Of a DNA stretch of 64,000 nucleotides, positions 1 to 64,000 are shown piece after piece. The position numbers and the translations under genes were made by a program. Numbering within the stretch: the first letter of the stretch is position 1; the number at the start of each line of letters is the position of its first letter. The notes under the pieces were generated by a model, which was not told the DNA's origin, did no database searches, and worked only from the letters and a program-made list of their open reading frames with translations. Source of the DNA: an uncultured Bacteroidales bacterium (GTDB taxonomy: Bacteria; Bacteroidota; Bacteroidia; Bacteroidales; P3); the NCBI GenBank assembly GCA_900317125.1, contig ONFR01000020.1, positions 345 through 64,344 of the forward strand, read 5' to 3'.

Positions 1-1
1 C

Positions 2-1081
2 AGTATCTTATTATCCCTATTGCTGCTCACTCTGCCACTGATGGCGCAGGTGCAGACCTTCGAATGGCAGGGGAAACAGCGACAATATCTTGCCAAATCA
101 CCTGCCGGGCAGACTGGGAGCGTCCCTGTCCTTTTCTTCCTCCATGGCTTAGGCGACAATATCACCCGTCTGGACAACGAGTTTCACTTCCAACAGATAG
201 CTGACAGATTCGGTTGGATAGTCGTTGTGCCCCAGGCACTGAACGAAGGCTACGGGACGATGTGGAATGCCGGGTTGATGAACAGCAGCACCGACGATGC
301 CGGCTTCCTGCTGGCCCTCCTCGACACTTTGGCCGCAAGAAGTTCGGTAAATCTCGACAGCGCCTTCTTCACGGGTTTCTCAATGGGAGGTTTTATGACA
401 CACCGCATGGCCATCGAGCATGGCGACCGCATCACGGCCTGTGCCCCCGTCAGCGGTCTGATAACCCACTCACTGTCCAACCGCCAGGCTGTCGCACCTG
501 TTAAAATGCTGCATATCCACGGCACCGCCGACCCTGTGGTGGGCTACGACGGGAACTCACAGTATTTTGGTGGAAACCTCGGACTCGGCGTAGAAGCTAT
601 ACTTGACTACTGGCAAGCAGCCGACAACTGCACCGACGAGCCCGTTATCGACACCTTTCCCGACCTGCGAAACGACGGGTTGCGCTTTATCCGCTACAAC
701 TATCAAGGCGATGCACCCCTTCAGCACATCAAAGTGATTGGCGGCAATCACACCTGGTACCACAGCGAAGAGCAGTACGACATCGGTTACATGACCGAGA
801 TACACAAGTTCTTCACATCCAACAGCGGCGGGAATACGGGTATAACCGAACCCACTCAGAACACCCTTAGCCTCTGGCCCAATCCAACAACAGGCAGAAT
901 CACGGTCGCTCTGCCAGAAAAAAGTAACCTAGAAGTAATAGACATGCTCGGCCATATCGTAGCCACCTACCAGCTGCAGCCCGGCACACACCACCTTGAT
1001 CTCACCCACCTGACCAAAGGTCTATACCTCATAAAAGACAAAACCTCCGGCACCCAATCCAAGGTACTGAAAAGCCACTAA
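2..1081 (+). CDS. Secreted esterase of the PHB-depolymerase/CE1-like serine hydrolase family, with a C-terminal T9SS sorting domain. The 5' end is cut by the window edge.
   Basis: The frame is open back to base 2 and reads as a signal-peptide h-region (SILLSLLLLTLPLMAQ). It has 'LFFLHGLGDN' and the nucleophile elbow 'GFSMGG'. The last ~75 aa ('LSLWPNPTTGRITV...GLYLIKDK...') match the Por/T9SS C-terminal domain pattern. Confidence 0.7.
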   Translation, partial: SILLSLLLLTLPLMAQVQTFEWQGKQRQYLAKSPAGQTGSVPVLFFLHGLGDNITRLDNEFHFQQIADRFGWIVVVPQALNEGYGTMWNAGLMNSSTDDAGFLLALLDTLAARSSVNLDSAFFTGFSMGGFMTHRMAIEHGDRITACAPVSGLITHSLSNRQAVAPVKMLHIHGTADPVVGYDGNSQYFGGNLGLGVEAILDYWQAADNCTDEPVIDTFPDLRNDGLRFIRYNYQGDAPLQHIKVIGGNHTWYHSEEQYDIGYMTEIHKFFTSNSGGNTGITEPTQNTLSLWPNPTTGRITVALPEKSNLEVIDMLGHIVATYQLQPGTHHLDLTHLTKGLYLIKDKTSGTQSKVLKSH

Positions 1082-1322
1082 TCGGCCACAGAAGACATCC
1101 TGTCCGTTGAGACATTTATGTTACCCCTGTTTATGGTAATGACAAATCCAACAACTGTCACCGAAACCTGTCTATACATTTTCAGAAGCAGCTGTCACAC
1201 AGCCAAAAACAACCCAACACACATATCTTTATGCTGTGGGGTGCGAGACTTCCCATCGAGATAGCCAACAACAAATACGCACATCACATTATCTTTTTTT
1301 TTCACATATCAGTTTTTTTCTG

Positions 1323-1330
1323 TAATTTTG
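1323..1330 (+). promoter_or_regulatory. Bacteroidetes sigma-A -7 box (TAATTTTG) upstream of the AT-rich island operon
   Basis: Exact TAnnTTTG match in a T-rich context. The same GTAATTTTGCAACC string recurs at 36535. It lies ~300 nt upstream of the 1633 start codon. Confidence 0.45.
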
Positions 1331-1632
1331 CAACCGCTTACGCAAGTAAAGTAAGCAACTGCAAGAAAAGCATTGCAACATTGTCCTTTGTTAGAAATTT
1401 GGCAAAGTTTCAAGAGGAGGGATGAGCATTTTGCTTTCGCTTGTTGTGTATGCAATTGGCTCTCACGCCAACGGCATATCTTCAGGCGTGAGATATGTTC
1501 CATTAAATCCGTTTCCTCAAAGGTACTTGCCAAAACCTCTAACAAAACGGACATGAGCACATAAGTCTCATGCCTTTCTTTATTGTATAAACCGCCTTAT
1601 GGAGACTTGGGGCAGGAAAACGGCTGAGTATT

Positions 1633-2406
1633 ATGCCACAAGAAAATGAAAATGAAATTCGTTACTTTCATATAATGGAAGGGGTCGGAATTAATAGCGA
1701 AACAAAGATTTGCCAGTATTTAGATTTAAAGTATTTAATGAAAATACTGAATGAGGAGTCGTACTATGTAAAAAGGAAAAAGTTCTTTGTTGATGATCGT
1801 GAAAAAGACTTTCCTGAACTACTGCGTTTTGGTCTTGAACCAATGGACCCTGAATATAGAAAGGACCATGCCGCTGAGATTGCCAAACGACAAGCAGAAT
1901 GGGACAAAAGTGTTTCGCAATACAAAAAACAATCATACTTACTAACATCGTGTTGGACGGTAAGGACTATGGAGAATATTCTTATGTGGGATAGAGGTGC
2001 CAAAAGCAGAGCGTGCATCGTTTCAACAATAGGGGATTTTGTTGGTTCTTTTGAAAAAGACATAAACTATGAGATATGGTGTGGAAGAATGTTTTACGAG
2101 CCATTCTCAAAAGTCATCAAGTTTGAGAATAAGATTTGGGTAAAAGAGCCTTATTTTGCTGACGAAAACGAAATTCGTTTTTATTTCTCTTCAAGTTTTG
2201 AGAAAGTCGAGACCGACACCCCTAAAGAGAAAGAGTGTCCAGAAAAAGGTGTTTCTCTAAAAGTAACACCAAAACAAATGATGCGTGAAATAGTATTATC
2301 ACCTTACCTTGATAAGAAATGTGCTGAATCCCTGAGTAAGGCAATTACTGATAAATATCACATTAATGCAAGACTCTCTTTTTTAGATTTATCAAACAAA
2401 GAATAA
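1633..2406 (+). CDS. Hypothetical cytoplasmic protein, DUF2971-like
   Basis: 257-aa ORF with AT-rich codon usage unlike the flanks. 'YLDLKYLMKIL...FFVDDRE' and 'LTSCWT...ENILMWDRGA..ACIV' resemble the DUF2971 motif pattern as remembered. No signal peptide. The family assignment is tentative. Confidence 0.55.
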   Translation: MPQENENEIRYFHIMEGVGINSETKICQYLDLKYLMKILNEESYYVKRKKFFVDDREKDFPELLRFGLEPMDPEYRKDHAAEIAKRQAEWDKSVSQYKKQSYLLTSCWTVRTMENILMWDRGAKSRACIVSTIGDFVGSFEKDINYEIWCGRMFYEPFSKVIKFENKIWVKEPYFADENEIRFYFSSSFEKVETDTPKEKECPEKGVSLKVTPKQMMREIVLSPYLDKKCAESLSKAITDKYHINARLSFLDLSNKE

Positions 2407-2407
2407 T

Positions 2408-3814
2408 ATGAAGAAATTTTCAGTAATTTTGATTGCGCTGTGCGCGATAATTGTTGTTTCTTGTCAGAGCGATACGGACAAGGCCGACAAGTTTAGGTTA
2501 AATAATGAGTTTGGCAAGGCTGCCGAGTTGTACAAAAAAGCTGCTGCGGAAGGGGATGCATACGCCATGTGGCGATTGGCTTATGCTTACAGCAATGGCG
2601 ATGGTGTGGAATATAATGAAGAGAAAGCTTTGGATTACTTGAAACGTGCTGCCGATGCTGGGTGTGAAGAGGCTGAATGCGACTTGGCAAGAGCGTACAT
2701 ATTCAATTGGCTCGATATTGGCACAGACAAAAAGAAAGGCAAAACTATGATGGATGCACTTATGGAAAGAACGAACAATTCTTATGTTATGGCAAACTAT
2801 GCCGCTTTGCTGTGGGACGGTGATGAACCATACAATGAGGACAAAGACAGAGCTTTGGAAATTTTGGATAACATCAAAGACAAAGATGAACCCTTATACC
2901 TTGGATTTATAGCCGGTGTGAACTTGTTAGGAACCAGTAAAATCATCCCTAACATATACAAAGCAATAGATTATTATAAAAGGGCATTTCGTTATGGCCA
3001 CAGGTATTGTGCATATATGTTGTATCTTTGTTATATTCAAAATAATGATGACTTAGAAGCGGATACAACAGAAGCATTGGAATGGTTGCAAAAAGGCATC
3101 GAGGCGAATCAGACTAAATGCATGATTGAGATGGCGGATATTTATTTCTCAGACGACAGTGCTTTTCAAAAATACCACAATGTGTCGCGCGGTATTGAAC
3201 TACTGAAAGTTGCAGCAAGGCACGGTTCGTCTGAAGCATACCTAAGACTGGGTATTGTAAACTATGGGGGCCAGCATGTTGATAAAGATGATGATAAAGC
3301 ATTTGAATATATGGAAAAGGCTGCCAAGATGAGAAACGCAGTTGGTGCATGCGATTTGGGATGGTACTATATACTAGGCACCGGTTGCGAGAAGGATGTA
3401 GAAAAAGGTATAGAGACATGGAAAAAAGCCGTAGAATATGGTAGTGCGCCTGCCGCAAATAATCTGTTTGTGTACTATCATGGCGGCGGTTCAAATATCC
3501 CTGCTGGACCAAGGGACAATGACTTAGCCAAAGATTATTTGCTTAAAGCAGCAAAGATGGGAGATGAATATGCCTGCTACAGCCTCGGAGAACAATACTT
3601 CATGGGGAATGATTTGGTTGAGCAGAACACTTATTTAGCATTCTTATACACAAAAAAAGCTGCAGATGCCGGGTTGGTTAATGCCTGTAATACAATGGTA
3701 TACTTATACAGTGAGGGCATTGGTTGTGACAAGAATCCCGATAAGGCTCGTGAGTATGAAAACAAGACAAAAGCGAAGGAGGATCTTGAAAAGGAAAAGC
3801 AGATTGAAAAATAA
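2408..3814 (+). CDS. Sel1-like repeat (SLR) lipoprotein
   Basis: Starts 1 nt after the previous stop codon. Lipoprotein signal 'ILIALCAIIVVSC'. Many Sel1 repeats, e.g. 'AAEGDAYAMWRLAYAYSNGDGVEYNEEKALDYLKRAADAG' and 'AARHGSSEAYLRLGIVNYGG'. Confidence 0.8.
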   Translation: MKKFSVILIALCAIIVVSCQSDTDKADKFRLNNEFGKAAELYKKAAAEGDAYAMWRLAYAYSNGDGVEYNEEKALDYLKRAADAGCEEAECDLARAYIFNWLDIGTDKKKGKTMMDALMERTNNSYVMANYAALLWDGDEPYNEDKDRALEILDNIKDKDEPLYLGFIAGVNLLGTSKIIPNIYKAIDYYKRAFRYGHRYCAYMLYLCYIQNNDDLEADTTEALEWLQKGIEANQTKCMIEMADIYFSDDSAFQKYHNVSRGIELLKVAARHGSSEAYLRLGIVNYGGQHVDKDDDKAFEYMEKAAKMRNAVGACDLGWYYILGTGCEKDVEKGIETWKKAVEYGSAPAANNLFVYYHGGGSNIPAGPRDNDLAKDYLLKAAKMGDEYACYSLGEQYFMGNDLVEQNTYLAFLYTKKAADAGLVNACNTMVYLYSEGIGCDKNPDKAREYENKTKAKEDLEKEKQIEK

Positions 3815-3834
3815 TGGCTCAATAAGTCGTAATA

Positions 3835-3877
3835 AAGCAAAGGGCACTGCAAGGACAGCCTGCAGCGTCCTTTGCTT
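3835..3877 (+). terminator. Hairpin downstream of the SLR gene (possible terminator)
   Basis: Perfect 9-bp stem AAGCAAAGG / CCTTTGCTT with an inner CTGCA/TGCAG pairing. No clean T-tract follows. Confidence 0.35.
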
Positions 3878-3880
3878 ATA

Positions 3881-4069
3881 TTAGTATAAAAAACCGAACA
3901 TCCAGAGGGGGATGTTATGGAGAGAGGCTTGCTCGATGTCATCTCTCACAACGTAGGCTTTCGCGGGGTCCATCGTAGCAACTTGTCGGCGGGTTTTGTT
4001 TTTCCCACCTATCTCAAAAGTATATCCGTCAACCTCAAAGGGTTTCCATAATACTATTTTTCGATGCAA
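3881..4069 (-). pseudogene. C-terminal remnant of an AAA-ATPase (DUF4143-type ATP-binding protein)
   Basis: Only ~60 codons remain ('...FEIGGKNKTRRQ...VVRDDIE...IPLWMFGFLY'). They resemble the conserved C-terminus of Bacteroidales DUF4143 ATPases. There is no ATG, only a TTG, and no N-terminal ATPase domain. Confidence 0.4.
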
Positions 4070-4180
4070 AGATACGAATAATAATCAAAACTGCACACTC
4101 TACAGTGCAGTTTTTTGCTGTTTTTGCACGATAGAGGATGCAGATTTATCAGGAATACCTGCTACTGACAGACCAAACAA

Positions 4181-4212
4181 AAAAACGTTGCGGCGACTGC
4201 TGCAACGTTTTT
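4181..4212 (-). terminator. Rho-independent terminator of tRNA-Ser
   Basis: On the minus strand the sequence reads AAAAACGTTGC-loop-GCAACGTTTTT followed by TTGTTT. It lies immediately 3' of the tRNA. A second bidirectional hairpin sits at 4087-4116. Confidence 0.55.
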
Positions 4213-4219
4213 CTTTGAG

Positions 4220-4307
4220 CGGAAAGGAAGGGATTCGAACCCTTGAAGCGCTTTTAACGCTTACTCGCTTTCCAGGCGGGCCTCTTCAACCACTCGAGCA
4301 CCTTTCC
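4220..4307 (-). tRNA. tRNA-Ser (anticodon GGA)
   Basis: Hand-folded cloverleaf. Acceptor stem GGAAAGG/CCTTTCC, 3-bp D stem, anticodon loop CTGGAAA, long variable arm (AAGCG/CGCTT), T arm AAGGG-TTCGAAT-CCCTT and discriminator G. CCA is not encoded. Confidence 0.9.
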
Positions 4308-4359
4308 GTGAGTTGATTTTTGCATGTTGGGGAGCGTTTTCCCCTTTCGAAATCGGGTG

Positions 4360-4367
4360 CAAAAGTA
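4360..4367 (-). promoter_or_regulatory. -7 box (TACTTTTG on the minus strand) for tRNA-Ser
   Basis: Plus-strand CAAAAGTA is the reverse complement of a TAnnTTTG match, ~55 nt upstream of the tRNA 5' end. Confidence 0.4.
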
Positions 4368-4398
4368 CTACTTTTTTCGCAAATAACAAAAAAAAATG

Positions 4399-4406
4399 TA
4401 TTTTTG
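4399..4406 (+). promoter_or_regulatory. -7 box (TATTTTTG) for the zinc hydrolase gene
   Basis: TAnnTTTG preceded by an A-run, 43 nt upstream of the ATG at 4449. Confidence 0.5.
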
Positions 4407-4448
4407 CATTCTAAGAACAATGGCAAGAACATAATAAAACTATTAAAA

Positions 4449-6083
4449 ATGAAAAGATTAGCAATTTCAATTATGACCATCACAATGCTCGCTGCAGTGG
4501 GTTGCAAGAGCAACAAAACGGAAGAAAAATCGGAAATTCAACAGAAAGTTGACGAGTATGCCGAGTTTACTTTGACCACCAATTTGAGCGTGCTGACGGA
4601 GAAGGAGAAACAGCTCCTGCCCGTTTTCATCCAGATTGCCGACATCATGGACGACCTGTACTGGGACCAGTACTTCGGCCCTGAGAACCGTGCCAACCTC
4701 GACACCATCACCGACCCTGCCGTGAAGGCATTCGCGATGATTCAATATGGTGCATGGGACCGTTTGGGTGAAGAGCGCCCCTTTATTCCCGGCTATGGCG
4801 AGCGTCCCGCTGGCTGCAATTTCTACCCTGTGGACATGACTGCCGAGGAGTATGACGCACTGGCCGACCCCGAGAAGAGCAGTCAGTACACCGTTATCCG
4901 CCGCGACGAGAACGGTGCCCTCAAGGTGGTGCCTTACCATGTGGAATATGCCGACCGACTGGCAAAGGTCGACAGCCTGATGGGTGTTGCCATCGACCTG
5001 GCTGAAGATGCCGGACTGAAAAAGTATCTCACCGAGCGCCGCAAAGCCTTGATGACCGACGATTACTATGCCAGCGACCTGGCCTGGATGGACATGAAGC
5101 AGAGCCGTCTTGACTTTGTCGTGGGGCCCATCGAGAACTACGACGATGCCCTCTATGGCAGCAAGACCTCTTACGAGTCGTTCATCCTGGTGAAGGATGA
5201 GAAATGGAGCAATGATTTGGCCAAGTTTGTCAAGATGCTGCCCCAGCTGCAGAACGACCTGCCCTGCGACCCCAAATATAAACCCGCTATGGCCGGTGCC
5301 GAGAGCGACCTGAATGTGTACGACGTGATTTACTATGCCGGTGACTGCAATGCGGGCTCGAAGACCATTGCCATCAATCTGCCCAACGATGAGCGCATCC
5401 ACAAAGAGAAAGGTGCCCGCCGTCTGCAGTTGAAGAACGCCATGCAGGCCAAGTTCGAGACCATCCTCAAACCCATCGCCGACCTGTTGATTGCCGACGA
5501 CCAACTCGACAATGTCAACTTCAATGCCTTCTTCAGCAATGTATGCTTCCACGAGGTGGCACACGGTCTGGGTATCAAAGAGACCGTCACCGACGGCAAG
5601 AGCCTCCGCGAGGCCCTGGGCAGCCAGTACAGCGCTTGGGAAGAGGCCAAGGCCGACATCTGCGGATTGTTCCTCACCACTCATCTGATTGAGATGGGCG
5701 AGATCACCAACTGCACCAAGGAGGACGCTTTCGTCACCTTCATCGCCGGTATCCTGCGCAGTGTACGCTTTGGAGCCACCGAGGCCCACGGTATTGCCAA
5801 CATGATGTGCTTCAACTACCTGCAGGACAATGGAGCTTTCACTCGCAACAGCGAAGGCAAATATGTCATCGACGTGAACAAGGCCGAAGAGGCAATGAAG
5901 AGCTGGGCTGCCCTCATCCTGAAAGTTGAAGGTGAAGGCGACATTGCCTTTGCCAAGAGCTATTCTGCCAAGAACGGCAAGATTCGTCCCGACCTGCAGA
6001 AGGACCTTGAGATGATCAGCACACACAATATCCCCCGCGACATACGCTACAACCAAGGTCTGAAAGCCTTGGGGCTGCAATAA
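4449..6083 (+). CDS. Zinc-dependent hydrolase lipoprotein, dipeptidyl-peptidase III (M49)-like family
   Basis: The start is set at 'MKRLAISIMTITMLAAVGC' (lipobox) because the promoter lies inside the longer ORF. It has the 'FHEVAHGLG' zinc motif plus a downstream 'EEAKAD' second motif, as in M49-like enzymes. Confidence 0.6.
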   Translation: MKRLAISIMTITMLAAVGCKSNKTEEKSEIQQKVDEYAEFTLTTNLSVLTEKEKQLLPVFIQIADIMDDLYWDQYFGPENRANLDTITDPAVKAFAMIQYGAWDRLGEERPFIPGYGERPAGCNFYPVDMTAEEYDALADPEKSSQYTVIRRDENGALKVVPYHVEYADRLAKVDSLMGVAIDLAEDAGLKKYLTERRKALMTDDYYASDLAWMDMKQSRLDFVVGPIENYDDALYGSKTSYESFILVKDEKWSNDLAKFVKMLPQLQNDLPCDPKYKPAMAGAESDLNVYDVIYYAGDCNAGSKTIAINLPNDERIHKEKGARRLQLKNAMQAKFETILKPIADLLIADDQLDNVNFNAFFSNVCFHEVAHGLGIKETVTDGKSLREALGSQYSAWEEAKADICGLFLTTHLIEMGEITNCTKEDAFVTFIAGILRSVRFGATEAHGIANMMCFNYLQDNGAFTRNSEGKYVIDVNKAEEAMKSWAALILKVEGEGDIAFAKSYSAKNGKIRPDLQKDLEMISTHNIPRDIRYNQGLKALGLQ

Positions 6084-6109
6084 GAACCCACACCTTAACA
6101 AGGCCACAA

Positions 6110-6151
6110 AGCCCGGATTCCACGACAGGGAGACCTGCGAGAGTCCGGGCT
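6110..6151 (+). terminator. Hairpin/terminator after the hydrolase gene
   Basis: AGCCCGGA ... TCCGGGCT stem followed by CTTCTTTT. The loop is long. Confidence 0.4.
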
Positions 6152-6274
6152 CTTCTTTTAACCCAAGGGGCCACCCTTGTCCGTGTTACCATTTTTTTGC
6201 CATTTTTCATCATAGTATCTCATCTATTCTATAAAAATATGGGCGAAAAAGATTCTTAATTTAAAAAAAAAATG

Positions 6275-6282
6275 TATCTTTG
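6275..6282 (+). promoter_or_regulatory. -7 box (TATCTTTG) of the glycan locus promoter
   Basis: A-run followed by TGTATCTTTGCA, ~178 nt upstream of upxY, leaving a long leader as is typical for UpxY-controlled loci. Confidence 0.55.
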
Positions 6283-6459
6283 CATTTAGGAATTTCGGTG
6301 CATTATTTCTATAATGGACAGAGATTTGGTGGATTACGCATTCTGCCCTTGGATAGGGGCAAGCGTTGAAGGGGTACGAAATAGCCCAAAATCTTCCAAG
6401 AGCTTCTTGCTGATGCAGGAGGGAGTGGAAGAATTGGCACAAAGAATGATAACAAAACA

Positions 6460-6990
6460 ATGGCTCATGCGGTGAACAATCAGGGAAATAATACAGTGAA
6501 TGACGAGACGAATACCAGGTGGTATGCCGCAAGGGTTCTGTACAACAGAGTCCGTCCGATACGCGACAGGTTGGCCACCGACAGAATCGAGTTCTTTGTG
6601 CCGGAGATAATAGGTTCCCTTGTGTTCATCAAAGCCACAAAAGAATATATCGGGACACTGGAGCAGGACTATTTCAACCGTATGTGGGTATACCGAGACC
6701 CTTTGACGAACACGCCTTCCCCCATTCCCGACAAGGAGATGGATGTATTCATCTTCGTATGCACAGCAGGTCGGCGTGGGTTGACCTTTCTGGGTGACGA
6801 CAAAGCGGAATATCACCGAGGCGACCGGGTGAGGGTGACCGACGGCCCGTTCAAAGGGGCAGAAGGCCATATCGTGAGGATTAAGAAAGACCGCCGCCTG
6901 GTGGTCACCATACGCGGAGTGGCAGCCGTGGCCACGACATTCATCCACCCTCAGTTCCTCGAGCCGGCACCAATGATCGAAAACGAATAA
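6460..6990 (+). CDS. upxY: UpxY-family (NusG-like) transcription antiterminator
   Basis: 'WYAARVLYNRVRPIRDRLATDRIEFFVPE' forms an NGN-like N-terminus and 'GDRVRVTDGPFKGAEGHIVRIKK' a KOW motif. It is the first gene of a polysaccharide locus. Confidence 0.8.
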   Translation: MAHAVNNQGNNTVNDETNTRWYAARVLYNRVRPIRDRLATDRIEFFVPEIIGSLVFIKATKEYIGTLEQDYFNRMWVYRDPLTNTPSPIPDKEMDVFIFVCTAGRRGLTFLGDDKAEYHRGDRVRVTDGPFKGAEGHIVRIKKDRRLVVTIRGVAAVATTFIHPQFLEPAPMIENE

Positions 6991-7046
6991 CTGACACACA
7001 CAACACGATATGGGCTGACATTTGTCAGTTGATTATTTAGAACGAT

Positions 7047-8231
7047 ATGAGAAAACCACTGTTCCCTCTCGACCCGATAAAAGCACGGTATTATTATCCG
7101 GGCAAGAATTTTACTGAGACGGGGAGTGAGGGATGCGATAAACTTGACCCAGAGACAATTGAGGACGAAGACGTAAAGCGGATGTTTCTGGAGGTAGAGA
7201 CAGAGCCAATCAAGCAGGTCTACCGTTGGATGATGGACCATCGCGACGACTTTGCTCCTACCACATTGGTGCTTGGACTGAAAAACAACGGCAGAGACCC
7301 TATCCCCGAACGCGAAAACGGGGAACTGTATCACGCCATCCTGGTCCAGCGCCCCTTGCACACGGTGTATGAGTTAGACATCTTCCTTGCCAATGTCAAC
7401 AGGCATTTGTCGGAGGGTGGCTATCTGGTGTGCAACTGCCGCACCTCATCGGTAAAGAAGGCCGTGATATACCGCAGCTACCCCAGAGGAATAAACAGGC
7501 TGTACTATGGGTTCCACTATGTGTGGCACCGTGTGTTTCCGAAGATAAAAGGTCTGAAAAACATCTATTTTGCTGTTACCAAAGGTCGCAACAGAACATT
7601 CCACCGAGTGGAGATTCTTGGAAGACTCTACCATGCAGGATTCGAAGTGGTGTATGAGAGCACTGCCCATGGCGAATTCAGGGTAATCGCCCGCAAAGCG
7701 AAAGACCCCATCACCGAAGGCACGCCGAGTTCATCGCCCATCGCCAAGCTGGAACGTGTGGGCAAAAACGGCAAGATTATCACTGTATACAAGTTTCGCA
7801 CGATGTATTCATACAGTGAATACCTGCAGGAATATGTCTACGAACACCGAAGGCTGGACAAAACAGGCAAGTTTTACCACGACTACAGGGTGAACACAAT
7901 GGGTGCCTTGCTCCGCAAAACCTGGCTGGACGAACTGCCGATGGTGGTGAATATGCTGAAAGGAGAGATGAAACTGGTGGGGGTGAGACCCCTGTCGCGA
8001 CAGTTTTTCAGCCTCTATACCCCCGAGATGCAGGAATTGCGCACCAAGACCAAACCCGGCCTGCTACCCCCGCTTTATTATGAGAAGGTGCAGCCTGACA
8101 CGCTGGAAGGCATCCAAGAGTCGGAACGACGCTATCTGGAAGCATACCTCAAACACCCTCTGCGCACAGACTGGAAGTACTTCTGGGGCATACTGGGCAA
8201 CATTTTTTTGAATCATAAACATTCACACTGA
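7047..8231 (+). CDS. Phosphoglycosyl (initiating sugar-phosphate) transferase catalytic domain fused to an N-terminal methyltransferase-like soluble domain
   Basis: The C-terminal half carries 'RVGKNGKIITVYKFRTM', 'LDELPMVVNMLKGEMKLVGVRPL' and 'KPGLLPP', the bacterial sugar transferase (PglC/WbaP-type) motifs. No hydrophobic helix is visible in the N-terminal ~220 aa. Confidence 0.7.
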   Translation: MRKPLFPLDPIKARYYYPGKNFTETGSEGCDKLDPETIEDEDVKRMFLEVETEPIKQVYRWMMDHRDDFAPTTLVLGLKNNGRDPIPERENGELYHAILVQRPLHTVYELDIFLANVNRHLSEGGYLVCNCRTSSVKKAVIYRSYPRGINRLYYGFHYVWHRVFPKIKGLKNIYFAVTKGRNRTFHRVEILGRLYHAGFEVVYESTAHGEFRVIARKAKDPITEGTPSSSPIAKLERVGKNGKIITVYKFRTMYSYSEYLQEYVYEHRRLDKTGKFYHDYRVNTMGALLRKTWLDELPMVVNMLKGEMKLVGVRPLSRQFFSLYTPEMQELRTKTKPGLLPPLYYEKVQPDTLEGIQESERRYLEAYLKHPLRTDWKYFWGILGNIFLNHKHSH

Positions 8232-8251
8232 TATTTTCATACCCTATTTAT

Positions 8252-9121
8252 ATGACTGAATCACAAGAGTGGACAACCGTCATCCAACCGAAAGATAAAT
8301 TATGGTCGGTTGACTTCAAGGAGTTGTGGGGCTACCGCGACCTGTATACCTTGTTCATCAAAAGGAACATTATCACCCAGTACAAGCAGACCATTCTAGG
8401 CACGATGTGGTTTGTGATACAACCCATCCTGACAGTGCTGATGTACATGGTAGTGTTTGGTGGCATCGCAGGAATCGCCACCGACGGTATACCCCAACCG
8501 CTGTTCTATCTGGCGGGCACATGTATGTGGCAGTACTTTTCCGACTGCCTGAGCAAGACTTCAAACACGTTTGTGACAAACAGCGGTCTGTTCGGCAAGG
8601 TGTATTTCCCGCGCCTGATAGTCCCCGTGGCCAATGTGACGTCGAACCTGTTGCGTTTCGGCATCCAACTGGGGCTCTTTGTGGTTGTATATATCGTCTA
8701 TAGCATCATCGGCTGCCCCGCCTCAATGAATTGGTACGCGCTACTCTTCCCTGTGCTTGTGTTGATGATGGCCGGTCTGTCCTTGGGATTCGGCATCCTG
8801 ATTTCAAGCATGACCACCAAGTACCGCGACCTGCAGATTCTGTTCACGTTCATTCTTCAGTTATGGATGTATGCAACGCCTATTGTCTACCCGCTCAGTC
8901 TGGTGAAAGGGAAAACCGCTGCAGGCATTGACCTTTACACTGTGATGCACCTTAATCCCGTGACCCCTGTACTCGAAACCTTCAAATACGGTGTACTGGG
9001 AGCAGGCGAGTTCATCGGCTGGGGCTGGCTTGCCTACAGTTTTGTGTTCATGGTAATCTTGCTGATATTCGGTGTGGTGATTTTCAACAAAACTCAGAAG
9101 AGTTTCATGGACACTGTCTAA
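8252..9121 (+). CDS. wzm: ABC-2 type polysaccharide export permease (Wzm-like)
   Basis: 289 aa with six hydrophobic segments and the N-terminal '[23 protein letters not shown]' ABC-2 signature. Confidence 0.75.
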
Positions 9122-9170
9122 CGTTTGCGAGAGTGAGAGAGTCCTCTATATTAATATTATATTGAGTGCG

Positions 9171-10292
9171 ATGAAAAGAGCATTGATTACTGGCATCACA
9201 GGACAGGACGGAAGCTATCTGTCCGAATTCTTGCTGGAAAAGGGATACGAGGTGCATGGGGTTATCCGACGGTCGTCGGTGGACTTTCGCGAACGTATAG
9301 CCCATCTGGAGGGACATCCCTGTTTCCATCTCCACTATGGCGACTTGGGTGACACCCTTAGTATGGTGCAGACGGTAGGCAAGGTGAAGCCCAACGAAAT
9401 CTACAATCTTGCCGCCCAAAGCCATGTACAGGTTAGTTTCGACGCACCGGAATACACTGCCAATGTAGACGCGACAGGTGTACTGAGGATTCTGGAGGCC
9501 GTACGACAATGTGGACTTGAACAGAGCTGCCGTATCTACCAGGCCAGCACCTCCGAGCTATATGGACGTGTGGAACAGGTGCCGCAAAACGAAGAGACAC
9601 CCTTCCACCCTTACAGTCCCTATGCCGTGGCGAAACTCTACGGATATTGGATAGTGAAGGAATACCGCGAAGCTTACGGCATGTTCTGCTGCAATGGCAT
9701 CCTGTTCAACCACGAGAGCGAACGGCGTGGAGAGACCTTCGTCACCCGTAAGATTACCCTCGCTGCCGCCCGCATCTGTCAAGGGAAACAGGAAAAACTA
9801 TATCTCGGGAACCTATCATCGCTGCGCGACTGGGGATATGCAAAAGACTATGTAGAATGCATGTGGATGATACTGCAACACCCCCAGCCCGACGACTTTG
9901 TCATCGCGACAGGCGAGCAGCACACCGTGCGTGAATTCTGCACACGCGCTTTCAGCCACGTAGGCATACAACTCGAGTGGCAGGGAGAGGGTGCAGCGGA
10001 AAAAGGCGTCTGCAGAGCTGTGACAGGCTCCCTTGGTGCAAGCGACAGTCTGGTGGGGAAAGTGCTAGTCGAAGTAAGTCCCGACTTCTATCGACCCACC
10101 GACGTAGTGAACCTGTTAGGCGACCCCTCGAAAGCCCGACGTCTTTTGGGATGGAATCCTCAAAAGACCTCCTTCGACAAATTGGTGAAAATCATGGTGG
10201 ACAGCGATATGGCCAAGGTGGCTTCCGATGCTGCAGCAGCTCACGTGAGATGCAATCTGGCCGAATATTTGGAGAAAGGCATCGTCAAATGA
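9171..10292 (+). CDS. gmd: GDP-mannose 4,6-dehydratase
   Basis: '[35 protein letters not shown]', 'QASTSELYG' and 'YAVAKLY'. The ATG at 9171 is preferred to the TTG at 9162. Confidence 0.9.
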
Positions 10293-11230
10293 ACAGCGAC
10301 TCGAAGATATACGTAGCAGGCCACCGTGGCATGGTGGGTTCAGCCATTGTGCGTGAGTTGAAAAGGAAAGGATACAACAACCTTGTTCTACGTACCCATG
10401 CCGAACTCGACTTATGCCGTCAGGACGAAGTGGAACAATTCTTTGCAACCGAACGTCCCGAATACGTCTTCCTAGCCGCAGCCAAAGTGGGAGGCATCAT
10501 CGCCAACCAGACGGCACCGGCCGACTTTATGTACCAGAACATGATGCTTGAGATGAACGTAATTCATGCAGCATGGCAGAATGGTTGTAAGCGACTGGAG
10601 TTCCTCGGTTCAAGCTGCATATACCCCCGCCTGGCGCCACAACCCATGCGCGAAGACTGTCTCCTCACCTCACCGTTGGAACCCACCAACGAGGCCTATG
10701 CCCTTGCAAAGATATCCGGACTCAAATACTGCGAATACCTAAACCGCCAATACGGCACTGCCTTCCTCAGCGTAATGCCCACCAACCTATACGGCCCCAA
10801 CGACAACTACCACCCGGAACACAGCCACGTGTTGCCAGCTCTTATCCGACGGTTCCACGAAGCCAAAGTGTCCGGCCTGCACGAAGTGGTGTGCTGGGGC
10901 GACGGCAGCCCCCTCCGTGAATTTCTCTATGTCGACGACCTTGCCGAACTGGCCCTCCACCTGATGGAACACTACCACGGCAACGAAACCGTCAACGCCG
11001 GCACCGGAAAGGAGATTACCATTAAACACCTCACCGAGACCGTGGCGCGGATAGTGGGATACGAAGGGGCAGTGACGTGGGACACCTCACGCCCCAACGG
11101 GACGCCGCGCAAGCTACTCGATGTCAGCAAAGCCACTTCTCTTGGGTGGACTGCTAAAACACCGCTCGAAGAGGGAATCCGCCTCACCTACCAAGACTTC
11201 CTCAACAACCCCATGCGCGCGGAGCGGTAA
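10289..11230 (+). CDS. fcl: GDP-L-fucose synthase
   Basis: '[19 protein letters not shown]', 'GSSCIYP' and 'YALAKI'. ATGA overlap with the gmd stop. The longer ORF from 9977 overlaps gmd out of frame. Confidence 0.9.
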
Positions 11231-11305
11231 CAAACAGCCCTGTCCCCACGATTCATCAAGATACAACACACAAAAACCTCAGAACATAAAACCTAACACA
11301 ACACG

Positions 11306-12547
11306 ATGTCAACGGCAATAGAATTCAATAATATCTCCAAGCAGTACCGTCTTGGTCTTGTATCCACACGTACACTCAACCACGACCTCAAACGTTGGTG
11401 GACCGTCAATGTGCTCCGCAAAGAAGACCCCTATCTGAAGATAGGCGAAGTGAACGACCGTGCCACCAAAGGTGAGAGCGAGTATGTCTGGGCTCTCCGT
11501 GACATCAACTTCAAGGTGGAACAAGGCGACGTTGTTGGGATTATCGGGCGGAATGGTGCAGGCAAAAGCACCCTGCTCAAGATACTCTCCAAAGTCACCG
11601 GTCCCACCACAGGCACCATCCGTGCCCGAGGCCGTATCGGCTCCCTGCTCGAAGTGGGTACGGGATTTCACCAGGAGATGACCGGACGGGAAAACATCTT
11701 CCTCAACGGCGCCATCCTTGGTATGACCAAATCCGAGATTGCACGCAAACTAGACGAGATTGTCGACTTCAGCGGCTGTGAACGATATATCGACACCCCC
11801 GTCAAACGATACAGCTCGGGCATGTCCGTCCGCCTTGGTTTTGCCGTGGCTGCCTTCCTCGACCCTGAAATATTGGTCGTCGACGAAGTCCTTGCCGTCG
11901 GTGATGCCGAATTCCAGAAAAAAGCCATCGGCAAGATGCAGGACGTCAGCCGCAGCGAGGGTCGCACCGTCCTGTTCGTTAGCCACAACATGGTGAGCAT
12001 CCAGCAGCTATGCCATACCGGCTTGCTGCTCAAGAACGGCATGATCGAGACCTCCGGCCCCATATCCGATGTTGTGAACATCTACCTCAGCAACATCAAG
12101 ACTGTCAACGACTACAACCGTCACGGCAACGGAGCGGTAAAAACCACCGACTTTAAAACTAGTGCCACCCGTGTAGATGTTGGTCACGACATCGAGGTCG
12201 ATTTCGATATCGAAGCCTATCAACATGTCGACATCCTCGAAGCCGAAATCGAGATAAAAGACTCCAATGGCCAGAACCTTGCCAACATCTCAAACACCGA
12301 TGCCGGCACCCTCATCAAACCCATGGAAAAGGGCGAGAAACGCCACTTCCACTGCCTAATCAAGAACATCAACTTTGCCCCCGGCAACTACACCGCCAAC
12401 ATCTGGCTGGGAAGTCCCTATGCAACCTACGACAAAGTGGAGGACTGCATACGCTTCAACGTCATCCAAACCGAAGAATTCATCCTGCGTCCCATTCCCT
12501 ACTACTCCTCCTACCGCGTGATACTACAATCCGAATGGGACATCTGA
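11306..12547 (+). CDS. wzt: Polysaccharide ABC exporter ATP-binding protein (Wzt/TagH-like) with an extra C-terminal domain
   Basis: Walker A 'GRNGAGKST', signature 'YSSGMSVRL' and Walker B 'ILVVDE'. About 160 extra C-terminal residues have beta-rich character, like the Wzt glycan-cap-binding domain. Confidence 0.8.
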   Translation: MSTAIEFNNISKQYRLGLVSTRTLNHDLKRWWTVNVLRKEDPYLKIGEVNDRATKGESEYVWALRDINFKVEQGDVVGIIGRNGAGKSTLLKILSKVTGPTTGTIRARGRIGSLLEVGTGFHQEMTGRENIFLNGAILGMTKSEIARKLDEIVDFSGCERYIDTPVKRYSSGMSVRLGFAVAAFLDPEILVVDEVLAVGDAEFQKKAIGKMQDVSRSEGRTVLFVSHNMVSIQQLCHTGLLLKNGMIETSGPISDVVNIYLSNIKTVNDYNRHGNGAVKTTDFKTSATRVDVGHDIEVDFDIEAYQHVDILEAEIEIKDSNGQNLANISNTDAGTLIKPMEKGEKRHFHCLIKNINFAPGNYTANIWLGSPYATYDKVEDCIRFNVIQTEEFILRPIPYYSSYRVILQSEWDI

Positions 12548-12569
12548 CCATCGAGTTCCTACCGCATAC

Positions 12570-13601
12570 ATGATTGACAAAAACACCCGCCAAGTGAACA
12601 TCCTATTTACATCTGCCGGACGCCGGACATACATCATCCATTATTTCCAGCAAGCCCTGAAAGGGAGGGGCAAAGTGTTTGCCTCCAACAGCATCTACAC
12701 CTACACCCTCGGGCAGGCCGACGGCCATACTCTCACCCCCGAGATCTACAACCCCGACTACATCCCCTTCCTCCTGCAATACTGCAAAGCAAACAGCATC
12801 ACCGCCATCATCCCGCTGTTCGACATCGACCTGCCCATACTCGCCAAACACCGCACCCTTTTCGAACAAGAAGGCATCACACTCATCGTATCGGACTATC
12901 CCGTTGCCCAGACATGTAACGACAAGTGGGCCACATACCAATTACTCAAGCAGGCGGGACTGAACCAGCCGCCTACATTCCTCAGCCTGGCCGATGCCAC
13001 AAAAGCCATCGACACGGGCTCCGTCGCATTCCCACTCATCGTCAAACCCCGCTGGGGCATGGGCTCCATCGGCATCTACACCACCCGAAACCGCGAAGAG
13101 CTCAACGTCCTCTATGCCAAATTACGCAACGACATCTGGGATACCGCCCTCCGCTTCGAATCCGCCGCCGACAAAGAGGCCAGCATCATCATCCAACAAC
13201 AGATCAAAGGCCAGGAATACGGCATCGAAATACTCAACGACCTCCAAGGCCACTATGCAGCCACCTTCGCCAAAAAGAAAATAGCCATGCGCTCGGGCGA
13301 GACCGATGTGGCCGAGACCGTGGACCCCACCCCCTTCCTGCCCATTGCTCAGACACTGTCGTCGCATCTCAGGCACCGTGCCATGCTCGACGTCGACTGC
13401 TTTGTCTCCCCCTCGGGCGACATTACGGTACTCGAAATGAATTGTCGCTTCGGCGGTCAATACCCGTTTACCCACAACGCAGGTGTCAACGTCCCCCTGC
13501 AGCTGGTCCGCTGGCTCCAAGGCCTGCCCACCGACCCCGCGCTACTCACCCAACGTTGCGGCGTCCGCAGCTGCAAGGACATCAACCCTGTCATCTTCTA
13601 A
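12570..13601 (+). CDS. ATP-grasp domain ligase
   Basis: 'ILFTSAGRR', 'FPLIVKPRWGMGSIGI', 'IIQQQIKGQEYGIE' and 'VLEMNCRFGG' give the ATP-grasp pattern. Confidence 0.7.
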   Translation: MIDKNTRQVNILFTSAGRRTYIIHYFQQALKGRGKVFASNSIYTYTLGQADGHTLTPEIYNPDYIPFLLQYCKANSITAIIPLFDIDLPILAKHRTLFEQEGITLIVSDYPVAQTCNDKWATYQLLKQAGLNQPPTFLSLADATKAIDTGSVAFPLIVKPRWGMGSIGIYTTRNREELNVLYAKLRNDIWDTALRFESAADKEASIIIQQQIKGQEYGIEILNDLQGHYAATFAKKKIAMRSGETDVAETVDPTPFLPIAQTLSSHLRHRAMLDVDCFVSPSGDITVLEMNCRFGGQYPFTHNAGVNVPLQLVRWLQGLPTDPALLTQRCGVRSCKDINPVIF

Positions 13602-13607
13602 CCCCTC

Positions 13608-14531
13608 ATGCCCACACCTGCCTCCACCCAGCCACTCGTCAGCATCTGCTGCCTGGCTTATAACCAGAAAGACTATATCCGCCAGGCAATCGAAGGTATG
13701 CTCATGCAGCAGACCGCCTTCCCCACCGAAATCATCATCCACGACGATGCCTCCACCGATGGTACCGACCAGATAATACGCCACTACGTAAAACAATATC
13801 CCGAGCGAATCACTGCCTTCTACGAAGAAACCAACCAATACTCCGCAGGCTACAAAGGCCGCATGGCCGTCACATTCCTCTATCCCCATGCCAAAGGGGA
13901 ATTCATCGCCTACTGCGAAGGCGACGACTACTGGACCGACCCGCTCAAACTCCAGAAACAAGTCGACTTCATGCAGGCCCACCCCGACTACTCGGTCTGC
14001 TTCCATCGCTGCACACACCTCAACATGGTCAACGGCACCTCCTCCCCCGACCTCTGTGGGAACCTAATACCAAAAGGAGAACAAGGTGTCGACATCACCC
14101 TCGACATGTTTTTTGCCGACTGGATCACGCAACCGCTCACCATGCTCATGCGCAAAAGCATGTTCAGCTACTCCTGGCAAAACCGATACAAATACTATCG
14201 CGACTCGCACGAGATCTACCACCTCCTCCTTGCAGGACGCGGACGGCTCATGGCCTTCGACGGCGGCGTCTACCGCATCCATCCCTCCGGCATCGCCTCC
14301 CTCAACACACCGCAGCAATATTGCGAGAACTACCTCCCCCTCGACCGCGAATTCTTCCACGTCACCCACAGCTCCCACGCCCGCCGCATCTACTGCCAGA
14401 CACTTCAGTCCTGTTCCGAATACTACACCCCCGTCAACAAAGCCAAAGCGCTCCGCTTTGCGCTCACCCAATTCCTCCTCAACTGGAAATACAAAACCCT
14501 ATTCAAAAACATCACCCGAATATACCGATGA
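13608..14531 (+). CDS. Glycosyltransferase family 2
   Basis: 'VSICCLAYNQKDYIRQAIEGMLMQQT...IIIHDDASTDGT' and 'CEGDDYW'. Confidence 0.8.
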   Translation: MPTPASTQPLVSICCLAYNQKDYIRQAIEGMLMQQTAFPTEIIIHDDASTDGTDQIIRHYVKQYPERITAFYEETNQYSAGYKGRMAVTFLYPHAKGEFIAYCEGDDYWTDPLKLQKQVDFMQAHPDYSVCFHRCTHLNMVNGTSSPDLCGNLIPKGEQGVDITLDMFFADWITQPLTMLMRKSMFSYSWQNRYKYYRDSHEIYHLLLAGRGRLMAFDGGVYRIHPSGIASLNTPQQYCENYLPLDREFFHVTHSSHARRIYCQTLQSCSEYYTPVNKAKALRFALTQFLLNWKYKTLFKNITRIYR

Positions 14532-16072
14532 CCACCTTCCAGCAAGTCATACTCACCCCCCTCCTCGACAGCATCACCGCCCATGCCGACGGTGAAGCCC
14601 TGCTCATCAACAGCGAGTCATACACCTACCGCCAACTCGGCCAACGCATCAGCGCCATACGCCACGCACTCCAACAGCAACAAATCCACCACCAAATCGT
14701 CGCCCTGCTTCTCGACGACCATATCGACACCTACGCCTCCATCATCGCCCTTTGGTTCGAAGGGAATGCTTATCTCCCCCTTAACCCACGGTGGCCCGAA
14801 CAGCGCAACCTCGACATCATCCACCAAACATCGGCCAAGCTACTGCTCTACACCGACCCGAACGCACCCATCCTGCAACAGTTCTCAACCATCGGAACCT
14901 CCGCCATACCCACCACCACACTACCCACACCGTCCAGTCAACAATCGGCACCTTACCCCACCGACGACAACGACCTGGCTTACATCCTGTTCACCTCCGG
15001 CAGTACAGGCAAACCCAAGGGCGTCTGCATCACACGCGACAACCTCGCCTCCTTCATCCAGTCGTTCTGGCACACCGGCATCAACATCACCTCGTCCGAC
15101 CGATGCCTCCAAGCCTTCGACCTCACCTTCGATGTCAGCATCCAGACCTTCCTCACCGCATTCATTCCAGGAGCCTGTCTCTGCACCATCCCCACCGCAC
15201 AAGTCAAGTACCTTTACGCCGCCATGCTCATCACAGAGCAAGGCATCACCTGCGCAGCCATGGCTCCATCCATGCTCACCTATCTTCGCCCATACTTCAG
15301 CCAACTGGATGCCTCAAGCCTGCGCACCACCATTCTCACTGCCGAAGCATGCCCTGCCTATCTTGCACAAGAATGGTCCAAATGTGCCGTAAACACACAA
15401 ATCTTCGACCTCTATGGACCCACCGAGGCCACAGTCTACAGCACCTGCTTCCACCTGCCCACACCCTACACCGACAACACCCCCAACGGCATACTGCCCA
15501 TCGGCAAACCGCTTCTCAATATCGACGCCATCATCATAGACTCCGACTTAAATCCGCTCCCCGCCAACCACGAAGGCGAACTCTGCCTCGCAGGCCGCCA
15601 AGTCACTCCGGGCTATTGGCAAAATCCCTCTCAAGATGCTACCGCATTCATCACCACACCCGACGGCAAGCGCTACTACCGCACAGGCGACCTATGCACA
15701 CTCCTCCCCGACGGCAACATCCTCTACCACGGACGCATCGACCAACAAGCAAAAATACAGGGATACCGTGTGGAACTCGGCGAGATAGAACACCACGCCG
15801 CCACCTATCTCAAACATCACTCCCGCACCGTTGCAGTCACCTACCAAAGTCCTCAGGGCCTTGACCAGATTGCTCTATTCATCGAGGATGACCCCGATAC
15901 CCACACCTCCAACGACAACGACCTACTCGACCACCTCAAAACCTTGATGCCCCAATACATGATACCCTCGTGCATCATCCATCACTGTCCTTTGCCGCTC
16001 AACAACAATCAGAAAATCGACCGCAACGCTCTGAAGACCATCATCAGCCAACATGCCACAAAGAATGCTTAA
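14528..16072 (+). CDS. Stand-alone amino-acid adenylation enzyme (DltA/NRPS A-domain-like, ANL superfamily)
   Basis: Core motifs 'LAYILFTSGSTGKPKGV', 'LYGPTEATV', 'GELCLAGRQVTPGYW', 'YRTGD', 'GRIDQQAKIQGYRVELGEIE' and 'NQKIDRNAL'. ATGA overlap with the upstream GT2. Confidence 0.8.
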   Translation: MTTFQQVILTPLLDSITAHADGEALLINSESYTYRQLGQRISAIRHALQQQQIHHQIVALLLDDHIDTYASIIALWFEGNAYLPLNPRWPEQRNLDIIHQTSAKLLLYTDPNAPILQQFSTIGTSAIPTTTLPTPSSQQSAPYPTDDNDLAYILFTSGSTGKPKGVCITRDNLASFIQSFWHTGINITSSDRCLQAFDLTFDVSIQTFLTAFIPGACLCTIPTAQVKYLYAAMLITEQGITCAAMAPSMLTYLRPYFSQLDASSLRTTILTAEACPAYLAQEWSKCAVNTQIFDLYGPTEATVYSTCFHLPTPYTDNTPNGILPIGKPLLNIDAIIIDSDLNPLPANHEGELCLAGRQVTPGYWQNPSQDATAFITTPDGKRYYRTGDLCTLLPDGNILYHGRIDQQAKIQGYRVELGEIEHHAATYLKHHSRTVAVTYQSPQGLDQIALFIEDDPDTHTSNDNDLLDHLKTLMPQYMIPSCIIHHCPLPLNNNQKIDRNALKTIISQHATKNA

Positions 16073-16113
16073 AAACATTTCAAAACAATATCACCAATAA
16101 TCATTCATCACAA

Positions 16114-16359
16114 ATGACGCGCACGGAACTCATAGCAACCATCCAACCCCTTGCCAGACAGATCTTCTCCAGCCCCGACCTCGAAATTACCGACCAACTC
16201 GGACCGGCAAACCTCCCCGCCTGGACATCCCTCACCTTCACACAACTGCTCACTGCACTTGAGGATACCCTCAACATTAAATACAAGATGATGGAAATTA
16301 TCAAGATGCAGAATATGGGAGCCATCATCGACATCACGCTCCACCACCTCAACGCATAA
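16114..16359 (+). CDS. Small acyl/peptidyl carrier protein (DltC-like)
   Basis: 81-aa acidic helical protein directly after the adenylase. The candidate phosphopantetheine site lies in 'AWTSLTFTQLL' (Ser within a DSL-like motif). Confidence 0.6.
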   Translation: MTRTELIATIQPLARQIFSSPDLEITDQLGPANLPAWTSLTFTQLLTALEDTLNIKYKMMEIIKMQNMGAIIDITLHHLNA

Positions 16360-16368
16360 TTCCTAGAA

Positions 16369-17436
16369 ATGGAATCCGTCGAGATAAAGACATACTCAGC
16401 AAAAGAACTGCTGCAATGGCTCAACACCGGCCATAGCACCCCCTTTGGCCCTAAAGGGGTCATATCGCCGTCGCGAGCACTGGCCTTTGCCAACAACCCC
16501 TATGTCGACCCCGACGATCCCATTGCCTGCGCTTTGTTCGTGGCAACCTCGTCCGGACAACCCGCACTGGTTGCATACACCGCTGCATTCCCCGACATGG
16601 TGGGCAATCAACGCATGTGGTGGTTTAGCACCCTTTGGTGCCACCCCGAGCACCGGGGGAAAGGGTACCCGCTGGCACTTGTGGGCACACTGGCTGAACA
16701 CTATGGACCCGAAAACTGTCTCGACACCATGGGCGCAGCCGAAACTGTTGAGATATTTCGCTTCCTTGGCCACCAAGTGTCATACCTCCACGAGCACCGT
16801 TTCGGAAGTAAAATACAGCGTGGCGGTCTTCGCGGCCACATCCTCTACCAGCGGGAGCAACTCCGCACATTCTTGCGCAGACATAACGCTCGAGCCCTCC
16901 GTGCGATCAATCATTCGACATATACACTGCAATACATCGACCTGATTGATGACGACACATACAGTCTCATCCAGCGTCAATCGGCCAACGACCTCTTCCC
17001 GCGTACACGCGAAACATTCAATTGGATACTTCAATATCCCCTGAAACACTGCACGCCGCTTCCCCATCGCACCTCTTCACGCGGACTATTCGGCGATAGC
17101 GACCCCCTCTACTGGCTGCGGGGAGTCAAAGTAATGCACGGCGATGAAACCATTGGATTCTATATCATCCGCAACGCCGAGTCGGACCTTTCCGTTAAAT
17201 ACCTCTACTATGCCGAACCCTACCGTGACCAGGTTTTCACCTCCATTGTCGAGCACATACTCCATTTTGGGAACTCCTGTTTCGCCACACGCCATACGGA
17301 ACTGGCAAACTACATAGCTGCAACGAAACTATTCAAAAGCCATAAAATCGCAGACATCTCCCTCTCCTGCCCCAAGGGATTCAGTCTGAACCCATCAGGC
17401 AGCACGCAAGGAGGCGATGGCGACTGTTTTGCCTGA
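16369..17436 (+). CDS. Two-lobed GNAT-like acyl/aminoacyl transferase (hypothetical)
   Basis: 'WWFSTLWCHPEHRGKGYPLALVGTL' resembles the GNAT motif A (R/Q-x-x-G-x-G/A). At 355 aa it is the size of a duplicated GNAT or Fem-like fold. Confidence 0.45.
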   Translation: MESVEIKTYSAKELLQWLNTGHSTPFGPKGVISPSRALAFANNPYVDPDDPIACALFVATSSGQPALVAYTAAFPDMVGNQRMWWFSTLWCHPEHRGKGYPLALVGTLAEHYGPENCLDTMGAAETVEIFRFLGHQVSYLHEHRFGSKIQRGGLRGHILYQREQLRTFLRRHNARALRAINHSTYTLQYIDLIDDDTYSLIQRQSANDLFPRTRETFNWILQYPLKHCTPLPHRTSSRGLFGDSDPLYWLRGVKVMHGDETIGFYIIRNAESDLSVKYLYYAEPYRDQVFTSIVEHILHFGNSCFATRHTELANYIAATKLFKSHKIADISLSCPKGFSLNPSGSTQGGDGDCFA

Positions 17437-17454
17437 CCTGCCATTTCAATCTAC

Positions 17455-18177
17455 ATGCCAATGTCCACTACAAGGTTGCTTAACAAAATAGACCGTCGGC
17501 TCACGCAGCTCACCCTTGCTCCGATCGAAGTATTTGTGTTCCATTGCGTATCGGACACCTTCGACCCCTCGCTCTGTCAGCGGCAGGACTGGACGCCCAC
17601 CAACTATTTCAAACATCAAATACAACAACTCAAAAGTCAGTATACCTTCATTCCCCTCCCCGAGGTATACCATCGGCTGACGCACGACCGATTCCGTCGA
17701 ACCAAGTATGCCGCCCTCACCTGCGACGACGGCAATGCCTCCATCCTCTCCATCCTTCCTTTCCTCTCCTCCGAACAGGTACCCGTAACCCTGTTCATCA
17801 ATCCAAAATATCTCGACGGTATCAGCATCCGTGAAAACTACTGCAGCAATCCACTCTATATTACCCTCGACCAACTGTCTGCTATACAATCGCCCATGGT
17901 GAACATTGCCCTGCACGGCTTCAAGCACGACGATTGCACGCTCATGTCCCGCGCCGATTTCGATGCCTCCGTGTCCAAGTGCGAAGAATTATTAAAACAA
18001 CATCCACGCTATATTAATTATTATGCGTACACATGGGGGAGGTACAACGACACCACACAGTCCGTACTACGCGAACGGAACATCATACCCCTCTTCTGCG
18101 ACGGAGCCTCCAACCGCCGATACAGGGACGGAATCAGCCGCAGGTGTATCGATACCCCCGGCACCGTAAGGCTTTAA
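17455..18177 (+). CDS. Polysaccharide deacetylase (CE4/NodB-like)
   Basis: 'ALTCDDGNASI', 'VPVTLFINP' and 'ALHGFKHDD'. Confidence 0.6.
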   Translation: MPMSTTRLLNKIDRRLTQLTLAPIEVFVFHCVSDTFDPSLCQRQDWTPTNYFKHQIQQLKSQYTFIPLPEVYHRLTHDRFRRTKYAALTCDDGNASILSILPFLSSEQVPVTLFINPKYLDGISIRENYCSNPLYITLDQLSAIQSPMVNIALHGFKHDDCTLMSRADFDASVSKCEELLKQHPRYINYYAYTWGRYNDTTQSVLRERNIIPLFCDGASNRRYRDGISRRCIDTPGTVRL

Positions 18178-18190
18178 CACCCCACTTCTC

Positions 18191-19312
18191 ATGCTACCAC
18201 GACGAAAAGACCTATACAACATCCCCGGATGGCACACCCGCCGACGGCTTGTCGTCATCGAATCCGACGACTGGGGAAGCATCCGAACCCCCTCGACGGA
18301 AGCCTACAACAACCTGCTGAGCCAAGGTATCCGTGTAGACCGCGACCCTTATTGCCGTTACGACAGTCTCGCCACACCGGGCGACCTGTCCAATCTCTTC
18401 GAGGTGCTCCATGCTGTGAAAGACTCCAACGGGAATCCCGCCGTGCTCACCGCCAATTGTGTGACGGCCAATCCCGTCTTTGAAAAGATTGAACAATCGG
18501 GGTTTAACGAATACTTTTTCGAACCCTTCCCCGACACGCTGCAGCGTGACGCTTTGCACAGCGGGTCGTTCGCACTCTGGAAGGAGGGCATGGCAAAGGG
18601 TGTATTCCATCCCCAGCTGCATGGTCGCGAACACCTGAACGTGCAGAAATGGCTCCGGGCTCTCCGGAGCGCAGAATCAGCCACTCTTGCCGCTTTCAAG
18701 GTCGGTTCCTTCGGACTGACACAGATTGCAGCTCCCTCAATCAAAGAATACTATATGGGGGCTTTCAATTCCAGCCTACCAGAAGACACAGCGCGCTACG
18801 CAGCCATCATAAACGAGGGTGCCGACATGTTTCAGCAACTGTTCAACTACCGGTCAGAGTCGTTCATTGCCACCACCTACGAGTGGCACCCCGACCTCGA
18901 GCCCCATCTGTCGGCGGTGGGTGTGAAATACCTCCAAGGCACCGTGTGCCAGAAGATACCTATCGGCAACGACGAAGGGGTGACAATGCACCGGCGCTGT
19001 TTCCAAGGACGCCGCAGCCCCCACGGACTAATATACTTGATGCGCAACTGCTTGTTCGAACCCTCACTCCGGCCAACTATCGACAGCGTAGACCAATGCC
19101 TGCAACATATCCGGACAGCCTTCCGTTGGGGAAAGGCGGCCAATATATGCACCCATCGAGTGAATTTCATCGGCTCTATCGACCATCGGAACACCGACCG
19201 GACCTTGCCTGCTCTCCGCACATTGCTTCAAGAAATAACCAAGCGTTGGCCCGACTGCGAGTTTGTCACCTCCGACCAACTTGGTCGCATTATACAGGGT
19301 AAAAGCCGCTAA
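18191..19312 (+). CDS. Hypothetical protein, deacetylase-like (glycoside hydrolase/deacetylase superfamily, DUF2334-like)
   Basis: 'VVIESDDWGS', 'QLHGREH' and 'THRVNF' are spaced like the metal-binding residues of CE4-related folds. The functional assignment is weak. Confidence 0.4.
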   Translation: MLPRRKDLYNIPGWHTRRRLVVIESDDWGSIRTPSTEAYNNLLSQGIRVDRDPYCRYDSLATPGDLSNLFEVLHAVKDSNGNPAVLTANCVTANPVFEKIEQSGFNEYFFEPFPDTLQRDALHSGSFALWKEGMAKGVFHPQLHGREHLNVQKWLRALRSAESATLAAFKVGSFGLTQIAAPSIKEYYMGAFNSSLPEDTARYAAIINEGADMFQQLFNYRSESFIATTYEWHPDLEPHLSAVGVKYLQGTVCQKIPIGNDEGVTMHRRCFQGRRSPHGLIYLMRNCLFEPSLRPTIDSVDQCLQHIRTAFRWGKAANICTHRVNFIGSIDHRNTDRTLPALRTLLQEITKRWPDCEFVTSDQLGRIIQGKSR

Positions 19313-19349
19313 CACCCATCCTCATTTCAAAACAGATTGACACAAAACC

Positions 19350-20183
19350 ATGACTATCTCGGTTGTCACTATCAACTGGAACAATCATGCAGGCCTGCAA
19401 CGAACGCTGGCCAGCATCGCATCGCAGACCTACAACGACTTCGAATACATCGTTGTCGACGGTGCCAGCACCGACGGCAGTGTGGAAACCATCATGCAGT
19501 ATGACGGTGACGCTCGCTTGACATGGATATCGGAACGCGACAACGGTATCTACAATGCGATGAACAAGGGAATCCGCATGGCCAAGGGTGAATATGTGGT
19601 GATGATTAATTCGGGCGACTGGCTGATGTCATCCGATGTGCTTGAGCGCATGGCCGAAGAGATTGAACGCAACGGCCATCCTGCCATCCTCTACGGCACC
19701 ACTACAAACGTGTGGCCAGACGGTAGGAAGATGAGAAATCCCCCTCAAGAGCTGCGCTACACCATGTTCAGCTTCTACCGTGGCACACTGGACCATGTAG
19801 GCACGCTCATACAGCGAAAACTCTTTGATGAGTACGGCTATTATGACGAGTCGAAGCGTATAGTTTCCGATTGGTCATGGTTTTTGAAGGTTGTTGCATT
19901 AGAGGGTATACAGCCTGTACATGTGGACATTGACACAATCTATTTCGATATGACGGGTATCAGCGAAAGTGAGGGGAAAAACCGGGCCACTATCCTCAAG
20001 GAGCGTCGCAGTGTGCTCAAAGCCTCTCTTCCACCTCTTGTATTGGCTGACTACGACCGCTATGTCGACGATATTGTCATGATGCGCCGTCTCCACCGGC
20101 ACCCCTGGGCATTCAGCATTGTACGATTCCTGGAACGAATTTTATTTAAGTTTGAGAAATGGAGCCTCCGAAATTCTCGGTAG
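19350..20183 (+). CDS. Glycosyltransferase family 2
   Basis: 'ISVVTINWNNHAGLQRTLASIASQTYNDFEYIVVDGASTDGS' and 'NSGDW'. Confidence 0.8.
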   Translation: MTISVVTINWNNHAGLQRTLASIASQTYNDFEYIVVDGASTDGSVETIMQYDGDARLTWISERDNGIYNAMNKGIRMAKGEYVVMINSGDWLMSSDVLERMAEEIERNGHPAILYGTTTNVWPDGRKMRNPPQELRYTMFSFYRGTLDHVGTLIQRKLFDEYGYYDESKRIVSDWSWFLKVVALEGIQPVHVDIDTIYFDMTGISESEGKNRATILKERRSVLKASLPPLVLADYDRYVDDIVMMRRLHRHPWAFSIVRFLERILFKFEKWSLRNSR

Positions 20184-21154
20184 TGATGCCGCTCTACAAT
20201 AAAGAGCAGTATGTTGAACGCGCCATCGCCAGTGTGTTTAACCAACAATGCACTGACGGGGAGGCTGTACTCCGGTATGAACTTATCGTGGTGGATGACG
20301 GAAGTTCGGACCGTTCTGCTTCGGTAGCGGCAAAATGCATTGACGGGCATTCCAACTGCAAACTTGTGCAGCAGCGCAACAGTGGTGTGGGTGCCGCCCG
20401 CAATAGAGGGGTAGCAGAGTCCACTGGAGAATATGTCTGTTTCCTTGATGCCGACGACTGGTGGGAACCCGGCTTTCTTCAACAGATTAACCGCCTTATC
20501 CATGCATGCCCTAACGCTGGGATATACTGCACAGGATACTATCTTGTGAAGAACGGCAAACAGTCCATAGCCCCCATTGGTGTGGAGAAAGATTTCGAGT
20601 CAGGATACATTGATTACTGCCGCACTTATTGCCGCACCCTCTGTATGCCTGTAACCAGCAGCTCCACGGCGGTACGGCGCGATTGTTTCGATGCCGTGGG
20701 TGGATTTAACGAGAATCTGTCGTTTGGGGAAGATTTCCATCTGTGGATTCGGCTTGCCTTGAAATATCCAGTGGCGTTGGTGAATAGGCCATTGGCAAAT
20801 TATTTTCAGGACCTTCCCCCCAAGAGACGGGCCACAAGGCGGCTTCATGATCCCGAACGCCACATGCTGTGGAATCTCGGTTCCATGGAAGCTGCAGAAC
20901 GGGAGAACAAGGAGGTGAAAAGGCTCTTCGACTTGCTGCGTAGCGGCGGGTTGTACCGCTACTATCTTTCGCGTCGATACCATGATGCCACGCTGCCGGA
21001 GCTGGCCAAGATAGACTGGTCCACCCTCTCGGCCAAGGCAAAAAAGAAATACACGATACCTCTGTGGATGGCTCGAACCCGCTTTACCTTCGGCGAATGG
21101 GGCGTGGCGTGCAAACGGCATATCCTCGCGGCTTTGTCGCGGGGCAGAAAATAA
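20159..21154 (+). CDS. Glycosyltransferase family 2
   Basis: 'FSVVMPLYNKEQYVERAIASVFNQ', 'LIVVDDGSSDRS' and 'FLDADDWW'. Confidence 0.8.
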   Translation: MEPPKFSVVMPLYNKEQYVERAIASVFNQQCTDGEAVLRYELIVVDDGSSDRSASVAAKCIDGHSNCKLVQQRNSGVGAARNRGVAESTGEYVCFLDADDWWEPGFLQQINRLIHACPNAGIYCTGYYLVKNGKQSIAPIGVEKDFESGYIDYCRTYCRTLCMPVTSSSTAVRRDCFDAVGGFNENLSFGEDFHLWIRLALKYPVALVNRPLANYFQDLPPKRRATRRLHDPERHMLWNLGSMEAAERENKEVKRLFDLLRSGGLYRYYLSRRYHDATLPELAKIDWSTLSAKAKKKYTIPLWMARTRFTFGEWGVACKRHILAALSRGRK

Positions 21155-21204
21155 AAAGCAATTCATTATCACTCCGTAAGGGAGATTATTAAACTGTATA
21201 GACT

Positions 21205-22602
21205 TTGGTACCTTTCTTCCCAAAACAATTATCCACTAAGGCCATTACGCTTTATCTCGTGTCGCTGGCCATAGTGAGCATTATCTTTGTACGCCTGATG
21301 ATGAAGTTTGATTTCATCATCATCGGCATCATGTGGGTGTTGGTCTTTTTCCTGCTCTCGGCGAGGTTCACACGCAAGTGGGTGGATTTAGATGAGAAGC
21401 ATTATTGCCGTAAGGTGTTCTGGACCGCGCTGTGGCTGCGACTGGCATGGGTGGTGTTCTCGTTCTTCTTCTTCACCTTCAAGACGGGTGTACCCTTTGA
21501 ATTCGGGTCGAGCGATGCGTTGGGTTATCACAACGAGGCGCTCTGGTTCCAGGAAATAGGATGGAAGGCGGCACGCGACTACCTGTCACGACGCTCGCTT
21601 GCCGATGCCGGCTATGTCACCTATCTGGGATTGCTCTATTCTGTAACGGGTGGCAGTATTATTGTGACGCGTATCATCAAGGCGTTGCTAAGCAGCTGGA
21701 TGTGCCTGCTCATTTACAAGCTTGCCAAGCGCAACATGGGCGAAGAGGTGGGCAGGATGGCCGGTATTTTCTGCTGCCTGATGCCCAATCTGATTATGTA
21801 CTGTGGTTTGCACCTCAAGGAGACAGAAATGATTTTCCTCTGCGTGGCCACCCTAGAGCGGGCCGACAGTCTGCTACGCAGCAGTAAGTTTAATTTCTGG
21901 AAACTGCTTGTCACGGTGTTGTTGGCGGTGAGCTTGTTCTTCTTCCGCACGGTCTTGGGCGCCACTACGATATTTGCCATCTTGACGGGGCTGGTGTTCT
22001 CGTCGAGTGCTGTGATGAGCAGATGGAATAAGGTGGTGCTGATCTCGTGGGCAATAATAGGGCTGGGGGTGATGGCTGGCGGCAGCATTGCATCGGAGGC
22101 ATTGAGTGTTTGGGAGGGGCGCAACGAGAACCAGGCGGCCAAGCGCGACTACCAAGTGTACAAGGGCATTAAATGGGCCAAATACGCAACGGGGTCGGTG
22201 ATGGCTCCCATCATGTTCGTCATGCCGTTCCCCACGATGGTAGACGTAGACCAGCAGTACAACCAGCAGCTGATGAACGGAGGAAACTATGTCCGAAACT
22301 TTTTGGGTATCTTTGTGTTGATAGCGTTGTTCAGTTCGATTTTCGTGCTCAAGAACTGGCGCGACCTGTCGATGCTTTGGGCCTTCCCAGTATCGTACCT
22401 TGGGGTTGTGTGTATGAGCGGCTTTTCCAATTCGGAGCGTTTCCTGCTACCGGGTCTTCCGTTCCTGCTCATGCTGTCGGCATATGGTGTGAGTCTGATG
22501 AATGCCCGTAATTTCAGATGGGTGAAGGTGTGGTATTGGGTGGTTCCAGTGATGGTGATAGGTTGGGCTGTGTTTAAACTGGGTTCGAGAGGACTGTTGT
22601 GA
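21205..22602 (+). CDS. Polytopic membrane protein, either a GT-C-like glycosyltransferase or an O-antigen-polymerase-like protein
   Basis: About 11-12 hydrophobic segments, with 'GSSDALGYHNEALWF' in the first loop. The TTG start at 21205 is uncertain; the first ATG is at 21298, but hydrophobic sequence precedes it. Confidence 0.55.
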   Translation: MVPFFPKQLSTKAITLYLVSLAIVSIIFVRLMMKFDFIIIGIMWVLVFFLLSARFTRKWVDLDEKHYCRKVFWTALWLRLAWVVFSFFFFTFKTGVPFEFGSSDALGYHNEALWFQEIGWKAARDYLSRRSLADAGYVTYLGLLYSVTGGSIIVTRIIKALLSSWMCLLIYKLAKRNMGEEVGRMAGIFCCLMPNLIMYCGLHLKETEMIFLCVATLERADSLLRSSKFNFWKLLVTVLLAVSLFFFRTVLGATTIFAILTGLVFSSSAVMSRWNKVVLISWAIIGLGVMAGGSIASEALSVWEGRNENQAAKRDYQVYKGIKWAKYATGSVMAPIMFVMPFPTMVDVDQQYNQQLMNGGNYVRNFLGIFVLIALFSSIFVLKNWRDLSMLWAFPVSYLGVVCMSGFSNSERFLLPGLPFLLMLSAYGVSLMNARNFRWVKVWYWVVPVMVIGWAVFKLGSRGLL

Positions 22603-22733
22603 GAATTGAGAATTGAGAATTGAGAAAGTGGCTCCACGTATCACACGAATTACACGTATAAAATAATACTTGTGATACGCGAGATACGTGGAGATAATTG
22701 AGAGTTGAAGATTGAGAATTGAGAATTGAGATT
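22601..22733. repeat. Repeat element R1, copy A. (GAGAATT)n heptamer arrays flank a ~62-nt imperfect hairpin.
   Basis: Its core, 'GAGAATTGAGAAAGTGGCTCCACGTATCACACGAATTACACGTATAAAA..ATACTTGTGATACGCGAGATACGTGGAGA', is near-identical to 28410-28485. Outer 11-bp stem CTCCACGTATC/GATACGTGGAG at 22632-22693. Confidence 0.85.
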
Positions 22734-22742
22734 TAATCATTC

Positions 22743-23825
22743 ATGAAAATAGCTTTTTATTTCGGGAGCCTGAACCGCGGGGGCTCAGAGACATTGGTGT
22801 GCGATGTGCTGCGGCACTGGCGCGACCTCCCCTTTGAGGCCGTTTGCATTTATCGTAACGAGGGCAACATGTCCGACGATTTCCACGCCACAGGTGCCCC
22901 CATGGTACACATCCCCAGGAGAGGCAACTGGCTGACATATCTGTTGGATATGTGCAAGGTGCTGCGTAACGAGGGGGTGGACATCCTCCATGCACAAACG
23001 TCGCTGAACGCCATGACTGCCGTTCTCTGCTCCTGGCTAACGGGGGTGAAGGCGGTCACTACGTTTCACGGGTTCGGATTCGAGAAGGCTCCACGATGGA
23101 AGAAACGGATGGTTGGCGGCGGCAACAAAAAACTGCTGTTTGTAAGCGAATATATGCGCAACCGCTATCTAAAAGCAGGAGTGGGCACACAGGAGGACAA
23201 ATGCGCAGTGGTCTACAACGGTATAGACATGTCGAAGTTCGGACCCGTGCGAGCTCCCAAGCCAGCCGGAGAGAGGGTGGAGATGTGTATGGTGGGCAGT
23301 TTCGGACTGGTGCGCGACCAATACTTCGTCTGCCGATTCCTGAAACGTGTCCACGAAGCAGGGATTCCATTCCATTTCACCTTCATAGGTGGTGCACGCA
23401 AGGGAGAGGAAAAGGCGTTGGAGGCATGTCGGACTTTTTGCCACGACAACGGACTGGACGACTGCGTCACCTTCGCCGGGGTACGGCACGATGTGCCGGA
23501 GTTGCTGAAAGAGATGGATCTTTTCGTTTACGCCTCGCGATGCGACACCTTTGGCATAGCAGTGGCGGAAGCCGTGGCGACAGGGATGCCGGTGATGGTG
23601 AACGACTGGGATGTGATGCGCGAAGTGACCGCAGAAGGCAAGTGGGCATGGCTCTACCCGTCGGGCAATGTGGACGCACTCTTCGACCTATACACACAGT
23701 TTATCCAACACCCCGACACGTTTGTCGACAAGGCCATAGAGCATGCACACGCTGTAAGGGAAGCCTACAGCATTGAGAAACATGTCGAAACACTCAACAG
23801 TATTTATCGGTCCATTCTGAAGTGA
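22743..23825 (+). CDS. Glycosyltransferase family 4 (GT-B)
   Basis: 'MKIAFYFGSLNRGGSETLV' and 'FGIAVAEAVATGMPVMVND' (E-x7-E region). Confidence 0.8.
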   Translation: MKIAFYFGSLNRGGSETLVCDVLRHWRDLPFEAVCIYRNEGNMSDDFHATGAPMVHIPRRGNWLTYLLDMCKVLRNEGVDILHAQTSLNAMTAVLCSWLTGVKAVTTFHGFGFEKAPRWKKRMVGGGNKKLLFVSEYMRNRYLKAGVGTQEDKCAVVYNGIDMSKFGPVRAPKPAGERVEMCMVGSFGLVRDQYFVCRFLKRVHEAGIPFHFTFIGGARKGEEKALEACRTFCHDNGLDDCVTFAGVRHDVPELLKEMDLFVYASRCDTFGIAVAEAVATGMPVMVNDWDVMREVTAEGKWAWLYPSGNVDALFDLYTQFIQHPDTFVDKAIEHAHAVREAYSIEKHVETLNSIYRSILK

Positions 23826-23897
23826 GCCGACGCTGCATGCAGGCTGCAAAAAACAACACAGCCCATACAACACTTATTCCAACTCCAATGAAAAACA

Positions 23898-24887
23898 ATG
23901 AAGAATATGAACAATACACTGAAAACCGTAGGACTGCCCATCTCGCACAAAGAGAATGAGAAGAGAAGAGCGTTGGTGCCTGCCCACATAGCCCGGATGG
24001 CACATCCCGGCCAGATTTTCATCGAGAAGGGATACGGTGATGTGCTCGGATTCTCCGACGAGGAGTATACAAAACTGGGAGTGCATGCTGTATCACGTGA
24101 GGAGACTCTGGACAAGGATATCGTTGCCGACCCCAAGATAGGCGATGCCGAATATCTGGACTCGCTTCATGACCAGACAGTCTTCGGCTGGCTGCATGCG
24201 GTTCAGAACCGGGACATCACAGACAAAATCATACAAGGCCACCTCTCAGCCTATGCGTGGGAAGACATGTATGAATACGGCCGCCATTGTTTCTGGCGCA
24301 ACAACGAGATTGCTGGCGAGGCTGCCGTAATCCATGCCTATATGTGCCATGGGGTGTTTCCTTACAACACCAAAGCGGCAGTGCTTGGACGAGGCAACAT
24401 CGCCCGTGGCGCCGTTAAGACCCTTAACTATATGGGGGCCGAGGTGGTGCAGTACGACCGCAAGACGGAGGGTCTGTTCCGCAAAGAGCTTGGCGACTAC
24501 GACGTGATAGTGAACGCCATCCTTTGGGACACGTCGCGCAAGGACCATATCCTCTACCGCGATGACCTCAAGCGGATGCGGAAGGGGGCTATGATTATCG
24601 ATGTGTCGTGCGACAGGAATGGCGGCATAGAAACCAGTGTTCCTACCACTATCGACAACCCCATCTACGTGACAGAAGGCGTGACGCACTATGTGGTTGA
24701 CCACACGCCTTCCCTTTTCTGGAAAACAGCCACCGAAACCTTAAGTGAAGTATTTGTCCGATACATCGATTTCCTGATAGAGGATATCCCTCTGAAAAAC
24801 GACGTGTTGAAAAATTGCCATAGTTTCGAACAGGGCAGGATATTGGATAAGCGCATTGCTGAATACCAGGGCAGGGCTCTCGTATAG
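23898..24887 (+). CDS. AlaDH/PNT-fold dehydrogenase resembling N5-(1-carboxyethyl)ornithine synthase (opine-type synthase)
   Basis: 'AAVLGRGNIARGAVKTL' (NAD(P) loop), 'YDVIVNAILW', 'MIIDVSCDRNGGIETS' and 'DNPIYVTEGVTHYVVDHTPSL'. The order and spacing match my recollection of Lactococcus CEOS. Confidence 0.55.
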   Translation: MKNMNNTLKTVGLPISHKENEKRRALVPAHIARMAHPGQIFIEKGYGDVLGFSDEEYTKLGVHAVSREETLDKDIVADPKIGDAEYLDSLHDQTVFGWLHAVQNRDITDKIIQGHLSAYAWEDMYEYGRHCFWRNNEIAGEAAVIHAYMCHGVFPYNTKAAVLGRGNIARGAVKTLNYMGAEVVQYDRKTEGLFRKELGDYDVIVNAILWDTSRKDHILYRDDLKRMRKGAMIIDVSCDRNGGIETSVPTTIDNPIYVTEGVTHYVVDHTPSLFWKTATETLSEVFVRYIDFLIEDIPLKNDVLKNCHSFEQGRILDKRIAEYQGRALV

Positions 24888-24959
24888 AGAATAACAGTAA
24901 AAGGGGAGCAATGGCCTTTCCTTTTTATGATAGAATAATAATCAAAAAGCATCTTGACA

Positions 24960-25973
24960 ATGAAAATGACCATTACCGGCGGAGCTGGATTCATCGGGTC
25001 CAACCTGTGCGACTATTTCGTGACGGAAGGCATGGAGGTGACCTGTCTCGACAACCTCTCCACTGGATTCAAACATAATATCGAACACCTTTTGTGCCGC
25101 GACAATTTCAGATTTTTAGAAGGTGATATACGCGACCTCGACACCTGCCGCGAAGTGGTGGCCGGAAGCGATGTGGTTCTGCACGAAGCGGCCTTGGGCA
25201 GTGTGCCACGCAGCATCAACGATCCCATCAACACCAACGCCAATAATATCGACGGCTTTCTGAACATGCTCGTTGCATCGCGCGATGCAGGTGTCAAACG
25301 GTTTGTCTATGCCGCCAGCTCCTCAACCTATGGCGACAGTGCAGTGCTCCCCAAGCGTGAACATCTCATAGGCCGCCCGCTCTCACCCTACGCCATCACA
25401 AAGTTCGTAAACGAGTTATATGCCAACGTCTTTTCCTCACTCTATGGGATAGAAACTATCGGGTTGCGTTATTTCAATGTTTTCGGCCGGAGGCAAGACC
25501 CCAATGGAGCCTATGCGGCAGTGATTCCGCTGTGGGTGCGCGCCCTCATTGATCATCGCCAACCTTTTATCAATGGCGACGGTAGTTACTCGCGCGATTT
25601 CACCTATGTCGACAATGTGGTGCAAGCCAACCTTTTGGCAGCAACAATACCCACCGAGCTGTTTCATCAACGTATCGAAGCCTACAACTCCTCGCTGCCC
25701 GAAGGCAGTCCACGCGACACCGTTTTCAATGTAGCATACGGCGGCAACACTACACTCAACCAACTCTTCAACTGCCTGCGCGACAACCTGGCACATTTCG
25801 ACCCCGAGATTGCAAACATCGAAGCGCTGCACCGCGAGAACCGCCCTGGCGACATCCCCCACTCACAAGCCTCTATCGACAAAGCGCGACAGGTGCTCGG
25901 TTACGACCCGAAATTCGATGCGCTGAAAGGGTTTGAACAAGCATGCGAATGGTATTGGAACAATCTAAAGTGA
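24960..25973 (+). CDS. NAD-dependent sugar-nucleotide 4-epimerase (WbpP/TviC-like extended SDR)
   Basis: 'ITGGAGFIGSNLCDYF', 'LDNLSTGFKHNIEHL', 'YAITKFVNELY' and 'GDGSYSRDFTYVDNVVQANL'. Confidence 0.75.
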   Translation: MKMTITGGAGFIGSNLCDYFVTEGMEVTCLDNLSTGFKHNIEHLLCRDNFRFLEGDIRDLDTCREVVAGSDVVLHEAALGSVPRSINDPINTNANNIDGFLNMLVASRDAGVKRFVYAASSSTYGDSAVLPKREHLIGRPLSPYAITKFVNELYANVFSSLYGIETIGLRYFNVFGRRQDPNGAYAAVIPLWVRALIDHRQPFINGDGSYSRDFTYVDNVVQANLLAATIPTELFHQRIEAYNSSLPEGSPRDTVFNVAYGGNTTLNQLFNCLRDNLAHFDPEIANIEALHRENRPGDIPHSQASIDKARQVLGYDPKFDALKGFEQACEWYWNNLK

Positions 25974-26047
25974 ATGCGTGAATGTGTTAATGTGTTAACG
26001 TGTTAGTCCTTGGCGCATCAAAAGACTAACGAATTAACGAATTAACT
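25974..26047. repeat. Repeat element R2a, an 8-bp-periodic palindromic array (GTGAATGY/GTTAAYGT units)
   Basis: GTGAATGC GTGAATGT GTTAATGT GTTAACGT GTTAGTC, a loop, then GACTAACG AATTAACG AATTAAC. The arms pair as a hairpin. 25977-26006 is an inverted copy of 28597-28626. Confidence 0.8.
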
Positions 26048-26068
26048 ATCCCCAACTATCGGAAGTAC

Positions 26069-26998
26069 ATGAAAGTAATCTTTGTGGCAAGCGGCAACAA
26101 GCATGTAGGCACCGTTAGCGCCTTTGTCAAATCGCAATACCTTTCGCTTGAGCGGGAGGGGTTGGAGATGATGCTCTTCCCGGTGCGAGGGAAAGGATGG
26201 AAAGCCTATGCCAAAGCCACCTGGCAGCTGCAGCGACTTATACGTAAGGAACGCCCGGCTATTGTACATGCACACTACTCCATGTGCGGTCTTGTTGCCT
26301 CTGCCGGCACGCTTTTTTCAAGTACCAAGGTGGTGGTGTCGATACTGGGGAGTTTCCCTCGCCAAACGTTCAAACGGCGCTGGGTAAGATTCTTCATACG
26401 CCATGTCTGGGACGCCACCATCGTCAAATCACAACGCACCTCCAACCAACTGGGCATACCGCTTCCCGTCATTCCCAACGGAGTAAATCTTGAACAATTC
26501 ACCCTCATCGAACAACAACAAGCCCGCGAAATCTGCGGCTTCGACAATGACCACAAATACATCATTTGGTGCTCCCACCCCACCCGCACCGAGAAACACT
26601 TCAACTGGGCCAAGGAGGCTGTGCAGCGGCTGGACGACGACAAGGCCGTGCTGTATCCCGTTTACGACAAGAGCCACGACGAGGTGGTCAAGTATATGTG
26701 CGCTGCAGACTTGCTCCTCCTCACCTCAGTGATGGAAGGTTCGCCCAATGTAATCAAGGAGGCCATGGCTTGCAACTGTCCCATCGTCAGCACAGACGTG
26801 GGCGATGTGCAATGGATTACCGAAGGGGTCGACGGCACATACGTGGTACCCATTGGCGACATTCCGGCGTTGACCGAGGGCATTCGGAAGGCCCTTGCCT
26901 GGGGAAAACGGACCAATGGCCGCGACAGAATCCTGCAATATGGACTTACAACCACTGAAATTGCAAAGAAAATCATCTCAGTCTATGACTCCCTATAA
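26069..26998 (+). CDS. Glycosyltransferase family 4 (GT-B)
   Basis: 'MKVIFVASGNK' and 'LLLLTSVMEGSPNVIKEAMACNCPIVSTDVGD'. Confidence 0.75.
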   Translation: MKVIFVASGNKHVGTVSAFVKSQYLSLEREGLEMMLFPVRGKGWKAYAKATWQLQRLIRKERPAIVHAHYSMCGLVASAGTLFSSTKVVVSILGSFPRQTFKRRWVRFFIRHVWDATIVKSQRTSNQLGIPLPVIPNGVNLEQFTLIEQQQAREICGFDNDHKYIIWCSHPTRTEKHFNWAKEAVQRLDDDKAVLYPVYDKSHDEVVKYMCAADLLLLTSVMEGSPNVIKEAMACNCPIVSTDVGDVQWITEGVDGTYVVPIGDIPALTEGIRKALAWGKRTNGRDRILQYGLTTTEIAKKIISVYDSL

Positions 26999-28394
26999 TA
27001 TCATCGACCGCTACCTCTTCCTCCCCCTGGGAGATGTGGTATATGGTAGCCGTGTGGCTGCCAGCCTGAAAGAGCTGCAACACTCCGCTACGTTCTCTGC
27101 AGAGGAGTTGCGGAGGCTTCAGGACAGCAAGCTGCAAAAGCTGGTGAAGCACAGCTACGACACCGTTCCCTACTACCACCGCCTATTCGACCGACTCAAA
27201 CTGAAACCTGAAGATATACATAGCCGTGACGACCTCCGCCTGTTGCCTGTCCTAACAAAACAGACTATCCGCGACAACTATGCCGACCTATTCAGTACAG
27301 CCGTCAGTCCCAAACGATGGCGCAAATCGTCAACAGGCGGCAGCACCGGAACGCCTCTCCAATTCTGCACCGACAACGTTGAATGGAGCAGCTGGAAAGC
27401 CTCCACCTTACGTGCGTGGGAGTGGTACGGACTGCACCTGGGCGACAAAATATTCTCGCTGGGCGGCAGTTCCATCAACAAACGCAAAGCCGTCACGTCG
27501 TTCAAAGGCCTTTACGACCTGGTAATCATGCGTAACCACAAATACAGCAGTTCCGATGTCACCGATGAATGCATGCAGCGCAACTACCAAGCCTTGATGA
27601 AACTGCGTCCTACGGCGATACGGGGTTACGGCTCCTCGCTCTACATATTGGCACGCTACATTCAAACCCACAACCTCCCCCTTTGTCCCATCAAGGCTGT
27701 GCTGACTACGGGCGAAGTGCTCATGGCCGAATACCGACGCACGCTTGAGGAGGTATTTAAGGCTCCCGTATACGATGCCTACGGTGCCAGCGATGGCGGC
27801 ATTCTCTCGCACGAATGTCCAAGTCACTCCGGTCTCCACATCACCGAAGAGTCGTGCATCATCGAAATCACCGATCTCCAGGGCAACCCCCTCGCCGACG
27901 GCATTGTTGGCCATGTATGTACCACCGATCTCGACAACTTCGTCTTCCCCTTCCTGCGCTACCATGTGGGCGACATGGCATACCTCAAAACCGAACCCTG
28001 CGCCTGCGGCCGACCTTCACGTCTTATTGGCGAAGTGATGGGCCGCGCTGGCAAACTGATGTACAATAAACAAGGGGTTCCCATCTCTCCCACCATCCTC
28101 CCTATGATGTTCTACCCCAACCTCGACTACCACAACAGGGAATACCAAAAAAGATACTACAAAATCGACAGATTCCAAATAAGACAGGACAAACAGGGCG
28201 ATATCTTGATACTCCTTAAACTGAAAGACCCCTCCGAATCTCACGAACAATTCAACTACATCATCGACAATTACCGCAACCACTTCGTCGGCTCCGAGGT
28301 CACCTTGCGTTTTGTCGACGAGATTCCCACCCTACCCTCAGGCAAGGAAGACTACTGCGTTTCCGAATACGAATACAAGAGAATTGAGAATTGA
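26985..28394 (+). CDS. CapK / phenylacetate-CoA ligase (PaaK, F390-synthetase)-like adenylate-forming enzyme
   Basis: 'RKSSTGGSTGTPLQF' (P-loop-like AMP motif), 'IRGYGSSLY', 'YGASDGG' and 'YHVGDMA'. The start is set at 'MTPYNIIDRYLF'. The last codons and the stop lie inside repeat R1b. Confidence 0.7.
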   Translation: MTPYNIIDRYLFLPLGDVVYGSRVAASLKELQHSATFSAEELRRLQDSKLQKLVKHSYDTVPYYHRLFDRLKLKPEDIHSRDDLRLLPVLTKQTIRDNYADLFSTAVSPKRWRKSSTGGSTGTPLQFCTDNVEWSSWKASTLRAWEWYGLHLGDKIFSLGGSSINKRKAVTSFKGLYDLVIMRNHKYSSSDVTDECMQRNYQALMKLRPTAIRGYGSSLYILARYIQTHNLPLCPIKAVLTTGEVLMAEYRRTLEEVFKAPVYDAYGASDGGILSHECPSHSGLHITEESCIIEITDLQGNPLADGIVGHVCTTDLDNFVFPFLRYHVGDMAYLKTEPCACGRPSRLIGEVMGRAGKLMYNKQGVPISPTILPMMFYPNLDYHNREYQKRYYKIDRFQIRQDKQGDILILLKLKDPSESHEQFNYIIDNYRNHFVGSEVTLRFVDEIPTLPSGKEDYCVSEYEYKRIEN

Positions 28395-28510
28395 GAGTTG
28401 AGAGTTGAGAATTGAGAAAGTGGCTCCACGTATCACACGAATTACACGTATAAAAAATACTTGTGATACGCGAGATACGTGGAGAGAATTGAGAATTGAG
28501 AATTGAGAGA
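28378..28510. repeat. Repeat element R1, copy B, in direct orientation relative to copy A
   Basis: Same heptamer arrays and same hairpin (CTCCACGTATC/GATACGTGGAG at 28424-28484). It differs from copy A by a 1-nt indel/substitution in the loop. Confidence 0.85.
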
Positions 28511-28640
28511 TGTTGATAGGTTAAATCGTTGATAGGTTTATATGTTGATACGTTTATACGACTCGCAACAGATCAACAGATAAACAGATAAACACATTAA
28601 CACATTAACACATTAACACATTCACGAATTAATTATTAAT
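28511..28640. repeat. Repeat element R2b, an 8-bp-periodic palindromic array
   Basis: GTTGATAG GTTAAATC GTTGATAG GTTTATAT GTTGATAC GTTTATAC ... ACAGATCA ACAGATAA ACAGATAA ACACATTA x3 ACACATTC. The two halves are imperfect reverse complements of each other. Confidence 0.8.
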
Positions 28641-28644
28641 TATC

Positions 28645-29127
28645 ATGTCCATCGTACAACATCGTTCATTGAAATCAATCATCAAAGGCATCTGGACCCA
28701 CTCACTCTCAATACTCACCATGTTCACCTTCCCCTACCAAGTGACCGTGGCCTGCCATCGTTTGCGGGGAGTGAAGATTGGCAAACAGTCGCATGTGGCC
28801 CGGGGTGTCATTCTTGACGATAGGAACCCCGACCTAATCGAAATAGGCAAAGGGGTTGCCATCACTTCCGGGGTTATGATTCTATGTCACCAACGCGACT
28901 TGACCGATTACCGTCCGGGCATGTATGCTATGCACTGCCCCTTCAAAGAGGGACGGGTAGTAATTAAAGACGGAGCACACATCGGTATCGGCGCCATTAT
29001 CATGCCTGGTGTGACCATCGGTGAGGGTGCTATCATAGGTGCCGGAAGTGTAGTCACCCACGACATCCCTCCCTACTGCGTAGCCGTAGGCACCCCAGCC
29101 AAAGTCATTCGGGAGTTCAAAGCTTAA
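28645..29127 (+). CDS. Hexapeptide-repeat (LbH) O-acetyltransferase
   Basis: 'GAHIGIGAIIMPGVTIGEGAIIGAGSVVTHDIPPYCVAVGTPAKVI'. Confidence 0.8.
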   Translation: MSIVQHRSLKSIIKGIWTHSLSILTMFTFPYQVTVACHRLRGVKIGKQSHVARGVILDDRNPDLIEIGKGVAITSGVMILCHQRDLTDYRPGMYAMHCPFKEGRVVIKDGAHIGIGAIIMPGVTIGEGAIIGAGSVVTHDIPPYCVAVGTPAKVIREFKA

Positions 29128-29150
29128 ACCCAAATCGGTCATTAGGCCGA
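29128..29150. repeat. Solo copy of the MITE terminal motif AACCCAAATCGGTCATTAGG
   Basis: Same ~20-nt string as the termini of the elements at 42988-43219 and 43239-43564. It lies directly after a stop codon. Confidence 0.6.
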
Positions 29151-29306
29151 CTTTTATATTCTTTCTCGCTTTTTAAGGTCTGTTTATGCCATATCAGCAT
29201 TTCTTTCGGCATCTTGTCCACATCCCTGTCTCGCCGTAGCCCGCTACGCCTTCGACAGCGATGCGGCCAATCTGCTCGAAACAAACCCAGAATCATCTAA
29301 TAAGAA

Positions 29307-30329
29307 ATGAAATATCTGTTTGAACTCAATCATCCCAAACACTACTACCAATTCAAGTATGTGATGCAAATCCTGAAGTCTCAAGGACACGACATTGTTG
29401 TACTTGCTCGAGACAAGGATGTTCTGCTCAACGTACTGGAGGAGGAAGGTATTCCCTATATCGTATTTGGAAAACACCGGAAAAGCATGTGGGCAAAAAT
29501 ATTGGGCACTTTCGGCCTGATGCTCAATTATTGGACTATCACCCGTCGCGAACGCCCCGACGTGATTGTCTCTAAAGCCTCATGGTACGGTACTGCTATG
29601 GCAAAAGCCTTGCATAAGAAATCCGTCATCTTCCCCGATTCCGAAGTGGTGAAAGTGACCAACCGCTATGTAGTGCCGATCTGTAGCCGTGTAGTCACCC
29701 CGCAACCTTTCCAACTCAACTATGGCGCAAAGCACCGCCGCATAGCCGGTATTTTCGAAGACTGCTACCTCTCCCCCACGGTGCTTAAACCCGACAGCTC
29801 GGTAGTGGAGAAATACGGCCTCAGCACTCCTTACGCAATACTGCGCTTTGTAGGATGGCAGGCTAACCACGATGTGGGAAACGGTGGATTCAATTACAAA
29901 CAGAAGAAAGCCCTGGTGGAGGCCATCGCCCGCTACATGACCGTATATATCTCCTCCGAAAAGCCCCTGCCAGAAGAACTATCGGCATATAAACTGCCAA
30001 CACCTGCCAACGCCATACACGATGTTCTCTTCTGCGCCGACCTCTATGTAGGCGATTCCCAGACCATGGCCGCCGAAGCTGCTCTTCTAGGCACTCCAGC
30101 CATTCGGTCCAACACTTTTGTGGGACCTAACGACATGTCGAACTTCATCATGCTCGAAAAAGAATACGGCATGCTCTACAACATTGCCAACCCCGATGAA
30201 GCCATCGAAAAAGCCAGACAATTGGCCGAGCATTCTTGTAAAGAAGAGTGGTTGCTCAAACGCCAACAATACTATTCACATGTAGGCGACACCAATGCCG
30301 CTATAGTCGATTTACTTACCAATCTCTGA
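29307..30329 (+). CDS. DUF354-family protein (GT-B/epimerase-like fold, function unknown)
   Basis: 'MKYLFELNHPKHYYQFKYVMQILKSQGHDIVVLARDKD' is a typical DUF354 N-terminus as remembered. Confidence 0.55.
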   Translation: MKYLFELNHPKHYYQFKYVMQILKSQGHDIVVLARDKDVLLNVLEEEGIPYIVFGKHRKSMWAKILGTFGLMLNYWTITRRERPDVIVSKASWYGTAMAKALHKKSVIFPDSEVVKVTNRYVVPICSRVVTPQPFQLNYGAKHRRIAGIFEDCYLSPTVLKPDSSVVEKYGLSTPYAILRFVGWQANHDVGNGGFNYKQKKALVEAIARYMTVYISSEKPLPEELSAYKLPTPANAIHDVLFCADLYVGDSQTMAAEAALLGTPAIRSNTFVGPNDMSNFIMLEKEYGMLYNIANPDEAIEKARQLAEHSCKEEWLLKRQQYYSHVGDTNAAIVDLLTNL

Positions 30330-30331
30330 TT

Positions 30332-31084
30332 ATGGACTTCACTATCGATAAATACTGCCAATTCCTTGATGCCCTCCTACAGAGCGGCATGTCGTTCAAG
30401 CTGCGGCACGATGTCGACCGGCTCCCGGCAAACTCATTGCGCACCGCTCAGCTAGAAAAGGAAAGGAATATAGCTGCCACCTACTATTTCCGATGCGTTC
30501 CCGAAAGCTACAATCCTGACATCATCAAACAGATAGCCAAATTGGGGCACGAAATAGGCTATCACTATGAATCACTCACAACACGCAAAGGAAACCTCGA
30601 AGAAGCCTTCTTGGACTTCTGTCGAAACCTCGAAGTATTGCGTAGTCTCGCTCCTGTACACACCATCTGCATGCACGGTTCTCCACGCAGTCCTTGGGAC
30701 AGCCGCGACCTATGGAAACATTTCGACTACCACAGCTTGGGAATTGACTATGAGCCATACCTCGACACCGATTTCTCCGACAAGCTATACCTCACTGACA
30801 CTGGAAGACGTTGGGACGGCTACCATGTCAGCTTGCGCGATAAGATACCGCAATACCAAGACCAATGGGACCGCCAAGGTCTTTCCTTCCACACTACCGA
30901 CCAAATCATTGCACAACTGCTCGACCCTGATTCGACCCTTCGTCGTACGGGCTATACACTGCTTATCACCACCCATCCCCAACGCTGGAACCCCTTTGGG
31001 ATGCGCTATTTAACGGAACTAGGCACTCAAACACTGAAAAATGTAGTCAAACACTATCTTATACGAAAAAAAACCAATCATTGA
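30332..31084 (+). CDS. Hypothetical protein, polysaccharide-deacetylase-like
   Basis: 'FKLRHDVDRLP', 'ATYYFR' and 'GHEIGYHY' give a CE4-like pattern. The ATG at 30332 lies 2 nt after the DUF354 stop. Confidence 0.45.
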   Translation: MDFTIDKYCQFLDALLQSGMSFKLRHDVDRLPANSLRTAQLEKERNIAATYYFRCVPESYNPDIIKQIAKLGHEIGYHYESLTTRKGNLEEAFLDFCRNLEVLRSLAPVHTICMHGSPRSPWDSRDLWKHFDYHSLGIDYEPYLDTDFSDKLYLTDTGRRWDGYHVSLRDKIPQYQDQWDRQGLSFHTTDQIIAQLLDPDSTLRRTGYTLLITTHPQRWNPFGMRYLTELGTQTLKNVVKHYLIRKKTNH

Positions 31085-31137
31085 ACACAATAAAAAACAC
31101 CCCATATCCGTTTTAAATCTAATACACGCCCAATACA

Positions 31138-31920
31138 ATGAAAACACAAAGAACTCTGCTTCTAGCAGCCCTTGTTGCGACGCTCGCCTTCACCTCTTGC
31201 GTCACCCCCAGTCAAGTCAACTACCTCCAAGACATGCGCCACGGTAGCCAGATAGAACTGGAAAACAAATTCCAGGCAATTATATGCCCCTACGACGAAC
31301 TTGACATCTATGTTTTTGGACCCGTCGACGATGAGAAAGTCACAAAACCTTTCAACATCGGAAGCAACACCATCAACGGCTACACCACCAACCGCCGCGG
31401 TGCCTACCTCGTTGATGTCAACGGCGACATCCAGTTCCCTGTCCTTGGACAAATCCACGTCGCAGGCCTCACCCGACTCCAGCTTCAGGACACCATCCAG
31501 AAACGCCTTGCCGAACAGCACCTCCTTACCCAGCCTGTCGTCATGGTACGTTTCGCCAATTTCAAAATATTCTTCCTCGGTGCCGAAGGTGGTAAATCCA
31601 TCACCATCACCAACGAGCGCTGCACCTTCCTCGAAGCACTTGCCCTCTGCGGCGACCTCAGTGTATACACTAACCGAAACAAGATTGCCGTCATGCGTGA
31701 AATCGACGGCAAGATGGTGATGCGTTATCTTGACCCGCGTTCCTCCTCGGTATTCCAAGACCCCTTCTTCATGTTACAGCAGAACGACTTCATCATCACA
31801 CAGAACTACAACACCTCCACCACTCGCCAGGAAGCCCGTAACTTCGTAACCATGTGGGTCTCCACAGCCATGTCCACCATCACCCTCGTACTCACAGTAA
31901 TCAACCTCCTCAACAAATAA
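31138..31920 (+). CDS. wza: Outer-membrane polysaccharide export protein (Wza/OPX family lipoprotein)
   Basis: Lipobox 'LAFTSC'. Poly_export-like 'YLVDVNGDIQFPVLGQIHVAGLTRLQLQDTIQKRL' and an SLBB-like segment. Confidence 0.8.
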   Translation: MKTQRTLLLAALVATLAFTSCVTPSQVNYLQDMRHGSQIELENKFQAIICPYDELDIYVFGPVDDEKVTKPFNIGSNTINGYTTNRRGAYLVDVNGDIQFPVLGQIHVAGLTRLQLQDTIQKRLAEQHLLTQPVVMVRFANFKIFFLGAEGGKSITITNERCTFLEALALCGDLSVYTNRNKIAVMREIDGKMVMRYLDPRSSSVFQDPFFMLQQNDFIITQNYNTSTTRQEARNFVTMWVSTAMSTITLVLTVINLLNK

Positions 31921-32056
31921 CACAAACAAGTGACAGAGAGCCATCGGTAGAATTGAAAGCGAGCCTGAGCATATTACCATTCATACGCAATAACTCCTCA
32001 CCCGTACCGCCATTTTCTACCGCCAAATCTTATTAAAATAAAAAAACACCAACAAT

Positions 32057-34552
32057 ATGGACGACAACAGCAGCAAAACACAGCGGACGCAGACCGACCT
32101 GTCATTCCTCGACGACAAGCAGTCCATCTCATTCCACATCAAGGACATCATATTCTTGATACTCCGCAATATACATTGGCTCATCATCTTCGCGGCATTA
32201 GGAGGTGTGGTTGCCAACCTCTACGCACGCCGTCAGGAGAAATCCTATGAAAGCTCCGCCAAAATTCTGATCCGTGCCGGAAACGACATCAACGTCAGCG
32301 ACAACGACACTCGCGAAGCTACCATTCGCACTGCCCTGGGACTGCGTTCGTTCTTCTCCAGCACCATAAACAACGAGATTATGATTCTCACCTCCAAATC
32401 CACAATCCAGAGAGCGGTAGAGGATCTCCATCTCAATGTAAAATATTCGACCAAGACCCGCCTTATTCACCGAGACAAGGATCTCTACAACACTTCACCC
32501 GTCGAAATCGAACTGCTCGATGACAACGAAGGTTTCAAACTGCCCGGCCGTCTTACCATCAAAATCCTCGATAAAAGTCACGTACTCCTCTGCACTCCGG
32601 GTCACCACGCCTTATATATCCCTGTCGACAAGACTGTCATCACCCCGCTCGGCAAACTCGTCATCCACAAAACATGGGCTTTCGAAGACGACTACATCGG
32701 ACAGGAGATTTTTGTTGAGAACCTGGATCCCGTGGCTGTGGCCGAATACTACCGCGCCCGTCTTGTCGTGCGCCGCAATGACGACCGCAACACCATCCTC
32801 AACCTCACCATGCGCGACCCCTCGCCGGAACGCTGCGCCGACTTCATCAATGCTGTCATCCGCGTCTACAACGACGGTGCCGTTAACGATAAGAAACGCA
32901 TCATCTCCGACACCTACAACTACATCAACGAACGTATCAACATCATTAGTGGCGACCTCGATGCACAAGAGTCAGCCATGGCCAACTACCGCAGCAGCAA
33001 CGATGTAGTCACCTCCGCCACCGTGGGCGAAAGATACATCTCCGCCAGCATCTCCTCCAACAACGAAATCAACCGTATGCAGTCGGAACTCGAGATGGTA
33101 CGTACCCTTCTCAACGCCATCCGCTCCAACGACGGCAGCCGTGTTATCCCCATCGGAACCGTCACCAACTCCATCATCGTCTCCTACCTCACCAACTTCA
33201 ACCAGCACGCACAAGAAGTGGCCCGCTATCTTGAGAGCGGTATCACCAGCAACCCCATCGCCACACGTGCCATCGAAAACCAACGCCAGCTCCAGCAGGA
33301 TCTCGCCACTATGACCGAAGGCTACATCTCCTCCCTCGAACAACGCATCATGAACGAACGCAACGTTGCCAACACCGCCTCTGCCAAAATGCGCTCCGTC
33401 CCCCAGAAGCAAATCTATCTCGAAGGTATGGAACGCAACCAGAAGATCAAGGAGCAACTTTATGTCTCCCTCCTCACTCGCCGTGAAGAGCTCATGATCA
33501 GCCAGCCCTCTCTCGAAGGCAACGCCAAAATCATCGATGCTGCACAGGTCATCAAACGTCCGGTCTCACCCAACACTCCCCACATCACCTTCATCGGTAT
33601 CATCATCGGACTCCTTCTGCCAGTAGTATACTACATCCTGCGCCGCCTCTTCGACACCCAGGTCAAGAGCTATGCCGACATTGAGTCCTCTATCACCGTA
33701 CCCTTCCTCTGCGAAATCCCGGCCCTTGACGACACCGAAAAACGCGACATCGTCATCACCGACAAAGAACATGAGGGCATTGCCGAATCCTTCCGTCACC
33801 TGCGTTCCAAAATCGACTTTCTCAGCAGCCAGCCTGGACAAGCCAAGACGCTCTTGTTCACATCTCTCATGCCTGGATCCGGCAAAACATTTACCACCAG
33901 TAATCTGGCTGCATGCATCGGCCTTACCGATAAAAAGATACTTATCATCGATATCGACTTGCGCAAAGCCTCCCTCACCCGCCGTTTCTATAGTCGCCAC
34001 AAACCCGGTTTAGTCAACTACCTTACCGGCAAAGTCGACGACATCACATCTCTCATCCAGCACGATGTCATGGCTCCTGGTGTTGATTCTCTCTTCTCCG
34101 GCCCCATCCCGCCAAATCCTGCCGAACTGCTCAGCAATCCCCGCTTTGACCAAGGCATATCCACCCTGCGTTCCAAATACGACTACATCATCATCGACGG
34201 CACGCCGGCTGGCATGGTTGTAGACACCGACATCATCAAACACGTGGCCGACCACACCTGCTTCATGATTCGTGCCCGCAAATTCGACAAACGCTTGCTC
34301 CTCGACGTTGAGCGTCTCTACAAAGAGGAGGCTTTCCCCAATATGTGCATCATTCTCAACGATGTCAAATACGAGAAGCAGCCCATCTATGGCCGCCGCT
34401 ATGGTTACGGCTATGGCTACGGTTATGGCTATGGCTACGGCTACGGTTATGGCTATGGTTACGGCTATGGCAATCCCAACGAAAGCCTGAGCGACGAGGA
34501 ACCTCAGGAGAAGAAAGGACCTCTCTCCTGGCTCAAATTCAAGAAAAAATAA
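32057..34552 (+). CDS. wzc: Polysaccharide co-polymerase / BY-tyrosine kinase (Wzc-like, PCP-2a)
   Basis: N-terminal Wzz/GumC-like domain between two TM segments, a long coiled periplasmic region, kinase Walker A 'SLMPGSGKTFTTSNLA', 'IIIDGTPAG' and a Tyr-rich tail. Confidence 0.85.
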   Translation: MDDNSSKTQRTQTDLSFLDDKQSISFHIKDIIFLILRNIHWLIIFAALGGVVANLYARRQEKSYESSAKILIRAGNDINVSDNDTREATIRTALGLRSFFSSTINNEIMILTSKSTIQRAVEDLHLNVKYSTKTRLIHRDKDLYNTSPVEIELLDDNEGFKLPGRLTIKILDKSHVLLCTPGHHALYIPVDKTVITPLGKLVIHKTWAFEDDYIGQEIFVENLDPVAVAEYYRARLVVRRNDDRNTILNLTMRDPSPERCADFINAVIRVYNDGAVNDKKRIISDTYNYINERINIISGDLDAQESAMANYRSSNDVVTSATVGERYISASISSNNEINRMQSELEMVRTLLNAIRSNDGSRVIPIGTVTNSIIVSYLTNFNQHAQEVARYLESGITSNPIATRAIENQRQLQQDLATMTEGYISSLEQRIMNERNVANTASAKMRSVPQKQIYLEGMERNQKIKEQLYVSLLTRREELMISQPSLEGNAKIIDAAQVIKRPVSPNTPHITFIGIIIGLLLPVVYYILRRLFDTQVKSYADIESSITVPFLCEIPALDDTEKRDIVITDKEHEGIAESFRHLRSKIDFLSSQPGQAKTLLFTSLMPGSGKTFTTSNLAACIGLTDKKILIIDIDLRKASLTRRFYSRHKPGLVNYLTGKVDDITSLIQHDVMAPGVDSLFSGPIPPNPAELLSNPRFDQGISTLRSKYDYIIIDGTPAGMVVDTDIIKHVADHTCFMIRARKFDKRLLLDVERLYKEEAFPNMCIILNDVKYEKQPIYGRRYGYGYGYGYGYGYGYGYGYGYGYGNPNESLSDEEPQEKKGPLSWLKFKKK
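34400..34471 (+). repeat. In-frame (TAY-GGY)12 hexanucleotide repeat encoding the (YG)12 C-terminal tyrosine cluster of Wzc
   Basis: Twelve consecutive Tyr-Gly codon pairs, with synonymous variation at the wobble positions. Confidence 0.9.
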
Positions 34553-34565
34553 CAATCCCCATACC

Positions 34566-35687
34566 GTGGAACAAGGCAACAACATCACTGTCACCACTCC
34601 GCTCCTGCCCGACCTCGACGAGTTTAACAACTTGCTGAAAGAGATCTGGGCGAGCAAGTGGATTACCAACAACGGACATTACCACCAACTGTTGGAAGAG
34701 GCATTGTGCCAATACCTTAAAGTTCCATACATCAGTCTCTTCACCAACGGCACACTGCCATTGCTCACTGCCCTCCAGGCGCTCCACATCCAAGGCGAAG
34801 TCATCACCACCCCCTACAGCTTTGTAGCCACCACCCACAGCATCTGGTGGAATGGGCTCACTCCCGTCTTCGTCGATATCGACCCTTCCAACTGCGGCAT
34901 CGACCCCGACAGGATTGAGGCAGCCATCACTCCTCGCACCTCCGCCATCATGCCCGTCCATTGCTATGGGAAACCCTGCGATGTTCAACGCATCCAACAG
35001 ATAGCGGACCGCCATGGATTGAAAGTGATATACGATGCCGCACATGCTTTCGGTGTGGAGACCGACGGCCAGTCCATCCTCCAATGGGGCGACATGTCCA
35101 CGCTCAGCTTCCACGCCACCAAAGTGTTCAACACCGTAGAGGGGGGTGCGCTGATCTGCCACGATGCTGCCACCAAAAAGCATATCGACTACCTGAAGAA
35201 TTTCGGGTTCGAAAACGAGACCGAAGTAGTAGCCCCTGGCATCAACGGCAAAATGGACGAAATACGTAGTGCCTATGGTCTCCTCAACCTCGCCAAAGTC
35301 GATGCGGCCATCGAACACCGCCACCAAGTAGCCATCCGCTACCGCGAAGCGCTGCGAAACGTTCCCGGCATACGCTTTTTCGACGATATGCCAGGAGTAA
35401 GACACAACTACAGCTACTTCCCCATCTTCGTTAACGCCGACGAGTATGGAATGTCGCGCGACAAACTCTACGAAACGCTCCGTCAACACGGCATCCTTGG
35501 TCGCCGCTACTTCTATCCGCTCATCAGCACTTTCGGCGACTACCGCCACTTACCCAGTGCCAACCCCGACAATCTGCCCGTAGCCACACGCATCGCCGAC
35601 GAAGTGATCTGCCTGCCCATGCACCACGAATTGACCGACCAAGAGCAACAACGGATCCTCGACATCATCATCTCTATAGTCCATTAG
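34566..35687 (+). CDS. DegT/DnrJ/EryC1-family PLP-dependent sugar aminotransferase
   Basis: 'TTPLLPDLDEF', 'ITTPYSFVATT' and 'LSFHATKVFNTVEGGALI' (PLP lysine). Apparent GTG start. Confidence 0.8.
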   Translation: MEQGNNITVTTPLLPDLDEFNNLLKEIWASKWITNNGHYHQLLEEALCQYLKVPYISLFTNGTLPLLTALQALHIQGEVITTPYSFVATTHSIWWNGLTPVFVDIDPSNCGIDPDRIEAAITPRTSAIMPVHCYGKPCDVQRIQQIADRHGLKVIYDAAHAFGVETDGQSILQWGDMSTLSFHATKVFNTVEGGALICHDAATKKHIDYLKNFGFENETEVVAPGINGKMDEIRSAYGLLNLAKVDAAIEHRHQVAIRYREALRNVPGIRFFDDMPGVRHNYSYFPIFVNADEYGMSRDKLYETLRQHGILGRRYFYPLISTFGDYRHLPSANPDNLPVATRIADEVICLPMHHELTDQEQQRILDIIISIVH

Positions 35688-35688
35688 G

Positions 35689-36324
35689 ATGCAGAACTCA
35701 CTGATAATACTGAAATCCACCCTCAGCCGACTGCCTTCATACTACTGTCTAATCGAGGAATACCATGCTGAAGGTGAAGAATATGTATCGGCCACAACCA
35801 TTGCGGAGAGCCTTTCTATCAATCCCGTTCAAGTACGCAAAGACCTGGCAAGCATCTGCTCCGAGCCCGGCCGTCCCAAACGCGGATTCAAGGTTGAGAC
35901 GCTGCTCAACGACCTTAAAATGTATCTAGGCTACAATCACTACGACGAGGCTGTACTCGTGGGTGTTGGAGCCTTGGGCCATGTGCTGATGCAATATGGC
36001 GGATTTGCCAACTATGGACTGGGAATCGTGGCCGGGTTCGATAAAGTCGTTCACGAGAAGAAAATAGGCGACAAACCAATTCTGCCTATCGAGAAACTGA
36101 CGTCATTCCTTCGCCGAACCCATATCAAGATAGGAATTATTGCCGTTCCCGCCACCGAAGCACAAGGGGTGGCCGACCTGCTGGTTGCCGGGGGAATCAA
36201 AGCCATCTGGAACTTCGCTCCCACTACCATCAACCTTCCTGACCACATACTGGTCAAAAACGAAAACCTTGCCGCCTCGCTTGCTGCCCTTACTGCGGAA
36301 TTATTGCGACGCAACGGCAAATAA
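35689..36324 (+). CDS. rex: Redox-sensing transcriptional repressor Rex
   Basis: 'RLPSYYCLI', 'VSATTIAESLSINPVQVRKDLAS' (wHTH), 'LVGVGALGHVL' (Rossmann) and 'IGIIAVPATEAQGVADLLVAGGIKAIWNFAP'. Confidence 0.85.
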   Translation: MQNSLIILKSTLSRLPSYYCLIEEYHAEGEEYVSATTIAESLSINPVQVRKDLASICSEPGRPKRGFKVETLLNDLKMYLGYNHYDEAVLVGVGALGHVLMQYGGFANYGLGIVAGFDKVVHEKKIGDKPILPIEKLTSFLRRTHIKIGIIAVPATEAQGVADLLVAGGIKAIWNFAPTTINLPDHILVKNENLAASLAALTAELLRRNGK

Positions 36325-36535
36325 CAGCAATCCCCTAGTACTCTAAACGATTACATTTCAATCCTTCGGGCAACCATATAATCAGGGGTAAATTAGTTCC
36401 AAAATTCATTCTCAAGTGCATTTTTTAGGTAATTAATTCGATAAAAAAAGTGTGATATGTGAAAAATATCATCCTACATATCAACTATATGGAAAGAAAT
36501 AACTAAAAAAAATTGTGTATGTGGTGTTTATTTTG

Positions 36536-36543
36536 TAATTTTG
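36536..36543 (+). promoter_or_regulatory. -7 box (TAATTTTG) of the hydrogenase operon
   Basis: TAnnTTTG within a ~500-bp AT-rich spacer. It leaves a ~280-nt leader before the ATG at 36827. Confidence 0.5.
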
Positions 36544-36826
36544 CAACCCGAAAGAACACTCGAGGACATTGAAAAAATCCAATATGGATGAAATAATGCA
36601 AACAACATAAACGGACATCAAAAAGTGAACCTACAATAATCGTTACTCCCCCGTACAGCTTCCACACCTCAAACTAAACAAACCACTTAGCCTCTACTTC
36701 CCCTTCTCTATTCAGCCATTCAATCATGATGTTCATTTAGTTTCAGCGCAAGAAAAGAAAATATCGGCCAAGCACGACAACAAACTGATGCCAACCTTGG
36801 CCTTTTAATAATTCAAACAAGACAAT

Positions 36827-37126
36827 ATGACTATTAAAGTTTGTGTGGGCAGTTCATGCCACTTAAAAGGCTCTTACGACGTGATAGAAGCCTTCAAAGA
36901 AGTGCTTAGGAAATACGACGTAGAGGATATCGTGGAATTGCAGGCCAGCTTCTGTCTGGGGCACTGCGCTCGTGGCGTTACTGTACGCTGCGAAGACGGT
37001 GAGCCCGTTGCACAGGACCCCCGCGTCGAGATCTGCGACGACTGCTTCATCATTCACGATGTAAACGCTCAGAATGCCGAGGAGCTGTTTGCCAACGAGA
37101 TCTATCCCAAACTGAATTTAAACTAA
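36827..37126 (+). CDS. Thioredoxin-like [2Fe-2S] ferredoxin (NuoE/HndA-like domain)
   Basis: 'CVGSSCHLKGS' and 'FCLGHCARG' give the Cx4C...Cx3C ligand pattern. Confidence 0.7.
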   Translation: MTIKVCVGSSCHLKGSYDVIEAFKEVLRKYDVEDIVELQASFCLGHCARGVTVRCEDGEPVAQDPRVEICDDCFIIHDVNAQNAEELFANEIYPKLNLN

Positions 37127-37145
37127 GTCACGAGAATCACTCTGT

Positions 37146-38864
37146 ATGTCAGAATATATGGAATTTAAAACGGTGCAGTGCAAGGACTGCTACCGTTGTG
37201 TGAGAGAATGCCCTGTAAAGGCCATCGAAGTAAAAGGTCACCACGCACAGATTATTGAAGACCACTGCATCCTGTGCGGGCATTGCACGCATGTCTGTCC
37301 CCAAAACGCCAAGATTGTTCATAGCGAACTTCCCCTCGTCCGGCAATTGCTGGCCTCGGGCGACCGTATTGCAGCATCCGTCGCCCCCTCGTTTATCAGC
37401 AGCCTGAAGGTGAAGGATTTCACCACCCTGCATATTGCGCTTGCCAAACTGGGGTTCTCCATTGTTGAAGAGACCGCCCTCGGAGCCCAGGCAGTGGTTG
37501 AAGAGTACAAGAAAGTGCTTGCCAAAGGCGAGATGCGCAACTTCATCACGTCCGCCTGTCCCGCCGCCTGCCGCCTTATCCAGATGTACTATCCCAAGGC
37601 CCTGCCCTATCTCGCTCCTGTCGAGTCGCCCATGGTGGCACACGCCAAAATGCTGCGCCGCAATAATCCCGATATGAAAATCGTCTTCATCGGACCCTGC
37701 ATCGCCAAGAAACGCGAAGCCGACGAACACAATATCGACGCTGTCCTTACTTTCGAGGAACTGCTCACCCTGTTGAACGAAAACAATATCGACCTCAGCA
37801 ATATCAACCGTCTCACCATCGACAGCGAAAACGCTGGTGCCAACCGTGCCAAAGCTTTCCCTGTCACGAGAGGCATTATCCGCTCTTTCGATGCCCTGCC
37901 CGAAGGCTATCACTACATGACTGTTGACGGTGCTGCCCGCATCCAGGAGGTACTGGAGAACATCGAATCGCTCGACCACGCCTTTATCGAGATGAACGTC
38001 TGTCCCGGTGGCTGTATCAACGGGCCCTATTCTATCCCGCAGGAAGGCGGCATGATAAAAGCCGAGATGGACATCATGGAATATGTCGAACACGAGTTGG
38101 CCACCCATCCCCACACTCCGGCTCCCGATGCAGGTGTATCGTTGAGCATGGCCTACCCGCGCCTCAGAGCCCACAACCGTCCTGCCACCGAGAAAGAGAT
38201 TGAGGACGTGCTCCACCGCACAGGCAAATTCTCCAAACAGGATGAACTGAACTGCGGAGCCTGCGGCTACAGCACCTGCCGCGAAAAGGCTTGGGCTGTA
38301 GTGAACGGCTATGCCGACATCGACATCTGCCTGCCCTACATGCGCAAACGTGCCGAAAGCCTTGCCATCGACGTTGTCCGCAATTCTCCCGAAGGTGTTA
38401 TTCTGGTCAATTCCGACATGAATATCGTCGACACCAACGCCACCGCCATGAAGATGATGGGCATGTCCGGCAAACCCGAAAGCTACCAGGGACGGCCGCT
38501 CTCCGACTTCTTCCCTCCCATCGAGTTCTACAATGCCTACAATGGCCGTTGCCGTGTGGAAAACAAGTGCCTCCATATCGGTGCCACCAACAGGTACGTA
38601 AGCCTCACCGTCAGCCTGCTCAGCGAACAGGATCTGCTGTTCGGCCTCATGAAGGACATCTCCGACGAGGTGAACTACGACAAGAAACTGGACAAGGTGA
38701 AACTGGAGACCATCAGTACCACCGACGGTCTGATTATGAAACAAATGCGCGTGGCGCAAGAGATAGCCTCATTGCTTGGCGAAACCACAGCTGAAACCAA
38801 GGTCGCCTTGCTCAACTTGAAAAAGATGCTGCAAGACTCAGTGGCCAGGGAGGACAAAGAATGA
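37146..38864 (+). CDS. hydS: Putative sensory [FeFe]-hydrogenase (HydS-like, group C type) with a C-terminal PAS domain
   Basis: Two CxxCxxCxxxCP motifs. Degenerate H-cluster motifs 'TSACPA', 'GPCIAKKRE' and 'EMNVCPGGCING'. An exact Cx2Cx4Cx16C motif ('CGACGYSTC...DIC'). A PAS-like segment ('VRNSPEGVILVNSDMNIVDTNATAMKMMG'). Confidence 0.8.
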   Translation: MSEYMEFKTVQCKDCYRCVRECPVKAIEVKGHHAQIIEDHCILCGHCTHVCPQNAKIVHSELPLVRQLLASGDRIAASVAPSFISSLKVKDFTTLHIALAKLGFSIVEETALGAQAVVEEYKKVLAKGEMRNFITSACPAACRLIQMYYPKALPYLAPVESPMVAHAKMLRRNNPDMKIVFIGPCIAKKREADEHNIDAVLTFEELLTLLNENNIDLSNINRLTIDSENAGANRAKAFPVTRGIIRSFDALPEGYHYMTVDGAARIQEVLENIESLDHAFIEMNVCPGGCINGPYSIPQEGGMIKAEMDIMEYVEHELATHPHTPAPDAGVSLSMAYPRLRAHNRPATEKEIEDVLHRTGKFSKQDELNCGACGYSTCREKAWAVVNGYADIDICLPYMRKRAESLAIDVVRNSPEGVILVNSDMNIVDTNATAMKMMGMSGKPESYQGRPLSDFFPPIEFYNAYNGRCRVENKCLHIGATNRYVSLTVSLLSEQDLLFGLMKDISDEVNYDKKLDKVKLETISTTDGLIMKQMRVAQEIASLLGETTAETKVALLNLKKMLQDSVAREDKE

Positions 38865-40027
38865 AGAATCTTTGCATAGAATATGGCTTCACCTCGCTCA
38901 ACCATGTAGGCGAAGAGCTGTGTGGCGACAACGTGGAAACATGTGTACGCGGCGACTACACCACCGTGGTGTTGGCCGACGGGCTAGGCAGTGGCGTAAA
39001 AGCCAATATCCTTGCCACACTCACCAGCAAAATCCTTTGCACCATGGTGGCCAACGAAGCCGACATCGAAGAGTGTGTGGAGACCATCATCCAAACACTC
39101 CCGGTATGTAAGGAACGCCAGCTTGCCTACAGCACCTTCTCCGTAATCCATGTCGACAACAACGGCAAAGGCCACTTGTTCGAATTCGACAACCCCGAAG
39201 CCATCTGGTACCACAACGGCCACACTCAGGACTTCCCCAACCGCCAGCCCCTCACCATCTGCGGCAAGCAGGTGTTCCACACCGAGCTCTCCCTCTCCGA
39301 AGGCGACATGGTCTTCGTCATGAGCGACGGCACCATCCACGCCGGCATCGGCCAGATACTGAACTTCGGCTGGCAGCGCAAGGAAATCATGGAGCACCTC
39401 GACCACAACGTCGACGCCCACATGTCGGCCCGTGCTGCCGCCTGCCTGCTTGCATCGGCCTGCAACGACCTCTACCTCGACCGTCCGGGCGACGACACCA
39501 CCGTGGCCGCCATCCGCATCCATCGCCGCATGGAAGTACACATCATGGTAGGTCCCCCTGTCGACAAAGAAAAAGACCAATTCTACGTGCAGCGCTTCAT
39601 GGAGGGGGCCGACAAGCGCATCGTCTGCGGCGGCACTAGCTCGCAGATTGTGGCACGCTGTCTCGGGCGCCAGCTCAAGACCAGCTTCGACTTCCCCGAC
39701 CGCGAAGTACCCCCCATCGGCTTCATCGACGGCATCGACCTCACCACCGAGGGGGTCATCACCCTCCGCCGCCTCCTCTCACTCTCCGAGAAATACGTAT
39801 CCTCCAAAGACCTCACCCCGAAAACCTACTCCAAAAAGGACGGCGGCTCGCTTTTAGCCAACATCATCTTCGAAGAAGCCACCCATGTGGTCTTCTTCGT
39901 CGGACAGAACGTGAATGCAGCCCACCAGGGTCTGGACATAGATATCACCATGAAGCTGAAGCTCGTCGAGCATATCGCCGAAAATCTACGCCGCATGGGT
40001 AAAGAAGTAACCGTAAACTACGATTGA
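38861..40027 (+). CDS. SpoIIE/PP2C-family serine phosphatase with an uncharacterised C-terminal domain
   Basis: 'GEELCGDNVE', 'VVLADGLGSGVKANI' and 'VFVMSDGTIHAG'. ATGA overlap with the HydS-like gene. About 190 C-terminal residues carry no motif I recognise. Confidence 0.75.
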   Translation: MKNLCIEYGFTSLNHVGEELCGDNVETCVRGDYTTVVLADGLGSGVKANILATLTSKILCTMVANEADIEECVETIIQTLPVCKERQLAYSTFSVIHVDNNGKGHLFEFDNPEAIWYHNGHTQDFPNRQPLTICGKQVFHTELSLSEGDMVFVMSDGTIHAGIGQILNFGWQRKEIMEHLDHNVDAHMSARAAACLLASACNDLYLDRPGDDTTVAAIRIHRRMEVHIMVGPPVDKEKDQFYVQRFMEGADKRIVCGGTSSQIVARCLGRQLKTSFDFPDREVPPIGFIDGIDLTTEGVITLRRLLSLSEKYVSSKDLTPKTYSKKDGGSLLANIIFEEATHVVFFVGQNVNAAHQGLDIDITMKLKLVEHIAENLRRMGKEVTVNYD

Positions 40028-40029
40028 TT

Positions 40030-41481
40030 ATGGAACAGAAACTTTTCGACACCAACGTACAATGGATTAAATACAAGGTACTGAAAGAGGTCATCCGCCG
40101 CGCCTACGAGGGCGGTCTCGAAAATGCCTATCTCGAGATACCCAAAATCATCAGCCCGGGCCCGAAATCCGAGCTCAACTGCTGTATCTACAAAGAACGT
40201 GCCATTGTACAGGAACGCATCCACATGGCCATGGGGGGCGACAAGGACAACCCCAACCCCGTCCAGGTGATGGAAACCGCCTGCGACGAGTGCCCCGCAG
40301 CCGGCATGATGGTGACTCCCGCATGCCGTGGCTGCTTGATGCATGCCTGCCAAGACGTTTGTCCACGCAACGCCATCACCATTGTCAACCACCGGTGCGT
40401 CATCGACAAGTCCAAGTGCATCGAATGCGGCAAGTGCTCCCAAGCCTGTCCCTATAGCGCCATCATCGCCCAGAAACGTCCCTGCATGCAGAGCTGCAAA
40501 GTGAAAGCCATCAGCATCAACGACGAGGACAAGGCGGTTATCGACAACAGCAAGTGCATCTCCTGCGGCGCTTGCGTCTACAAGTGCCCCTTCGGCGCCA
40601 TCAGCGACCGCAGCCTGGTACTTGACATCATCAAGCTCCTCCAGGAGTCGGAGAACAACACACGCTACCGTGTCTACGCCGTCATCGCACCTGCCATCGT
40701 CAGCCAATGCCGGTTCGGACGCATCACCCAAGTGGTCACCGCCATCAAGAAACTGGGATTCCACCAGGTTGTTGAAGCCGCCTTGGGTGCCGACATCACC
40801 CTCTACAACGAGGCACGCGAATTCCGCGAGAAAGGCGAAGGCGCCGTCATGACCACCTCGTGCTGCCCGGCCTTCGTCAGTTTTGTCGAGAAGAACTTCC
40901 CCGAATTCAAGGATGCCATCTCCTCATCCGTCTCGCCCATGGTGACCACTGCAAAACTCATCAAACACTCCGACCCCACCGCCCGTGTCGTCTTCATCGG
41001 CCCCTGCGCCGCCAAGAAAGGCGAATACACCCTCGCCAAAACCGGCGGCATGATCGACTCCGTCATGAGTTTCGAAGAGCTCCAGGCCTTTGTCGACGCC
41101 CGCGGTATCGACACCACCCAACAGGAAGACACCATCCTCGACAACGCCTCCTACTATGGCCGTATCTTCGCCAAGAGCGGCGGTATCGCCCAAGGCGTAG
41201 CCTACGTGGCCGGGAAGATGGGCTTCGATGGGGTCAAACCCATCGCCATGAACGGTATCGACCAGTGCCGCATGCAGCTCACGCTGCTGCGTGCCAAAAA
41301 AGCCACCGCCAACTTCTTCGAAGGCATGGCCTGCGACGGCGGCTGCATCGGAGGACCGCTCTGCATCACCCACTCACCGCGCAACGTGGTCGATGTCGAC
41401 AAATACGGCAACGAAGCCAAGGAAAAAGACATCGACGGCTCCGTGCGCCTCTACGAAATGACCATGCAGGACAAAAAATGA
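40030..41481 (+). CDS. hydA: Catalytic monomeric [FeFe]-hydrogenase, group B type
   Basis: Canonical H-cluster motifs 'TTSCCPAF', 'GPCAAKKGE' and 'FEGMACDGGCIGGP'. Cys-rich N-terminus with two ferredoxin-type CxxCxxCxxxCP motifs and extra Cys clusters. Confidence 0.85.
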   Translation: MEQKLFDTNVQWIKYKVLKEVIRRAYEGGLENAYLEIPKIISPGPKSELNCCIYKERAIVQERIHMAMGGDKDNPNPVQVMETACDECPAAGMMVTPACRGCLMHACQDVCPRNAITIVNHRCVIDKSKCIECGKCSQACPYSAIIAQKRPCMQSCKVKAISINDEDKAVIDNSKCISCGACVYKCPFGAISDRSLVLDIIKLLQESENNTRYRVYAVIAPAIVSQCRFGRITQVVTAIKKLGFHQVVEAALGADITLYNEAREFREKGEGAVMTTSCCPAFVSFVEKNFPEFKDAISSSVSPMVTTAKLIKHSDPTARVVFIGPCAAKKGEYTLAKTGGMIDSVMSFEELQAFVDARGIDTTQQEDTILDNASYYGRIFAKSGGIAQGVAYVAGKMGFDGVKPIAMNGIDQCRMQLTLLRAKKATANFFEGMACDGGCIGGPLCITHSPRNVVDVDKYGNEAKEKDIDGSVRLYEMTMQDKK

Positions 41482-41507
41482 ACGAATAAACTTTTACACA
41501 AAAAATA

Positions 41508-42923
41508 ATGACAAACAAAAAAAATTATCGTACCGAAACCGACCTCCTCGGTTCAAAAGAAGTACCCGAAGAGGTGTACTACGGTGTTCAAACCAGCCGT
41601 GCCATAGACAACTTCCACATCAGTGGACACCTGCTCAGCAGCTATCCCAACTTCATCCGGGGCATGGCCATCACCAAGAAAGCCGCCGCCATGGCCAACA
41701 TGGAAGTGGGCATGATCACCCCCGAACAGGGCGAGGCCATCTGCTGGGCCTGCGACCAGCTCATCTCTGGACGTTTCCACGACCAGTTCCCCATCGACAT
41801 GATACAAGGCGGTGCCGGCACCAGCACCAACATGGCTGCCAACGAAGTTATCGCCAACCTCGCCCTTGAACGTATGGGCCACCAACGCGGCGAATACCAA
41901 TACTGCTCGCCCAACGACGTTGTCAACGCCTCGCAAAGCACCAACGACGCCTACCCCTGCGCCATCCACATGGCCATGTGTCTCGAACACCTTGCCTTCA
42001 TGCCCCATCTGGAGAAGATGATCGACTCCCTCGACAAGAAAACCAAGGAGTTTGCCCACGTCATCAAGATGGGCCGCACCCAGCTGCAGGACGCCGTCCC
42101 CATGACCCTTGGACAGACCTTCAGCGGTTTTGCCGCCGCCCTGCGTGGCGAGGTGGCCAACCTCCGCAATGCCGCCGACGAATTCCTCACCGTCAACATG
42201 GGTGCCACCGCCATCGGCACCGGCATCTGCTCCAAACCCGGCTACAGCGAAGCCTGCATCAAGGCCCTCCGTAAAGTCACCGGCTGGAACATCACCCTGG
42301 CCGACAACCTTATCGAGGCCACCAGCGCCACCAGCTGCATGATCCAATACAGCTCCGCCATGAAACGTCTGGCACTGAAGGTCAACAAGATGTGCAACGA
42401 CCTCCGCCTCCTCTCCTCCGGCCCCCGCTGCGGCCTGAACGAAATCCACCTCCCCGAGCGTCAGCCCGGCTCCTCCATCATGCCCGGTAAGGTCAACCCC
42501 GTCATCCCCGAGGTCATGAACCAGGTCTGCTACAAAGTCATCGGCAACGACATGTGCATCACCTTTGCCAGCGACAACGGCCAGCTCGAGCTCAACGTCA
42601 TGGAACCCGTCATCGCCTACACCCTCTTCGAGAGCGTCCACCTGCTGGAGAACGGACTCGACACCCTCCGCACCCTCTGCATCGACGGCATCGTCGCCAA
42701 CGAGGAGCGCTGCCGCCAGCTTGTTCAGAACAGCATCGGCATCGTCACCATGCTCAACCCCATTATCGGTTACAAGACCTCGACCAAAATTGCCAAAGAG
42801 GCTGCCGAGACTGGCCGCGGTGTATACGAGCTCGTCCTCGAACACAAACTCCTCACCAAAGAGCAGCTTGACGAAATCCTCAAGCCCGAAAACATGCTCC
42901 AACCTGTCGAAATCAAGCTCTAA
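41508..42923 (+). CDS. aspA: Aspartate ammonia-lyase
   Basis: 'YRTETDLLGSKEVPEEVYYGVQTSRAIDNF', the fumarate-lyase signature 'GSSIMPGKVNPVIPE', and a length of 471 aa. Confidence 0.85.
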   Translation: MTNKKNYRTETDLLGSKEVPEEVYYGVQTSRAIDNFHISGHLLSSYPNFIRGMAITKKAAAMANMEVGMITPEQGEAICWACDQLISGRFHDQFPIDMIQGGAGTSTNMAANEVIANLALERMGHQRGEYQYCSPNDVVNASQSTNDAYPCAIHMAMCLEHLAFMPHLEKMIDSLDKKTKEFAHVIKMGRTQLQDAVPMTLGQTFSGFAAALRGEVANLRNAADEFLTVNMGATAIGTGICSKPGYSEACIKALRKVTGWNITLADNLIEATSATSCMIQYSSAMKRLALKVNKMCNDLRLLSSGPRCGLNEIHLPERQPGSSIMPGKVNPVIPEVMNQVCYKVIGNDMCITFASDNGQLELNVMEPVIAYTLFESVHLLENGLDTLRTLCIDGIVANEERCRQLVQNSIGIVTMLNPIIGYKTSTKIAKEAAETGRGVYELVLEHKLLTKEQLDEILKPENMLQPVEIKL

Positions 42924-42951
42924 GCATCTTTCATCGATTACGATACTGCAC

Positions 42952-42983
42952 GCCCCGGAAGCTATGCCTTCCGGGGCTTTTTT
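42952..42983 (+). terminator. Rho-independent terminator after aspA
   Basis: Perfect 10-bp stem GCCCCGGAAG / CTTCCGGGGC, 6-nt loop, then TTTTTT. Confidence 0.85.
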
Positions 42984-42987
42984 GTTT

Positions 42988-43219
42988 AACCCAAATCGGT
43001 CAATGGAATATACCTACTCGAAATCTCCTACGGAGAATATATCTGTATAACAACGTTATATGCTATTAAACGAAAGCCCCTCCGGGGCAGGGATAGTTCC
43101 CATGCATTGCACGATTCGGCAGGTACTCCGTAGGAGCTCTCGCTTAATAGCCAACGTCATACCCCTCTCAAATTATACTCCGTAGGAGTTTTCGGTTTCC
43201 TAATGACCGTTTTGGGTTT
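42988..43219. mobile_element. MITE-like non-coding element M1 with ~50-bp imperfect terminal inverted repeats
   Basis: The left end 'AACCCAAATCGGTCAATGG...TCTCCTACGGAGAATA' matches the reverse complement of the right end 'AACCCAAAACGGTCATTAGGAAACCGAAAACTCCTACGGAGTATA'. An internal 'TACTCCGTAGGAG' is duplicated. Confidence 0.6.
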
Positions 43220-43238
43220 ATGACAACCTCCAATAATT

Positions 43239-43564
43239 CCCAAATCGGGCGTTAGTCCACTTATCAATCGGGATAACCGCACTCAGCGGACTGCACGCAC
43301 TGCCCACTTGGGCCGTTCAATCCCGGCTCGATATTGCCTGCTTCCCGGCTTGTTTTCCATTATTATATCGAGTAACGATGCTATAACGATACTATTACGA
43401 TGCAGGATTGAACGGCCCCTCTCCGTAGCGAGGGGAAAACGTTGCCGCTCCATGGCGCAAGGCGGGTAGGCAGAACAATGCACGGGGCAGGGTTTATCCC
43501 CGTGCATGGCACGATTCGGCAGTTAGACCGTAGGCGTTTTCGGTTTCCTAACGACCGATTTGGG
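43239..43564. mobile_element. Related MITE-like element M2
   Basis: Termini CCCAAATCGGGCGTTAG / CCTAACGACCGATTTGGG. The right ~90 bp (43484-43564) is a direct repeat of the M1 segment starting at 43084. Internal 13-bp inverted repeat GGCCGTTCAATCC/GGATTGAACGGCC. Confidence 0.55.
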
Positions 43565-43605
43565 CTGAACACGGTAGGGGTGCAGATCTTCTGGACCGTC
43601 GTCTA

Positions 43606-45456
43606 CTATTGGAGGACGAGTTTCTGTGAGGAAGAGCCTTGTGGGTAGGCGAGGGTGACGAGATAGGAGCCTGCGGGGAGGGTGGTGGCATCGATGGTGG
43701 CGGCGGGGCCGGAGATGGTCTGCCGCAGCAGTGTGCGTCCGGCTAGGTCGGTGACGGTCAACAGGGTCTCGCCTTCGGGCAGACCGCTGACGGTGAAGCT
43801 ACCGCGGACAGGGTTGGGGTAGAGGATGGCGGCGGGCTGCGCCTCGCTGTCGGCAATGCCCTCGGGGTGGCACCAGTCGGCAAAGACTACGTGGTCGGGG
43901 TGCGGGATGCCGCGCTTAAAGGCCTCGGCATAGCCGCAGGGGGTGTAGACGGTGTCGGTCTCGTTGAGTGCCGAGGGGTAGATGTAGGGCATGTGGGTGT
44001 CGCGGAGGTGCAGGATGCGGCAGCGGAGGGCTTCCTCGCCAATCGTGTCCACACGGCCGGTGAAGGTGATGGATATGGTTCGGCTACGCGGGTAGTAGGC
44101 ACGTATGCCGAGGCGTCTGAGCGAGGCGGGCATCACTTTTGACCTGACGGGAAAATGAGCGCCATATAGGGCATACGAGTCTAAAGTCTCAATCTGGTCG
44201 CCCCAGATGAAGGTGGTTAGGTTAGTCATGCTAAAAGCGCTCTCCGGGATTGTTCGCAGGCTTAGGATGCTGTCCGCCGACTTCAACACGCTATAGCTGA
44301 ATGCGCATTGGCCCAAATGCGTCAGGTTCGGAAGGGATATTTTTTGTGTTCCGCTGTTGTAATAGAAAGCATATTTGCCAATACTCTGTAGCGAGGAGGG
44401 CAGTTTGACATCGGCAGAGCTATAGGCGAAAGCCTCGTCGCCGATGGCTGTCAAGCCGTCGGGGAGGATGACCTTGGTCAAGTCGTTGTTGGTATAAAAG
44501 AGTCCGTTGCCAAGCACCCGCACGCCTGCCGGCACGGTGTATTCGCCTTGGGCACCCAACACCTGGAGCAGGGTGTCGCCGTCGAAGCTCATCAGCCGGT
44601 TGCCATCCATGCGGTAGTGTCGGCTGGCGGGGTCGACGGTGAGGTTGAATGAGGAGGAGGCGGTGTCGTGCAGCGAGCCTTCAATGCGGCATACCGTGGC
44701 GGGGATGCAGAGGGTCTGCAGGCGGCTGCAGCGAGTCAGTTCTGCACCTATCTCACGCAGCCCGTCGGGCAGGATAAGTGTGCGCAGGAATGTATTCTGG
44801 GCAAAAGCACCCGGTGCTATGCGACGGACGGCGGCAGGGACGGTGTACTGGCTGGCTTCGTTCAGTGCGGCGTAGGCAAGCAGCAGGGTGGTGTCGCTGT
44901 TGCACAGGGCCACAGAGTCCACTGCCACATAGTGGGGGTTGGCGGGGTCGACGGTGAAACGTTTAATCTGGGTGCCGCTGAAAGCGTCCTCGGCAATATA
45001 CTCCACACCGGCGGGGATATGGAATACCTCCATGTGTCCACTGCTCCTTCTGTTGGCAAAAGCCCCTTTCTCGATGAGGCGTACCGATTCAGGCAGGGTG
45101 ATGGGGGCCATGCCGTTCTTGAATGCTTCCACCCCTATTTCCTCGATTGTGGGTGGCAGGGTGATGGTAAATAGCAATTCACCAGAGTTTCTGAAAGCCT
45201 GGTAGCCGATGCGGTTGACGGTGTACTCGCAGCCGAAGATGGTCACCGTGGCAGGCACATGGGTTGGATCGGGGTAAGAGTCGCAATGACCGTCGGGACA
45301 CTGCATGGGGCTCAGTTCCACGGTACTGTCCGAAGTGATATGGTAATATAGGTAACCGACCTTGTGATAGACGGTATCATCTTGATATCTGATGGCCTGT
45401 CCATACGTCACAAGTCCACAAGCCAAGAGGGCAAGAGAGAGAAATGCCTTTTTCAT
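43606..45456 (-). CDS. BspA-like leucine-rich-repeat surface protein with a T9SS C-terminal sorting domain
   Basis: Signal peptide 'MKKAFLSLALLACGLVTYGQ'. Repeated 'L..I.LP..L..IG..AF' units. C-terminus 'ILYPNPVRGSFTVSGL...GSYLVTLAY...KLVLQ'. Confidence 0.8.
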   Translation of the reverse strand: MKKAFLSLALLACGLVTYGQAIRYQDDTVYHKVGYLYYHITSDSTVELSPMQCPDGHCDSYPDPTHVPATVTIFGCEYTVNRIGYQAFRNSGELLFTITLPPTIEEIGVEAFKNGMAPITLPESVRLIEKGAFANRRSSGHMEVFHIPAGVEYIAEDAFSGTQIKRFTVDPANPHYVAVDSVALCNSDTTLLLAYAALNEASQYTVPAAVRRIAPGAFAQNTFLRTLILPDGLREIGAELTRCSRLQTLCIPATVCRIEGSLHDTASSSFNLTVDPASRHYRMDGNRLMSFDGDTLLQVLGAQGEYTVPAGVRVLGNGLFYTNNDLTKVILPDGLTAIGDEAFAYSSADVKLPSSLQSIGKYAFYYNSGTQKISLPNLTHLGQCAFSYSVLKSADSILSLRTIPESAFSMTNLTTFIWGDQIETLDSYALYGAHFPVRSKVMPASLRRLGIRAYYPRSRTISITFTGRVDTIGEEALRCRILHLRDTHMPYIYPSALNETDTVYTPCGYAEAFKRGIPHPDHVVFADWCHPEGIADSEAQPAAILYPNPVRGSFTVSGLPEGETLLTVTDLAGRTLLRQTISGPAATIDATTLPAGSYLVTLAYPQGSSSQKLVLQ

Positions 45457-45508
45457 GGTATTGATTGTTTGGTTGTTGTGGTTATTGTAATTGTTTCTGT
45501 TTACTTTG

Positions 45509-45516
45509 CAAAGATA
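45509..45516 (-). promoter_or_regulatory. -7 box (TATCTTTG on the minus strand) for the LRR gene
   Basis: Plus-strand CAAAGATA, 53 nt upstream of the ATG at 45456. Confidence 0.5.
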
Positions 45517-45613
45517 CTGCTTTTATTTGAATAGTTAGATATTTTTTTCTTTGATTTGTCTCAATGGATACGGGTGCTAAATGGTTCATCTGTTGTATAG
45601 AAATTGTTGTGGA

Positions 45614-46093
45614 TTAATGTGCTAATCTTCTTACCATCTCATCTGAAATGGCCATTATTTGCTCTATATCATCAGTGTGGAAGATGCATATTGACTTCGT
45701 TGTTGATGATAAGGCCAGGTGATTGCAGTCTTTGTCAGTAGATATATTTGCTTTTATGTGAGGATCGGATTTTAAAACAGTCCATTGGGTTACATGAATT
45801 CCATACATGAATTGTTTCATTAATTCGCTGGGGTAATCTTGAGAGATGAACTCTTCGCAGAGGGATACCCATGCGGAGTCGGTGGTGGCGTGAATCAAAG
45901 TGACATCGACAGCAGTGGTGTCGTTTACCCGGTATTGCTTAACAAAGGAGACTTCGAGACCTTCCCGCCCCTGATACTGGCGGTAGACATCGCTGCACTG
46001 GTCAATAGGAACGGTGCGAGGCATAAGCATCAGACATGCCCCCGCGATGATTAGCAGGCTGCAAAGTGTGACGATTATCCAAGAGTGTTTCAT
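45614..46093 (-). CDS. Hypothetical membrane-anchored protein, last gene of the ECF sigma operon
   Basis: N-terminal TM segment 'WIIVTLCSLLIIAGACLMLM'. No motif I recognise. Confidence 0.5.
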   Translation of the reverse strand: MKHSWIIVTLCSLLIIAGACLMLMPRTVPIDQCSDVYRQYQGREGLEVSFVKQYRVNDTTAVDVTLIHATTDSAWVSLCEEFISQDYPSELMKQFMYGIHVTQWTVLKSDPHIKANISTDKDCNHLALSSTTKSICIFHTDDIEQIMAISDEMVRRLAH

Positions 46094-46105
46094 GATGTGC
46101 AGTAT

Positions 46106-46774
46106 TTATCCTTGGAAGATGTTGTCGATTTGTTCTATCAACGCCTGGCGGTCGGAATGGAGATAGGCAGTCATGGCATAGTGGTCGTCGGGGGGGGCGA
46201 TGCGGACTACAGCAAAGACCAGCACAGCTGTGAGCCCCACAATGCCGGCCTTTATCCGGCGAAGGGCAAGGCTGTCGAGCGAAAAGAGCGAACCGACAAG
46301 GTTATAGTGGATGGAATTGATGCGTTCGACGATGAGGGTGGCAAGCCGACGGAGAGGGCTGGTACGCCTACGGAGCGCCCGCTCGACATCGTCGAGTGGG
46401 ATGCTGCTGAGGAGGCAGGTGAGGATGACGAGGGTAAGAAGGGCACAATAGGTGATGCGCATGATGTGATTGTCGGAGTAGAGAGACTCTATGACAAATA
46501 CGGCAGCAATGACCAAACAGACAAGCAGGCGCAGGATTTGCCGGGAGATGGCACAGCGCCACATGTGGCGATAGAATTCGGGGGTGGGACGGACAATGTC
46601 TCTATCGCCGACAATCTCGTCCACACGCTTGCAGAGACGATTCCATTCGGCCCGCAGTTCTTCCAGCATCTCCATACCCTCGAGATCTTCTAAATCGTCG
46701 TTGTCGCGTTCGTCGACATCGGCGAGCCTGTCCCGTTGGTGGAATAGGAAGCGGTGATGGTGCTGTTTATTCAT
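46106..46774 (-). CDS. Hypothetical membrane protein, candidate anti-sigma factor
   Basis: Acidic cytoplasmic N-terminus followed by about three TM segments. ATGA overlap with the sigma factor gene. Confidence 0.45.
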   Translation of the reverse strand: MNKQHHHRFLFHQRDRLADVDERDNDDLEDLEGMEMLEELRAEWNRLCKRVDEIVGDRDIVRPTPEFYRHMWRCAISRQILRLLVCLVIAAVFVIESLYSDNHIMRITYCALLTLVILTCLLSSIPLDDVERALRRRTSPLRRLATLIVERINSIHYNLVGSLFSLDSLALRRIKAGIVGLTAVLVFAVVRIAPPDDHYAMTAYLHSDRQALIEQIDNIFQG

Positions 46775-47274
46775 TCTTCTTGTTCTTTTATTTCTATTAG
46801 ACGTTTACGCAACCTGTAGAGTTTTTGTTTCACGGCCGAGTGAGAAAGGCCAGTGATCTGAGCCATCTGATAGATGGACACATTGTTGAGGTAAAGATAG
46901 AGAAACTCACGGTCGTCCACACTCTCGAGTTGGTCAATCAGATGATCGAGTTGCTGCCGCAGGCTGGTATCGCTCTCGCCGGGCAAGGCATCCAGAAGGT
47001 AACGGTCCACCACGATAATCTGGGGCATGGACTTGATGCGGCGATGGTAGTAGAGTGCGGTGTTGAGGGCGACCCGTGTGACCCAGGTCTTGCGACTGCT
47101 GTCACCACGAAAGGATGGCCAGCTTTTCCAGAGGGCACAGAGTATCTCCTGGTAAAGGTCGCGGAAGTCTTCTGGGTTGTTGCGGGTATAGAAAAGGCAT
47201 ATCCTCACCAGTGTGCCCTCGCATTGCTTGAGCATGGAGTTGAATGCCTCTTCCTGTTGACGGTGCCTGTTCAT
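46771..47274 (-). CDS. ECF-type RNA polymerase sigma-70 family factor
   Basis: Region 2 'DLYQEILCALWKSWPSFRGDSSRKTWVTRVALNTALYYHRR'. Region 4 'MAQITGLSHSAVKQKLYRLRKRL'. ATG at 47274. Confidence 0.8.
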   Translation of the reverse strand: MNRHRQQEEAFNSMLKQCEGTLVRICLFYTRNNPEDFRDLYQEILCALWKSWPSFRGDSSRKTWVTRVALNTALYYHRRIKSMPQIIVVDRYLLDALPGESDTSLRQQLDHLIDQLESVDDREFLYLYLNNVSIYQMAQITGLSHSAVKQKLYRLRKRLIEIKEQEE

Positions 47275-47475
47275 ACTTTGCAAATATCAGCCCTGCACAT
47301 CCCTTCGACCCGGACCGGGTGGACGACCGAAGACATACTTTTGGCCTTTCGAGTACATTAGTTGCAAAATAGGTAAAAAAGTAACACGAGGAGGCTGTTT
47401 TTTTATGTTTTTTTAAGAAATGTAGGGCTCATTTTACGGAAAAAAGAGCCCTATATACCTATTGTGCCTATCGTT

Positions 47476-47943
47476 CTATTCACCTTCAGAGGCAGGAGGC
47501 GTGACGTCGGTGGATGAGGTGAGGACACGCATAAGATAATAATAGTAGACGATGAAGAGCACCCCTAGCATGATGTTGCCGACCCCGACGAAGGAGCGGT
47601 CGAGGAAAAGCAGGGGCATGAGCATGAGCAGCAGTTTGGAGAGGGCATAGCAGTGGAAGCCGTTTCGACGCAACCGCCACATCAGCACCAGCCCGATGAC
47701 GGATATGGCGTCGAGCAGAGCACAGAGCAGGTAGTACCACTGCGGGATGCTGAGCGAACGCTCGAGGAGGATATTCCACTGGTCGGGCATTACCTCGGGG
47801 TGGGCGGCATAGTAGCGCTGCATCCATGGGAGGGTCAAGCCACTGACGAGTTCGGAAAGGAAATAGAGTCCGCTGACGATGAAGCTTATGACCAGCAGGA
47901 CATGCAGGGTCTTCAGGTTGGCAGTGTATTTATTGTCTTCCAT
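47476..47943 (-). CDS. Hypothetical integral membrane protein
   Basis: Four hydrophobic segments. The ATG at 47943 is preferred over the TTG at 47979. Confidence 0.5.
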   Translation of the reverse strand: MEDNKYTANLKTLHVLLVISFIVSGLYFLSELVSGLTLPWMQRYYAAHPEVMPDQWNILLERSLSIPQWYYLLCALLDAISVIGLVLMWRLRRNGFHCYALSKLLLMLMPLLFLDRSFVGVGNIMLGVLFIVYYYYLMRVLTSSTDVTPPASEGE

Positions 47944-48127
47944 TGTCGGGTATAAAATATTAGACAGGGTCGCCCCCAATAGTTATTGTTCGACAGCTTC
48001 GCACAGGGAACGCCGTGAGGGGACGGCACCCATGCAACCCAGCGTCCCGAAGGGACGCGACAACAAGGTTTGTGGGCAAGAAACTGTCATGCTTTGTACT
48101 AGAGTGTTTAATAATGCGCTTCGGCCA

Positions 48128-48949
48128 TCAGAGGACGGCGGCCATCTGCTGCTGCAGTTTTCGAGCCTCTTCGGCGGCACGCTCGGCAAAATCGGCACCA
48201 TTGGAGGCATAGATGATGCCCCGCGAGGAGTTGACCAGGAGGCCGCACTCGTCGGTGAGGCCATACTTGCACACCTCTTCAAGGCTGCCACCCTGGGCAC
48301 CTACACCTGGCACAAGGAGGAAGTTGCGGGGTGCGACGGCACGCACCTGGGTGAGCATGTCGGCCTTGGTGGCTCCAACAACGAACATCATGTTGTCCGG
48401 GGTGCCCCATTGCTGAGCTGTCTGCAGGACTTTCTCGAAGAGTTTCTGCTCATTGCCTACCGGGAGGAACTGGAAGTCGAAGGCTCCTTTGTTGGAGGTG
48501 AGGGCCAGCAGGATGACCCATTTGCCTTCGAACACGGTGAAGGGCTGCACCGAGTCGGCCCCCATGTAGGGTGCCACGGTGAGGGAGTCGAAATTGAAGT
48601 CGCCGGCAGGGTCGAGGAAGGCTTTGGCATACTGCTGCGAGGTGTTGCCGATGTCGCCGCGCTTGGCGTCGGCAATGGTGAAGGCGGGTTTGGACAGGGA
48701 ATGGAGATAGTCCATGGTCTTCTTGAGCTGCACAAGGCCTTCGATGCCCATGGCCTCGTAGAAGGCCAGATTGGGCTTGTAAGCCACGGCATAGTCGATG
48801 GTGGCGTCGATGATGGCTTTGTTGAAGAGGAACACCCCGTCGGGCTCGTCTTTGAGATGGGCGGGCATTTTGTTCTTGTCTACGTCAAGCCCCACGCAAA
48901 GGAACGAGCGGCGGCTGTATATGAGGTCGATTAACTCTTGTCTGTTCAT
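48128..48949 (-). CDS. pyrF: Orotidine-5'-phosphate decarboxylase (type 2)
   Basis: 'LCVGLDVD', 'TIADAKRGDIGNTS' and 'LLVPGVGAQGG'. Confidence 0.85.
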   Translation of the reverse strand: MNRQELIDLIYSRRSFLCVGLDVDKNKMPAHLKDEPDGVFLFNKAIIDATIDYAVAYKPNLAFYEAMGIEGLVQLKKTMDYLHSLSKPAFTIADAKRGDIGNTSQQYAKAFLDPAGDFNFDSLTVAPYMGADSVQPFTVFEGKWVILLALTSNKGAFDFQFLPVGNEQKLFEKVLQTAQQWGTPDNMMFVVGATKADMLTQVRAVAPRNFLLVPGVGAQGGSLEEVCKYGLTDECGLLVNSSRGIIYASNGADFAERAAEEARKLQQQMAAVL

Positions 48950-48985
48950 GATGGTATTGTTTTTAGGGGTTGGACACTATGTTTG

Positions 48986-49681
48986 TTATTCGGCGGTGAC
49001 GCGGTGGAACTTCTCGGTAAGTTGCTGGGAGGTGATATGGGTCAGGTGGTCGTCGGAGACGATGCGGCCGTGGTTGATGATGATGGCACGGGAGCACATG
49101 GCCTCCACCTCCTGCATGATGTGGGTGGAGAGGAGCACCACCTTGTCGTGGCCGGCGTTCTTGATGACGGTGCGGATTTCCTCAAGCTGGTTGGGGTCGA
49201 GGCCGGTGGTGGGTTCGTCAAGGATGAGCACCTGGGGGTCGTGGATGAGTGCCTGAGCAAGGCCCACACGCTGGCGGTAGCCTTTGGAGAGCTGGCCGAT
49301 GCGCTTGTTGCTTTCGGGGGTGAGCCCCACAAGCTCAATCATCTGCTCCACCTTCTCTTTGGCCTGCTTGATGCCGTATACACCGGCGGCAAAGCGGAGG
49401 AACTCGCGCACATACATGTCGGTATAGAGCGGGTTGTGCTCGGGCAGATAGCCCGTCACCCGGCGCACGGCCAGAGGGTCGTCGTAGATGCTGTGGCCGC
49501 AGACGGTGGCTTCGCCTTCGGTGGGCGGGATGTAGCACGTGAGGATTTTCATCAGGGTTGACTTGCCGGCGCCATTGGGGCCGAGCAGCCCTACCACTTC
49601 GCCTTTCTGGGCGGTGAAGCTGACATCGTCCAATGCCCGCTGGCTGTCGTAGATTTTGGTTATATGCTGTACTTGTATCAT
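48986..49681 (-). CDS. ABC transporter ATP-binding protein (GldA-like NBD)
   Basis: The start is set at 'MIQVQHITKIY'. 'GLLGPNGAGKST', 'LSKGYRQRVGLA' and 'VLILDEPTTGLD'. Confidence 0.75.
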   Translation of the reverse strand: MIQVQHITKIYDSQRALDDVSFTAQKGEVVGLLGPNGAGKSTLMKILTCYIPPTEGEATVCGHSIYDDPLAVRRVTGYLPEHNPLYTDMYVREFLRFAAGVYGIKQAKEKVEQMIELVGLTPESNKRIGQLSKGYRQRVGLAQALIHDPQVLILDEPTTGLDPNQLEEIRTVIKNAGHDKVVLLSTHIMQEVEAMCSRAIIINHGRIVSDDHLTHITSQQLTEKFHRVTAE

Positions 49682-49707
49682 GTTCTTAGGAGTTGGGGGA
49701 TGGGGCG

Positions 49708-51072
49708 TTATTGCTGAAGCATCTCTTTGGCTTTCTGCAGCGAGATGCGTTCGCCATCGGCAAAAGCCACGACAAAGGCATCCTTGAAACCCTTGTCGCG
49801 CACCTCTTTCTGGTAGTTTGCGGCCTCGCGGGCGGTGGCGAAGCTGCCCGTGGTATAGCAATAGGTGCCTTTCTGCAAATAATAATCGTAGTCGGTGATA
49901 CCCTTGAACTCGCGGGCATTCTTCTTCAATTCCTTGCCGCTGGTCATAAACTGCACCTTGAACACGATGCCGGTCTTGCGCGGTGCATCCGCCGGACGGA
50001 CTTCGGCCTGCTCGGGTGCTGCCGCCGGCTGTGGCTCCACTTGGGGTACGATGGCCACAGTGGGCTCGTCGATGGGCAGCGGGGGCTCAACGTTGGTCTT
50101 GGCCGTTGAGGGGACAAAGGTGGTGGGCTCGTCGGCCTTGGGGGCTTGTGGCTCCTTGGGAGCGACAGGCGCGGGGACAGGCTCCTCGGGCTGTGCGGGT
50201 TCCACTTTCGTCTCCTTGGCGGGCGCGGCGGCCTCTTTGCGCGTCTTGTCGTTATAGCCTTTGAGCGCTATCTTCAACGATGCCGGGGGCTTCACCCCTT
50301 CGACGGAACTCTTGTAGGTGACAAAAGCCTTGAAGATGCTGGACACGATGGCCGCCTGGCCTTCGTCGGACATCATATACTGCTCCTCCTCGGGATTGCT
50401 GATGAAACCGACCTCGGTGAGCACTGCAGGCATGGCGGTCTTGTAAAGCACAAAAATCTCGGCCTGCTTGACACCACGGTTGATGGTCTTGATGGCCGAC
50501 TTGTATTGGTCCTGGATGTAACCGGCAAAGTCGAGACTTTTGTCGAGGTAGGCATTCTGGTACATGGCAAACATCACGTAGCTCTCGGGCGAGTTGGGGT
50601 CGAATCCCTGATAGTCGCTGTTGTCCTTGTAGCCCTTCTCCAGCAAGATGTCGGCATTTTCCTTCTTAGCCACCTCCATGTTGGCCTTGCTCTGCGACAA
50701 ACCCATCACATAGGTCTCCACACCGGTGGGAGTGCTGTTGTTCCACGAGTTGCAGTGGATGGAGATGAACAGGTCGGCCTTGGCCTTGTTGGCCATACGG
50801 GCACGCTCGGCCAGGGTGATGTCCACATCGGTGGTGCGTGTATAGATGATCTTCACATCGGAATAGTTGTCCTCTATCAGTTTTCCCAGCTTCAAAGCCA
50901 TCTGCAGGGTCAGGTTCTTTTCCTGCGACTTTCTACCCACTGCTCCGGGTTTGTCGCCGCCGTGACCGGCATCAATCACTACAGTCCTTACATGTCCAAC
51001 GGACTTTTTTTGCGAAAAAGCGGTCCCATTTATGCAGGCAAGCACAATAAAAAGGGCAAATAAGCGTTTCAT
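49708..51072 (-). CDS. N-acetylmuramoyl-L-alanine amidase (Amidase_3) with a Pro-rich linker and a C-terminal SPOR domain
   Basis: 'VVIDAGHGGDKPGAVG', 'LFISIHCNS', a PAPVAPKEPQAPK linker and a SPOR-like 'FKVQFMTSGKEL...AFVVAFADGERISL'. Confidence 0.8.
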   Translation of the reverse strand: MKRLFALFIVLACINGTAFSQKKSVGHVRTVVIDAGHGGDKPGAVGRKSQEKNLTLQMALKLGKLIEDNYSDVKIIYTRTTDVDITLAERARMANKAKADLFISIHCNSWNNSTPTGVETYVMGLSQSKANMEVAKKENADILLEKGYKDNSDYQGFDPNSPESYVMFAMYQNAYLDKSLDFAGYIQDQYKSAIKTINRGVKQAEIFVLYKTAMPAVLTEVGFISNPEEEQYMMSDEGQAAIVSSIFKAFVTYKSSVEGVKPPASLKIALKGYNDKTRKEAAAPAKETKVEPAQPEEPVPAPVAPKEPQAPKADEPTTFVPSTAKTNVEPPLPIDEPTVAIVPQVEPQPAAAPEQAEVRPADAPRKTGIVFKVQFMTSGKELKKNAREFKGITDYDYYLQKGTYCYTTGSFATAREAANYQKEVRDKGFKDAFVVAFADGERISLQKAKEMLQQ

Positions 51073-51118
51073 TTTCAGTTGTATATTTTATATATTTTTC
51101 TATTCAGCAAAAAGTTGG

Positions 51119-51146
51119 TATCTTTGCAAATTCTTTTGCAAAGATA
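51119..51146. promoter_or_regulatory. Back-to-back divergent -7 boxes forming a palindrome (TATCTTTGCAAATTCTTTTGCAAAGATA)
   Basis: TATCTTTG on the plus strand (51119-51126) serves the LptD-like gene. TATCTTTG on the minus strand (51139-51146) serves the amidase gene. Confidence 0.55.
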
Positions 51147-51174
51147 CGACTAAAATCGGAAAGTAAAGAAAATA

Positions 51175-53919
51175 ATGCGGAAACTTTTGAACATCTGCCT
51201 GTTAGTCTTGCTCCTGACATTCCCTGCAATGTCTGGTGCTCAGACCGATTCGGTGTTCACCCCCGCCACTGCCCACCCCACCCTGCAAACAACCCACCAC
51301 CTTGCCGACAGCCTCCTCCGCCACATGCTGGACTCTCCCGACTCGCTCGTGGCCGCAAGCGACTCACTTTCTGCGCTTGCCGACACGCTTGCACACCTTG
51401 CCGACACACTCGACTCCCTTGCCAGCCGGCCATCGCTTCCCGTCATCCAGCCCTCGCCCAACGCCCTCACCAGTGCCGTCCACTACAAGGCCAACGACTC
51501 AATAGCCATCGACATCAACAAACGCAAAGCCCAACTCTATACCAAAGGCGTCATCGAATACGATGGTATGGAGCTGAAAGCCGACGACATACAGGTAGAC
51601 TTCAACAGCCAGATACTCAGCGCCAGGCCGGTCACCGACTCGGCGGGCAAAGTGAACGGCCGCCCCTTCTTCAAGCAGGGCGATGCCGAATACATGGCGG
51701 ACACTATTGTCTTCAACTACAACACCCACAAAGGTCTCATCTCAGGTGTCATCACCCAGCAGGGCGACGGGTACCTGCACGGCTCGAGGGTGAAAAAAGT
51801 CAGCGACTCCGTCATGTATCTGAACGGCGGACAATACACCACCTGCAACTACTCCCACCCCCATTTCGCCATCAACTTCACCCATTCCAAACTCATCACT
51901 GGCGACAAGATTTTCACCGGCCCGGCATACGTCACCATCGAGGACGTACCCACCCCCTTGGTGCTCCCCTTCGCCTTCTTCCCCATGACCCACGACCGCA
52001 CCTCGGGTATCCTTATGCCCAGCTACGGCTGGATGAACAACCGCGGCTATTACCTTAAGGACGGCGGCTACTACTTCGCCATCAACGACAACCTCGACCT
52101 CGCCCTCATCGGCGAAATCTACACCAACCTCAGCTGGGCTGCAGAAGCCCGCAGCAACTACTACCTGCGATACAAATACAAAGGCAACTTCGACATCCGC
52201 TACGGCATCACCAAGGAGGGCATACCCGGCGACAGCAACACCTTCCGCAAATTCAGCGACTTCAAGATAGCCTGGAAACACGACCAGGATGCCAAGTCCA
52301 ACCCCCGCAGCCGCTTCTCGGCCAACGTCAACCTGCAGAGCCGCAACTACAACAAGAATACCACCAACCGCAACGACTACTTCAACAGCACCACCACCTC
52401 CAGCATCTCCTACACCGCCCAGCTGGGCAGCTCGCTGAACTTCGCCGCCTCCCTACGCGAGTCCTACAACGCCCAGACAGGCCTCATCAACCTGAAGCTT
52501 CCCCAGCTCTCCCTCAGCTCCACCACCTTCTACCCCCTGCGCCGCAAAGAGGCCGCCGGCAACCTCCGCTGGTACGAGAACCTCTCGCTCTCCTACTCCT
52601 TCTCCGCCGACAACAACATCAACGCCCAGGACTCCGACCTCTTCAAGCTCCAAACCCTGCAGCGCATGCAATACGGCATACAACACACCATACCCCTCTC
52701 CCTCACCCTCAAAGTACTCAAATACTTCAACTGGACCAACACCGCCAACTACAGCGAGCGCTGGCACTGGTCCACCATCCGCAAACACTACGACACCGTG
52801 ACCAACACCCTGACTATCGACACCGTGCGCGGGTTCCGCGGCAACCGCGAGGTCAGCTTCAACTCGTCTCTCTCCACCCGCATCTATGGCATGTTCAACT
52901 TCAAGTATGGTCCCCTCAAAGCTATCCGTCACGTTATCAACCCCTCCGTCTCCTTTAACTACCACCCCGACTTCGGCCATTCCTCCCTCGGATGGTGGCA
53001 GTCCTACACCGACAAGACCGGCTATGTCCACCGTTACTCCATCTTCGAGCAAAGTCTCTACGGCGGTCCCCCCGACGGGCAGTCCGGGCGCATCTCATTC
53101 AGCATCGGCAACAACCTCGAGATTAAAGTCACCGACCGGAAGGACACCATCACCGGCATGCGCAAAATCACCCTCCTCGAAAACCTCAACCTCTCCATGA
53201 GCTACGACATGGCACGCGACTCGCTCCGTTGGTCCGACCTCACCATCAACGGCCGTACGACCCTATTCAAGAACCTCGTCATCAACTACTCCAGCTCGTT
53301 CAGCCCCTACTATATCGACAACGAAGGCCGCAAGCACGACCAATTCATTTGGAAAGTCCCCGGACAGAAGAAACTGTTTCAGAAAAACAACTCCACCTGG
53401 AGCACCCAGATATCCTACAGCCTCAACAACACCACCTTCAAACCCGAAGGCGACAAGAAGGCCTCCAAATCTGAAGGCGAGCAGATTGTAGCCCCCATCA
53501 TGCAGTCGCCCTACAACTACAACCCCGCCCTGCTCATGGGCACCTACGCCGACTTCTCCATGCCCTGGAACGTATCGCTCAACTACACCCTCAGCTACGT
53601 CAGCACCTTCGTGGCCGCACAATACAACTACAAAAGCGAGGTGATCCAAACCCTCAGTCTCTCCGCCAACGCCAACATCACCAACAACTGGCGCGTGGCA
53701 GTATCCACTGGCTACGACTTCGTCAAGAAAGGCCTCTCCTACACCTCCATCGACATTTACCGCGACCTCCACTGCTGGGAGATGCGCTTCAACTGGGTCC
53801 CCTTCGGCTACTACAGAAGCTGGAACTTCATCATCAACATCAAAGCCAGCAGCCTCAAAGACGTCAAATACCAAAAACAGCAATCCTACCAGGACAACCA
53901 AGGCTACTACTCCTACTAA
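51175..53919 (+). CDS. lptD: LPS-assembly outer-membrane protein, LptD/OstA-like (Bacteroidetes type)
   Basis: Signal peptide, an OstA-N-like segment 'VHYKANDSIAIDINKRKAQLYTKGVIEYDGMELKADDIQVD', then ~700 aa of Tyr/Asn/Ser-rich beta-barrel-like sequence ending in aromatic residues. Confidence 0.6.
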   Translation: MRKLLNICLLVLLLTFPAMSGAQTDSVFTPATAHPTLQTTHHLADSLLRHMLDSPDSLVAASDSLSALADTLAHLADTLDSLASRPSLPVIQPSPNALTSAVHYKANDSIAIDINKRKAQLYTKGVIEYDGMELKADDIQVDFNSQILSARPVTDSAGKVNGRPFFKQGDAEYMADTIVFNYNTHKGLISGVITQQGDGYLHGSRVKKVSDSVMYLNGGQYTTCNYSHPHFAINFTHSKLITGDKIFTGPAYVTIEDVPTPLVLPFAFFPMTHDRTSGILMPSYGWMNNRGYYLKDGGYYFAINDNLDLALIGEIYTNLSWAAEARSNYYLRYKYKGNFDIRYGITKEGIPGDSNTFRKFSDFKIAWKHDQDAKSNPRSRFSANVNLQSRNYNKNTTNRNDYFNSTTTSSISYTAQLGSSLNFAASLRESYNAQTGLINLKLPQLSLSSTTFYPLRRKEAAGNLRWYENLSLSYSFSADNNINAQDSDLFKLQTLQRMQYGIQHTIPLSLTLKVLKYFNWTNTANYSERWHWSTIRKHYDTVTNTLTIDTVRGFRGNREVSFNSSLSTRIYGMFNFKYGPLKAIRHVINPSVSFNYHPDFGHSSLGWWQSYTDKTGYVHRYSIFEQSLYGGPPDGQSGRISFSIGNNLEIKVTDRKDTITGMRKITLLENLNLSMSYDMARDSLRWSDLTINGRTTLFKNLVINYSSSFSPYYIDNEGRKHDQFIWKVPGQKKLFQKNNSTWSTQISYSLNNTTFKPEGDKKASKSEGEQIVAPIMQSPYNYNPALLMGTYADFSMPWNVSLNYTLSYVSTFVAAQYNYKSEVIQTLSLSANANITNNWRVAVSTGYDFVKKGLSYTSIDIYRDLHCWEMRFNWVPFGYYRSWNFIINIKASSLKDVKYQKQQSYQDNQGYYSY

Positions 53920-53946
53920 CCCCTATTAACCAACAAAACACACCCT

Positions 53947-54261
53947 ATGACCGACAAACTATACCACTCCATCGGTGAAGTATCCCAAATGCTCCACGTC
54001 AACCCCTCCCTCCTCCGCTTCTGGGAGACCGAATTTCCTGCTATCAAACCCCACAAAAACAAGAAAGGCACCCGCTACTACACCGACGACGACATCGACC
54101 TCCTCCGCCAAATCTACCACCTTACACGCGAGTGCGGCTACACCCTCGAAGGTGCCCGCGAACGCCTGCGCCTCTCCGACGACATCGACCGCGACAAACA
54201 GCTTGTCAAAACCCTCACCGAAGCCCGCCAGTTCCTCGTCGACCTCAAGGAATACCTTTAG
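53947..54261 (+). CDS. MerR-family transcriptional regulator (short)
   Basis: 'YSIGEVSQMLHVNPSLLRFWETEF...GTRYYTDDDIDLLRQI'. Confidence 0.75.
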   Translation: MTDKLYHSIGEVSQMLHVNPSLLRFWETEFPAIKPHKNKKGTRYYTDDDIDLLRQIYHLTRECGYTLEGARERLRLSDDIDRDKQLVKTLTEARQFLVDLKEYL

Positions 54262-54329
54262 GTAATCTCTAAAAACAGCCCCACCGAAAGGGGCATTCGT
54301 GATTATCGTTATTGATTACTTAACACGAA

Positions 54330-54360
54330 TTGCCATGTAATAACCATAAATTCATGGCAA
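54330..54360. terminator. Hairpin between the convergent MerR-family and mazG genes
   Basis: 8-bp stem TTGCCATG / CATGGCAA with an AT-rich loop. Confidence 0.4.
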
Positions 54361-54426
54361 GAGACCGACTCATAATACGTAACATCACTGGTTCTTGCGG
54401 AACAAAGACCAGCAGAGGGCCGGGGA

Positions 54427-55155
54427 CTATTGCTGCTCGAAGGCTTTGACTTTGTCGCAGAAGCGCTGGTTGGCGCGGGAAAGGGCGGTGTCGGCATTGA
54501 TGCCGTGGTCATGGGCCCAGTGGATGAGGTTGAAGAGGAGCGTGCCAAACGACTCTTCTGTGGGTTCGGACTCCGCCATAGTATGTGTCGGCGGCAATTC
54601 TGGCGTCGACGCAGAGCCATCGGGAGAGTGCAGCGTGGGGTCGACCCCGATGCCGGCAGCTTTCTCCTGCAGGCGGACGGCCTTGACCAAGGACGGCAGG
54701 CTGGCGGGGACACCTTCGAGGACGGACTTGCGGCCTTCGTGCATCTTGATTTGTTCCCAGCTCTCGCCATCGTAGCTGTCGGGATGGAAGATGAAGGGGT
54801 GGCGGTCGACGAGTTTGTCGCTGATGGCGTTGAATATGTCGGCGGGAGTGAAACGTCCTTCCTCTTCGGCTATCTTGGCGTAGAAGAGGAGGTGCATGAA
54901 GAGGTCGCCGAGCTCCTTCATTAACTGAGTATTGCGGTCAGCACATTGGGAATGCGTTGCCGCGTCGGGCTCATCTTCATTTTTCAATTCTGATTTTTCA
55001 ATTGCCAGGATGGCCTCGCTAAGTTCGAAGGTCTCCTCGATGGTGAGGTATCGGAGGCTCTGCATGGTCTGCACACGGTCCCAGGGGCACTGTCGGCGCA
55101 AGAGGTCGAGGATGTCGCTGAGCCGCTGCAGGGCTTGGATATCGGCAGGTTTCAT
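54427..55155 (-). CDS. mazG: Nucleoside triphosphate pyrophosphohydrolase MazG
   Basis: 'LLRRQCPWDRVQTMQSLRYLTIEETFELSEAI' and a second EExGD-type repeat, 'ELGDLFMHLLFYA'. Confidence 0.8.
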   Translation of the reverse strand: MKPADIQALQRLSDILDLLRRQCPWDRVQTMQSLRYLTIEETFELSEAILAIEKSELKNEDEPDAATHSQCADRNTQLMKELGDLFMHLLFYAKIAEEEGRFTPADIFNAISDKLVDRHPFIFHPDSYDGESWEQIKMHEGRKSVLEGVPASLPSLVKAVRLQEKAAGIGVDPTLHSPDGSASTPELPPTHTMAESEPTEESFGTLLFNLIHWAHDHGINADTALSRANQRFCDKVKAFEQQ

Positions 55156-57389
55156 ATACGGCGCACCTCCTCTATGCCTTCTATCCGTTCGAGGTTTTCG
55201 AGCAGATGGTTGAGATTGTCGAGGTTGAGGACGTAGAGCATGATGATGCCGCGGACGATGCCTTCGACGGCCTCGAGGGTGATGGCGCGCATGTTGAGGT
55301 CCATCTCGCCGGTGACGATGCCGGTGATTTCCTGCAGAAGGCCTTTACGGTCGATGGCGGTAAAGGCGATGCCGGAGAGCAGGGCGACGTGCTCGCCGGG
55401 ACGCCAGCGGGCACGGACAATACGGTTCTCATGGTTGGCCATCTCGTCCATGGCCACTTTGCAGTTGGTGCGGTGCACCATGATTTTGCCGTCGGTGACG
55501 ATGCCCACGACGCTGTCGCCTTGCACGGGTTTGCAGCAAGGGGCGGGTTCGGTGGCGTAGCGCTCATACTCCTCGTCGAGGAGGAAGGAGCGTTGGTTGC
55601 TGCCGGAGGAGGAGGTGTTGAGGTTGATGGCGGTGCTGTCCTTGTCGAAGAGGGAGGTGTATTCGCCCATGAAGTAGGTGTTGTGGTTGGGGTTGAAGCC
55701 TTTGCCGAAACACTGGGCGATGTCGTTGTGGGAGGTGATGCCCATGGCGAGCTGGAAAAAGAGGTCGATGTCGCTTTTGAGACCCAGGAAACGCTTAATT
55801 TGTCCGATGGTGGCGGAGGAGTAGGGCAGATTGAGTTTGGCTAGGATTTCCTGCAAGCGTATTTTGCCTTCTTCGCGATAACCTTTGCGCTGGGCGCGGA
55901 GATAGTCCTTGATGGCTTCGCGGGCGCGGGAAGTCTTCACCATGCCGAGCCACTCATCGGTGGGATGGGTTTTGCGGCTGGTGAGAATCTGCACCTGCTC
56001 GCCGGCACGTAAGACATGGCCGATGGGCTCGACTTTGCCGTTGACTTTGGCACCCATGCAATGGAGGCCGAGGTTGGTGTGGATGGTGAAGGCGAAGTCG
56101 AGGACGGTGGAGTGAGCGGGCAGTTTGACCATCTGCCCCTTGGGGGTGAAGAGGTATATCTCCTTGATGTAGAGGGTATCTTTGAATTCCTCGACGAGGT
56201 CGAGGGCGCTCTTTTCGGTGTTCTCAAGGGTGCTGCGTATCTGTTGGAGCCATATCTCGACGGGGCTGTTCTCGATGTTTTCCTCCGGGTGGGCCTCTTT
56301 GTAGAGGAAGTGGGCGGCCATGCCTTTCTCGGCGATGAGGTCCATGCGCTGGGTGCGTATCTGCACCTCCACCCACTGGCCGATGGGGGTCATGACGGTT
56401 GTTTGAAGCGACTCGTAGCCATTGGTCTTGGGGGTGGTAATCCAGTCGCGGAAGCGGGTGGGGTCGGGCGGGAAAGCGGAGGAGATGAGCGAGTAGACCT
56501 TGAAGCACTCGGACTTCTCGGCATCGAGGGGCACGTCGAGGATGATGCGCATGGCGTAAAGGTCGTAGATTTCGTCGAATTTGACACCTTTGCGCTCCAT
56601 CTTTTTCCAGCAGCTGTAGACGGACTTGATGCGGGTTTTGATGGTGTATTTGTAGCCGTTGGCGTCGAGCATGCGGGTGACTGGTTGGGTGAAGCACTCT
56701 TTGAGGCGATCCTCAGTGCCGGCGGTTTTGTTGATGAGGGCAGCAATCTCGTTGTATTTTTCGGGATTGGTGTATTTCATCACCAGCTCCTCGAGTTCGG
56801 TCTTGATGGAGTAAAGGCCCAGACGGTGGGCAAGAGGGATGTAGAGGTATTGTGTCTCGGAGGAGATGGCAAGCTTCTTGGTGTCTTTCATGGAGCCGAG
56901 GGTGCGCATGTTGTGCAGGCGGTCGCAGAGTTTGAGGAAGATGACGTAGGCATCGTTGCACATGGACAGCAGTATCTTGCGGTAGTTCTCGGCCTGCTTG
57001 GACTCGGTGGACTGCATGATGAAGACATCCTCGATTTTGGTGACACCGTCGACAATGACGGCCACACGGTCGCCGAAGATGGTGCGAATCTGGTCGAGGG
57101 TGATGTCGGTGTCCTCCACCACATCGTGCAGCAGAGCGCAGACCACGGCAATGGGGCCTAGACCCACTTCCTGCACGGCGATGAGGGCCACGGCAAGGGG
57201 ATGGAAGATATAGGGCTCGCCGGACTTGCGGCGGGTGCCGGAATGGGCTTTCTTGGCCAAAGAGAAGGCACGGAAGATTTCGTCCTCCTGTTTTTGGGTG
57301 AGCGGGGAGTTTTGGCGGCATGCCGCTAATAATTCTTCGTATTTGGCCTGGATTTCTTTTTCCTCGCGGGCCTCGTCGATCACATACAT
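55152..57389 (-). CDS. relA: Bifunctional (p)ppGpp synthetase/hydrolase (RelA/SpoT homologue)
   Basis: HD domain 'HPLAVALI...LLHDVVEDT', a synthetase region, a TGS-like region ('YLFTPKGQMVKLPAHSTVLDFAF') and a C-terminal ACT-like region. Confidence 0.85.
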   Translation of the reverse strand: MYVIDEAREEKEIQAKYEELLAACRQNSPLTQKQEDEIFRAFSLAKKAHSGTRRKSGEPYIFHPLAVALIAVQEVGLGPIAVVCALLHDVVEDTDITLDQIRTIFGDRVAVIVDGVTKIEDVFIMQSTESKQAENYRKILLSMCNDAYVIFLKLCDRLHNMRTLGSMKDTKKLAISSETQYLYIPLAHRLGLYSIKTELEELVMKYTNPEKYNEIAALINKTAGTEDRLKECFTQPVTRMLDANGYKYTIKTRIKSVYSCWKKMERKGVKFDEIYDLYAMRIILDVPLDAEKSECFKVYSLISSAFPPDPTRFRDWITTPKTNGYESLQTTVMTPIGQWVEVQIRTQRMDLIAEKGMAAHFLYKEAHPEENIENSPVEIWLQQIRSTLENTEKSALDLVEEFKDTLYIKEIYLFTPKGQMVKLPAHSTVLDFAFTIHTNLGLHCMGAKVNGKVEPIGHVLRAGEQVQILTSRKTHPTDEWLGMVKTSRAREAIKDYLRAQRKGYREEGKIRLQEILAKLNLPYSSATIGQIKRFLGLKSDIDLFFQLAMGITSHNDIAQCFGKGFNPNHNTYFMGEYTSLFDKDSTAINLNTSSSGSNQRSFLLDEEYERYATEPAPCCKPVQGDSVVGIVTDGKIMVHRTNCKVAMDEMANHENRIVRARWRPGEHVALLSGIAFTAIDRKGLLQEITGIVTGEMDLNMRAITLEAVEGIVRGIIMLYVLNLDNLNHLLENLERIEGIEEVRRI

Positions 57390-57418
57390 AGTTGTCGGGT
57401 TTTTAATGGCTCAAGACA

Positions 57419-57982
57419 TCATAAAAATAATAAAATCAGGGAGAACAAAGTCCCCACGGAGAGGCCGAGGCCAAAAGTGACATACACGCCGTCGAAGTTG
57501 GTCATCACCCCCAGCGTCCCGCTGGAATAGCAGAAGCCCCTCATGCCTTCGGGCGATGCCCAGCGGATGCCGGCCTCGAGCGAGGGCCGGACGCGGCGGA
57601 AAGAGCCGTCCTCGCAACAGACTCCGGCATTTGCGTACAGGTGCCAGTCGTAGCGGCTCCAGGGTTTCGAAAGCCGGTATGCAGCACCGCCGGAGAGCCA
57701 AAGATTGGCATATCCCACGTTGCCGGCCAGGTTGAAACCCCATATCTCGGGCAGGTAGGTATAGTCGAGCCCCACCCCTGCGTCATATAATCCGGTAAAG
57801 AGTCGTATTTCGGCAAAATGGTTGCAGAAAGGGCTTCCGAAATAGCGGATAGGGTTGACTTTGGGGGCGAAGTATTGGACAGTGTCGTAGGTGGCGGCCG
57901 AGGTGTCGACCACATCACGGCTCTGTGCCGCGGCACAGAGCCAAGAAAGGATGAATGCAATGTATATCAGGGCTCTCCTCAT
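57419..57982 (-). CDS. Hypothetical secreted or outer-membrane protein
   Basis: Signal peptide 'MRRALIYIAFILSWLCAAAQS'. Gly/Tyr/aromatic-rich beta-like sequence. Confidence 0.45.
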   Translation of the reverse strand: MRRALIYIAFILSWLCAAAQSRDVVDTSAATYDTVQYFAPKVNPIRYFGSPFCNHFAEIRLFTGLYDAGVGLDYTYLPEIWGFNLAGNVGYANLWLSGGAAYRLSKPWSRYDWHLYANAGVCCEDGSFRRVRPSLEAGIRWASPEGMRGFCYSSGTLGVMTNFDGVYVTFGLGLSVGTLFSLILLFL

Positions 57983-57985
57983 GAA

Positions 57986-59017
57986 TCACTCCATATTGGA
58001 TTTCTCTTGGAGGCTGGCACGGATTTTTGCTTCGAGTTCGTCGCAGAGTTCGGGGTTGTCGCGCAGCACTTGCTTGAGGGCCTCGCGTCCCTGAGCAAGC
58101 TTGGTGTCGCCATAGCTGAACCAGGAGCCGCTCTTCTTGATAATCTCGTGTTCGACACCGAGGTCGATAATTTCGCCCAGCTTGGAGATGCCTTCGCCGA
58201 ACATAAGGTCGAACTCGCAGGTACGGAACGGAGGGGCCACCTTGTTCTTGACAATCTTCACCTTGACACGGTTGCCGACGTTCTGGTCGCCATCCTTGAT
58301 GGCTTGGATACGACGGATGTCGACACGCACAGAGGCATAGAACTTCAGGGCATTGCCGCCGGTGGTGGTTTCGGGATTGCCAAAGAGGACACCGATCTTC
58401 TCGCGCAGCTGGTTGATGAAGATGCAGCAGCAGTTGGTCTTGCTGATGGTGGAGGTGAGTTTGCGCATGGCCTGACTCATCAGACGGGCTTGGAGACCCA
58501 CCTTCGAGTCGCCCATCTCGCCGTCGATTTCGGCCTTGGGGGTCAGCGCCGCCACAGAGTCGACAACAATGATGTCAATGGCACCGGAGCGAATCAGATT
58601 GTCGGCAATCTCGAGAGCCTGCTCGCCGTTGTCGGGCTGGGAGACAAGCAGATTGTCAATATCCACACCGAGTTTCTTGGCATAGAAACTGTCGAAGGCA
58701 TGCTCGGCATCGATAAAGGCGGCAATACCGCCTTGTTTCTGACATTCGGCAATGGCATGGATGGCCAACGTGGTTTTACCCGACGACTCAGGGCCAAAGA
58801 TTTCGATGATACGCCCTTTGGGGAAACCGCCAACACCGAGAGCGGCATCGAGATTGATGCTGCCGGTGGAGATAACATCAACCTTCTCCGCGGCATGGTC
58901 GCCCAATTTCATCACCGAGCCTTTGCCATAGTTTTTTTCTATCTTATCAAGTGTACTTTGAAGAATCTTTAATTTTTCGAGTCTCTGGGCCTCGCTGTCG
59001 GACATCTCTTTTGCCAT
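57986..59017 (-). CDS. recA: Recombinase RecA
   Basis: '[20 protein letters not shown]', '[10 protein letters not shown]' and '[10 protein letters not shown]'. ATG at 59017. Confidence 0.95.
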
Positions 59018-59123
59018 AGTATACAATTATTTATATTATTATTACAGGTAAATTCCACAAGGGTTTTGAAAGATACAAATATACAATTTTTTTTTGAAAC
59101 CTCGCGATTATAAAAAAAAAGCG

Positions 59124-59131
59124 TATCTTTG
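59124..59131 (+). promoter_or_regulatory. -7 box (TATCTTTG) for the aminotransferase gene
   Basis: A-run followed by GCGTATCTTTGCA, 22 nt upstream of the ATG at 59153. This rules out the TTG at 59129 as the start. Confidence 0.55.
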
Positions 59132-59152
59132 CAGTCCAAATCATTTCGTACC

Positions 59153-60355
59153 ATGAACATTTTAAGCAATAGAATCCTGAACATGGCCGAGAGCGAGACC
59201 CTCGCCATGACAGCCAAAGCCCGTGAACTGAAAGCACAGGGGAAAGATGTGATAAGCCTCTCCATCGGTGAGCCCGACTTCAACACTCCCGAAATTGTAA
59301 AAGAAGCTGCAAAGCAGGCCATCGACGACAATTTCACCCACTATCCTCCTGTACCCGGTTATCCCGACCTGCGCGAGGCAGTGTGCCAGAAGTTTAAACG
59401 CGACAACAACCTCGACTTCAAACCCGAGCAGATTGTGGTGTCGACAGGTGCCAAGCAAAGCATCTATCAGGTGGTGCAGTGCCTGGTCAACCCCGGCGAC
59501 GAAGTCATCATCCCCACTCCCTACTGGGTTTCATACAAAGAGATCGTCCGCGTGGCCGAGGGCAAATGCGTCTATGTAAAGACCCTCATCGAGAACGATT
59601 TCAAGGTGACTCCCGAGCAGATTGAAGCCGCCATCACCCCCAGAACCAAACTCATCATGTTCTCCAGCCCCAGCAACCCCACCGGCATGCTCTACACCAA
59701 AGAGGAGCTGAAAGGCATTGCCGAGGTTGTGGCTCGCCATGAGAATGTCTTTATCATGGCCGACGAGATCTACGAGCACATCAACTTTGTCGGCAAACAC
59801 GAGAGCATTGCCCAGTTCCCCGAGGTCAGAGACCGCGTCATCACCATCAACGGTGTTGCCAAGGGATTTGCCATGACCGGCTGGCGTATCGGTTTCATCG
59901 CCGCTCCGCTGGAGATAGCCAAAGCCTGCAACAAGCTGCAGGGCCAGGTGACCAGCGCCACCTGCTCCATTGCACAGAAGGCCACCGTCCGCGCCATGCA
60001 GATGGACCCCAACACCAGCGAGGACATTATCAACATGCGCAACATCTTCCGCCAGCGCCGCGACATGGTGTACAAACTCCTGTGCGACATTCCCGGCCTG
60101 AAAGTGCGTCTGCCTCAGGGTGCCTTCTACTTCTTCCCCGATGTCAGCTCTTACTATGGCAAGAGTTTCAACGGCAATAAGATTGAGAACTCCACCGACA
60201 TGGCCTTCTACCTCCTCAACGAAGCCAACGTGGCCACAGTGATGGGCTCCGCCTTCGGCGACGACACCTGCATCCGCCTCAGCTACGCCACCAGCGAAGA
60301 GCTGCTCCGCGAAGCTCTCCGCCGCATCAAGGATGCACTGGCCAATCTGAAATAG
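59153..60355 (+). CDS. Class I PLP-dependent (aspartate-type) aminotransferase
   Basis: 'ISLSIGEPDFNTP', 'YPPVPGYPDLREA' and 'NGVAKGFAMTGWRIGF' (PLP lysine). Confidence 0.8.
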   Translation: MNILSNRILNMAESETLAMTAKARELKAQGKDVISLSIGEPDFNTPEIVKEAAKQAIDDNFTHYPPVPGYPDLREAVCQKFKRDNNLDFKPEQIVVSTGAKQSIYQVVQCLVNPGDEVIIPTPYWVSYKEIVRVAEGKCVYVKTLIENDFKVTPEQIEAAITPRTKLIMFSSPSNPTGMLYTKEELKGIAEVVARHENVFIMADEIYEHINFVGKHESIAQFPEVRDRVITINGVAKGFAMTGWRIGFIAAPLEIAKACNKLQGQVTSATCSIAQKATVRAMQMDPNTSEDIINMRNIFRQRRDMVYKLLCDIPGLKVRLPQGAFYFFPDVSSYYGKSFNGNKIENSTDMAFYLLNEANVATVMGSAFGDDTCIRLSYATSEELLREALRRIKDALANLK

Positions 60356-60376
60356 TCATCACGCATTCATCTATAC

Positions 60377-60411
60377 AATCCCCGTTCTGCTGTCAGGGTA
60401 GCACGGGGATT
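60377..60411 (+). terminator. Hairpin/terminator after the aminotransferase gene
   Basis: 9-bp stem AATCCCCGT / ACGGGGATT followed by CTTCTT. Confidence 0.45.
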
Positions 60412-60441
60412 CTTCTTATCCCGAAAACAGTTCACGCTATC

Positions 60442-61689
60442 ATGAGAATACTGCATACCGCCGATCTGCACTTAGGGCAGGTGTTGTATCAAAACTACAC
60501 CCGCGAGGACGAGCACGACCATTTCTTCCGCCAACTCGAGGAATGGTGCCGTAGCTATCAACCCGACGCATTGCTGGTGAGTGGCGACATTTTCGATATC
60601 CAGCAACCCGGTGCCACCACCAAACGTCGCTTTAACGAGTATTTTGTCTCCCTCCATAACGCCTTCCCCCAAATGGCAGTGGTCATCACCGCCGGGAACC
60701 ACGACTCCGCCTCCCGCATCCATGCCGACAATGTCGTCTGGAGTCTGGGAAATGTCAAGCTGGTAGGCCTTCCTCCTGCCGCCGACAGCCTCAGCCGCCC
60801 CGACGGATGGCAGCAGGACTATGTTGTTGAGATTCCCCAAGGGTACGTAATAGCCATGCCCTTCGTCACTGGCACACGCAAAGATATTGTGCAGGCACTC
60901 CTCGACTATGTGGCACAACGGAACATCGCACAGAAACCCGTGGTGCTCATGGGACACATGGCCGTCTCCGGCTCGGACTTCACAGGCCATGGTTTCGACA
61001 TCGGCCACCTGCAGACTATTGCCGTGTCCGACCTGGGCACAGGGTTCGACTATATGGCCCTTGGGCATATCCACCGCCCTCAGACCATCGGCCATGCCGA
61101 CGAACACGAGCCTGTCAGCACCTACCCGGCCGGTGTGGTTCGCTACTCAGGCAGCCCCCTGCACGTCAGCTGCGATGAGAAATTCCCCCATAGCGTCAGT
61201 TTAGTGGACATCGACCGGCACGGTGGCACGGTAACCGTGACGAAACTACGCATTGACGAACTACGCCATTTCTATGAATTGCCCCATACCGGCGCTGCCA
61301 CCACTGCCGACGAAGCCCTTGCCGCCGTAAAACAATTTGCCGAAGAAACAGGCTCAGGCTACTTCAGGCTTACGATTGATTACCACGCCTCCATCCCCGC
61401 CGACTTCGACCAGCAAATATACCGACTCATTGAACCCTACGGGGAGGAAATACGCTACAACCCCAAAAGGATAGAGACCAATGTGCCCGAAAAGGATGAC
61501 CAAGAGGACAAACCGGTCTTCCAAGTGGCCGAACTGCAGCAGATGACCGACCCCATGGAGTTTATCCGACAAACACAAAGCCACTACCCCGAACTGGACA
61601 TGGACGAGCTGGCACAGGCATTCCAGGAGGTCGAGGCCGAAGTGCGCCGCCAGTCCGAAACACCCAACACCCCCGCCCATGAAAATTAA
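60442..61689 (+). CDS. sbcD: Exonuclease SbcD (Mre11-family nuclease)
   Basis: 'MRILHTADLHLG', 'LLVSGDIFD', 'ITAGNHDS' and 'GHMAVSG'. Confidence 0.85.
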   Translation: MRILHTADLHLGQVLYQNYTREDEHDHFFRQLEEWCRSYQPDALLVSGDIFDIQQPGATTKRRFNEYFVSLHNAFPQMAVVITAGNHDSASRIHADNVVWSLGNVKLVGLPPAADSLSRPDGWQQDYVVEIPQGYVIAMPFVTGTRKDIVQALLDYVAQRNIAQKPVVLMGHMAVSGSDFTGHGFDIGHLQTIAVSDLGTGFDYMALGHIHRPQTIGHADEHEPVSTYPAGVVRYSGSPLHVSCDEKFPHSVSLVDIDRHGGTVTVTKLRIDELRHFYELPHTGAATTADEALAAVKQFAEETGSGYFRLTIDYHASIPADFDQQIYRLIEPYGEEIRYNPKRIETNVPEKDDQEDKPVFQVAELQQMTDPMEFIRQTQSHYPELDMDELAQAFQEVEAEVRRQSETPNTPAHEN

Positions 61690-64000
61690 AGAGCTCCACC
61701 TGCGCAACATTGCCTCTATCGAAAAGGCCGACATCAACTTCGAGACCGATTTAATCGATGGCGTGTCCGGCTGCCAAGCCCCTGTTTTCCTCATCTCAGG
61801 CGACACCGGCGTGGGCAAGTCCGTCCTGCTCGACGGCATCTGTCTTGCGCTTTACAAGACCACCCCCCGTATCGAAGACGTGACCGACTCGAAACAGAAC
61901 TTCTTCAAAGCCCACAAAGACGCCAAAGAGCCCATTGGCATCAACAACATAGGACAGTACACCCGCATCGGAATATCGCACAAGGACGAATGCTACAGCG
62001 AGGTTGTTTTCGAAGGGAACGACGGCATCGAATACCATGCACGCCTCGAACTGGGACTCAAACGCACCGGCGACCATGCCACGCCCAAATGGACCGTCAA
62101 GGCAGGCGACGACGACTGGGTGAGAGTGGACAGCCGCGACAGTCAGATTGAAAAAGCCGTCGGCTTGTCGTTCAAGCAGTTCAACCGTATGGCGATGCTG
62201 GCCCAAGGCCAGTTTGCCGCTTTCCTGTGCGGCGAGAAAAAAGAGCGCGAAGAAATCCTCGAACAACTCACCAACACCGAGATTTTCACCGTCTACGGCA
62301 ATGCCGTCAAGACGATTTTCGACAGGGCAAAGAAAGAGAAAGAGCTGGCAGAAGTCGCCCTCAGCACGGAGCAGAGCCATCTGCTCACCCCCGAACAGGT
62401 CGACGAACTGCAACAGCAGTGCAATGAGGAGGAGAAAAAAATATCCCAGCTTGGGAAACAGATGCAGGATCTTGACAACAGGCTACAGACAGCGTTGCGC
62501 ATCCATGACAACCGGCGCTTGGCGGCCGAGGCACAACAGAAAATCAACGCCGCCATCTCCTACGCCAGCAGCGACGAATTCAAAGCCATGAAGCAACTGG
62601 TTGAACGGTGGGACAAAACCGAACAGCAGCGCGAAACGCTCAAGGCAAAACACGATGCCGAGACATCAATAACACAGAACAATGAAAAGTTGGAACGTTG
62701 CCGCCAGCGTTACCTGGTGCTCTCGTCCGGTCTGCAGTGGCAGATGGAACAAAACGCTGCCCAAAGCTCCTCGTTGGAGTCTGAAAAGACTTGGCTATAC
62801 CAGCAAGGCGACCGCTCCGGGATGTACAACCGCGTGTCCGAGATAATCCTTTTGCTGAAGACCTACAGCAGTCAACAGGAAGACATCCGGCGTCACCAAC
62901 AAGCCAAGTCGGACGAAGAGAAGAAAACACCACTATTGGAAGAGGCGCTTGTGAAGGCCCAAAAAATCACCCAACAAGCAGCGACTGCCGTATCAGACAA
63001 ACAGAAAGCCATCGACAGCCTTGCCGAACAACGCACACGCCTCAACCCCGACGGCGTCAACCAAGCATTGGAACAGCTAAACAGCCAGTGGAACCTCTGC
63101 ACCAAATGGCAGGAACGGTACAACGACTTAGTCCGTCAACACGAAACACTTGCCCTCACAAAGAGCCAGTTGGAGGCACTGAAAGAGCAGCTGGACTCCG
63201 CCAAACACGAATCCGAAACTGCCGAAACCCTGTTTCAACAGGCAAAAAAGAGCCACGACACCTGCCTCACCCAGTACAATACTCTCAAGTTTGGACTCGA
63301 AGAGGACTTAAAAGCCTTGCGTCGTCGACTGATTTCGGAGCATGCCGAGACGTGCCCCCTCTGCGGACAACCACTCGAGCATATCCATAACGACCAAGAT
63401 TTCGTCCATCTGCTCTCCCCCATCGAAAAAGCACTGCAGGAGGCTCAAAAAGCGCTGGACAAGGCCATCAACCGCCGCGACACTGCCAAGACCCTCCACG
63501 ACCGTCTGAACGGCCAATACGAGGCCCAAACCAAGTCATTCGGCAACCAACAGAAAGAATGTAGCGATGCCGAGGAGCTACTCCGACAGGAAGTGTGCGA
63601 CAAGGGATGGGCATACAACGATGCATTTCCCAGCACTGTAGCGACACATCTCAACGAACTGTCTAAACAAAAAGAACACCTCAAGGAACTACAATCCCAA
63701 GCCGAATCGCTGCAGAAACAGCTGAATTCACTGCAAAAAGAGAAAGAGCAACTGATTAAGGCTCATGCTGATGCTCTCTCCGCTGAACATGCAGCCACGT
63801 CGCATCTTGAGCAGAACCGACAAAGCATCAACAACTTTGCTTTGCACCTCAACGAGATTGACCAAACCGTCAAAAACACCGTCGACCAAGTCAACGAGCG
63901 CATCGGAACCCATTACCCCGGCTGGAGGGAGGACGTGACAGGCACTGCCGAGCATCTGAAAAAGGCCGCAGAAGAGTATAAACAACGAGACGAACAGTAC
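61679..64000 (+). CDS. sbcC: Exonuclease SbcC (Rad50-family SMC-like ATPase), 3' end beyond the window
   Basis: Hand-translated. 'MKIKELHLRNIASIEKADINFE...FLISGDTGVGKSVLLDGICLALY' (Walker A), a long coiled coil and the zinc hook 'ETCPLCGQ' near 63350. The frame is open to base 64000. The gene is absent from the ORF track because no stop codon falls in the window. Confidence 0.85.
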   Translation, partial: MKIKELHLRNIASIEKADINFETDLIDGVSGCQAPVFLISGDTGVGKSVLLDGICLALYKTTPRIEDVTDSKQNFFKAHKDAKEPIGINNIGQYTRIGISHKDECYSEVVFEGNDGIEYHARLELGLKRTGDHATPKWTVKAGDDDWVRVDSRDSQIEKAVGLSFKQFNRMAMLAQGQFAAFLCGEKKEREEILEQLTNTEIFTVYGNAVKTIFDRAKKEKELAEVALSTEQSHLLTPEQVDELQQQCNEEEKKISQLGKQMQDLDNRLQTALRIHDNRRLAAEAQQKINAAISYASSDEFKAMKQLVERWDKTEQQRETLKAKHDAETSITQNNEKLERCRQRYLVLSSGLQWQMEQNAAQSSSLESEKTWLYQQGDRSGMYNRVSEIILLLKTYSSQQEDIRRHQQAKSDEEKKTPLLEEALVKAQKITQQAATAVSDKQKAIDSLAEQRTRLNPDGVNQALEQLNSQWNLCTKWQERYNDLVRQHETLALTKSQLEALKEQLDSAKHESETAETLFQQAKKSHDTCLTQYNTLKFGLEEDLKALRRRLISEHAETCPLCGQPLEHIHNDQDFVHLLSPIEKALQEAQKALDKAINRRDTAKTLHDRLNGQYEAQTKSFGNQQKECSDAEELLRQEVCDKGWAYNDAFPSTVATHLNELSKQKEHLKELQSQAESLQKQLNSLQKEKEQLIKAHADALSAEHAATSHLEQNRQSINNFALHLNEIDQTVKNTVDQVNERIGTHYPGWREDVTGTAEHLKKAAEEYKQRDEQY

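Follow-up and report, generated by a model that had tools for sequence, protein, structure and literature searches.

Two routes to the aminoacylation of bacterial surface molecules are understood. In the first, represented by the Dlt and Alm systems, an adenylase and a carrier protein feed a membrane acyltransferase. The Dlt system of Gram-positive bacteria is composed of DltA, DltC, the MBOAT protein DltB and DltD, with transfer taking place outside the cytoplasm and onto a hydroxyl, and AlmEFG of Vibrio cholerae places glycine on lipid A, AlmG being a membrane protein of the lipid A secondary-acyltransferase type. The core of the Nod factor machinery comprises the GT2 enzyme NodC, the CE4 deacetylase NodB, the N-acyltransferase NodA and the acyl carrier protein NodF. 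The second route, Vim, combines a deacetylase with a Fem-like transferase. The Wbp/Vim pathway for the linking sugar in Porphyromonas gingivalis and Tannerella forsythia includes VimE, VimA and VimF. The CE4 enzyme VimE takes an N-acetyl group off a sugar, after which VimA, reported as a match to the pepcterm_femAB family TIGR03019, adds Ser or Gly to the freed amine; the amino-acid donor was not established in that study (Veith et al. 2020, PMC7468200). Sugars that bear N-seryl, N-glycyl or N-alanyl groups have been described from Porphyromonas, Tannerella and Prevotella (PMC7468200, PMC11969387). A first inspection of the locus described here (the sequence-only reading) had regarded such chemistry as undescribed for Bacteroidales glycans, which is contradicted by the published VimE/VimA pathway and the N-alanyl deoxyhexose (PMC7468200, PMC11969387).

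The locus lies within a surface-polysaccharide gene cluster of an uncultured rumen Bacteroidales bacterium, and all positions refer to the window, the 64,000-nucleotide stretch of DNA that was analyzed. Pfam and NCBIfam scans identified the host locus as an operon for an ABC-transporter-dependent glycan (6460..31084, + strand). Its first part encodes an UpxY-like KOW protein, PGT, Wzm, Gmd, Fcl and Wzt with a Wzt_C domain, followed by the module. Downstream are two GT2 enzymes, a GT-C-like membrane protein, a GT4, an AlaDH/PNT-like enzyme and a TviC-like epimerase, and the last part consists of a GT4, a CapK-like ligase, an LbH protein, a DUF354 protein and a protein without family match (30332-31084). 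The sugar-nucleotide genes at 6460-31084 are those for Gmd, Fcl and the TviC-like epimerase. Seven genes at 12570-19312 encode, in this order, an ATP-grasp ligase, a GT2 glycosyltransferase (GT2a), an adenylation enzyme (A), a carrier protein (CP), a tandem-GNAT protein (X), a CE4 deacetylase and a second deacetylase-fold protein (Y), and every gene named in the sequence-only reading was found at its position on the + strand. The spacing among the seven genes ranges from -4 to 41 nt: the end of the GT2 gene overlaps the start of A by 4 nt, and CP and X are separated by 9 nt. No signal peptide or membrane helix was detected in any module protein; all are soluble, and the cytoplasmic reaction suggested previously is therefore plausible. 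Judging from the sequences of the block, we give an even chance to the reading that GT2-A-CP-X-CE4 exchanges N-acetyl for N-aminoacyl on an amino sugar of a glycan that is assembled in the cytoplasm and exported by Wzm/Wzt.

GT2a (13608..14531, + strand; PF00535, 70.5 bits) has an orthologue directly 5' of A in most related loci (240-680 bits) and probably contributes the residue that serves as acceptor sugar. The stand-alone amino-acid adenylation enzyme A (14528..16072, + strand; 514 aa) matched PF00501 with 218 bits and TIGR01733, "amino acid adenylation domain," with 335 bits, above the curated cut-off of 317.4, and is thus a member of that family. The core motifs FDVS, YGPTE and KIDR are present, and the equivalents of Asp235, which binds the alpha-amino group, and of Lys517 are invariant in 21 loci. 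These data bear out the earlier description of an NRPS-type adenylase with all core motifs. The best solved relatives of A are NRPS A domains, all of them specific for amino acids, and a substrate of the amino-acid class is predicted. Acyl-CoA ligase models scored far below TIGR01733, and the score for TIGR03098, the ligase of the exosortase A/PEP-CTERM accessory set, was 191.5 bits against a cut-off of 592.35. The specificity residues of A, D V Q A I T L V Y K, are kept in 21 loci, and the code is almost invariant among the related loci (D V Q A I T L/F V/I Y K). The code could thus be read, as had been proposed, but no amino-acid code is known to agree with it at more than ~6 of the 10 positions, the Pro, Ser and Gly types all being partial matches. 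In the pocket region, the solved domains nearest to A include four, FscH, LgrA module 2, EntF and AlmE (structure 4oxi, E 4e-8), that are Ser or Gly activators, as is known or as their aligned codes indicate.

The carrier protein CP (16114..16359, + strand; 81 aa) scored 15.6 bits on PF00550, under the cut-off of 20.8, and matched the solved "putative acyl carrier protein" 2lml (E 3e-7). Ser39, located in AWTSL, aligns with the serine of AWDSL in 2lml and is the predicted phosphopantetheine site. This serine is invariant within W-T-S-[LFY] in all 20 CP orthologues, and three distant ones have WDS. The alignment is consistent with a modifiable serine, which the first inspection had required of the carrier. 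The genome contains one PPTase gene. As for the step from A to CP, the established part consists of the family assignment and the motifs.

X (16369..17436, + strand; 355 aa) belongs to an unnamed family of about 700 clusters at 50% identity and is the proposed aminoacyl transferase. Pfam returned a weak GNAT match (PF00583, residues 55-121, 24.5 bits), which was the only one, and no match to the NodA family was found. The AlphaFold2 model (pLDDT 92.3, pTM 0.91) shows the two lobes of a GNAT protein, and with this model Foldseek searches retrieved only tandem-GNAT proteins (NMT, Eis, A-PGS/MprF and Sba18) with probability 1.0, TM scores of 0.4-0.54 and ~12% identity. The profile and structure searches thus agree with the earlier idea of a two-lobed GNAT-like protein, which the model supports with confidence. 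The N-lobe retains a glycine-rich beta4-alpha3 loop, R-G-K-G-Y-P/G with invariant G97/G99, at the GNAT pyrophosphate-binding position. In GNATs, this loop binds the pantetheine pyrophosphate, and the loop of X suits acyl-CoA and carrier-bound pantetheine equally well. At the C-terminus (QGGDGDxF[VA]), strict conservation extends through the final residue. The terminal carboxylate of NMT acts as its catalytic base, and X may parallel NMT in this respect; the two proteins share a donor-binding loop in the N-lobe and the strict conservation of the C-terminus. To our knowledge, none of NMT, Eis, the C-terminal domain of MprF/A-PGS, and Sba18 takes its donor from a carrier protein. Their acceptors also differ from the one proposed here, being peptides, aminoglycosides or lipids.

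The CE4 polysaccharide deacetylase (17455..18177, + strand; 240 aa; PF01522, 46 bits) is soluble and is proposed to free the acceptor amine. Its catalytic residues D91, D92, H154 and H158 do not vary among 22 orthologues. It is the most constant partner of X, present in 21 of the 23 close loci and in 28 of the 37 loci of the wider family, and this constancy points to an N-acetyl to N-aminoacyl exchange and not to a generic acylation. Y (18191..19312, + strand; 373 aa) is an accessory member of a large unnamed family with 6,035 homologues. It had no profile matches; its AlphaFold2 model (pLDDT 89.6) matched 3rxz, ArnD (8t0j), GH57 enzymes and chitin deacetylases in Foldseek searches, and its motifs ESDDWG and HGREH are invariant. 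Y was found in 7 of the 23 X-centred loci, with DUF1919 in its place in others. The two deacetylase-like genes of the sequence-only reading thus both have a deacetylase fold, but CE4 is no mere follower of the module. The ATP-grasp ligase (12570..13601, + strand; PylC-like_N and ATP-grasp_3/4) scored 322.8 bits on NCBIfam NF009404 (cut-off, 316). A clear orthologue in the same arrangement was seen in only two related loci (L003 and L006), with other ATP-grasp types or none elsewhere; since it recurs so rarely, we place this gene outside the core unit, in which it had initially been included. Together with the AlaDH/PNT-like enzyme encoded further downstream, Y and the ATP-grasp ligase are variable accessories, which may act on the sugar or on the new alpha-amine in later processing.

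The conservation of the block was assessed in 27 related loci with enough flanking DNA (23 X-centred and 4 A-centred), all of which came from uncultured gut or rumen Bacteroidales. The GT2-A-CP-X-CE4 block recurs over these loci with X identities as low as 25%, and this conservation indicates that the arrangement is not due to chance. Among the X-centred loci, CP adjoins X in 22, A is present in 20 and CE4 in 21; A is missing from three, two of which lie on truncated contigs. All four independently sampled A homologues were found in the same block. The genes for building the donor vary (A-CP, A-CP-SDR-CP-KASIII or A-VOC-CP) while X and CE4 are constant. When A and CP occur in the wider X family, their genes sit between those for CE4 and X, and CP is the one directly 5' of X. 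In every locus seen, the block lies between glycosyltransferase genes and 3' of Wzm/Wzt, and its genes overlap by 4 nt or are separated by single-digit gaps.

Considering these families, the reaction would proceed as follows. A would use ATP to activate one small alpha-amino acid, which it would then attach as a thioester to the phosphopantetheine arm at Ser39 of CP. An N-acetylated, HexNAc-type amino sugar would be added by the GT2 enzyme or supplied by the pathway, and the soluble CE4, to judge from its family, intact catalytic residues and constant linkage, would strip the N-acetyl group and leave a free amine. With the aminoacyl-pantetheine arm bound by the N-terminal GNAT lobe and the sugar by the C-terminal one, X would then form the amide, so that the aminoacyl group carried by CP would reach the freed amine while the sugar is still in the cytoplasm, ahead of Wzm/Wzt export. 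By analogy, the logic of this mechanism would be that of NodB/NodA and VimE/VimA, and the donor supply that of DltA/DltC or AlmE/AlmF.

The closest parallel is the Wbp/Vim pathway, found in the same phylum, in which a CE4 enzyme and an acetyltransferase-like protein, linked to a glycosyltransferase, likewise give rise to a surface glycan with an N-aminoacyl sugar. The locus has the corresponding linkage of a CE4, in the role of VimE, to the transferase (PF01522, 46 bits; adjacent to X in 21/23 loci). However, whereas VimA was reported as TIGR03019, none of the 43 X members analyzed matched this or any other NCBIfam model, and hhalign of the X profile against the FemAB-like protein of the same genome gave a probability of 1.3%, corresponding to no detectable sequence relation to FemAB/VimA-type proteins. 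The Vim pathway has neither an adenylation enzyme nor a carrier protein, whereas the locus has both, and the host glycan here is ABC-transporter dependent. Furthermore, no WbpA/B/E/D-type set, which would provide a 2,3-diacetamido uronic acid acceptor, was found between 6460 and 31084. With Dlt, the module would share the use of a stand-alone adenylation enzyme to charge a small dedicated carrier with the amino acid for an envelope polymer, but DltB and DltD are lacking at the locus, and the predicted transfer takes place in the cytoplasm with an amine as acceptor. As in AlmEFG, A and a carrier would feed a small amino acid to an acyltransferase at the cytoplasmic face that acts on a glycolipid; in contrast, the transferase of the module is a soluble tandem GNAT, and the target would be a glycan instead of lipid A. 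The likeness to Nod is one of logic and not of family, namely, a HexNAc acceptor from a GT2 enzyme, a cytoplasmic CE4 and re-acylation of the amine from a dedicated carrier thioester. The Nod acyl group, however, is a fatty acid from NodE/NodF and the product a diffusible signal, whereas the module would place an amino acid on a surface polymer.

The resemblance to Dlt raises the alternative that the module forms an ester on a sugar hydroxyl, with aminoacyl-CP as the donor, X or an MBOAT protein encoded elsewhere as O-acyltransferase and the deacetylases serving unrelated steps such as O- or N-acetyl removal at other sites of the repeat unit. A reached 248.2 bits on the DltA model TIGR01734 and 257.1 bits on NF003417, which lends this alternative some weight; both values nevertheless fall short of the equivalog cut-offs (559.85 and 476, respectively), and the pocket residues of A differ from those of DltA. 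In L018, the genes after an adenylase with identical specificity residues encode a CP, an MBOAT, a 299-aa protein, a second CP and X, and the genome harbors four MBOAT genes, only on contigs C7, C13 and C33. The absence of an MBOAT claimed by the sequence-only reading is thus true for the host locus and extends to 26 of the 27 related loci, but it holds neither for the other contigs nor for L018. Among the proteins scanned between 20 and 31920 there was no match to PF03062 or DltD, and in agreement with the first inspection, no family match of the AlmG-type lipid A acyltransferase was found in the locus. O-aminoacylation also leaves aside that the constant partner CE4 yields an amine and that the Foldseek-matched tandem GNATs of known function are mostly N-acyltransferases (NMT, Eis and Sba18). 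We therefore consider it unlikely.

To a similar degree, we doubt that X simply transfers N-acyl or N-acetyl groups from acyl-CoA, for example, to cap the alpha-amine of the attached amino acid or to re-acylate the sugar with a CoA-borne group, while the aminoacyl group leaves CP through another, unrecognised enzyme. The N-lobe loop is indeed a canonical CoA-pyrophosphate loop, and in about two thirds of the wider X family CE4 is present while neither A nor CP is encoded nearby; because many relatives of X lack these neighbors, its fold does not require a carrier protein. L014, one of the close loci, contains CP-X-CE4 with no adenylase within 10 kb, and a separate 258-aa GNAT between A and CP in the wider family indicates that GNATs with other roles occur. 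Against this, X is the only acyltransferase-fold protein that constantly travels with the CP gene, no second one being constant in the close family. CP lies directly 5' of X in 22 of 23 loci, even where 1-3 kb of other genes separate A, and the minimal loci (L017, L027 and L028) contain GT2-A-CP-X-CE4 and glycosyltransferases but nothing else. Moreover, re-acetylation following CE4 would be a futile cycle.

It is very unlikely that A activates a hydroxy, keto, short fatty or aryl acid and that the module adds a plain acyl group. Other O-antigens do carry tetronate or 3-hydroxybutyryl decorations, and in L022, L023 and L025, A is accompanied by an SDR, a KASIII and a pair of carrier proteins, the typical set for a short hydroxyacyl side chain. 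The invariant Asp235 and Lys517 equivalents, the TIGR01733 score relative to those of acyl-CoA ligase models and the closest solved relatives of A all argue for an amino acid. Finally, GNAT-fold enzymes that make small molecules from acyl-ACP, such as LuxI and FeeM, exist, but that A, CP and X make a glycan-unrelated product (such as a small peptide, a lipoamino acid or an N-acyl amino acid) and only happen to lie in the glycan locus is highly improbable, given the tightly spaced position of the block among glycosyltransferase genes 3' of Wzm/Wzt and the lack of a condensation, thioesterase or small-molecule export gene.

Amino-acid-bearing sugars lend surface glycans charge and free amines, and in Bacteroidota a glycan amine is the anchor point for type IX-secreted proteins. 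The new element of the N-aminoacyl exchange proposed here is the combination of a Dlt-like A/CP donor with the unnamed X family, the exchange itself being already known in oral Bacteroidales. The bacterium has roughly 80 CTD cargo proteins, and a speculative and quite unlikely extension is that the cassette is an alternative route to the type IX secretion linking sugar, whose free alpha-amine would receive these ~80 proteins via the PorU sortase. As a weaker addition, the conserved downstream AlaDH/PNT-like enzyme could turn that amine into an opine-type N-(1-carboxyethyl) group. In Prevotella intermedia, the linking sugar is an N-alanyl deoxyhexose, VimA and VimE are absent, and the route of alanine transfer is unknown according to the authors (PMC11969387); under this extension, the cassette would be a pathway of the kind missing there. 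If confirmed, the cassette would join the donor half of Dlt/Alm to the acceptor logic of Vim via a tandem-GNAT family and define a new carrier-protein-dependent sugar N-aminoacyltransferase. It would also make hundreds of gut and rumen Bacteroidales glycan loci annotatable and suggest how the N-aminoacyl linking sugar might arise in species without a known pathway for it.

The window carries, between 6.4 and 31 kb, a single plus-strand glycan operon of the ABC-transporter type. It opens with genes for an UpxY-like KOW protein, a phosphoglycosyl transferase, Wzm, Gmd, Fcl and Wzt with a Wzt_C domain, and includes, in positional order, an ATP-grasp ligase (12570-13601), a GT2 glycosyltransferase (GT2a, 13608-14531), a stand-alone adenylation enzyme (A, 14528-16072), a carrier protein of 81 residues (CP, 16114-16359), a tandem-GNAT protein of 355 residues (X, 16369-17436), a polysaccharide deacetylase (CE4, 17455-18177) and a 373-residue protein with a deacetylase fold (Y, 18191-19312). 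These are followed by two GT2 genes, a seven-helix GT-C-like membrane protein, a GT4, an AlaDH/PNT-like enzyme, a TviC-like epimerase and another GT4, and the operon closes with a CapK-like ligase, an LbH protein, a DUF354 protein and a protein without a family match (30332-31084). From Wzt through the first GT2 gene downstream of Y, intergenic gaps range from -4 to 41 nt, and neither signal peptides nor membrane helices were predicted in A, CP, X, CE4 or Y. The sequence-only reading had placed and called the genes of the 12570-19312 region correctly. The initiating phosphoglycosyl transferase (7047-8231) matches Bac_transf at residues 231-347 and lacks any hydrophobic segment (highest 19-residue Kyte-Doolittle mean, 0.91). 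The seven-helix protein (21205-22602, 465 residues) has only faint GT22/PMT_2 similarity; most related loci have an equivalent (465-1027 bits) that follows the two GT2 genes.

We propose that A, CP, CE4 and X exchange an N-acetyl for an N-aminoacyl group, and give the whole chain about an even chance of being correct. A would load CP, CE4 would free the amine on a HexNAc-type residue and X would transfer to this amine the aminoacyl group carried by the pantetheine arm, with all steps taking place in the cytoplasm, ahead of export by Wzm/Wzt. The proposal is based on family assignments, intact catalytic and attachment residues, solubility of the proteins and gene linkage; from there we infer the pairing of donor and acceptor, the amide product and the identities of the sugar and the amino acid. 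The AlaDH/PNT-fold enzyme between the GT4 and TviC-like genes (23898-24887) is kept in at least seven related loci of other metagenomic genomes (L003, L006, L010, L011, L012, L018 and L027; 566-712 bits). Opine-type reductive condensing enzymes belong to this fold family, so a possible substrate is the free alpha-amine expected on the module's product. A WbqC-family protein often precedes the cassette; it lies upstream of GT2a in L002, L025, L026 and L027, accompanied by a DegT aminotransferase in the first three, and an amino-dideoxyhexose is a possible acceptor in these four loci.

On the acceptor side, CE4 keeps D91, D92, H154 and H158 (22 orthologues). Y matched no profile, and a sequence-only search of the PDB was also empty; its placement comes from a fold search only, in which its model (pLDDT 89.6) matched the putative deacetylase 3rxz, ArnD, GH57 enzymes and chitin deacetylases. 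Its ESDDWG and HGREH motifs are invariant, and the earlier description of CE4 and Y as two deacetylase-like genes is thus borne out. The ATP-grasp ligase, which had been counted in the module, has an orthologue in only 2 of the 23 X-centred loci, and this synteny rules it out as a member.

The remaining genes travel together. CP adjoins X in 22 of the 23 X-centred loci, while 21 contain CE4 and 20 contain A; of the three loci without A, two are truncated contigs, and L014 truly lacks it within 10 kb. An orthologue of GT2a precedes A in most of these loci, and Y occurs in seven, its place being taken by a DUF1919 protein in others. The A family is much larger than the X family (3,084 matches at E <= 1e-60), and A-centred sampling returned the same GT2-A-CP-X-CE4 block in all four homologues.

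Several loci carry variants of the cassette. The gene order in L018 (4578-11059) is A-CP-MBOAT-299 aa-VOC-CP-X, with an MBOAT matching PF03062 at 73.8 bits, a 299-residue protein of no assigned family, a VOC/Glyoxalase_4 protein and an adenylase with the same specificity residues as A; with A, two carriers, an MBOAT and X in one locus, one donor module seems to feed a Dlt-like branch and an X branch. For the core unit (GT2-A-CP-X-CE4), a Dlt-like ester product instead of an amide is unlikely. A methylmalonyl-CoA-epimerase-like VOC protein lies between A and CP in L018 (8742-9158) and in L026 (8472-8888), where the order is A-VOC-CP-X; this protein could act as an epimerase on the carrier-bound aminoacyl thioester, and that would favour a chiral substrate over glycine. 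In L022 (6164-11062), L023 (6251-11053) and L025 (7001-11899), the order A-CP-SDR-CP-KASIII-X-CE4, with carriers of 76 residues before and 82 residues after the SDR, may indicate that, ahead of its transfer, the amino acid undergoes a two-carbon extension and a reduction on the carrier. Two X paralogues are present per locus in L004, L005 and L008 (in L008 at 6437-7495 and 9893-11050), with a DUF1919 protein between them and, for L008, an L-amino-acid-ligase-type ATP-grasp as well; they may serve two acylation sites or build a dipeptide side chain.

The proposed amide-forming exchange assigns the transfer step to X, which had been described as a two-lobed GNAT-like protein, and profile and structure searches agree with that description. 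Pfam returned only a weak GNAT match (24.5 bits, residues 55-121), and Foldseek with an AlphaFold2 model (43 homologues; pLDDT 92.3, pTM 0.91) returned two-lobed GNATs only, namely NMT, Eis, the MprF/A-PGS domain, the aminoacyl-tRNA-dependent Sba18 and VipF, with TM-scores of 0.4-0.54 and approximately 12% identity. Strand 81-91 is joined to helix 100-112 by an R-G-K-G-Y-P loop, in which G97 and G99 are invariant; it is at this loop that GNATs hold the pantetheine pyrophosphate. At the C-terminus, QGGDGDxF[VA], conservation runs up to the final residue, which may parallel NMT, in which the terminal carboxylate is the base. It is improbable that X is an acyl-CoA enzyme and that another, unseen transferase takes the aminoacyl group. 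X was also considered as a FemAB, VimA or pepcterm_femAB protein; this was ruled out, as none of the 43 members searched matched an NCBIfam model and the X profile showed no relation to the genome's own FemAB-like protein.

On the donor side, A scores 335 bits against TIGR01733, above the curated cut-off of 317.4, and falls well short of both DltA equivalogs (248 versus a cut-off of 560, and 257 versus 476) and far below acyl-CoA ligase models; among solved structures, NRPS A domains are closest to it. HMMER alignments to LgrA and FscH, together with motif positions, give D V Q A I T L V Y K for its ten specificity positions. The equivalents of Asp235 and Lys517 are both present, so an alpha-amino acid is the expected substrate, and a non-amino acid is very unlikely. 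In the 21 loci compared, only two single exceptions depart from D V Q A I T F/L I/V Y K, and this near-constancy predicts a single substrate common to the family. The nearest solved sequences to the pocket segment include FscH, whose residues we take to be a serine code, LgrA module 2, EntF and AlmE, which hints at a small amino acid. The string matches the codes for Pro, Ser and Gly only in part and differs from the DltA residues. Assignment of one named amino acid was given up, and Gly, Ala and Ser are our leading guesses. CP matches PF00550 weakly and the solved ACP 2lml with an E value of 3e-7, Ser39 being aligned with the DSL serine; its W-T-S motif is invariant in the close family and reads W-D-S in distant members. 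The genome contains one PPTase gene. That the module makes a product unrelated to the glycan is extremely unlikely.

N-Aminoacyl sugars have precedents in this order. The Vim pathway of Porphyromonas gingivalis and Tannerella forsythia exchanges N-acetyl for N-aminoacyl groups, and swapping vimA between species changes the amino acid (PMC7468200); Prevotella intermedia has an N-alanyl deoxyhexose and lacks VimA and VimE, the route of alanine transfer being stated as unknown (PMC11969387). The suggestion in the sequence-only reading that this chemistry had not been described for Bacteroidales glycans therefore does not hold. A literature search for a glycan system with adenylation, carrier and deacetylase components returned nothing specific, and no description was found of an NRPS-type adenylase with a carrier protein as aminoacyl donor, of the X family as transferase, or of an aminoacyl-swap cassette inside an ABC-transporter glycan locus. 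The core unit resembles Vim and Nod in its acceptor-side logic and Dlt and Alm in its donor-side logic, but falls outside all four families when tested for membership. The genome encodes a PorU sortase (956 bits) and approximately 80 CTD cargo proteins, and thus needs an amine-bearing anchor glycan. A second locus of the Wzx/EpsG type (contig C23, 72000-92000; L036) contains a FemAB-family protein (PF02388, 72 bits) and an adjacent pair of a GNAT (Acetyltransf_9) and a CE4-DUF3473 protein. Since this locus could be the genome's Vim-type aminoacyl-swap system, synthesis of the linking sugar by the present cassette is only a possibility, and quite an unlikely one.

A word-indexed search returned 82 clusters of X, metagenomic without exception, and a profile scan across all 1.84 billion representatives gave 1,023 matches at E <= 1e-3, of which 710 reached E <= 1e-10 and 99 reached E <= 1e-30. 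The named loci belong to uncultured rumen or gut Bacteroidales, Paludibacteraceae, Ca. Colimorpha or Ca. Enterocola; all 21, as well as all six cluster look-ups, are metagenome-assembled genomes, with no cultured host among them. Relatives of X occur in 42 of 401 sampled genomes of the order. The wider cassette (L037-L067; for example, L059 7169-12784), found in approximately 10% of the sampled genomes of the order, consists of a 315-residue protein, a 340-residue CE4 and a 365-residue X relative, with A, a 258-residue GNAT and CP inserted before the latter in roughly a quarter of cases. The 315-residue protein, common in the wider family, was considered as VimA-like and had no NCBIfam match. 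In the 37 loci of this wider family, the 340-residue CE4 adjoins the X relative in 28, A is present in about 10 and CP in 12, placed between CE4 and X; the 258-residue GNAT lies between A and CP, and CP, where present, directly precedes X. These neighbourhoods identify CE4-X as the deepest core, with exchangeable donor-building genes and a CP that, when present, is wired to X, in an uncharacterised cassette that is real and strongly conserved.

Follow-up and report, generated by a model that had tools for sequence, protein, structure and literature searches.

In the window, a stretch of 64,000 nucleotides from an uncultured rumen Bacteroidales bacterium, a 29-kb glycan locus carries in mid-operon a gene for a protein of the AlaDH/PNT fold. 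The gene is co-oriented with and tightly packed against its neighbours (Table 1), and its surroundings encode Wzm/Wzt, glycosyltransferases, Wza/Wzc and an UpxY-like protein. ORF analysis identified one unbroken reading frame of 329 codons, with abundant stops on the opposite strand. An alternative start is the second ATG at 23907, which may be the true start since one database cluster is 326 aa long and most homologues start near residue 8.

A first-pass annotation had described a 329-aa AlaDH/PNT-fold protein between a GT4 gene and a sugar epimerase, with motifs ordered as in the N5-(1-carboxyethyl)-L-ornithine synthase (CEOS, EC 1.5.1.24) of Lactococcus lactis. The reading frame, the Pfam matches and the flanking genes agree with this description. 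All of the quoted motifs were found in the order given: VLGRGNIARGA (residues 162–172), YDVIVNAI (residues 201–208), IIDVSCDRNGGIETS (residues 233–247), DNPIYV (residues 253–258) and HYVVDHTPSL (residues 264–273). The same order is present in a L. lactis gene named CEOS in RefSeq (ILGSGNVAQGA, YDIIINGI, IIDVAADAGNTIEGT and DAPIYENDGKYYYVVPNTPSL). This plasmid gene (WP_252172599.1, L062:3995-4927) served throughout as the Lactococcus reference, a proxy for the biochemically characterised CEOS of L. lactis K1.

Table 1. Features of the glycan locus discussed in the text, with positions in the window.
Feature	Position	Strand	Basis
PylC-N/CPS-like ATP-grasp ligase, possible alternative amide ligase	12570..13601	+	PylC-like_N, ATP-grasp_4/3; 10 kb upstream
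Upstream copy of bracketing repeat	22598..22741		Repeat families D1-D3
GT4 glycosyltransferase, module gene 1	22743..23825	+	Co-occurs with CEOS-like gene in L023, L056
CEOS-like AlaDH/PNT-fold enzyme, predicted reductive amination	23898..24887	+	Pfam PF05222 and PF01262, tree, AF2 model
TviC-like UDP-(N-acetyl)hexuronate 4-epimerase	24954..25973	+	Epimerase, GDP_Man_Dehyd; best NCBIfam match TviC
Second GT4 glycosyltransferase of module	26069..26998	+	Co-occurs in L023, L027, L056
CapK/PaaK-like adenylate-forming ligase, candidate amide-forming partner	26985..28394	+	Profile matches, alternation between loci
Downstream copy of bracketing repeat	28383..28518		Repeat families D1-D3
DegT-family sugar aminotransferase	34566..35687	+	DegT_DnrJ_EryC1, E 1e-100

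Family placement and predicted fold

Pfam recognizes both halves of the fold in the 329-aa protein, AlaDh_PNT_N (PF05222, E = 1e-14, 55.1 bits vs a cut-off of 30.4) and the NAD-binding AlaDh_PNT_C (PF01262, E = 5e-23, 82.1 bits vs a cut-off of 23). The AlaDH equivalog TIGR00518 scored 99.2 bits against a cut-off of 391.85 and the PntA model 52.6 bits against 383, with the membrane part of PntA absent. NCBIfam contains no CEOS model, and the protein's only matches in the collection are to the AlaDH and PntA models just given, both well under cut-off. Close homologues are called N(5)-(carboxyethyl)ornithine synthase by public sources.

The AF2 model of the protein (pLDDT = 93.6) has a two-domain Rossmann-type fold that resembles Mycobacterium tuberculosis AlaDH (PDB: 2VHX/2VHW, TM 0.86–0.87), with the pyruvate/NAD ternary structure being the closest; comparison with transhydrogenase dI structures gave TM values of 0.75–0.83. 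Four residues, R23, K80, H100 and D239, align with positions that are invariant in four AlaDHs and 42 CEOS-like sequences. The keto-acid/catalytic site of M. tuberculosis AlaDH is taken here to be R15, K75, H96 and D270. Asp187 of the window protein occupies the ribose-binding Asp position of NAD-dependent AlaDHs. At this dinucleotide-ribose position, the Lactococcus protein has a Tyr, the Proteus and E. coli proteins have a Ser, and the members of the clade vary (D, A, N).

Sequence and fold searches of the PDB returned only AlaDH and transhydrogenase dI, with no CEOS structure and, among the top 50 matches, no saccharopine dehydrogenase. Since these searches were unable to separate CEOS from AlaDH, trees were used instead. 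By maximum likelihood, the window protein and the Lactococcus CEOS-type gene form one clade with the AlaDHs and PntA outside. The CEOS-superclade was supported with an SH-aLRT of 100 in one tree and a UFBoot/SH-aLRT of 100/100 in another, and the branch that separates the CEOS-like clade from the AlaDHs has a length of 1.15 (100/100). In the alignment, an AlaDH loop of approximately 12 residues is missing from all of the clade. The first-pass annotation had named plain alanine dehydrogenases or transhydrogenases as best relatives as an outcome that would count against its reading; from this placement of the AlaDHs and PntA, that is not the case.

The window protein is 30.7% identical to the Lactococcus CEOS-type gene over 293 residues (136 bits) and 28% identical to the best AlaDH (126 bits). 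Within the clade, the Lactococcus subclade (100/99) pairs with the Proteus subclade at 91/85 and the window protein lies in a different subclade. With an identity of 31% and this separate position, the window protein is, judged by its sequence, CEOS-like and not an orthologue of Lactococcus CEOS. The CEOS assignment of the first-pass annotation therefore stands at the level of the clade but not at that of the Lactococcus enzyme itself.

The module and the neighbourhoods of related genes

The CEOS-like gene is the second of five genes (GT4, CEOS-like, TviC-like, GT4, CapK-like) that lie between two direct copies of an intergenic repeat. The repeat is approximately 130 nt long and consists of (GAGAATT)n arrays flanking a hairpin core; pieces of 64 nt and 57 nt from the upstream copy match the downstream one at 97% and 91% identity. 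A horizontal-transfer signal in base composition was considered and rejected, with the module at 52.7% GC and the window at 52.8%.

The epimerase of the module matches the TviC model with an E-value of 2e-105, under the equivalog cut-off. The start given for the CapK-like ligase is approximate as the longest ORF begins at 26895. Its matches to the PaaK, F390 synthetase and DVU1553-family models (E = 1e-36 to 1e-24) are all under cut-off, and an orthologue matched CapK_C weakly. The ATP-grasp protein further upstream exceeds the cut-off of NF009404 (322.8 bits vs 316). A profile search identified no TupA-like ATP-grasp (PF14305) in the window's genome, which is 98% complete. Uronic-acid precursors would be served by the adjacent TviC-like epimerase and by three UDP-sugar dehydrogenases encoded elsewhere in the genome, the locus being without a UDP-sugar 6-dehydrogenase of its own. 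The locus also encodes Gmd and, from its family match, the DegT aminotransferase could be the source of an amino sugar that serves as an alternative acceptor.

Gene neighbourhoods of CEOS-like genes were compared in 56 genomes. Outside the Carnobacteriaceae, a carboxylate-amine ligase lies within five genes in 29 of 34 relatives, and uronic-acid genes lie within the same distance in 14 of the 34. The commonest immediate neighbour in Bacteroidales and Clostridia relatives is a TupA-like ATP-grasp (PF14305, E = 7e-63), which is at most two genes away in 15 of these loci. Counting both TupA-like and other ATP-grasp amidoligases, 20 related loci have one adjacent and the window locus has none; ATPgrasp_ST or RimK-like ATP-grasps adjoin the CEOS-like gene in other loci, and in nine a CapK-like protein is the sole ligase. 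CapK-like and ATP-grasp ligases alternate in this way from locus to locus, and a homologous module from the Paludibacteraceae (L056) has TupA where the window has CapK. UDP-sugar dehydrogenases and TviC-like uronate epimerases also recur near CEOS-like genes, the epimerase directly beside them, and DegT-like matches are rare and weak. Several species retain the module together with its neighbours. In an E. coli plasmid, a capsule-type cluster has a CEOS-like gene beside an ATP-grasp-like gene, an epimerase and a nucleotide-sugar dehydrogenase.

Other relatives have a different setting. The Carnobacteriaceae orthologues (52–55% identity) are found in non-glycan neighbourhoods that, read by eye, include a sugar ABC-binding protein, TetR, PTS, GNATs and an aldo-keto reductase. 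Glycan-type neighbours are lacking in 74 of 80 loci of the Proteus-type subclade, and most members from Actinobacteria are outside glycan loci. From the Carnobacteriaceae and Proteus-type contexts, it is clear that the family is not intrinsically glycan-linked.

A database search with the window protein returned 3286 matches, and such proteins are common in rumen and gut metagenomes. Among other sampled genomes, a CEOS-like gene was present in one of 100 from the same family and in none of 13 from the genus; the idea of a conserved housekeeping gene of Bacteroidales was rejected on these counts. The expectation of the first-pass annotation that an opine-type substituent would be unusual for a gut Bacteroidales needs qualifying, as the gene is rare among the sampled genomes of the family but common in rumen and gut metagenomes at large.

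Proposed role and competing readings

From the clade, the active-site positions and the neighbourhoods taken together, the window enzyme probably makes an N-(1-carboxyethyl)amino acid that becomes amide-linked to the glycan. It would be an opine synthase that depends on NAD(P)H, belongs to the CEOS-like AlaDH/PNT branch and works in glycan decoration. In the reaction, pyruvate would be condensed with a primary amine, for which the side chain of lysine or ornithine is the likeliest source, and the resulting imine would then be reduced to give the N-(1-carboxyethyl) group. A carboxylate-amine ligase would join the carboxyethyl amino acid to the polysaccharide by an amide bond, the most likely acceptor being the C6 carboxylate of a uronic acid that the neighbouring TviC-like epimerase would provide. 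Carboxyethylation could occur either before or after this ligation. In most related loci the ligase would be a TupA-like or other ATP-grasp and here the CapK-like adenylating enzyme, whose alternation between loci is what makes it a candidate amide former. PaaK-type enzymes usually activate small acids, a habit that fits the reverse amide, in which the opine carboxyl is placed onto an amino sugar, equally well. The expected product would be a uronamide formed with a carboxyethyl-amino acid, resembling the GlcA6/GalA6(Cet-L-Lys) of Proteus O60/O13 and Providencia O14.

A connection between gene and structure is offered by P. myxofaciens ATCC 19692 (L072), in which the gene order is cpxA, CEOS-like gene, TupA-like ATP-grasp. 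The O-antigen clusters of Proteus are described as located between cpxA and secB (PMC5560731), and the S1 and S4 tables of the same paper list D-GlcpA6(S-Cet-L-Lys) in the O60 repeat of the P. myxofaciens ATCC strain. The link consists of one strain in which gene order and structure coincide. The window and Proteus CEOS-like proteins, from different subclades, are about 31–34% identical, and the TupA-like neighbour in many Bacteroidales/Clostridia P0001-clade loci is 36% identical to the Proteus TupA-like protein. Carboxyethyl-amino-acid substituents of Proteus and Providencia O-antigens are chemically documented in a review (PMC10609480), as the first-pass annotation had stated. Its suggestion that the glycan may carry an opine-type substituent draws support from the O60 structure and from the frequency of ligase and uronic-acid genes near the relatives.

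The amine and the linkage leave room for other readings. It is rather unlikely that the enzyme carboxyethylates a different amine, such as the DegT amino sugar or ethanolamine phosphate, or that it makes alanopine for CapK-like transfer to an amino sugar, a reverse amide as in Providencia alcalifaciens O35. With Gmd and the DegT aminotransferase encoded in the locus, a 4-amino-6-deoxy sugar is plausible, and small carboxylic acids are the typical substrates of PaaK/CapK-type enzymes. Alanopine N-linked to Qui4N is documented in Providencia O35 (PMC10609480) and R-Cet-EtnP is listed for Proteus O14 (PMC5560731, S4 table). However, the partners that recur across loci are uronate-forming enzymes and TupA-type ligases and not aminotransferases, the scarcity of DegT-like matches points the same way, and the L056 module homologue uses a TupA-like ligase, a fold that acts on the GlcA carboxylate.

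Tight packing within a long co-oriented glycan operon, retention of the module and its neighbours in several species, the nearby ligases in 29 of 34 relatives and a patchy distribution typical of variable surface-glycan genes all argue against a cytoplasmic opine synthase that acts on free ornithine or lysine, releases a soluble product and sits in the glycan locus incidentally. That reading is quite improbable even though the Lactococcus enzyme, the only member of the family known to be characterised, reportedly works on free amino acids (Thompson and Donkersloot), and glycan loci do not house the Carnobacteriaceae orthologues or most of the Actinobacteria members. The least probable reading is an amino-acid dehydrogenase that supplies the ligases of the locus with a standard amino acid, such as L-alanine made from pyruvate and ammonia. 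AlaDHs are the best solved-structure matches, the four active-site positions common to AlaDH are kept and Asp187 is where NAD-dependent AlaDHs bind ribose, but a score of 99 bits against a 392-bit equivalog cut-off, the long branch from the AlaDHs (1.15, 100/100) and the missing loop place the protein elsewhere. Alanine is also abundant in cells, which leaves little reason for a gene devoted to its supply. The ligases named for such a supply route are an ATP-grasp, an A-domain and a CapK-like protein.

A wider and more tentative reading can be drawn. A CEOS-like enzyme and a carboxylate-amine ligase might together constitute a widespread, as yet unassigned glycan-opine decoration module that spans Bacteroidales and Clostridia of the gut and rumen as well as the capsule/O-antigen clusters of Proteus, Providencia and E. 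coli, with a CapK/PaaK-type adenylating enzyme in place of ATP-grasp as the window's variant; taken jointly, these propositions are doubtful. Within the same joint reading, the opine synthase may act on an amino acid that is already attached to a sugar, a substrate class not known for the family. The presence of N-(1-carboxyethyl)lysine and alanopine substituents on O-antigens of Proteus and Providencia was established chemically decades ago. The literature found, including a paper that sequenced 60 Proteus O-antigen clusters, gives structures but no gene assignment for these glycan substituents; the search was short on subscription carbohydrate journals. A CEOS-like gene and an amidoligase beside uronic-acid genes would be a concrete assignment that can be tested. 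The pairing predicts opine-decorated zwitterionic or acidic polysaccharides in many uncultured rumen and gut anaerobes, and charged amino-acid decorations affect serotype, recognition by phages and antibodies, and host immunity to commensal capsules. The comparison also suggests a possible function for the CapK-like ligases that are widely annotated, though uncharacterised, in Bacteroidales capsule loci.

Comparison with known systems

The nearest solved fold is that of AlaDH (M. tuberculosis Rv2780, PDB: 2VHX), with which the window protein has the Arg, Lys, His and Asp positions and, by prediction, the pyruvate and NAD(P)H chemistry in common. In contrast, AlaDHs are only 22–28% identical to it, contain a loop that it lacks, and use ammonia as the amine where an amino acid is expected for the window protein. 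Lactococcus CEOS shares the AlaDH/PNT two-domain fold, the motif order and the deletion relative to AlaDH. However, the Lactococcus type carries about 10 extra residues following the GW.H motif, which the window protein does not have, and is without the C-terminal helices and ...FQ.R tail of the latter. Its gene is located among stress and metal genes, whereas the window gene is located among glycan genes.

For the partner step, the precedent is the C-terminal amidoligase of Cj1438 from the Campylobacter jejuni HS:2 capsule, a TupA-like ATP-grasp (Cj1438C) shown experimentally to form an amide on the C6 carboxylate of GlcA (PMC11800379). Compared to the proposed system, Cj1438 takes serinol or ethanolamine (phosphate) as its amine and works without an opine synthase partner, and the window has no TupA-like gene. 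The Proteus L072 cluster differs from the window in its protein, which belongs to a 360–390-aa subclade where about 40 extra residues, absent from the window protein, follow the dinucleotide-binding strand, in its ligase (TupA-like as opposed to CapK-like) and in export (Wzx/Wzy as opposed to Wzm/Wzt and Wza/Wzc). Both have a CEOS-superclade enzyme within a surface-glycan cluster, accompanied by a carboxylate-amine ligase and by uronic-acid chemistry.

Family assignment of the CEOS-like protein

The gene under study is an open frame of 329 codons without interruption in the ORF analysis of the window, and the reverse strand opposite it contains stops throughout. It is present as one copy in the source genome (2.96 Mb, 47 contigs, 98% complete). 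Both AlaDh_PNT_N and AlaDh_PNT_C were detected in the protein above the Pfam gathering scores. The first-pass annotation had described an AlaDH/PNT-fold protein between a GT4 gene and a sugar epimerase. This description was confirmed, with the GT4 upstream and an NAD-dependent epimerase downstream, and every motif it quoted was found in the order claimed. The best model for the epimerase is TviC, the Vi-antigen UDP-GlcNAcA 4-epimerase (E 2e-105, below the equivalog cut-off).

In the public records of NCBI and JGI, close homologues carry the name N(5)-(carboxyethyl)ornithine synthase (CEOS). Since this name is similarity-based, it was tested with models, structures and trees. NCBIfam holds no CEOS model; the protein scored 99 bits against the alanine dehydrogenase (AlaDH) equivalog (cut-off 392) and 53 bits against the transhydrogenase alpha subunit (PntA) model (cut-off 383). 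Sequence and fold searches of the PDB returned no CEOS structure. The best matches of both kinds were AlaDHs, and the predicted model (pLDDT 93.6) superposed on 2VHX, a ternary complex of the M. tuberculosis enzyme, with a TM-score of 0.86. The RefSeq-named CEOS of Lactococcus lactis (310 aa), found by tblastn of plasmids, is 30.7% identical to the window protein (136 bits), as compared to 28% and 126 bits for the best AlaDH. With the Lactococcus gene as the query, AlaDHs reach just 57–77 bits.

A quick tree of 120 rows and a careful tree of 58 rows (LG+C20, PntA outgroup) were concordant, with a CEOS-type clade that contains no AlaDH-like sequence (support 100/100, stem of 1.15 substitutions per site). 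Four subclades may be distinguished: the group of the window protein (Bacteroidales, Clostridia, Carnobacteriaceae, Coprobacillus), the Lactococcus/Enterococcus CEOS type, a group of 360–390 aa proteins from Proteus, an E. coli plasmid and many Actinobacteria, and a fourth, unnamed group. All four have a deletion of a loop of approximately 12 residues found in AlaDH, and all four retain Arg23, Lys80, His100 and Asp239, which align with AlaDH-invariant residues and which we take to correspond to the pyruvate-binding and catalytic residues of M. tuberculosis AlaDH. From the clade, the loop deletion and the retained active-site positions, the window protein is classified at the sequence level as a CEOS-like, opine-synthase-type enzyme. 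The AlaDH-free clade, the AlaDH-model score and the missing loop rule out an alanine dehydrogenase. An orthologue of the Lactococcus enzyme is also ruled out since the window protein belongs to another subclade. At the dinucleotide-ribose position, the Lactococcus type has a tyrosine whereas the window protein has Asp187, a residue that varies among clade members and hints at NADH use.

The polysaccharide locus

The CEOS-like gene lies inside a glycan locus that spans 6460–35687, with every gene on the + strand. The locus pairs ABC-transporter export (Wzm and Wzt) with Wza and Wzc-like genes, and neither Wzx nor Wzy was recognised within it. The sole match of the 465-aa membrane protein was faint and GT22/Alg9-like. 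The genes from the DltA-like enzyme to the NodB-type deacetylase constitute a second module for aminoacyl or acyl decoration, distinct from the first, and it is kept in the syntenic MAGs.

Features of the glycan locus in order
Feature	Position	Strand
UpxY/NusG-like gene, then initiating sugar-phosphate transferase	locus start	+
Wzm, Gmd, Fcl	after initiating transferase; Wzm 8252-9121	+
Wzt with C-terminal carbohydrate-binding domain (Wzt_C)	11306-12547	+
PylC-N/CPS-like ATP-grasp, then GT2	after Wzt	+
DltA-like adenylation enzyme, 81-aa carrier protein, 355-aa weakly GNAT-like protein, NodB-type deacetylase	14528-18177; carrier at about 16115-16359	+
Unknown gene, two GT2s, 465-aa membrane protein	after NodB-type deacetylase; membrane protein 21205-22602	+
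Direct repeat, ~130 nt, intergenic, upstream copy	22598-22741	
GT4, CEOS-like, TviC-like epimerase, GT4, CapK/PaaK-like ligase	after membrane protein; CEOS-like 23898-24887	+
Direct repeat, ~130 nt, intergenic, downstream copy	28383-28518	
Hexapeptide acetyltransferase, DUF354, unknown gene	after CapK/PaaK-like ligase	+
Wza, Wzc, DegT aminotransferase	locus end; Wza and Wzc-like genes 31138-34552	+

The two direct repeats enclose precisely the five genes from the first GT4 to the CapK-like ligase. Each consists of a conserved hairpin-like core flanked by (GAGAATT)n arrays, and pieces are 91–97% identical between the copies. This bracketing suggests that the five genes form a cassette or have sites of regulation or processing in common.

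Distribution and genomic neighbourhoods

A few rumen Bacteroidales MAG species have the entire locus in synteny (74–92% protein identity). The CEOS-like gene itself is patchy: among 100 other genomes sampled from the family one carried it, and among 13 from the genus none did. The sole positive (G015:C199:2993-3946, from another genus) is 64% identical with an in-frame TAA, perhaps because it is a pseudogene or was misassembled.

Gene calling and clustering covered 56 genome loci in which a CEOS-like relative occurs. The commonest immediate neighbour was a 300-aa TupA-like ATP-grasp (Pfam, E 7e-63), located at most two genes away in 15 Bacteroidales and Clostridia loci. "Sugar-transfer associated" and RimK-like ATP-grasps, CapK-like ligases, UDP-sugar 6-dehydrogenases, TviC-like epimerases and PGA_cap proteins also recurred, so that CEOS-like genes are repeatedly paired with amide ligases and uronate genes. 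Over whole loci, an ATP-grasp alone was present in 19, a CapK-like ligase alone in nine, both in one and neither in 24. The last are mostly from Carnobacteriaceae, where the CEOS-like gene sits amid transport and regulatory genes. Such glycan-related neighbours are absent around the Carnobacteriaceae orthologues and also from 74 of the 80 loci in the Proteus-type subclade; a link to glycans is not intrinsic to the family. In Carnobacterium, Marinilactibacillus and Desemzia (L038–L053, L060), orthologues 52–55% identical to the window protein have varied non-glycan neighbours by eye (sugar ABC-binding protein, TetR, PTS EIIBC, GNATs, aldo-keto reductase). The substrates of these orthologues are probably free amino acids, as they are for the Lactococcus enzyme.

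In a Paludibacteraceae locus (L056) the genes run membrane protein, TupA-like, CEOS-like, an intervening gene, GT4, TviC-like, GT4, and CapK is absent, whereas the order in the window is membrane protein, GT4, CEOS-like, TviC-like, GT4, CapK-like and its source genome encodes no TupA-like gene anywhere (98% complete). The two ligase types are thus read as replacing one another within a homologous module.

Proposed function and comparison with known glycan chemistry

The CEOS-like enzyme would condense pyruvate with the side-chain amine of lysine or ornithine, or another amine, and use NAD(P)H to reduce the resulting imine. The amide to a uronic acid, itself supplied by way of the TviC-like epimerase and a GT4, may be made by the CapK-like enzyme or by the ATP-grasp upstream, either before or after carboxyethylation. 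The amine could instead be an amino sugar, for which Gmd and DegT are present in the locus, or ethanolamine phosphate; alternatively, the PaaK-type ligase could activate the carboxyl of the opine itself and place it on an amino sugar, with a parallel in alanopine-Qui4N. These routes differ from the uronamide proposal in the acceptor only. The enzyme could also make a free metabolite or merely supply alanine, two readings that the tree, the HMM scores and the statistics on gene context speak against.

Amide formation of this kind has precedent. In the C. jejuni capsule, the TupA-like ATP-grasp domain of Cj1438 makes the amide at the glucuronic acid C6 carboxylate (PMC11800379), and recorded O-antigen components include N-epsilon-(1-carboxyethyl)-L-lysine amide-linked to GalA and alanopine on Qui4N (PMC10609480). 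On the E. coli IncFIB/IncY plasmid p2017-01-4CC_1 (L063, NZ_AP027746.1, 1-17062), a gene for a 371-aa CEOS-like protein adjoins an ATP-grasp-like gene in a cluster with WecA-like, flippase, glycosyltransferase, EpsG-type polymerase, epimerase, nucleotide-sugar dehydrogenase and Wza/Wzb/Wzc genes. This cluster is capsule-type and IS91-flanked, and the plasmid came from human faeces.

A genome search seeded with the aligned E. coli-plasmid subclade identified Proteus myxofaciens ATCC 19692. Its contig (L072, NZ_LXEN01000085.1) encodes cpxP, cpxR and cpxA followed directly by a 362-aa CEOS-like protein and a 309-aa TupA-like ATP-grasp (PF14305, E 1e-43; pair at 3835–5905), where the contig ends. 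According to the abstract of Yu et al. 2017 (PMC5560731), Proteus O-antigen clusters are located between cpxA and secB. The pair stands at the start of the O60 locus. No assignment of genes for the 1-carboxyethyl-lysine (Cet-Lys) substituent was found in that paper, and the pair appears unassigned there; an earlier assignment was not found but may exist, as most carbohydrate-chemistry journals lay outside the literature search.

The Cet substituent is a structural oddity long known, and the finding is of moderate interest because the pairing of a CEOS-like enzyme with a ligase gives it a directly testable gene assignment and predicts opine-decorated glycans in gut and rumen anaerobes. The neighbourhoods and the Proteus coincidence support the earlier proposal of an opine-type amino-acid substituent on the glycan, and with it a CEOS-like opine synthase putatively recruited with a ligase for polysaccharide decoration. 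The S4 table of PMC5560731 gives GalA6(R-Cet-L-Lys) for O13 and R-Cet-EtnP for O14. For the ATCC strain of P. myxofaciens it lists O60, ->4)-D-GlcpA6(S-Cet-L-Lys)-(b1->6)-D-GalpNAc-(a1->6)-D-GlcpNAc-(b1->3)-D-GlcpNAc-(b1->, and in this single strain the pairing of a CEOS-like gene with an amide ligase is correlated with the presence of a Cet-Lys uronamide.

Follow-up and report, generated by a model that had tools for sequence, protein, structure and literature searches.

A putative H2-sensing [FeFe]-hydrogenase and phosphatase cassette of the hfsABCD type in an uncultured Bacteroidales bacterium

A four-gene cassette in a Bacteroidales genome

The 64-kb stretch of DNA analyzed here (the window) comes from an uncultured gut or rumen Bacteroidales and carries a real and well-conserved cassette. 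From 5' to 3', its genes encode a small 2Fe-2S protein, a HydS-like hydrogenase with a PAS domain, a phosphatase of the PP2C family, and an [FeFe]-hydrogenase of the group-B type (Table 1). With moderate confidence, we read this locus as the Bacteroidales version of the known hfsABCD / Ruminococcus albus hydS-hydA2 cassette and as a putative H2-sensing module. Open reading frame calls and junctions read from the sequence place the four genes on one strand with tight spacing, at the positions originally predicted (40024/40030–41481 for the last). The hydS stop and the PP2C start share an ATGA overlap, as had been described, and translation of the PP2C gene is coupled to that of hydS; the gap between PP2C and the second hydrogenase, previously given as 3 nt, is 2 nt (stop 40025–40027, ATG 40030).

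Table 1. Features of the cassette and its surroundings (positions in the window)
Feature	Position	Strand	Description
Rex, NADH/NAD+-sensing transcriptional repressor	35689–36324	+	NCBIfam NF003994, 246 bits vs cutoff 130
Putative Bacteroidetes-type -7 box	36536–36543	+	TAATTTTG; ~285 nt before first ATG; read from sequence
Small thioredoxin-like [2Fe-2S] protein, HfsA / R. albus Fd equivalent	36827–37126	+	99 aa; Pfam PF01257
HydS-like putative sensory [FeFe]-hydrogenase	37146–38864	+	572 aa; two [4Fe-4S] motifs, H-domain, Cx2Cx4Cx16C, PAS, helical tail
Two-domain PP2C/SpoIIE-type Ser/Thr phosphatase, HfsC equivalent	38861–40027	+	388 aa; Pfam SpoIIE 56.6 bits
Catalytic group-B-type [FeFe]-hydrogenase, HfsD / R. 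albus HydA2 equivalent	40030–41481	+	NCBIfam TIGR04105
Aspartate ammonia-lyase (aspA), probable fifth operon gene	41508–42923	+	TIGR00839
Intrinsic-terminator-like hairpin, probable transcription-unit end	42952–42987	+	10-bp stem, 8 G-C pairs, then T tract; consensus match only

Relationship to the Ruminococcus albus and Thermoanaerobacterium clusters

In 2014, Zheng et al. reportedly described a cluster on R. albus 7 pRUMAL01 with the order Rex - AdhE - phosphotransferase - Fd - Fd - HydS - SpoIIE phosphatase - HydA2. Judged by sequence comparison, this cluster holds an orthologue of each of the four cassette proteins and of Rex, at 41–53% identity: full-length identity is 40.8% for HydS, 43.4% for the phosphatase, 53.3% for HydA2/HydB and 41% for Rex, and the 2Fe-2S protein matches R. 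albus WP_013483410 at 53% over 58 aa. The Fd-HydS-phosphatase-hydrogenase order is the same, Rex lies on the same strand in both, and the catalytic partner of each scores above the cutoff of the TIGR04105 B1 model (R. albus HydA2, 577 bits). The two clusters differ in host phylum and in the position equivalent to C299 of CpI, which is Cys in R. albus HydS (SSCCH) but Ala in the window protein. In addition, R. albus has AdhE, an APH/RIO-like kinase of ~250 aa and a second 2Fe-2S gene, all of them missing from the window, which has aspA downstream instead. A tblastn search with three kinase sequences and AdhE returned no match in the 64-kb window, so the locus represents the core (hfs-like) form rather than the extended R. 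albus form. The pRUMAL01 Rex/AdhE/Fd/HydS/phosphatase/HydA2 cluster is also covered by Greening et al. (2019), whose literature account has the orthologues co-transcribed, the cluster 111-fold lower when grown together with an H2-consuming partner, and the fermentation shifts of the co-culture the same as those between high and low H2 (PMC6776011).

Compared by literature description, hfsABCD of Thermoanaerobacterium saccharolyticum / thermosaccharolyticum has the same four-gene layout in a kinase-free operon (PMC11837493, PMC5707799), namely a small protein, a PAS-hydrogenase, a Ser phosphatase and a ferredoxin-linked hydrogenase (PMC11837493). The original prediction had set the window apart from the hfsABCD-type layout; the gene order is in fact identical. 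The hosts differ, hfsABCD belonging to a thermophilic ethanol-making Firmicute whereas the window is from a Bacteroidales with aspA and Rex as neighbors. Deletion of hfsA or hfsB brings adhE and rex transcripts and ethanol yield up, and deletion of hfsC or hfsD gives a different phenotype, involving lactate (PMC5707799). The hfsA and hfsB deletions behave as the loss of a regulator. The earlier statement that such proteins had been studied only by spectroscopy overlooked this genetics (PMC5707799) as well as the 111-fold regulation in R. albus (PMC6776011).

The HydS-like protein

Group C (M2f), whose architecture as putative sensory [FeFe]-hydrogenases has been defined (PMC8163306), is characterized by altered second-sphere residues: C299 is not conserved and is often Ala, M353 is replaced by a small residue, and M497 is not Met (PMC10055695). 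By residue and domain criteria, the 572-aa protein shows this architecture in full, comprising the H-cluster ligands, the changes at C299, M353 and M497, the C-terminal Cx2Cx4Cx16C motif and the PAS domain, which bears out the features originally listed for this frame and its comparison with group C. The N-terminus carries two CxxCxxCxxxCP motifs, the H-domain Cys ligands C138, C185, C286 and C290 are all present, and the Cx2Cx4Cx16C motif is exact (residues 370 to 395). The motif TSACP (residue 135) places A137 at the CpI C299 position, GPCIAKKRE (residue 183) places G183 at the M353 position, and EMNVCPGGCING (residue 282) places N284 at the CpI M497 position. Pfam detects Fe_hyd_lg_C (168.6 bits) and the PF04060 FeS domain (40.6 bits); the PAS domain passes marginally as PAS_4 (24.0 versus a cutoff of 23.1) and PAS (23.6 versus 22.6), and PAS_9 falls below its Pfam cutoff (25.5 versus 27).

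The neighboring second hydrogenase, only 31% identical to the HydS-like protein, is a canonical enzyme of the group-B type, as predicted, with TSCCP, GPCAAKKGE and EGMACDGGC motifs, Met at the M497 position and a TIGR04105 (FeFe_hydrog_B1) score of 529.8 bits against a cutoff of 450. TSCCP and the M497-position Met are kept in all 55 orthologues of this catalytic partner (55/55). The partner also has Gly at the M353 position, which leaves C299 and M497 as the positions that set the sensor apart here. Among 72 cassette-encoded HydS orthologues, the M497 position is Ser in 37, Asn in 34, His in one and Met in none; at the C299 position, 39 have Cys, 31 have Ala and two have Ser. The Cys-to-Ala exchange put forward as a defining trait is thus present in the window protein as Ala137 but is not a family hallmark: since 39 of the 72 keep the proton-relay Cys, loss of the proton pathway is not family-wide.

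Among described HydS proteins, that of Thermotoga maritima (group C, M2f; studied by spectroscopy) has the same domain order, Cx2Cx4Cx16C motif and PAS domain as the window protein, and likewise has Ala (A131) at the C299 position, Gly at M353 and a residue other than Met at M497 (PMC10055695, PMC8163306). On the basis of these described features, the M497 position is Ser in TmHydS versus Asn here. R. albus HydS is also assigned to group C in the literature (PMC6776011). Thermoanaerobacter mathranii HydS (group D, M2e) resembles the window protein in its N-terminal clusters, altered active-site pocket and C-terminal four-Cys motif, but group D proteins are PAS-free and have Ser or Thr at M353 (PMC8163306); the PAS domain and the Gly at M353 rule out a group D identity for the window protein. 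Since published HydS enzymes still turn over H2 (PMC8163306), the HydS-like protein may also contribute to catalysis.

The gene order opens, as predicted, with the 99-aa thioredoxin-like 2Fe-2S protein, whose match to 2Fe-2S_thioredx (PF01257) is marginal (26.0 bits versus a cutoff of 24.8). Its Cx4Cx31Cx3C cysteines (C6, C11, C43 and C47) are kept by every one of 68 orthologues. Such a dedicated 2Fe-2S protein, encoded just ahead of hydS and constant in its ligands, would also suit a HydS-like protein that senses cellular redox rather than H2, in which the accessory clusters and the 2Fe-2S protein come to equilibrium with the ferredoxin/NAD(P)H pool, the PAS domain reports the state of the pool to the phosphatase, and the H-cluster is incidental or serves as an electron vent. 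The C-terminal cluster of HydS has been labelled 'putative redox-sensing' (PMC10838669), and, as described below, the genes linked to the cassette include that of the NADH sensor Rex and electron-sink genes. However, none of the 72 orthologues departs from the four H-cluster Cys ligands or from the C-terminal four-Cys motif, and the constancy of the former argues for a functional need for the H-cluster. In R. albus, moreover, the cluster reacts to the removal of H2, with shifts that match high versus low H2 (PMC6776011). We consider pure redox sensing unlikely.

The phosphatase

The phosphatase comprises a catalytic domain (residues ∼1 to 222) and a conserved uncharacterized alpha/beta domain (residues ∼222 to 388). 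The PP2C assignment holds in its metal-binding Asp residues (D23, D40, D156 and D211/D212), which align with the SpoIIE DG(M/L)G, SDG and DD motifs and are invariant across 29 relatives of 28–66% identity. Structurally, the AF2 model (pLDDT 86) has SpoIIE, RsbU and RsbX as its top fold matches (Foldseek E = 1.6e-13 against the SpoIIE structure 5mqh). These three proteins are the best matches of the catalytic domain in both sequence and fold and share the same four metal-binding Asp positions, but they lack the C-terminal 165-aa domain, which has no significant PDB or Pfam match and no STAS match.

The systems of SpoIIE, RsbU and RsbX also differ from the window in that the latter encodes no nearby STAS substrate or anti-sigma kinase. 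In agreement with the original prediction, the called genes of the 64-kb window include neither a kinase nor a STAS protein, nor any other plausible substrate of the phosphatase. A partner-switching module (PP2C phosphatase, STAS antagonist and anti-sigma kinase) was accordingly rejected, as the window holds neither a STAS substrate nor a HATPase-type kinase. A functional likeness exists to HoxBC-HoxJ-HoxA of Ralstonia eutropha, in which a slow hydrogenase acts as H2 receptor with a PAS partner and phosphorylation-dependent control of hydrogenase genes (PMC5707799). That system, however, is built from a [NiFe] enzyme and unrelated protein families and signals through a histidine kinase and response regulator, whereas the window has a PP2C phosphatase.

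Conservation of the cassette

The phosphatase family is present in at least 591 species genomes, and the cassette gene order is nearly invariant in the 80 loci examined. Counting only loci with sufficient flanking DNA, HydS directly precedes the phosphatase in 70 of 72, a 2Fe-2S gene precedes HydS in 66 of 72, and a B-type hydrogenase directly follows the phosphatase in 54 of 71. The order is kept across Bacteroidales, Clostridia, Treponema and Erysipelotrichaceae, and in most loci hydS either overlaps the phosphatase gene or directly adjoins it. AdhE or Fe-ADH is cassette-linked in 29 of the 80 loci, and an APH/RIO-like kinase in 21, none of them from Bacteroidales. In two loci (L009 and L010), a group-D-like 453-aa gene adjoins the cassette.

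A fortuitous adjacency of sensor-like hydrogenase, phosphatase and hydrogenase, or an annotation artefact, is extremely improbable: the order is conserved in ∼70 loci of several phyla with start/stop overlaps, and the R. albus orthologues are described as co-transcribed (PMC6776011), so that the synteny data effectively refute chance. The same overlapping or abutting genes suggest stoichiometric co-production, as would be expected under the original 'Hfs' reading, in which the four proteins are subunits of a single catalytic hydrogenase. In that case, the HydS-like and 2Fe-2S proteins would be electron-transfer or second catalytic subunits, and the phosphatase a post-translational on/off switch of the enzyme rather than a means of transcription control. 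Deletion of the whole hfs operon does lower hydrogenase activity and H2 production (PMC5707799), Pfam finds a DNA-binding domain in none of the four products, and the core cassette lacks a kinase or transcription factor in most loci. Yet deletion of hfsB alone acted like the removal of a regulator, with higher hydrogenase activity and altered adhE and rex transcripts (PMC5707799), and hfsD alone is sufficient for the phenotype ascribed to the enzyme (PMC11837493). Moreover, three Rikenellaceae-type loci (L019, L021 and L023) carry Fdx-HydS-PP2C without an adjacent catalytic hydrogenase. A single multisubunit enzyme thus appears improbable.

Rex, aspA and the transcription unit

Rex is encoded directly upstream of the cassette and is a candidate DNA-binding output or co-regulator. 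The original prediction, which allowed that the phosphatase target might be a transcription factor encoded elsewhere, overlooked this gene (35689–36324) and its recurrent linkage to the cassette. In 19 of 80 related loci, a rex gene is found no more than 8 kb from the phosphatase gene and in the same orientation, against a chance linkage that we estimate at ∼0.6% for one gene, a 16-kb span and a 2.5-Mb genome; in the Bacteroidales locus L015, the rex start overlaps the hydB stop as ATGA. Neither a canonical Rex operator (TTGTGAA-N4-TTCACAA, with up to 3–4 mismatches) nor a common palindrome was found upstream of the operon in the window or its Bacteroidales relatives. The Bacteroidetes -7 promoter consensus is TAnnTTTG, and aligned TAnnTTTG-like boxes occur in the upstream regions of L012, L009 and L010, in addition to the putative box of the window.

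The unit had been taken to end at 41481 but probably extends to aspA (TIGR00839, 698.9 bits versus a cutoff of 681.2), which starts 26 nt after the hydrogenase stop; a scan of this gap found no plus-strand terminator-like site. Since the first strong terminator-like hairpin comes only after aspA, fdx-hydS-PP2C-hydB-aspA is probably one transcription unit of five genes, with a predicted promoter near 36540 and terminator near 42960, the inclusion of aspA being judged probable solely from the spacing and the predicted terminator. Among the 80 loci, the aspA linkage is restricted to Bacteroidales, where it recurs in L012, L015 and L016 with a different gene order.

Proposed mechanism and implications

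Gene content, motifs, orthology and synteny are what the present analysis establishes. Building on these, we infer each step of a route from HydS through PAS and PP2C to the hydrogenase and an electron sink, and hold the route as a whole to be reasonably probable. The HydS-like protein would bind H2 at a slow, tuned H-cluster and exchange its redox state with the dedicated 2Fe-2S protein. The C-terminal [4Fe-4S] cluster would relay this state to the PAS domain, which, together with the helical tail, would control the co-translated PP2C phosphatase. The phosphatase would in turn alter the phosphorylation state of a putative target, and the change would raise the expression or activity of the ferredoxin-dependent group-B hydrogenase, along with that of an alternative electron-sink gene. 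Rex is the most likely point at which the H2 signal is combined with the NADH/NAD+ signal, since no other DNA-binding protein shows recurrent linkage to the cassette.

Systems of this kind have already been described in R. albus and Thermoanaerobacterium; the window adds a Bacteroidales member, here beside rex and aspA. The electron-sink gene, adhE in Firmicutes, would in this Bacteroidales be aspA, which may supply fumarate for fumarate reduction.

Cassette genes and junctions

The HydS-like protein comprises 572 residues and contains two CxxCxxCxxxCP motifs, an H-domain (Pfam Fe_hyd_lg_C, 168.6 bits) with TSACP at residue 135, GPCIAKKRE at 183 and EMNVCPGGCING at 282, an exact Cx2Cx4Cx16C motif (residues 370 to 395, Pfam PF04060) and a PAS domain for which two Pfam PAS models are passed, marginally. 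The stop of hydS overlaps the start of the gene for a 388-residue SpoIIE/PP2C phosphatase as ATGA, and the 483-residue hydrogenase that follows has a start on which the gene caller agrees. This hydrogenase contains TSCCP, GPCAAKKGE and EGMACDGGC and reaches 529.8 bits (cutoff 450) with NCBIfam TIGR04105, ‘FeFe_hydrog_B1’. The leader gene encodes a 99-residue thioredoxin-like 2Fe-2S protein (Pfam, 26.0 bits vs 24.8); its four cysteines, spaced Cx4Cx31Cx3C, are conserved in every one of 68 orthologues. The ORF positions, motifs, ATGA overlap, canonical second hydrogenase and 2Fe-2S leader of the original prediction are all borne out by sequence, Pfam and NCBIfam. Its statement that no partner kinase or STAS protein lies nearby likewise holds for the called genes of the window, and neither called genes nor tblastn revealed hydEFG, a Ser/Thr kinase or a STAS protein there.

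Features of the cassette region and of related loci (window positions unless a locus is named)
Feature	Position	Strand	Remark
Low-GC segment	2001-4000		GC 0.405
tRNA gene	4220-4307	-	adjoins low-GC segment
831-residue protein	32057-34552		polysaccharide locus
Rex	35689-36324	+	NF003994, 246 bits vs 130; directly upstream of cassette
Presumed -7 box	36536-36543		TAATTTTG; in Rex/2Fe-2S spacer
hydS	37146-38864		572-residue product
Phosphatase gene	stop at 40027		388-residue product
Group-B-type hydrogenase gene	ATG at 40030		483-residue product
aspA	41508-	+	fifth gene candidate, 3' of hydrogenase
Terminator-like hairpin and T tract	42952-42987	+	strongest in region; just 3' of aspA
Antisense ORF opposite hydS	37149-38759	-	
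Antisense ORF opposite aspA	41553-42902	-	
453-residue hydrogenase-like gene	L009 10645-12006	-	convergent with cassette
453-residue hydrogenase-like gene	L010 10632-11993	-	convergent with cassette

Long ORFs (449 to 536 residues) run antisense to hydS and aspA, two of which are tabulated. Their translations are low-complexity and Gly/Val/Asp-rich, none is among the called genes of these contigs, and they are taken to be shadow ORFs rather than genes.

Classification of the sensor

By published class criteria (PMC8163306, PMC10055695), the putative sensor matches group C (M2f): it has a PAS domain and, in CpI numbering, Gly at the M353 position, a residue other than Met at M497 and Ala at C299. 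A group D (M2e) assignment does not fit, as proteins of that group lack PAS and carry Ser/Thr at the M353 position. All 72 cassette-encoded orthologues share the H-cluster ligands and the four-Cys motif of the C-terminus. Their M497 position is occupied by Ser (37), Asn (34) or His (1), and at the C299 position Cys (39) occurs beside Ala (31) and Ser (2). In the catalytic partner, C299 is Cys and M497 is Met in 55 of 55 sequences. The consistent discriminator between the two proteins is therefore the M497 position together with the C-terminal module. The predicted Cys-to-Ala replacement at the proton relay is thus real in the window protein and fails as a family trait, the loss of this Cys not being consistent across the cassette-encoded orthologues.

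Two related loci (L009 and L010) also encode a 453-residue hydrogenase-like protein with two [4Fe-4S] motifs, an H-domain and the PF04060 four-Cys motif, and without PAS. With SSFCP as its L1 and ITPCAAK as its L2 H-cluster motif, it has the appearance of a putative sensor of the group-D (M2e) type beside the group-C one.

The two-domain phosphatase

The phosphatase residues D23, D40, D156 and D211/D212 are invariant and align with the SpoIIE metal-binding motifs; the lack of such Asp residues had been named beforehand as evidence against the H2-sensing reading of the cassette. Structural modeling (AF2, pLDDT 86, pTM 0.84) yields a fold matching SpoIIE, RsbU and RsbX. Residues 222 to 388 form a conserved alpha/beta domain of ∼165 residues, in which GGT (257 to 259), D293, TEG (296 to 298), T301 and G348, among others, are invariant. 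The model of this domain (pLDDT 83) has no PDB match with E <0.001 (TM ≤0.41), and no Pfam model matches it; a fused STAS-like substrate domain was rejected on the lack of any significant PDB or Pfam match. The sole signal is a marginal SIS-domain (GmhA) profile match (E = 0.005, 59 residues), and the domain could be a metabolite-binding input domain.

Distribution and neighborhoods of related loci

The phosphatase family (∼388 residues) comprises 385 cluster representatives in a 1.84-billion-protein library (E ≤ 1e-30), and most of the top matches listed are aligned almost end to end. With one genome per species, a relative was found in at least 591 genomes, from which 80 loci were kept; adjacency was counted only where flanking DNA sufficed. 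The gene order is strongly preserved: hydS lies directly upstream of the phosphatase gene (70/72 loci), usually overlapping it by 4-8 nt, the 2Fe-2S gene upstream of hydS (66/72), and a B-type hydrogenase gene directly downstream of the phosphatase gene (54/71). Bacteroidales hosts include rumen and gut MAGs, Alistipes, Tidjanibacter, Limimorpha and Coprenecus; the others are many Clostridia, one Treponema and Erysipelotrichaceae.

Rex is the sole DNA-binding protein recurrently linked to the cassette (same strand, 19/80 loci). The linked electron-sink gene varies by lineage, being adhE, Fe-ADH or aspA, with AdhE or Fe-ADH linked in 29/80 loci. An APH/RIO-like kinase of ∼250 residues occurs in 21/80 loci, none of them from Bacteroidales.

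Three loci from Alistipes, Coprenecus and a related MAG (L019, L021, L023) encode the 2Fe-2S protein, HydS and the phosphatase with no B-type hydrogenase within 8 kb downstream, so that in some Rikenellaceae-type genomes the sensor-phosphatase pair stands apart from its presumed target enzyme.

In a neighbor-joining tree of the phosphatase, computed without support values, the Bacteroidales sequences are nested among mostly Firmicutes sequences, a pattern suggestive of transfer between phyla. Recent horizontal acquisition was rejected on base composition, the cassette GC of 0.48-0.57 lying within the window range.

Comparison with known systems

[quoted passage not shown] This published layout is that of the window cassette, and the earlier view that the two differ does not stand (PMC11837493). 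A tblastn search of a plasmid collection retrieved R. albus 7 pRUMAL01, whose annotation (NC_014824) gives the order Rex, AdhE, phosphotransferase, Fd, Fd, [FeFe] hydrogenase C-terminal-domain protein, SpoIIE phosphatase and 4Fe-4S dicluster protein. Identities between window and R. albus proteins are 40.8% for HydS (568 residues aligned), 43.4% for the phosphatase (389), 53.3% for HydB against HydA2 (478), 53% for the 2Fe-2S protein against Fd2 (58) and 41% for Rex (204). R. albus HydA2 itself passes the B1 model (577 bits); a sensor and phosphatase preceding a ‘group-B-type’ enzyme were therefore already known. When R. albus shares its culture with an H2 consumer, this eight-gene cluster drops 111-fold (Greening et al. 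2019, PMC6776011). The operon in the window is real and strongly conserved; its kind was already known, the Bacteroidales member is new, and the overall interpretation first proposed is partly supported.

Rex, the upstream region and the extent of the transcription unit

A spacer of 502 nt separates Rex from the 2Fe-2S gene. It contains a box that we take to be a Bacteroidetes-type -7 element on the consensus TAnnTTTG, and similar boxes align in relatives. No such box is recognizable in two loci, L011 and L013. There the gene just 5' of the 2Fe-2S gene ends, judging by eye, in what resembles a pyruvate phosphate dikinase C-terminus, and behind it lies a long inverted repeat (AAGCTGTGAGCTTTAAG ... 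CTTAAAGCTCACAGCTT).

A Rex operator in 36325-36826 was rejected, as nothing matched TTGTKAA-N6-TTMACAA or TTGTKAA-N4-TTMACAA with up to 3 mismatches. Across 16 Bacteroidales-type upstream regions, neither Rex operators (4 mismatches allowed) nor enumerated common 5+5 palindromes exceeded shuffled controls. Four Firmicutes loci (L060, L064, L071, L082) carry TTGTTAA-N4-TTAACAA-like palindromes 36-100 nt 5' of the 2Fe-2S gene; these are similar to Rex boxes, differing from the canonical motif at 3 positions, and none was found in the window or the Bacteroidales loci. A structured RNA in the ∼285-nt leader was rejected, Rfam at gathering threshold returning only a tRNA elsewhere in the window.

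Rex starts 1 nt past the stop of a DegT-family aminotransferase gene, with which a long polysaccharide-synthesis locus ends. Transcripts of that locus may therefore read through into Rex, which may serve the hydrogenase operon as well.

Downstream, aspA (TIGR00839, 698.9 bits vs 681.2) begins 26 nt past the hydrogenase stop. The scan found no plus-strand terminator-like site between the two genes and a strong hairpin behind aspA; the transcription unit, as read from these signals, therefore probably comprises five genes, aspA included. Linkage to aspA is restricted to Bacteroidales, occurring in 3 of 15 loci (L012, L015, L016) and the window, with a different order in those loci. In L015 the order is hydB-rex-aspA, with the hydB stop overlapping the rex start as ATGA. 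Rex and aspA thus stay with the cassette in two arrangements.

Genomic surroundings

The cassette lies between the polysaccharide-synthesis locus upstream and housekeeping genes downstream. An 831-residue protein of the former ends in a (YG)n run (YGYGYGYGYGYGYGYGYGYGYG), which would fit the Tyr-rich tail of a candidate Wzc-like tyrosine autokinase; the initial portion of its gene has a weak Wzz match in one related contig. Near the window's start, GC drops in one segment beside a tRNA gene, against 0.47-0.58 elsewhere.

A working model and its implications

In published genetics (PMC5707799), deletion of hfsA or hfsB raises ethanol and the adhE and rex transcripts, and deletion of hfsC or hfsD causes lactate overflow; among the single-gene deletions, hydrogenase activity is given for that of hfsB, where it rose. 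This grouping of hfsA with hfsB and of hfsC with hfsD fits a three-part model. The 2Fe-2S protein and HydS would form the sensor, with the phosphatase restrained at low H2; the phosphatase would be required for ferredoxin-dependent hydrogenase function or expression; and Rex-regulated genes would respond downstream. In the window, aspA could take the role of adhE in Firmicutes: with fumarate as the substrate of fumarate reductase, it would give access to an alternative electron sink. From the comparison of loci, aspA may be an ‘alternative electron sink’ partner specific to this lineage.

A further proposal, which we consider unlikely, is that the kinase-less Bacteroidales HydS-phosphatase pair acts on Rex or on the group-B hydrogenase, uniting H2 pressure and NADH/NAD+ at one regulator and switching between H2 evolution and aspartate-derived fumarate reduction, with the phosphatase C-terminal domain (possibly SIS-like, phosphosugar-binding) as a third, metabolite input.

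The practical gain is modest, since the kind of system stays as it was and its host is uncultured. The comparative data narrow the search for the output, with Rex recurrent, a small kinase in about a quarter of loci and the sink gene lineage-dependent. Group-B [FeFe]-hydrogenases are reported as the main H2 source in the human gut, their regulation being left open there (PMC12578642). Some Bacteroidales encode such an enzyme under the putative module of H2 sensor and phosphatase that Firmicutes are known to have, in the window as the core only, beside Rex and aspA. If the unlikely proposal above were true, H2 would exert feedback on the type of hydrogenase to which that report ascribes H2 production in the gut.
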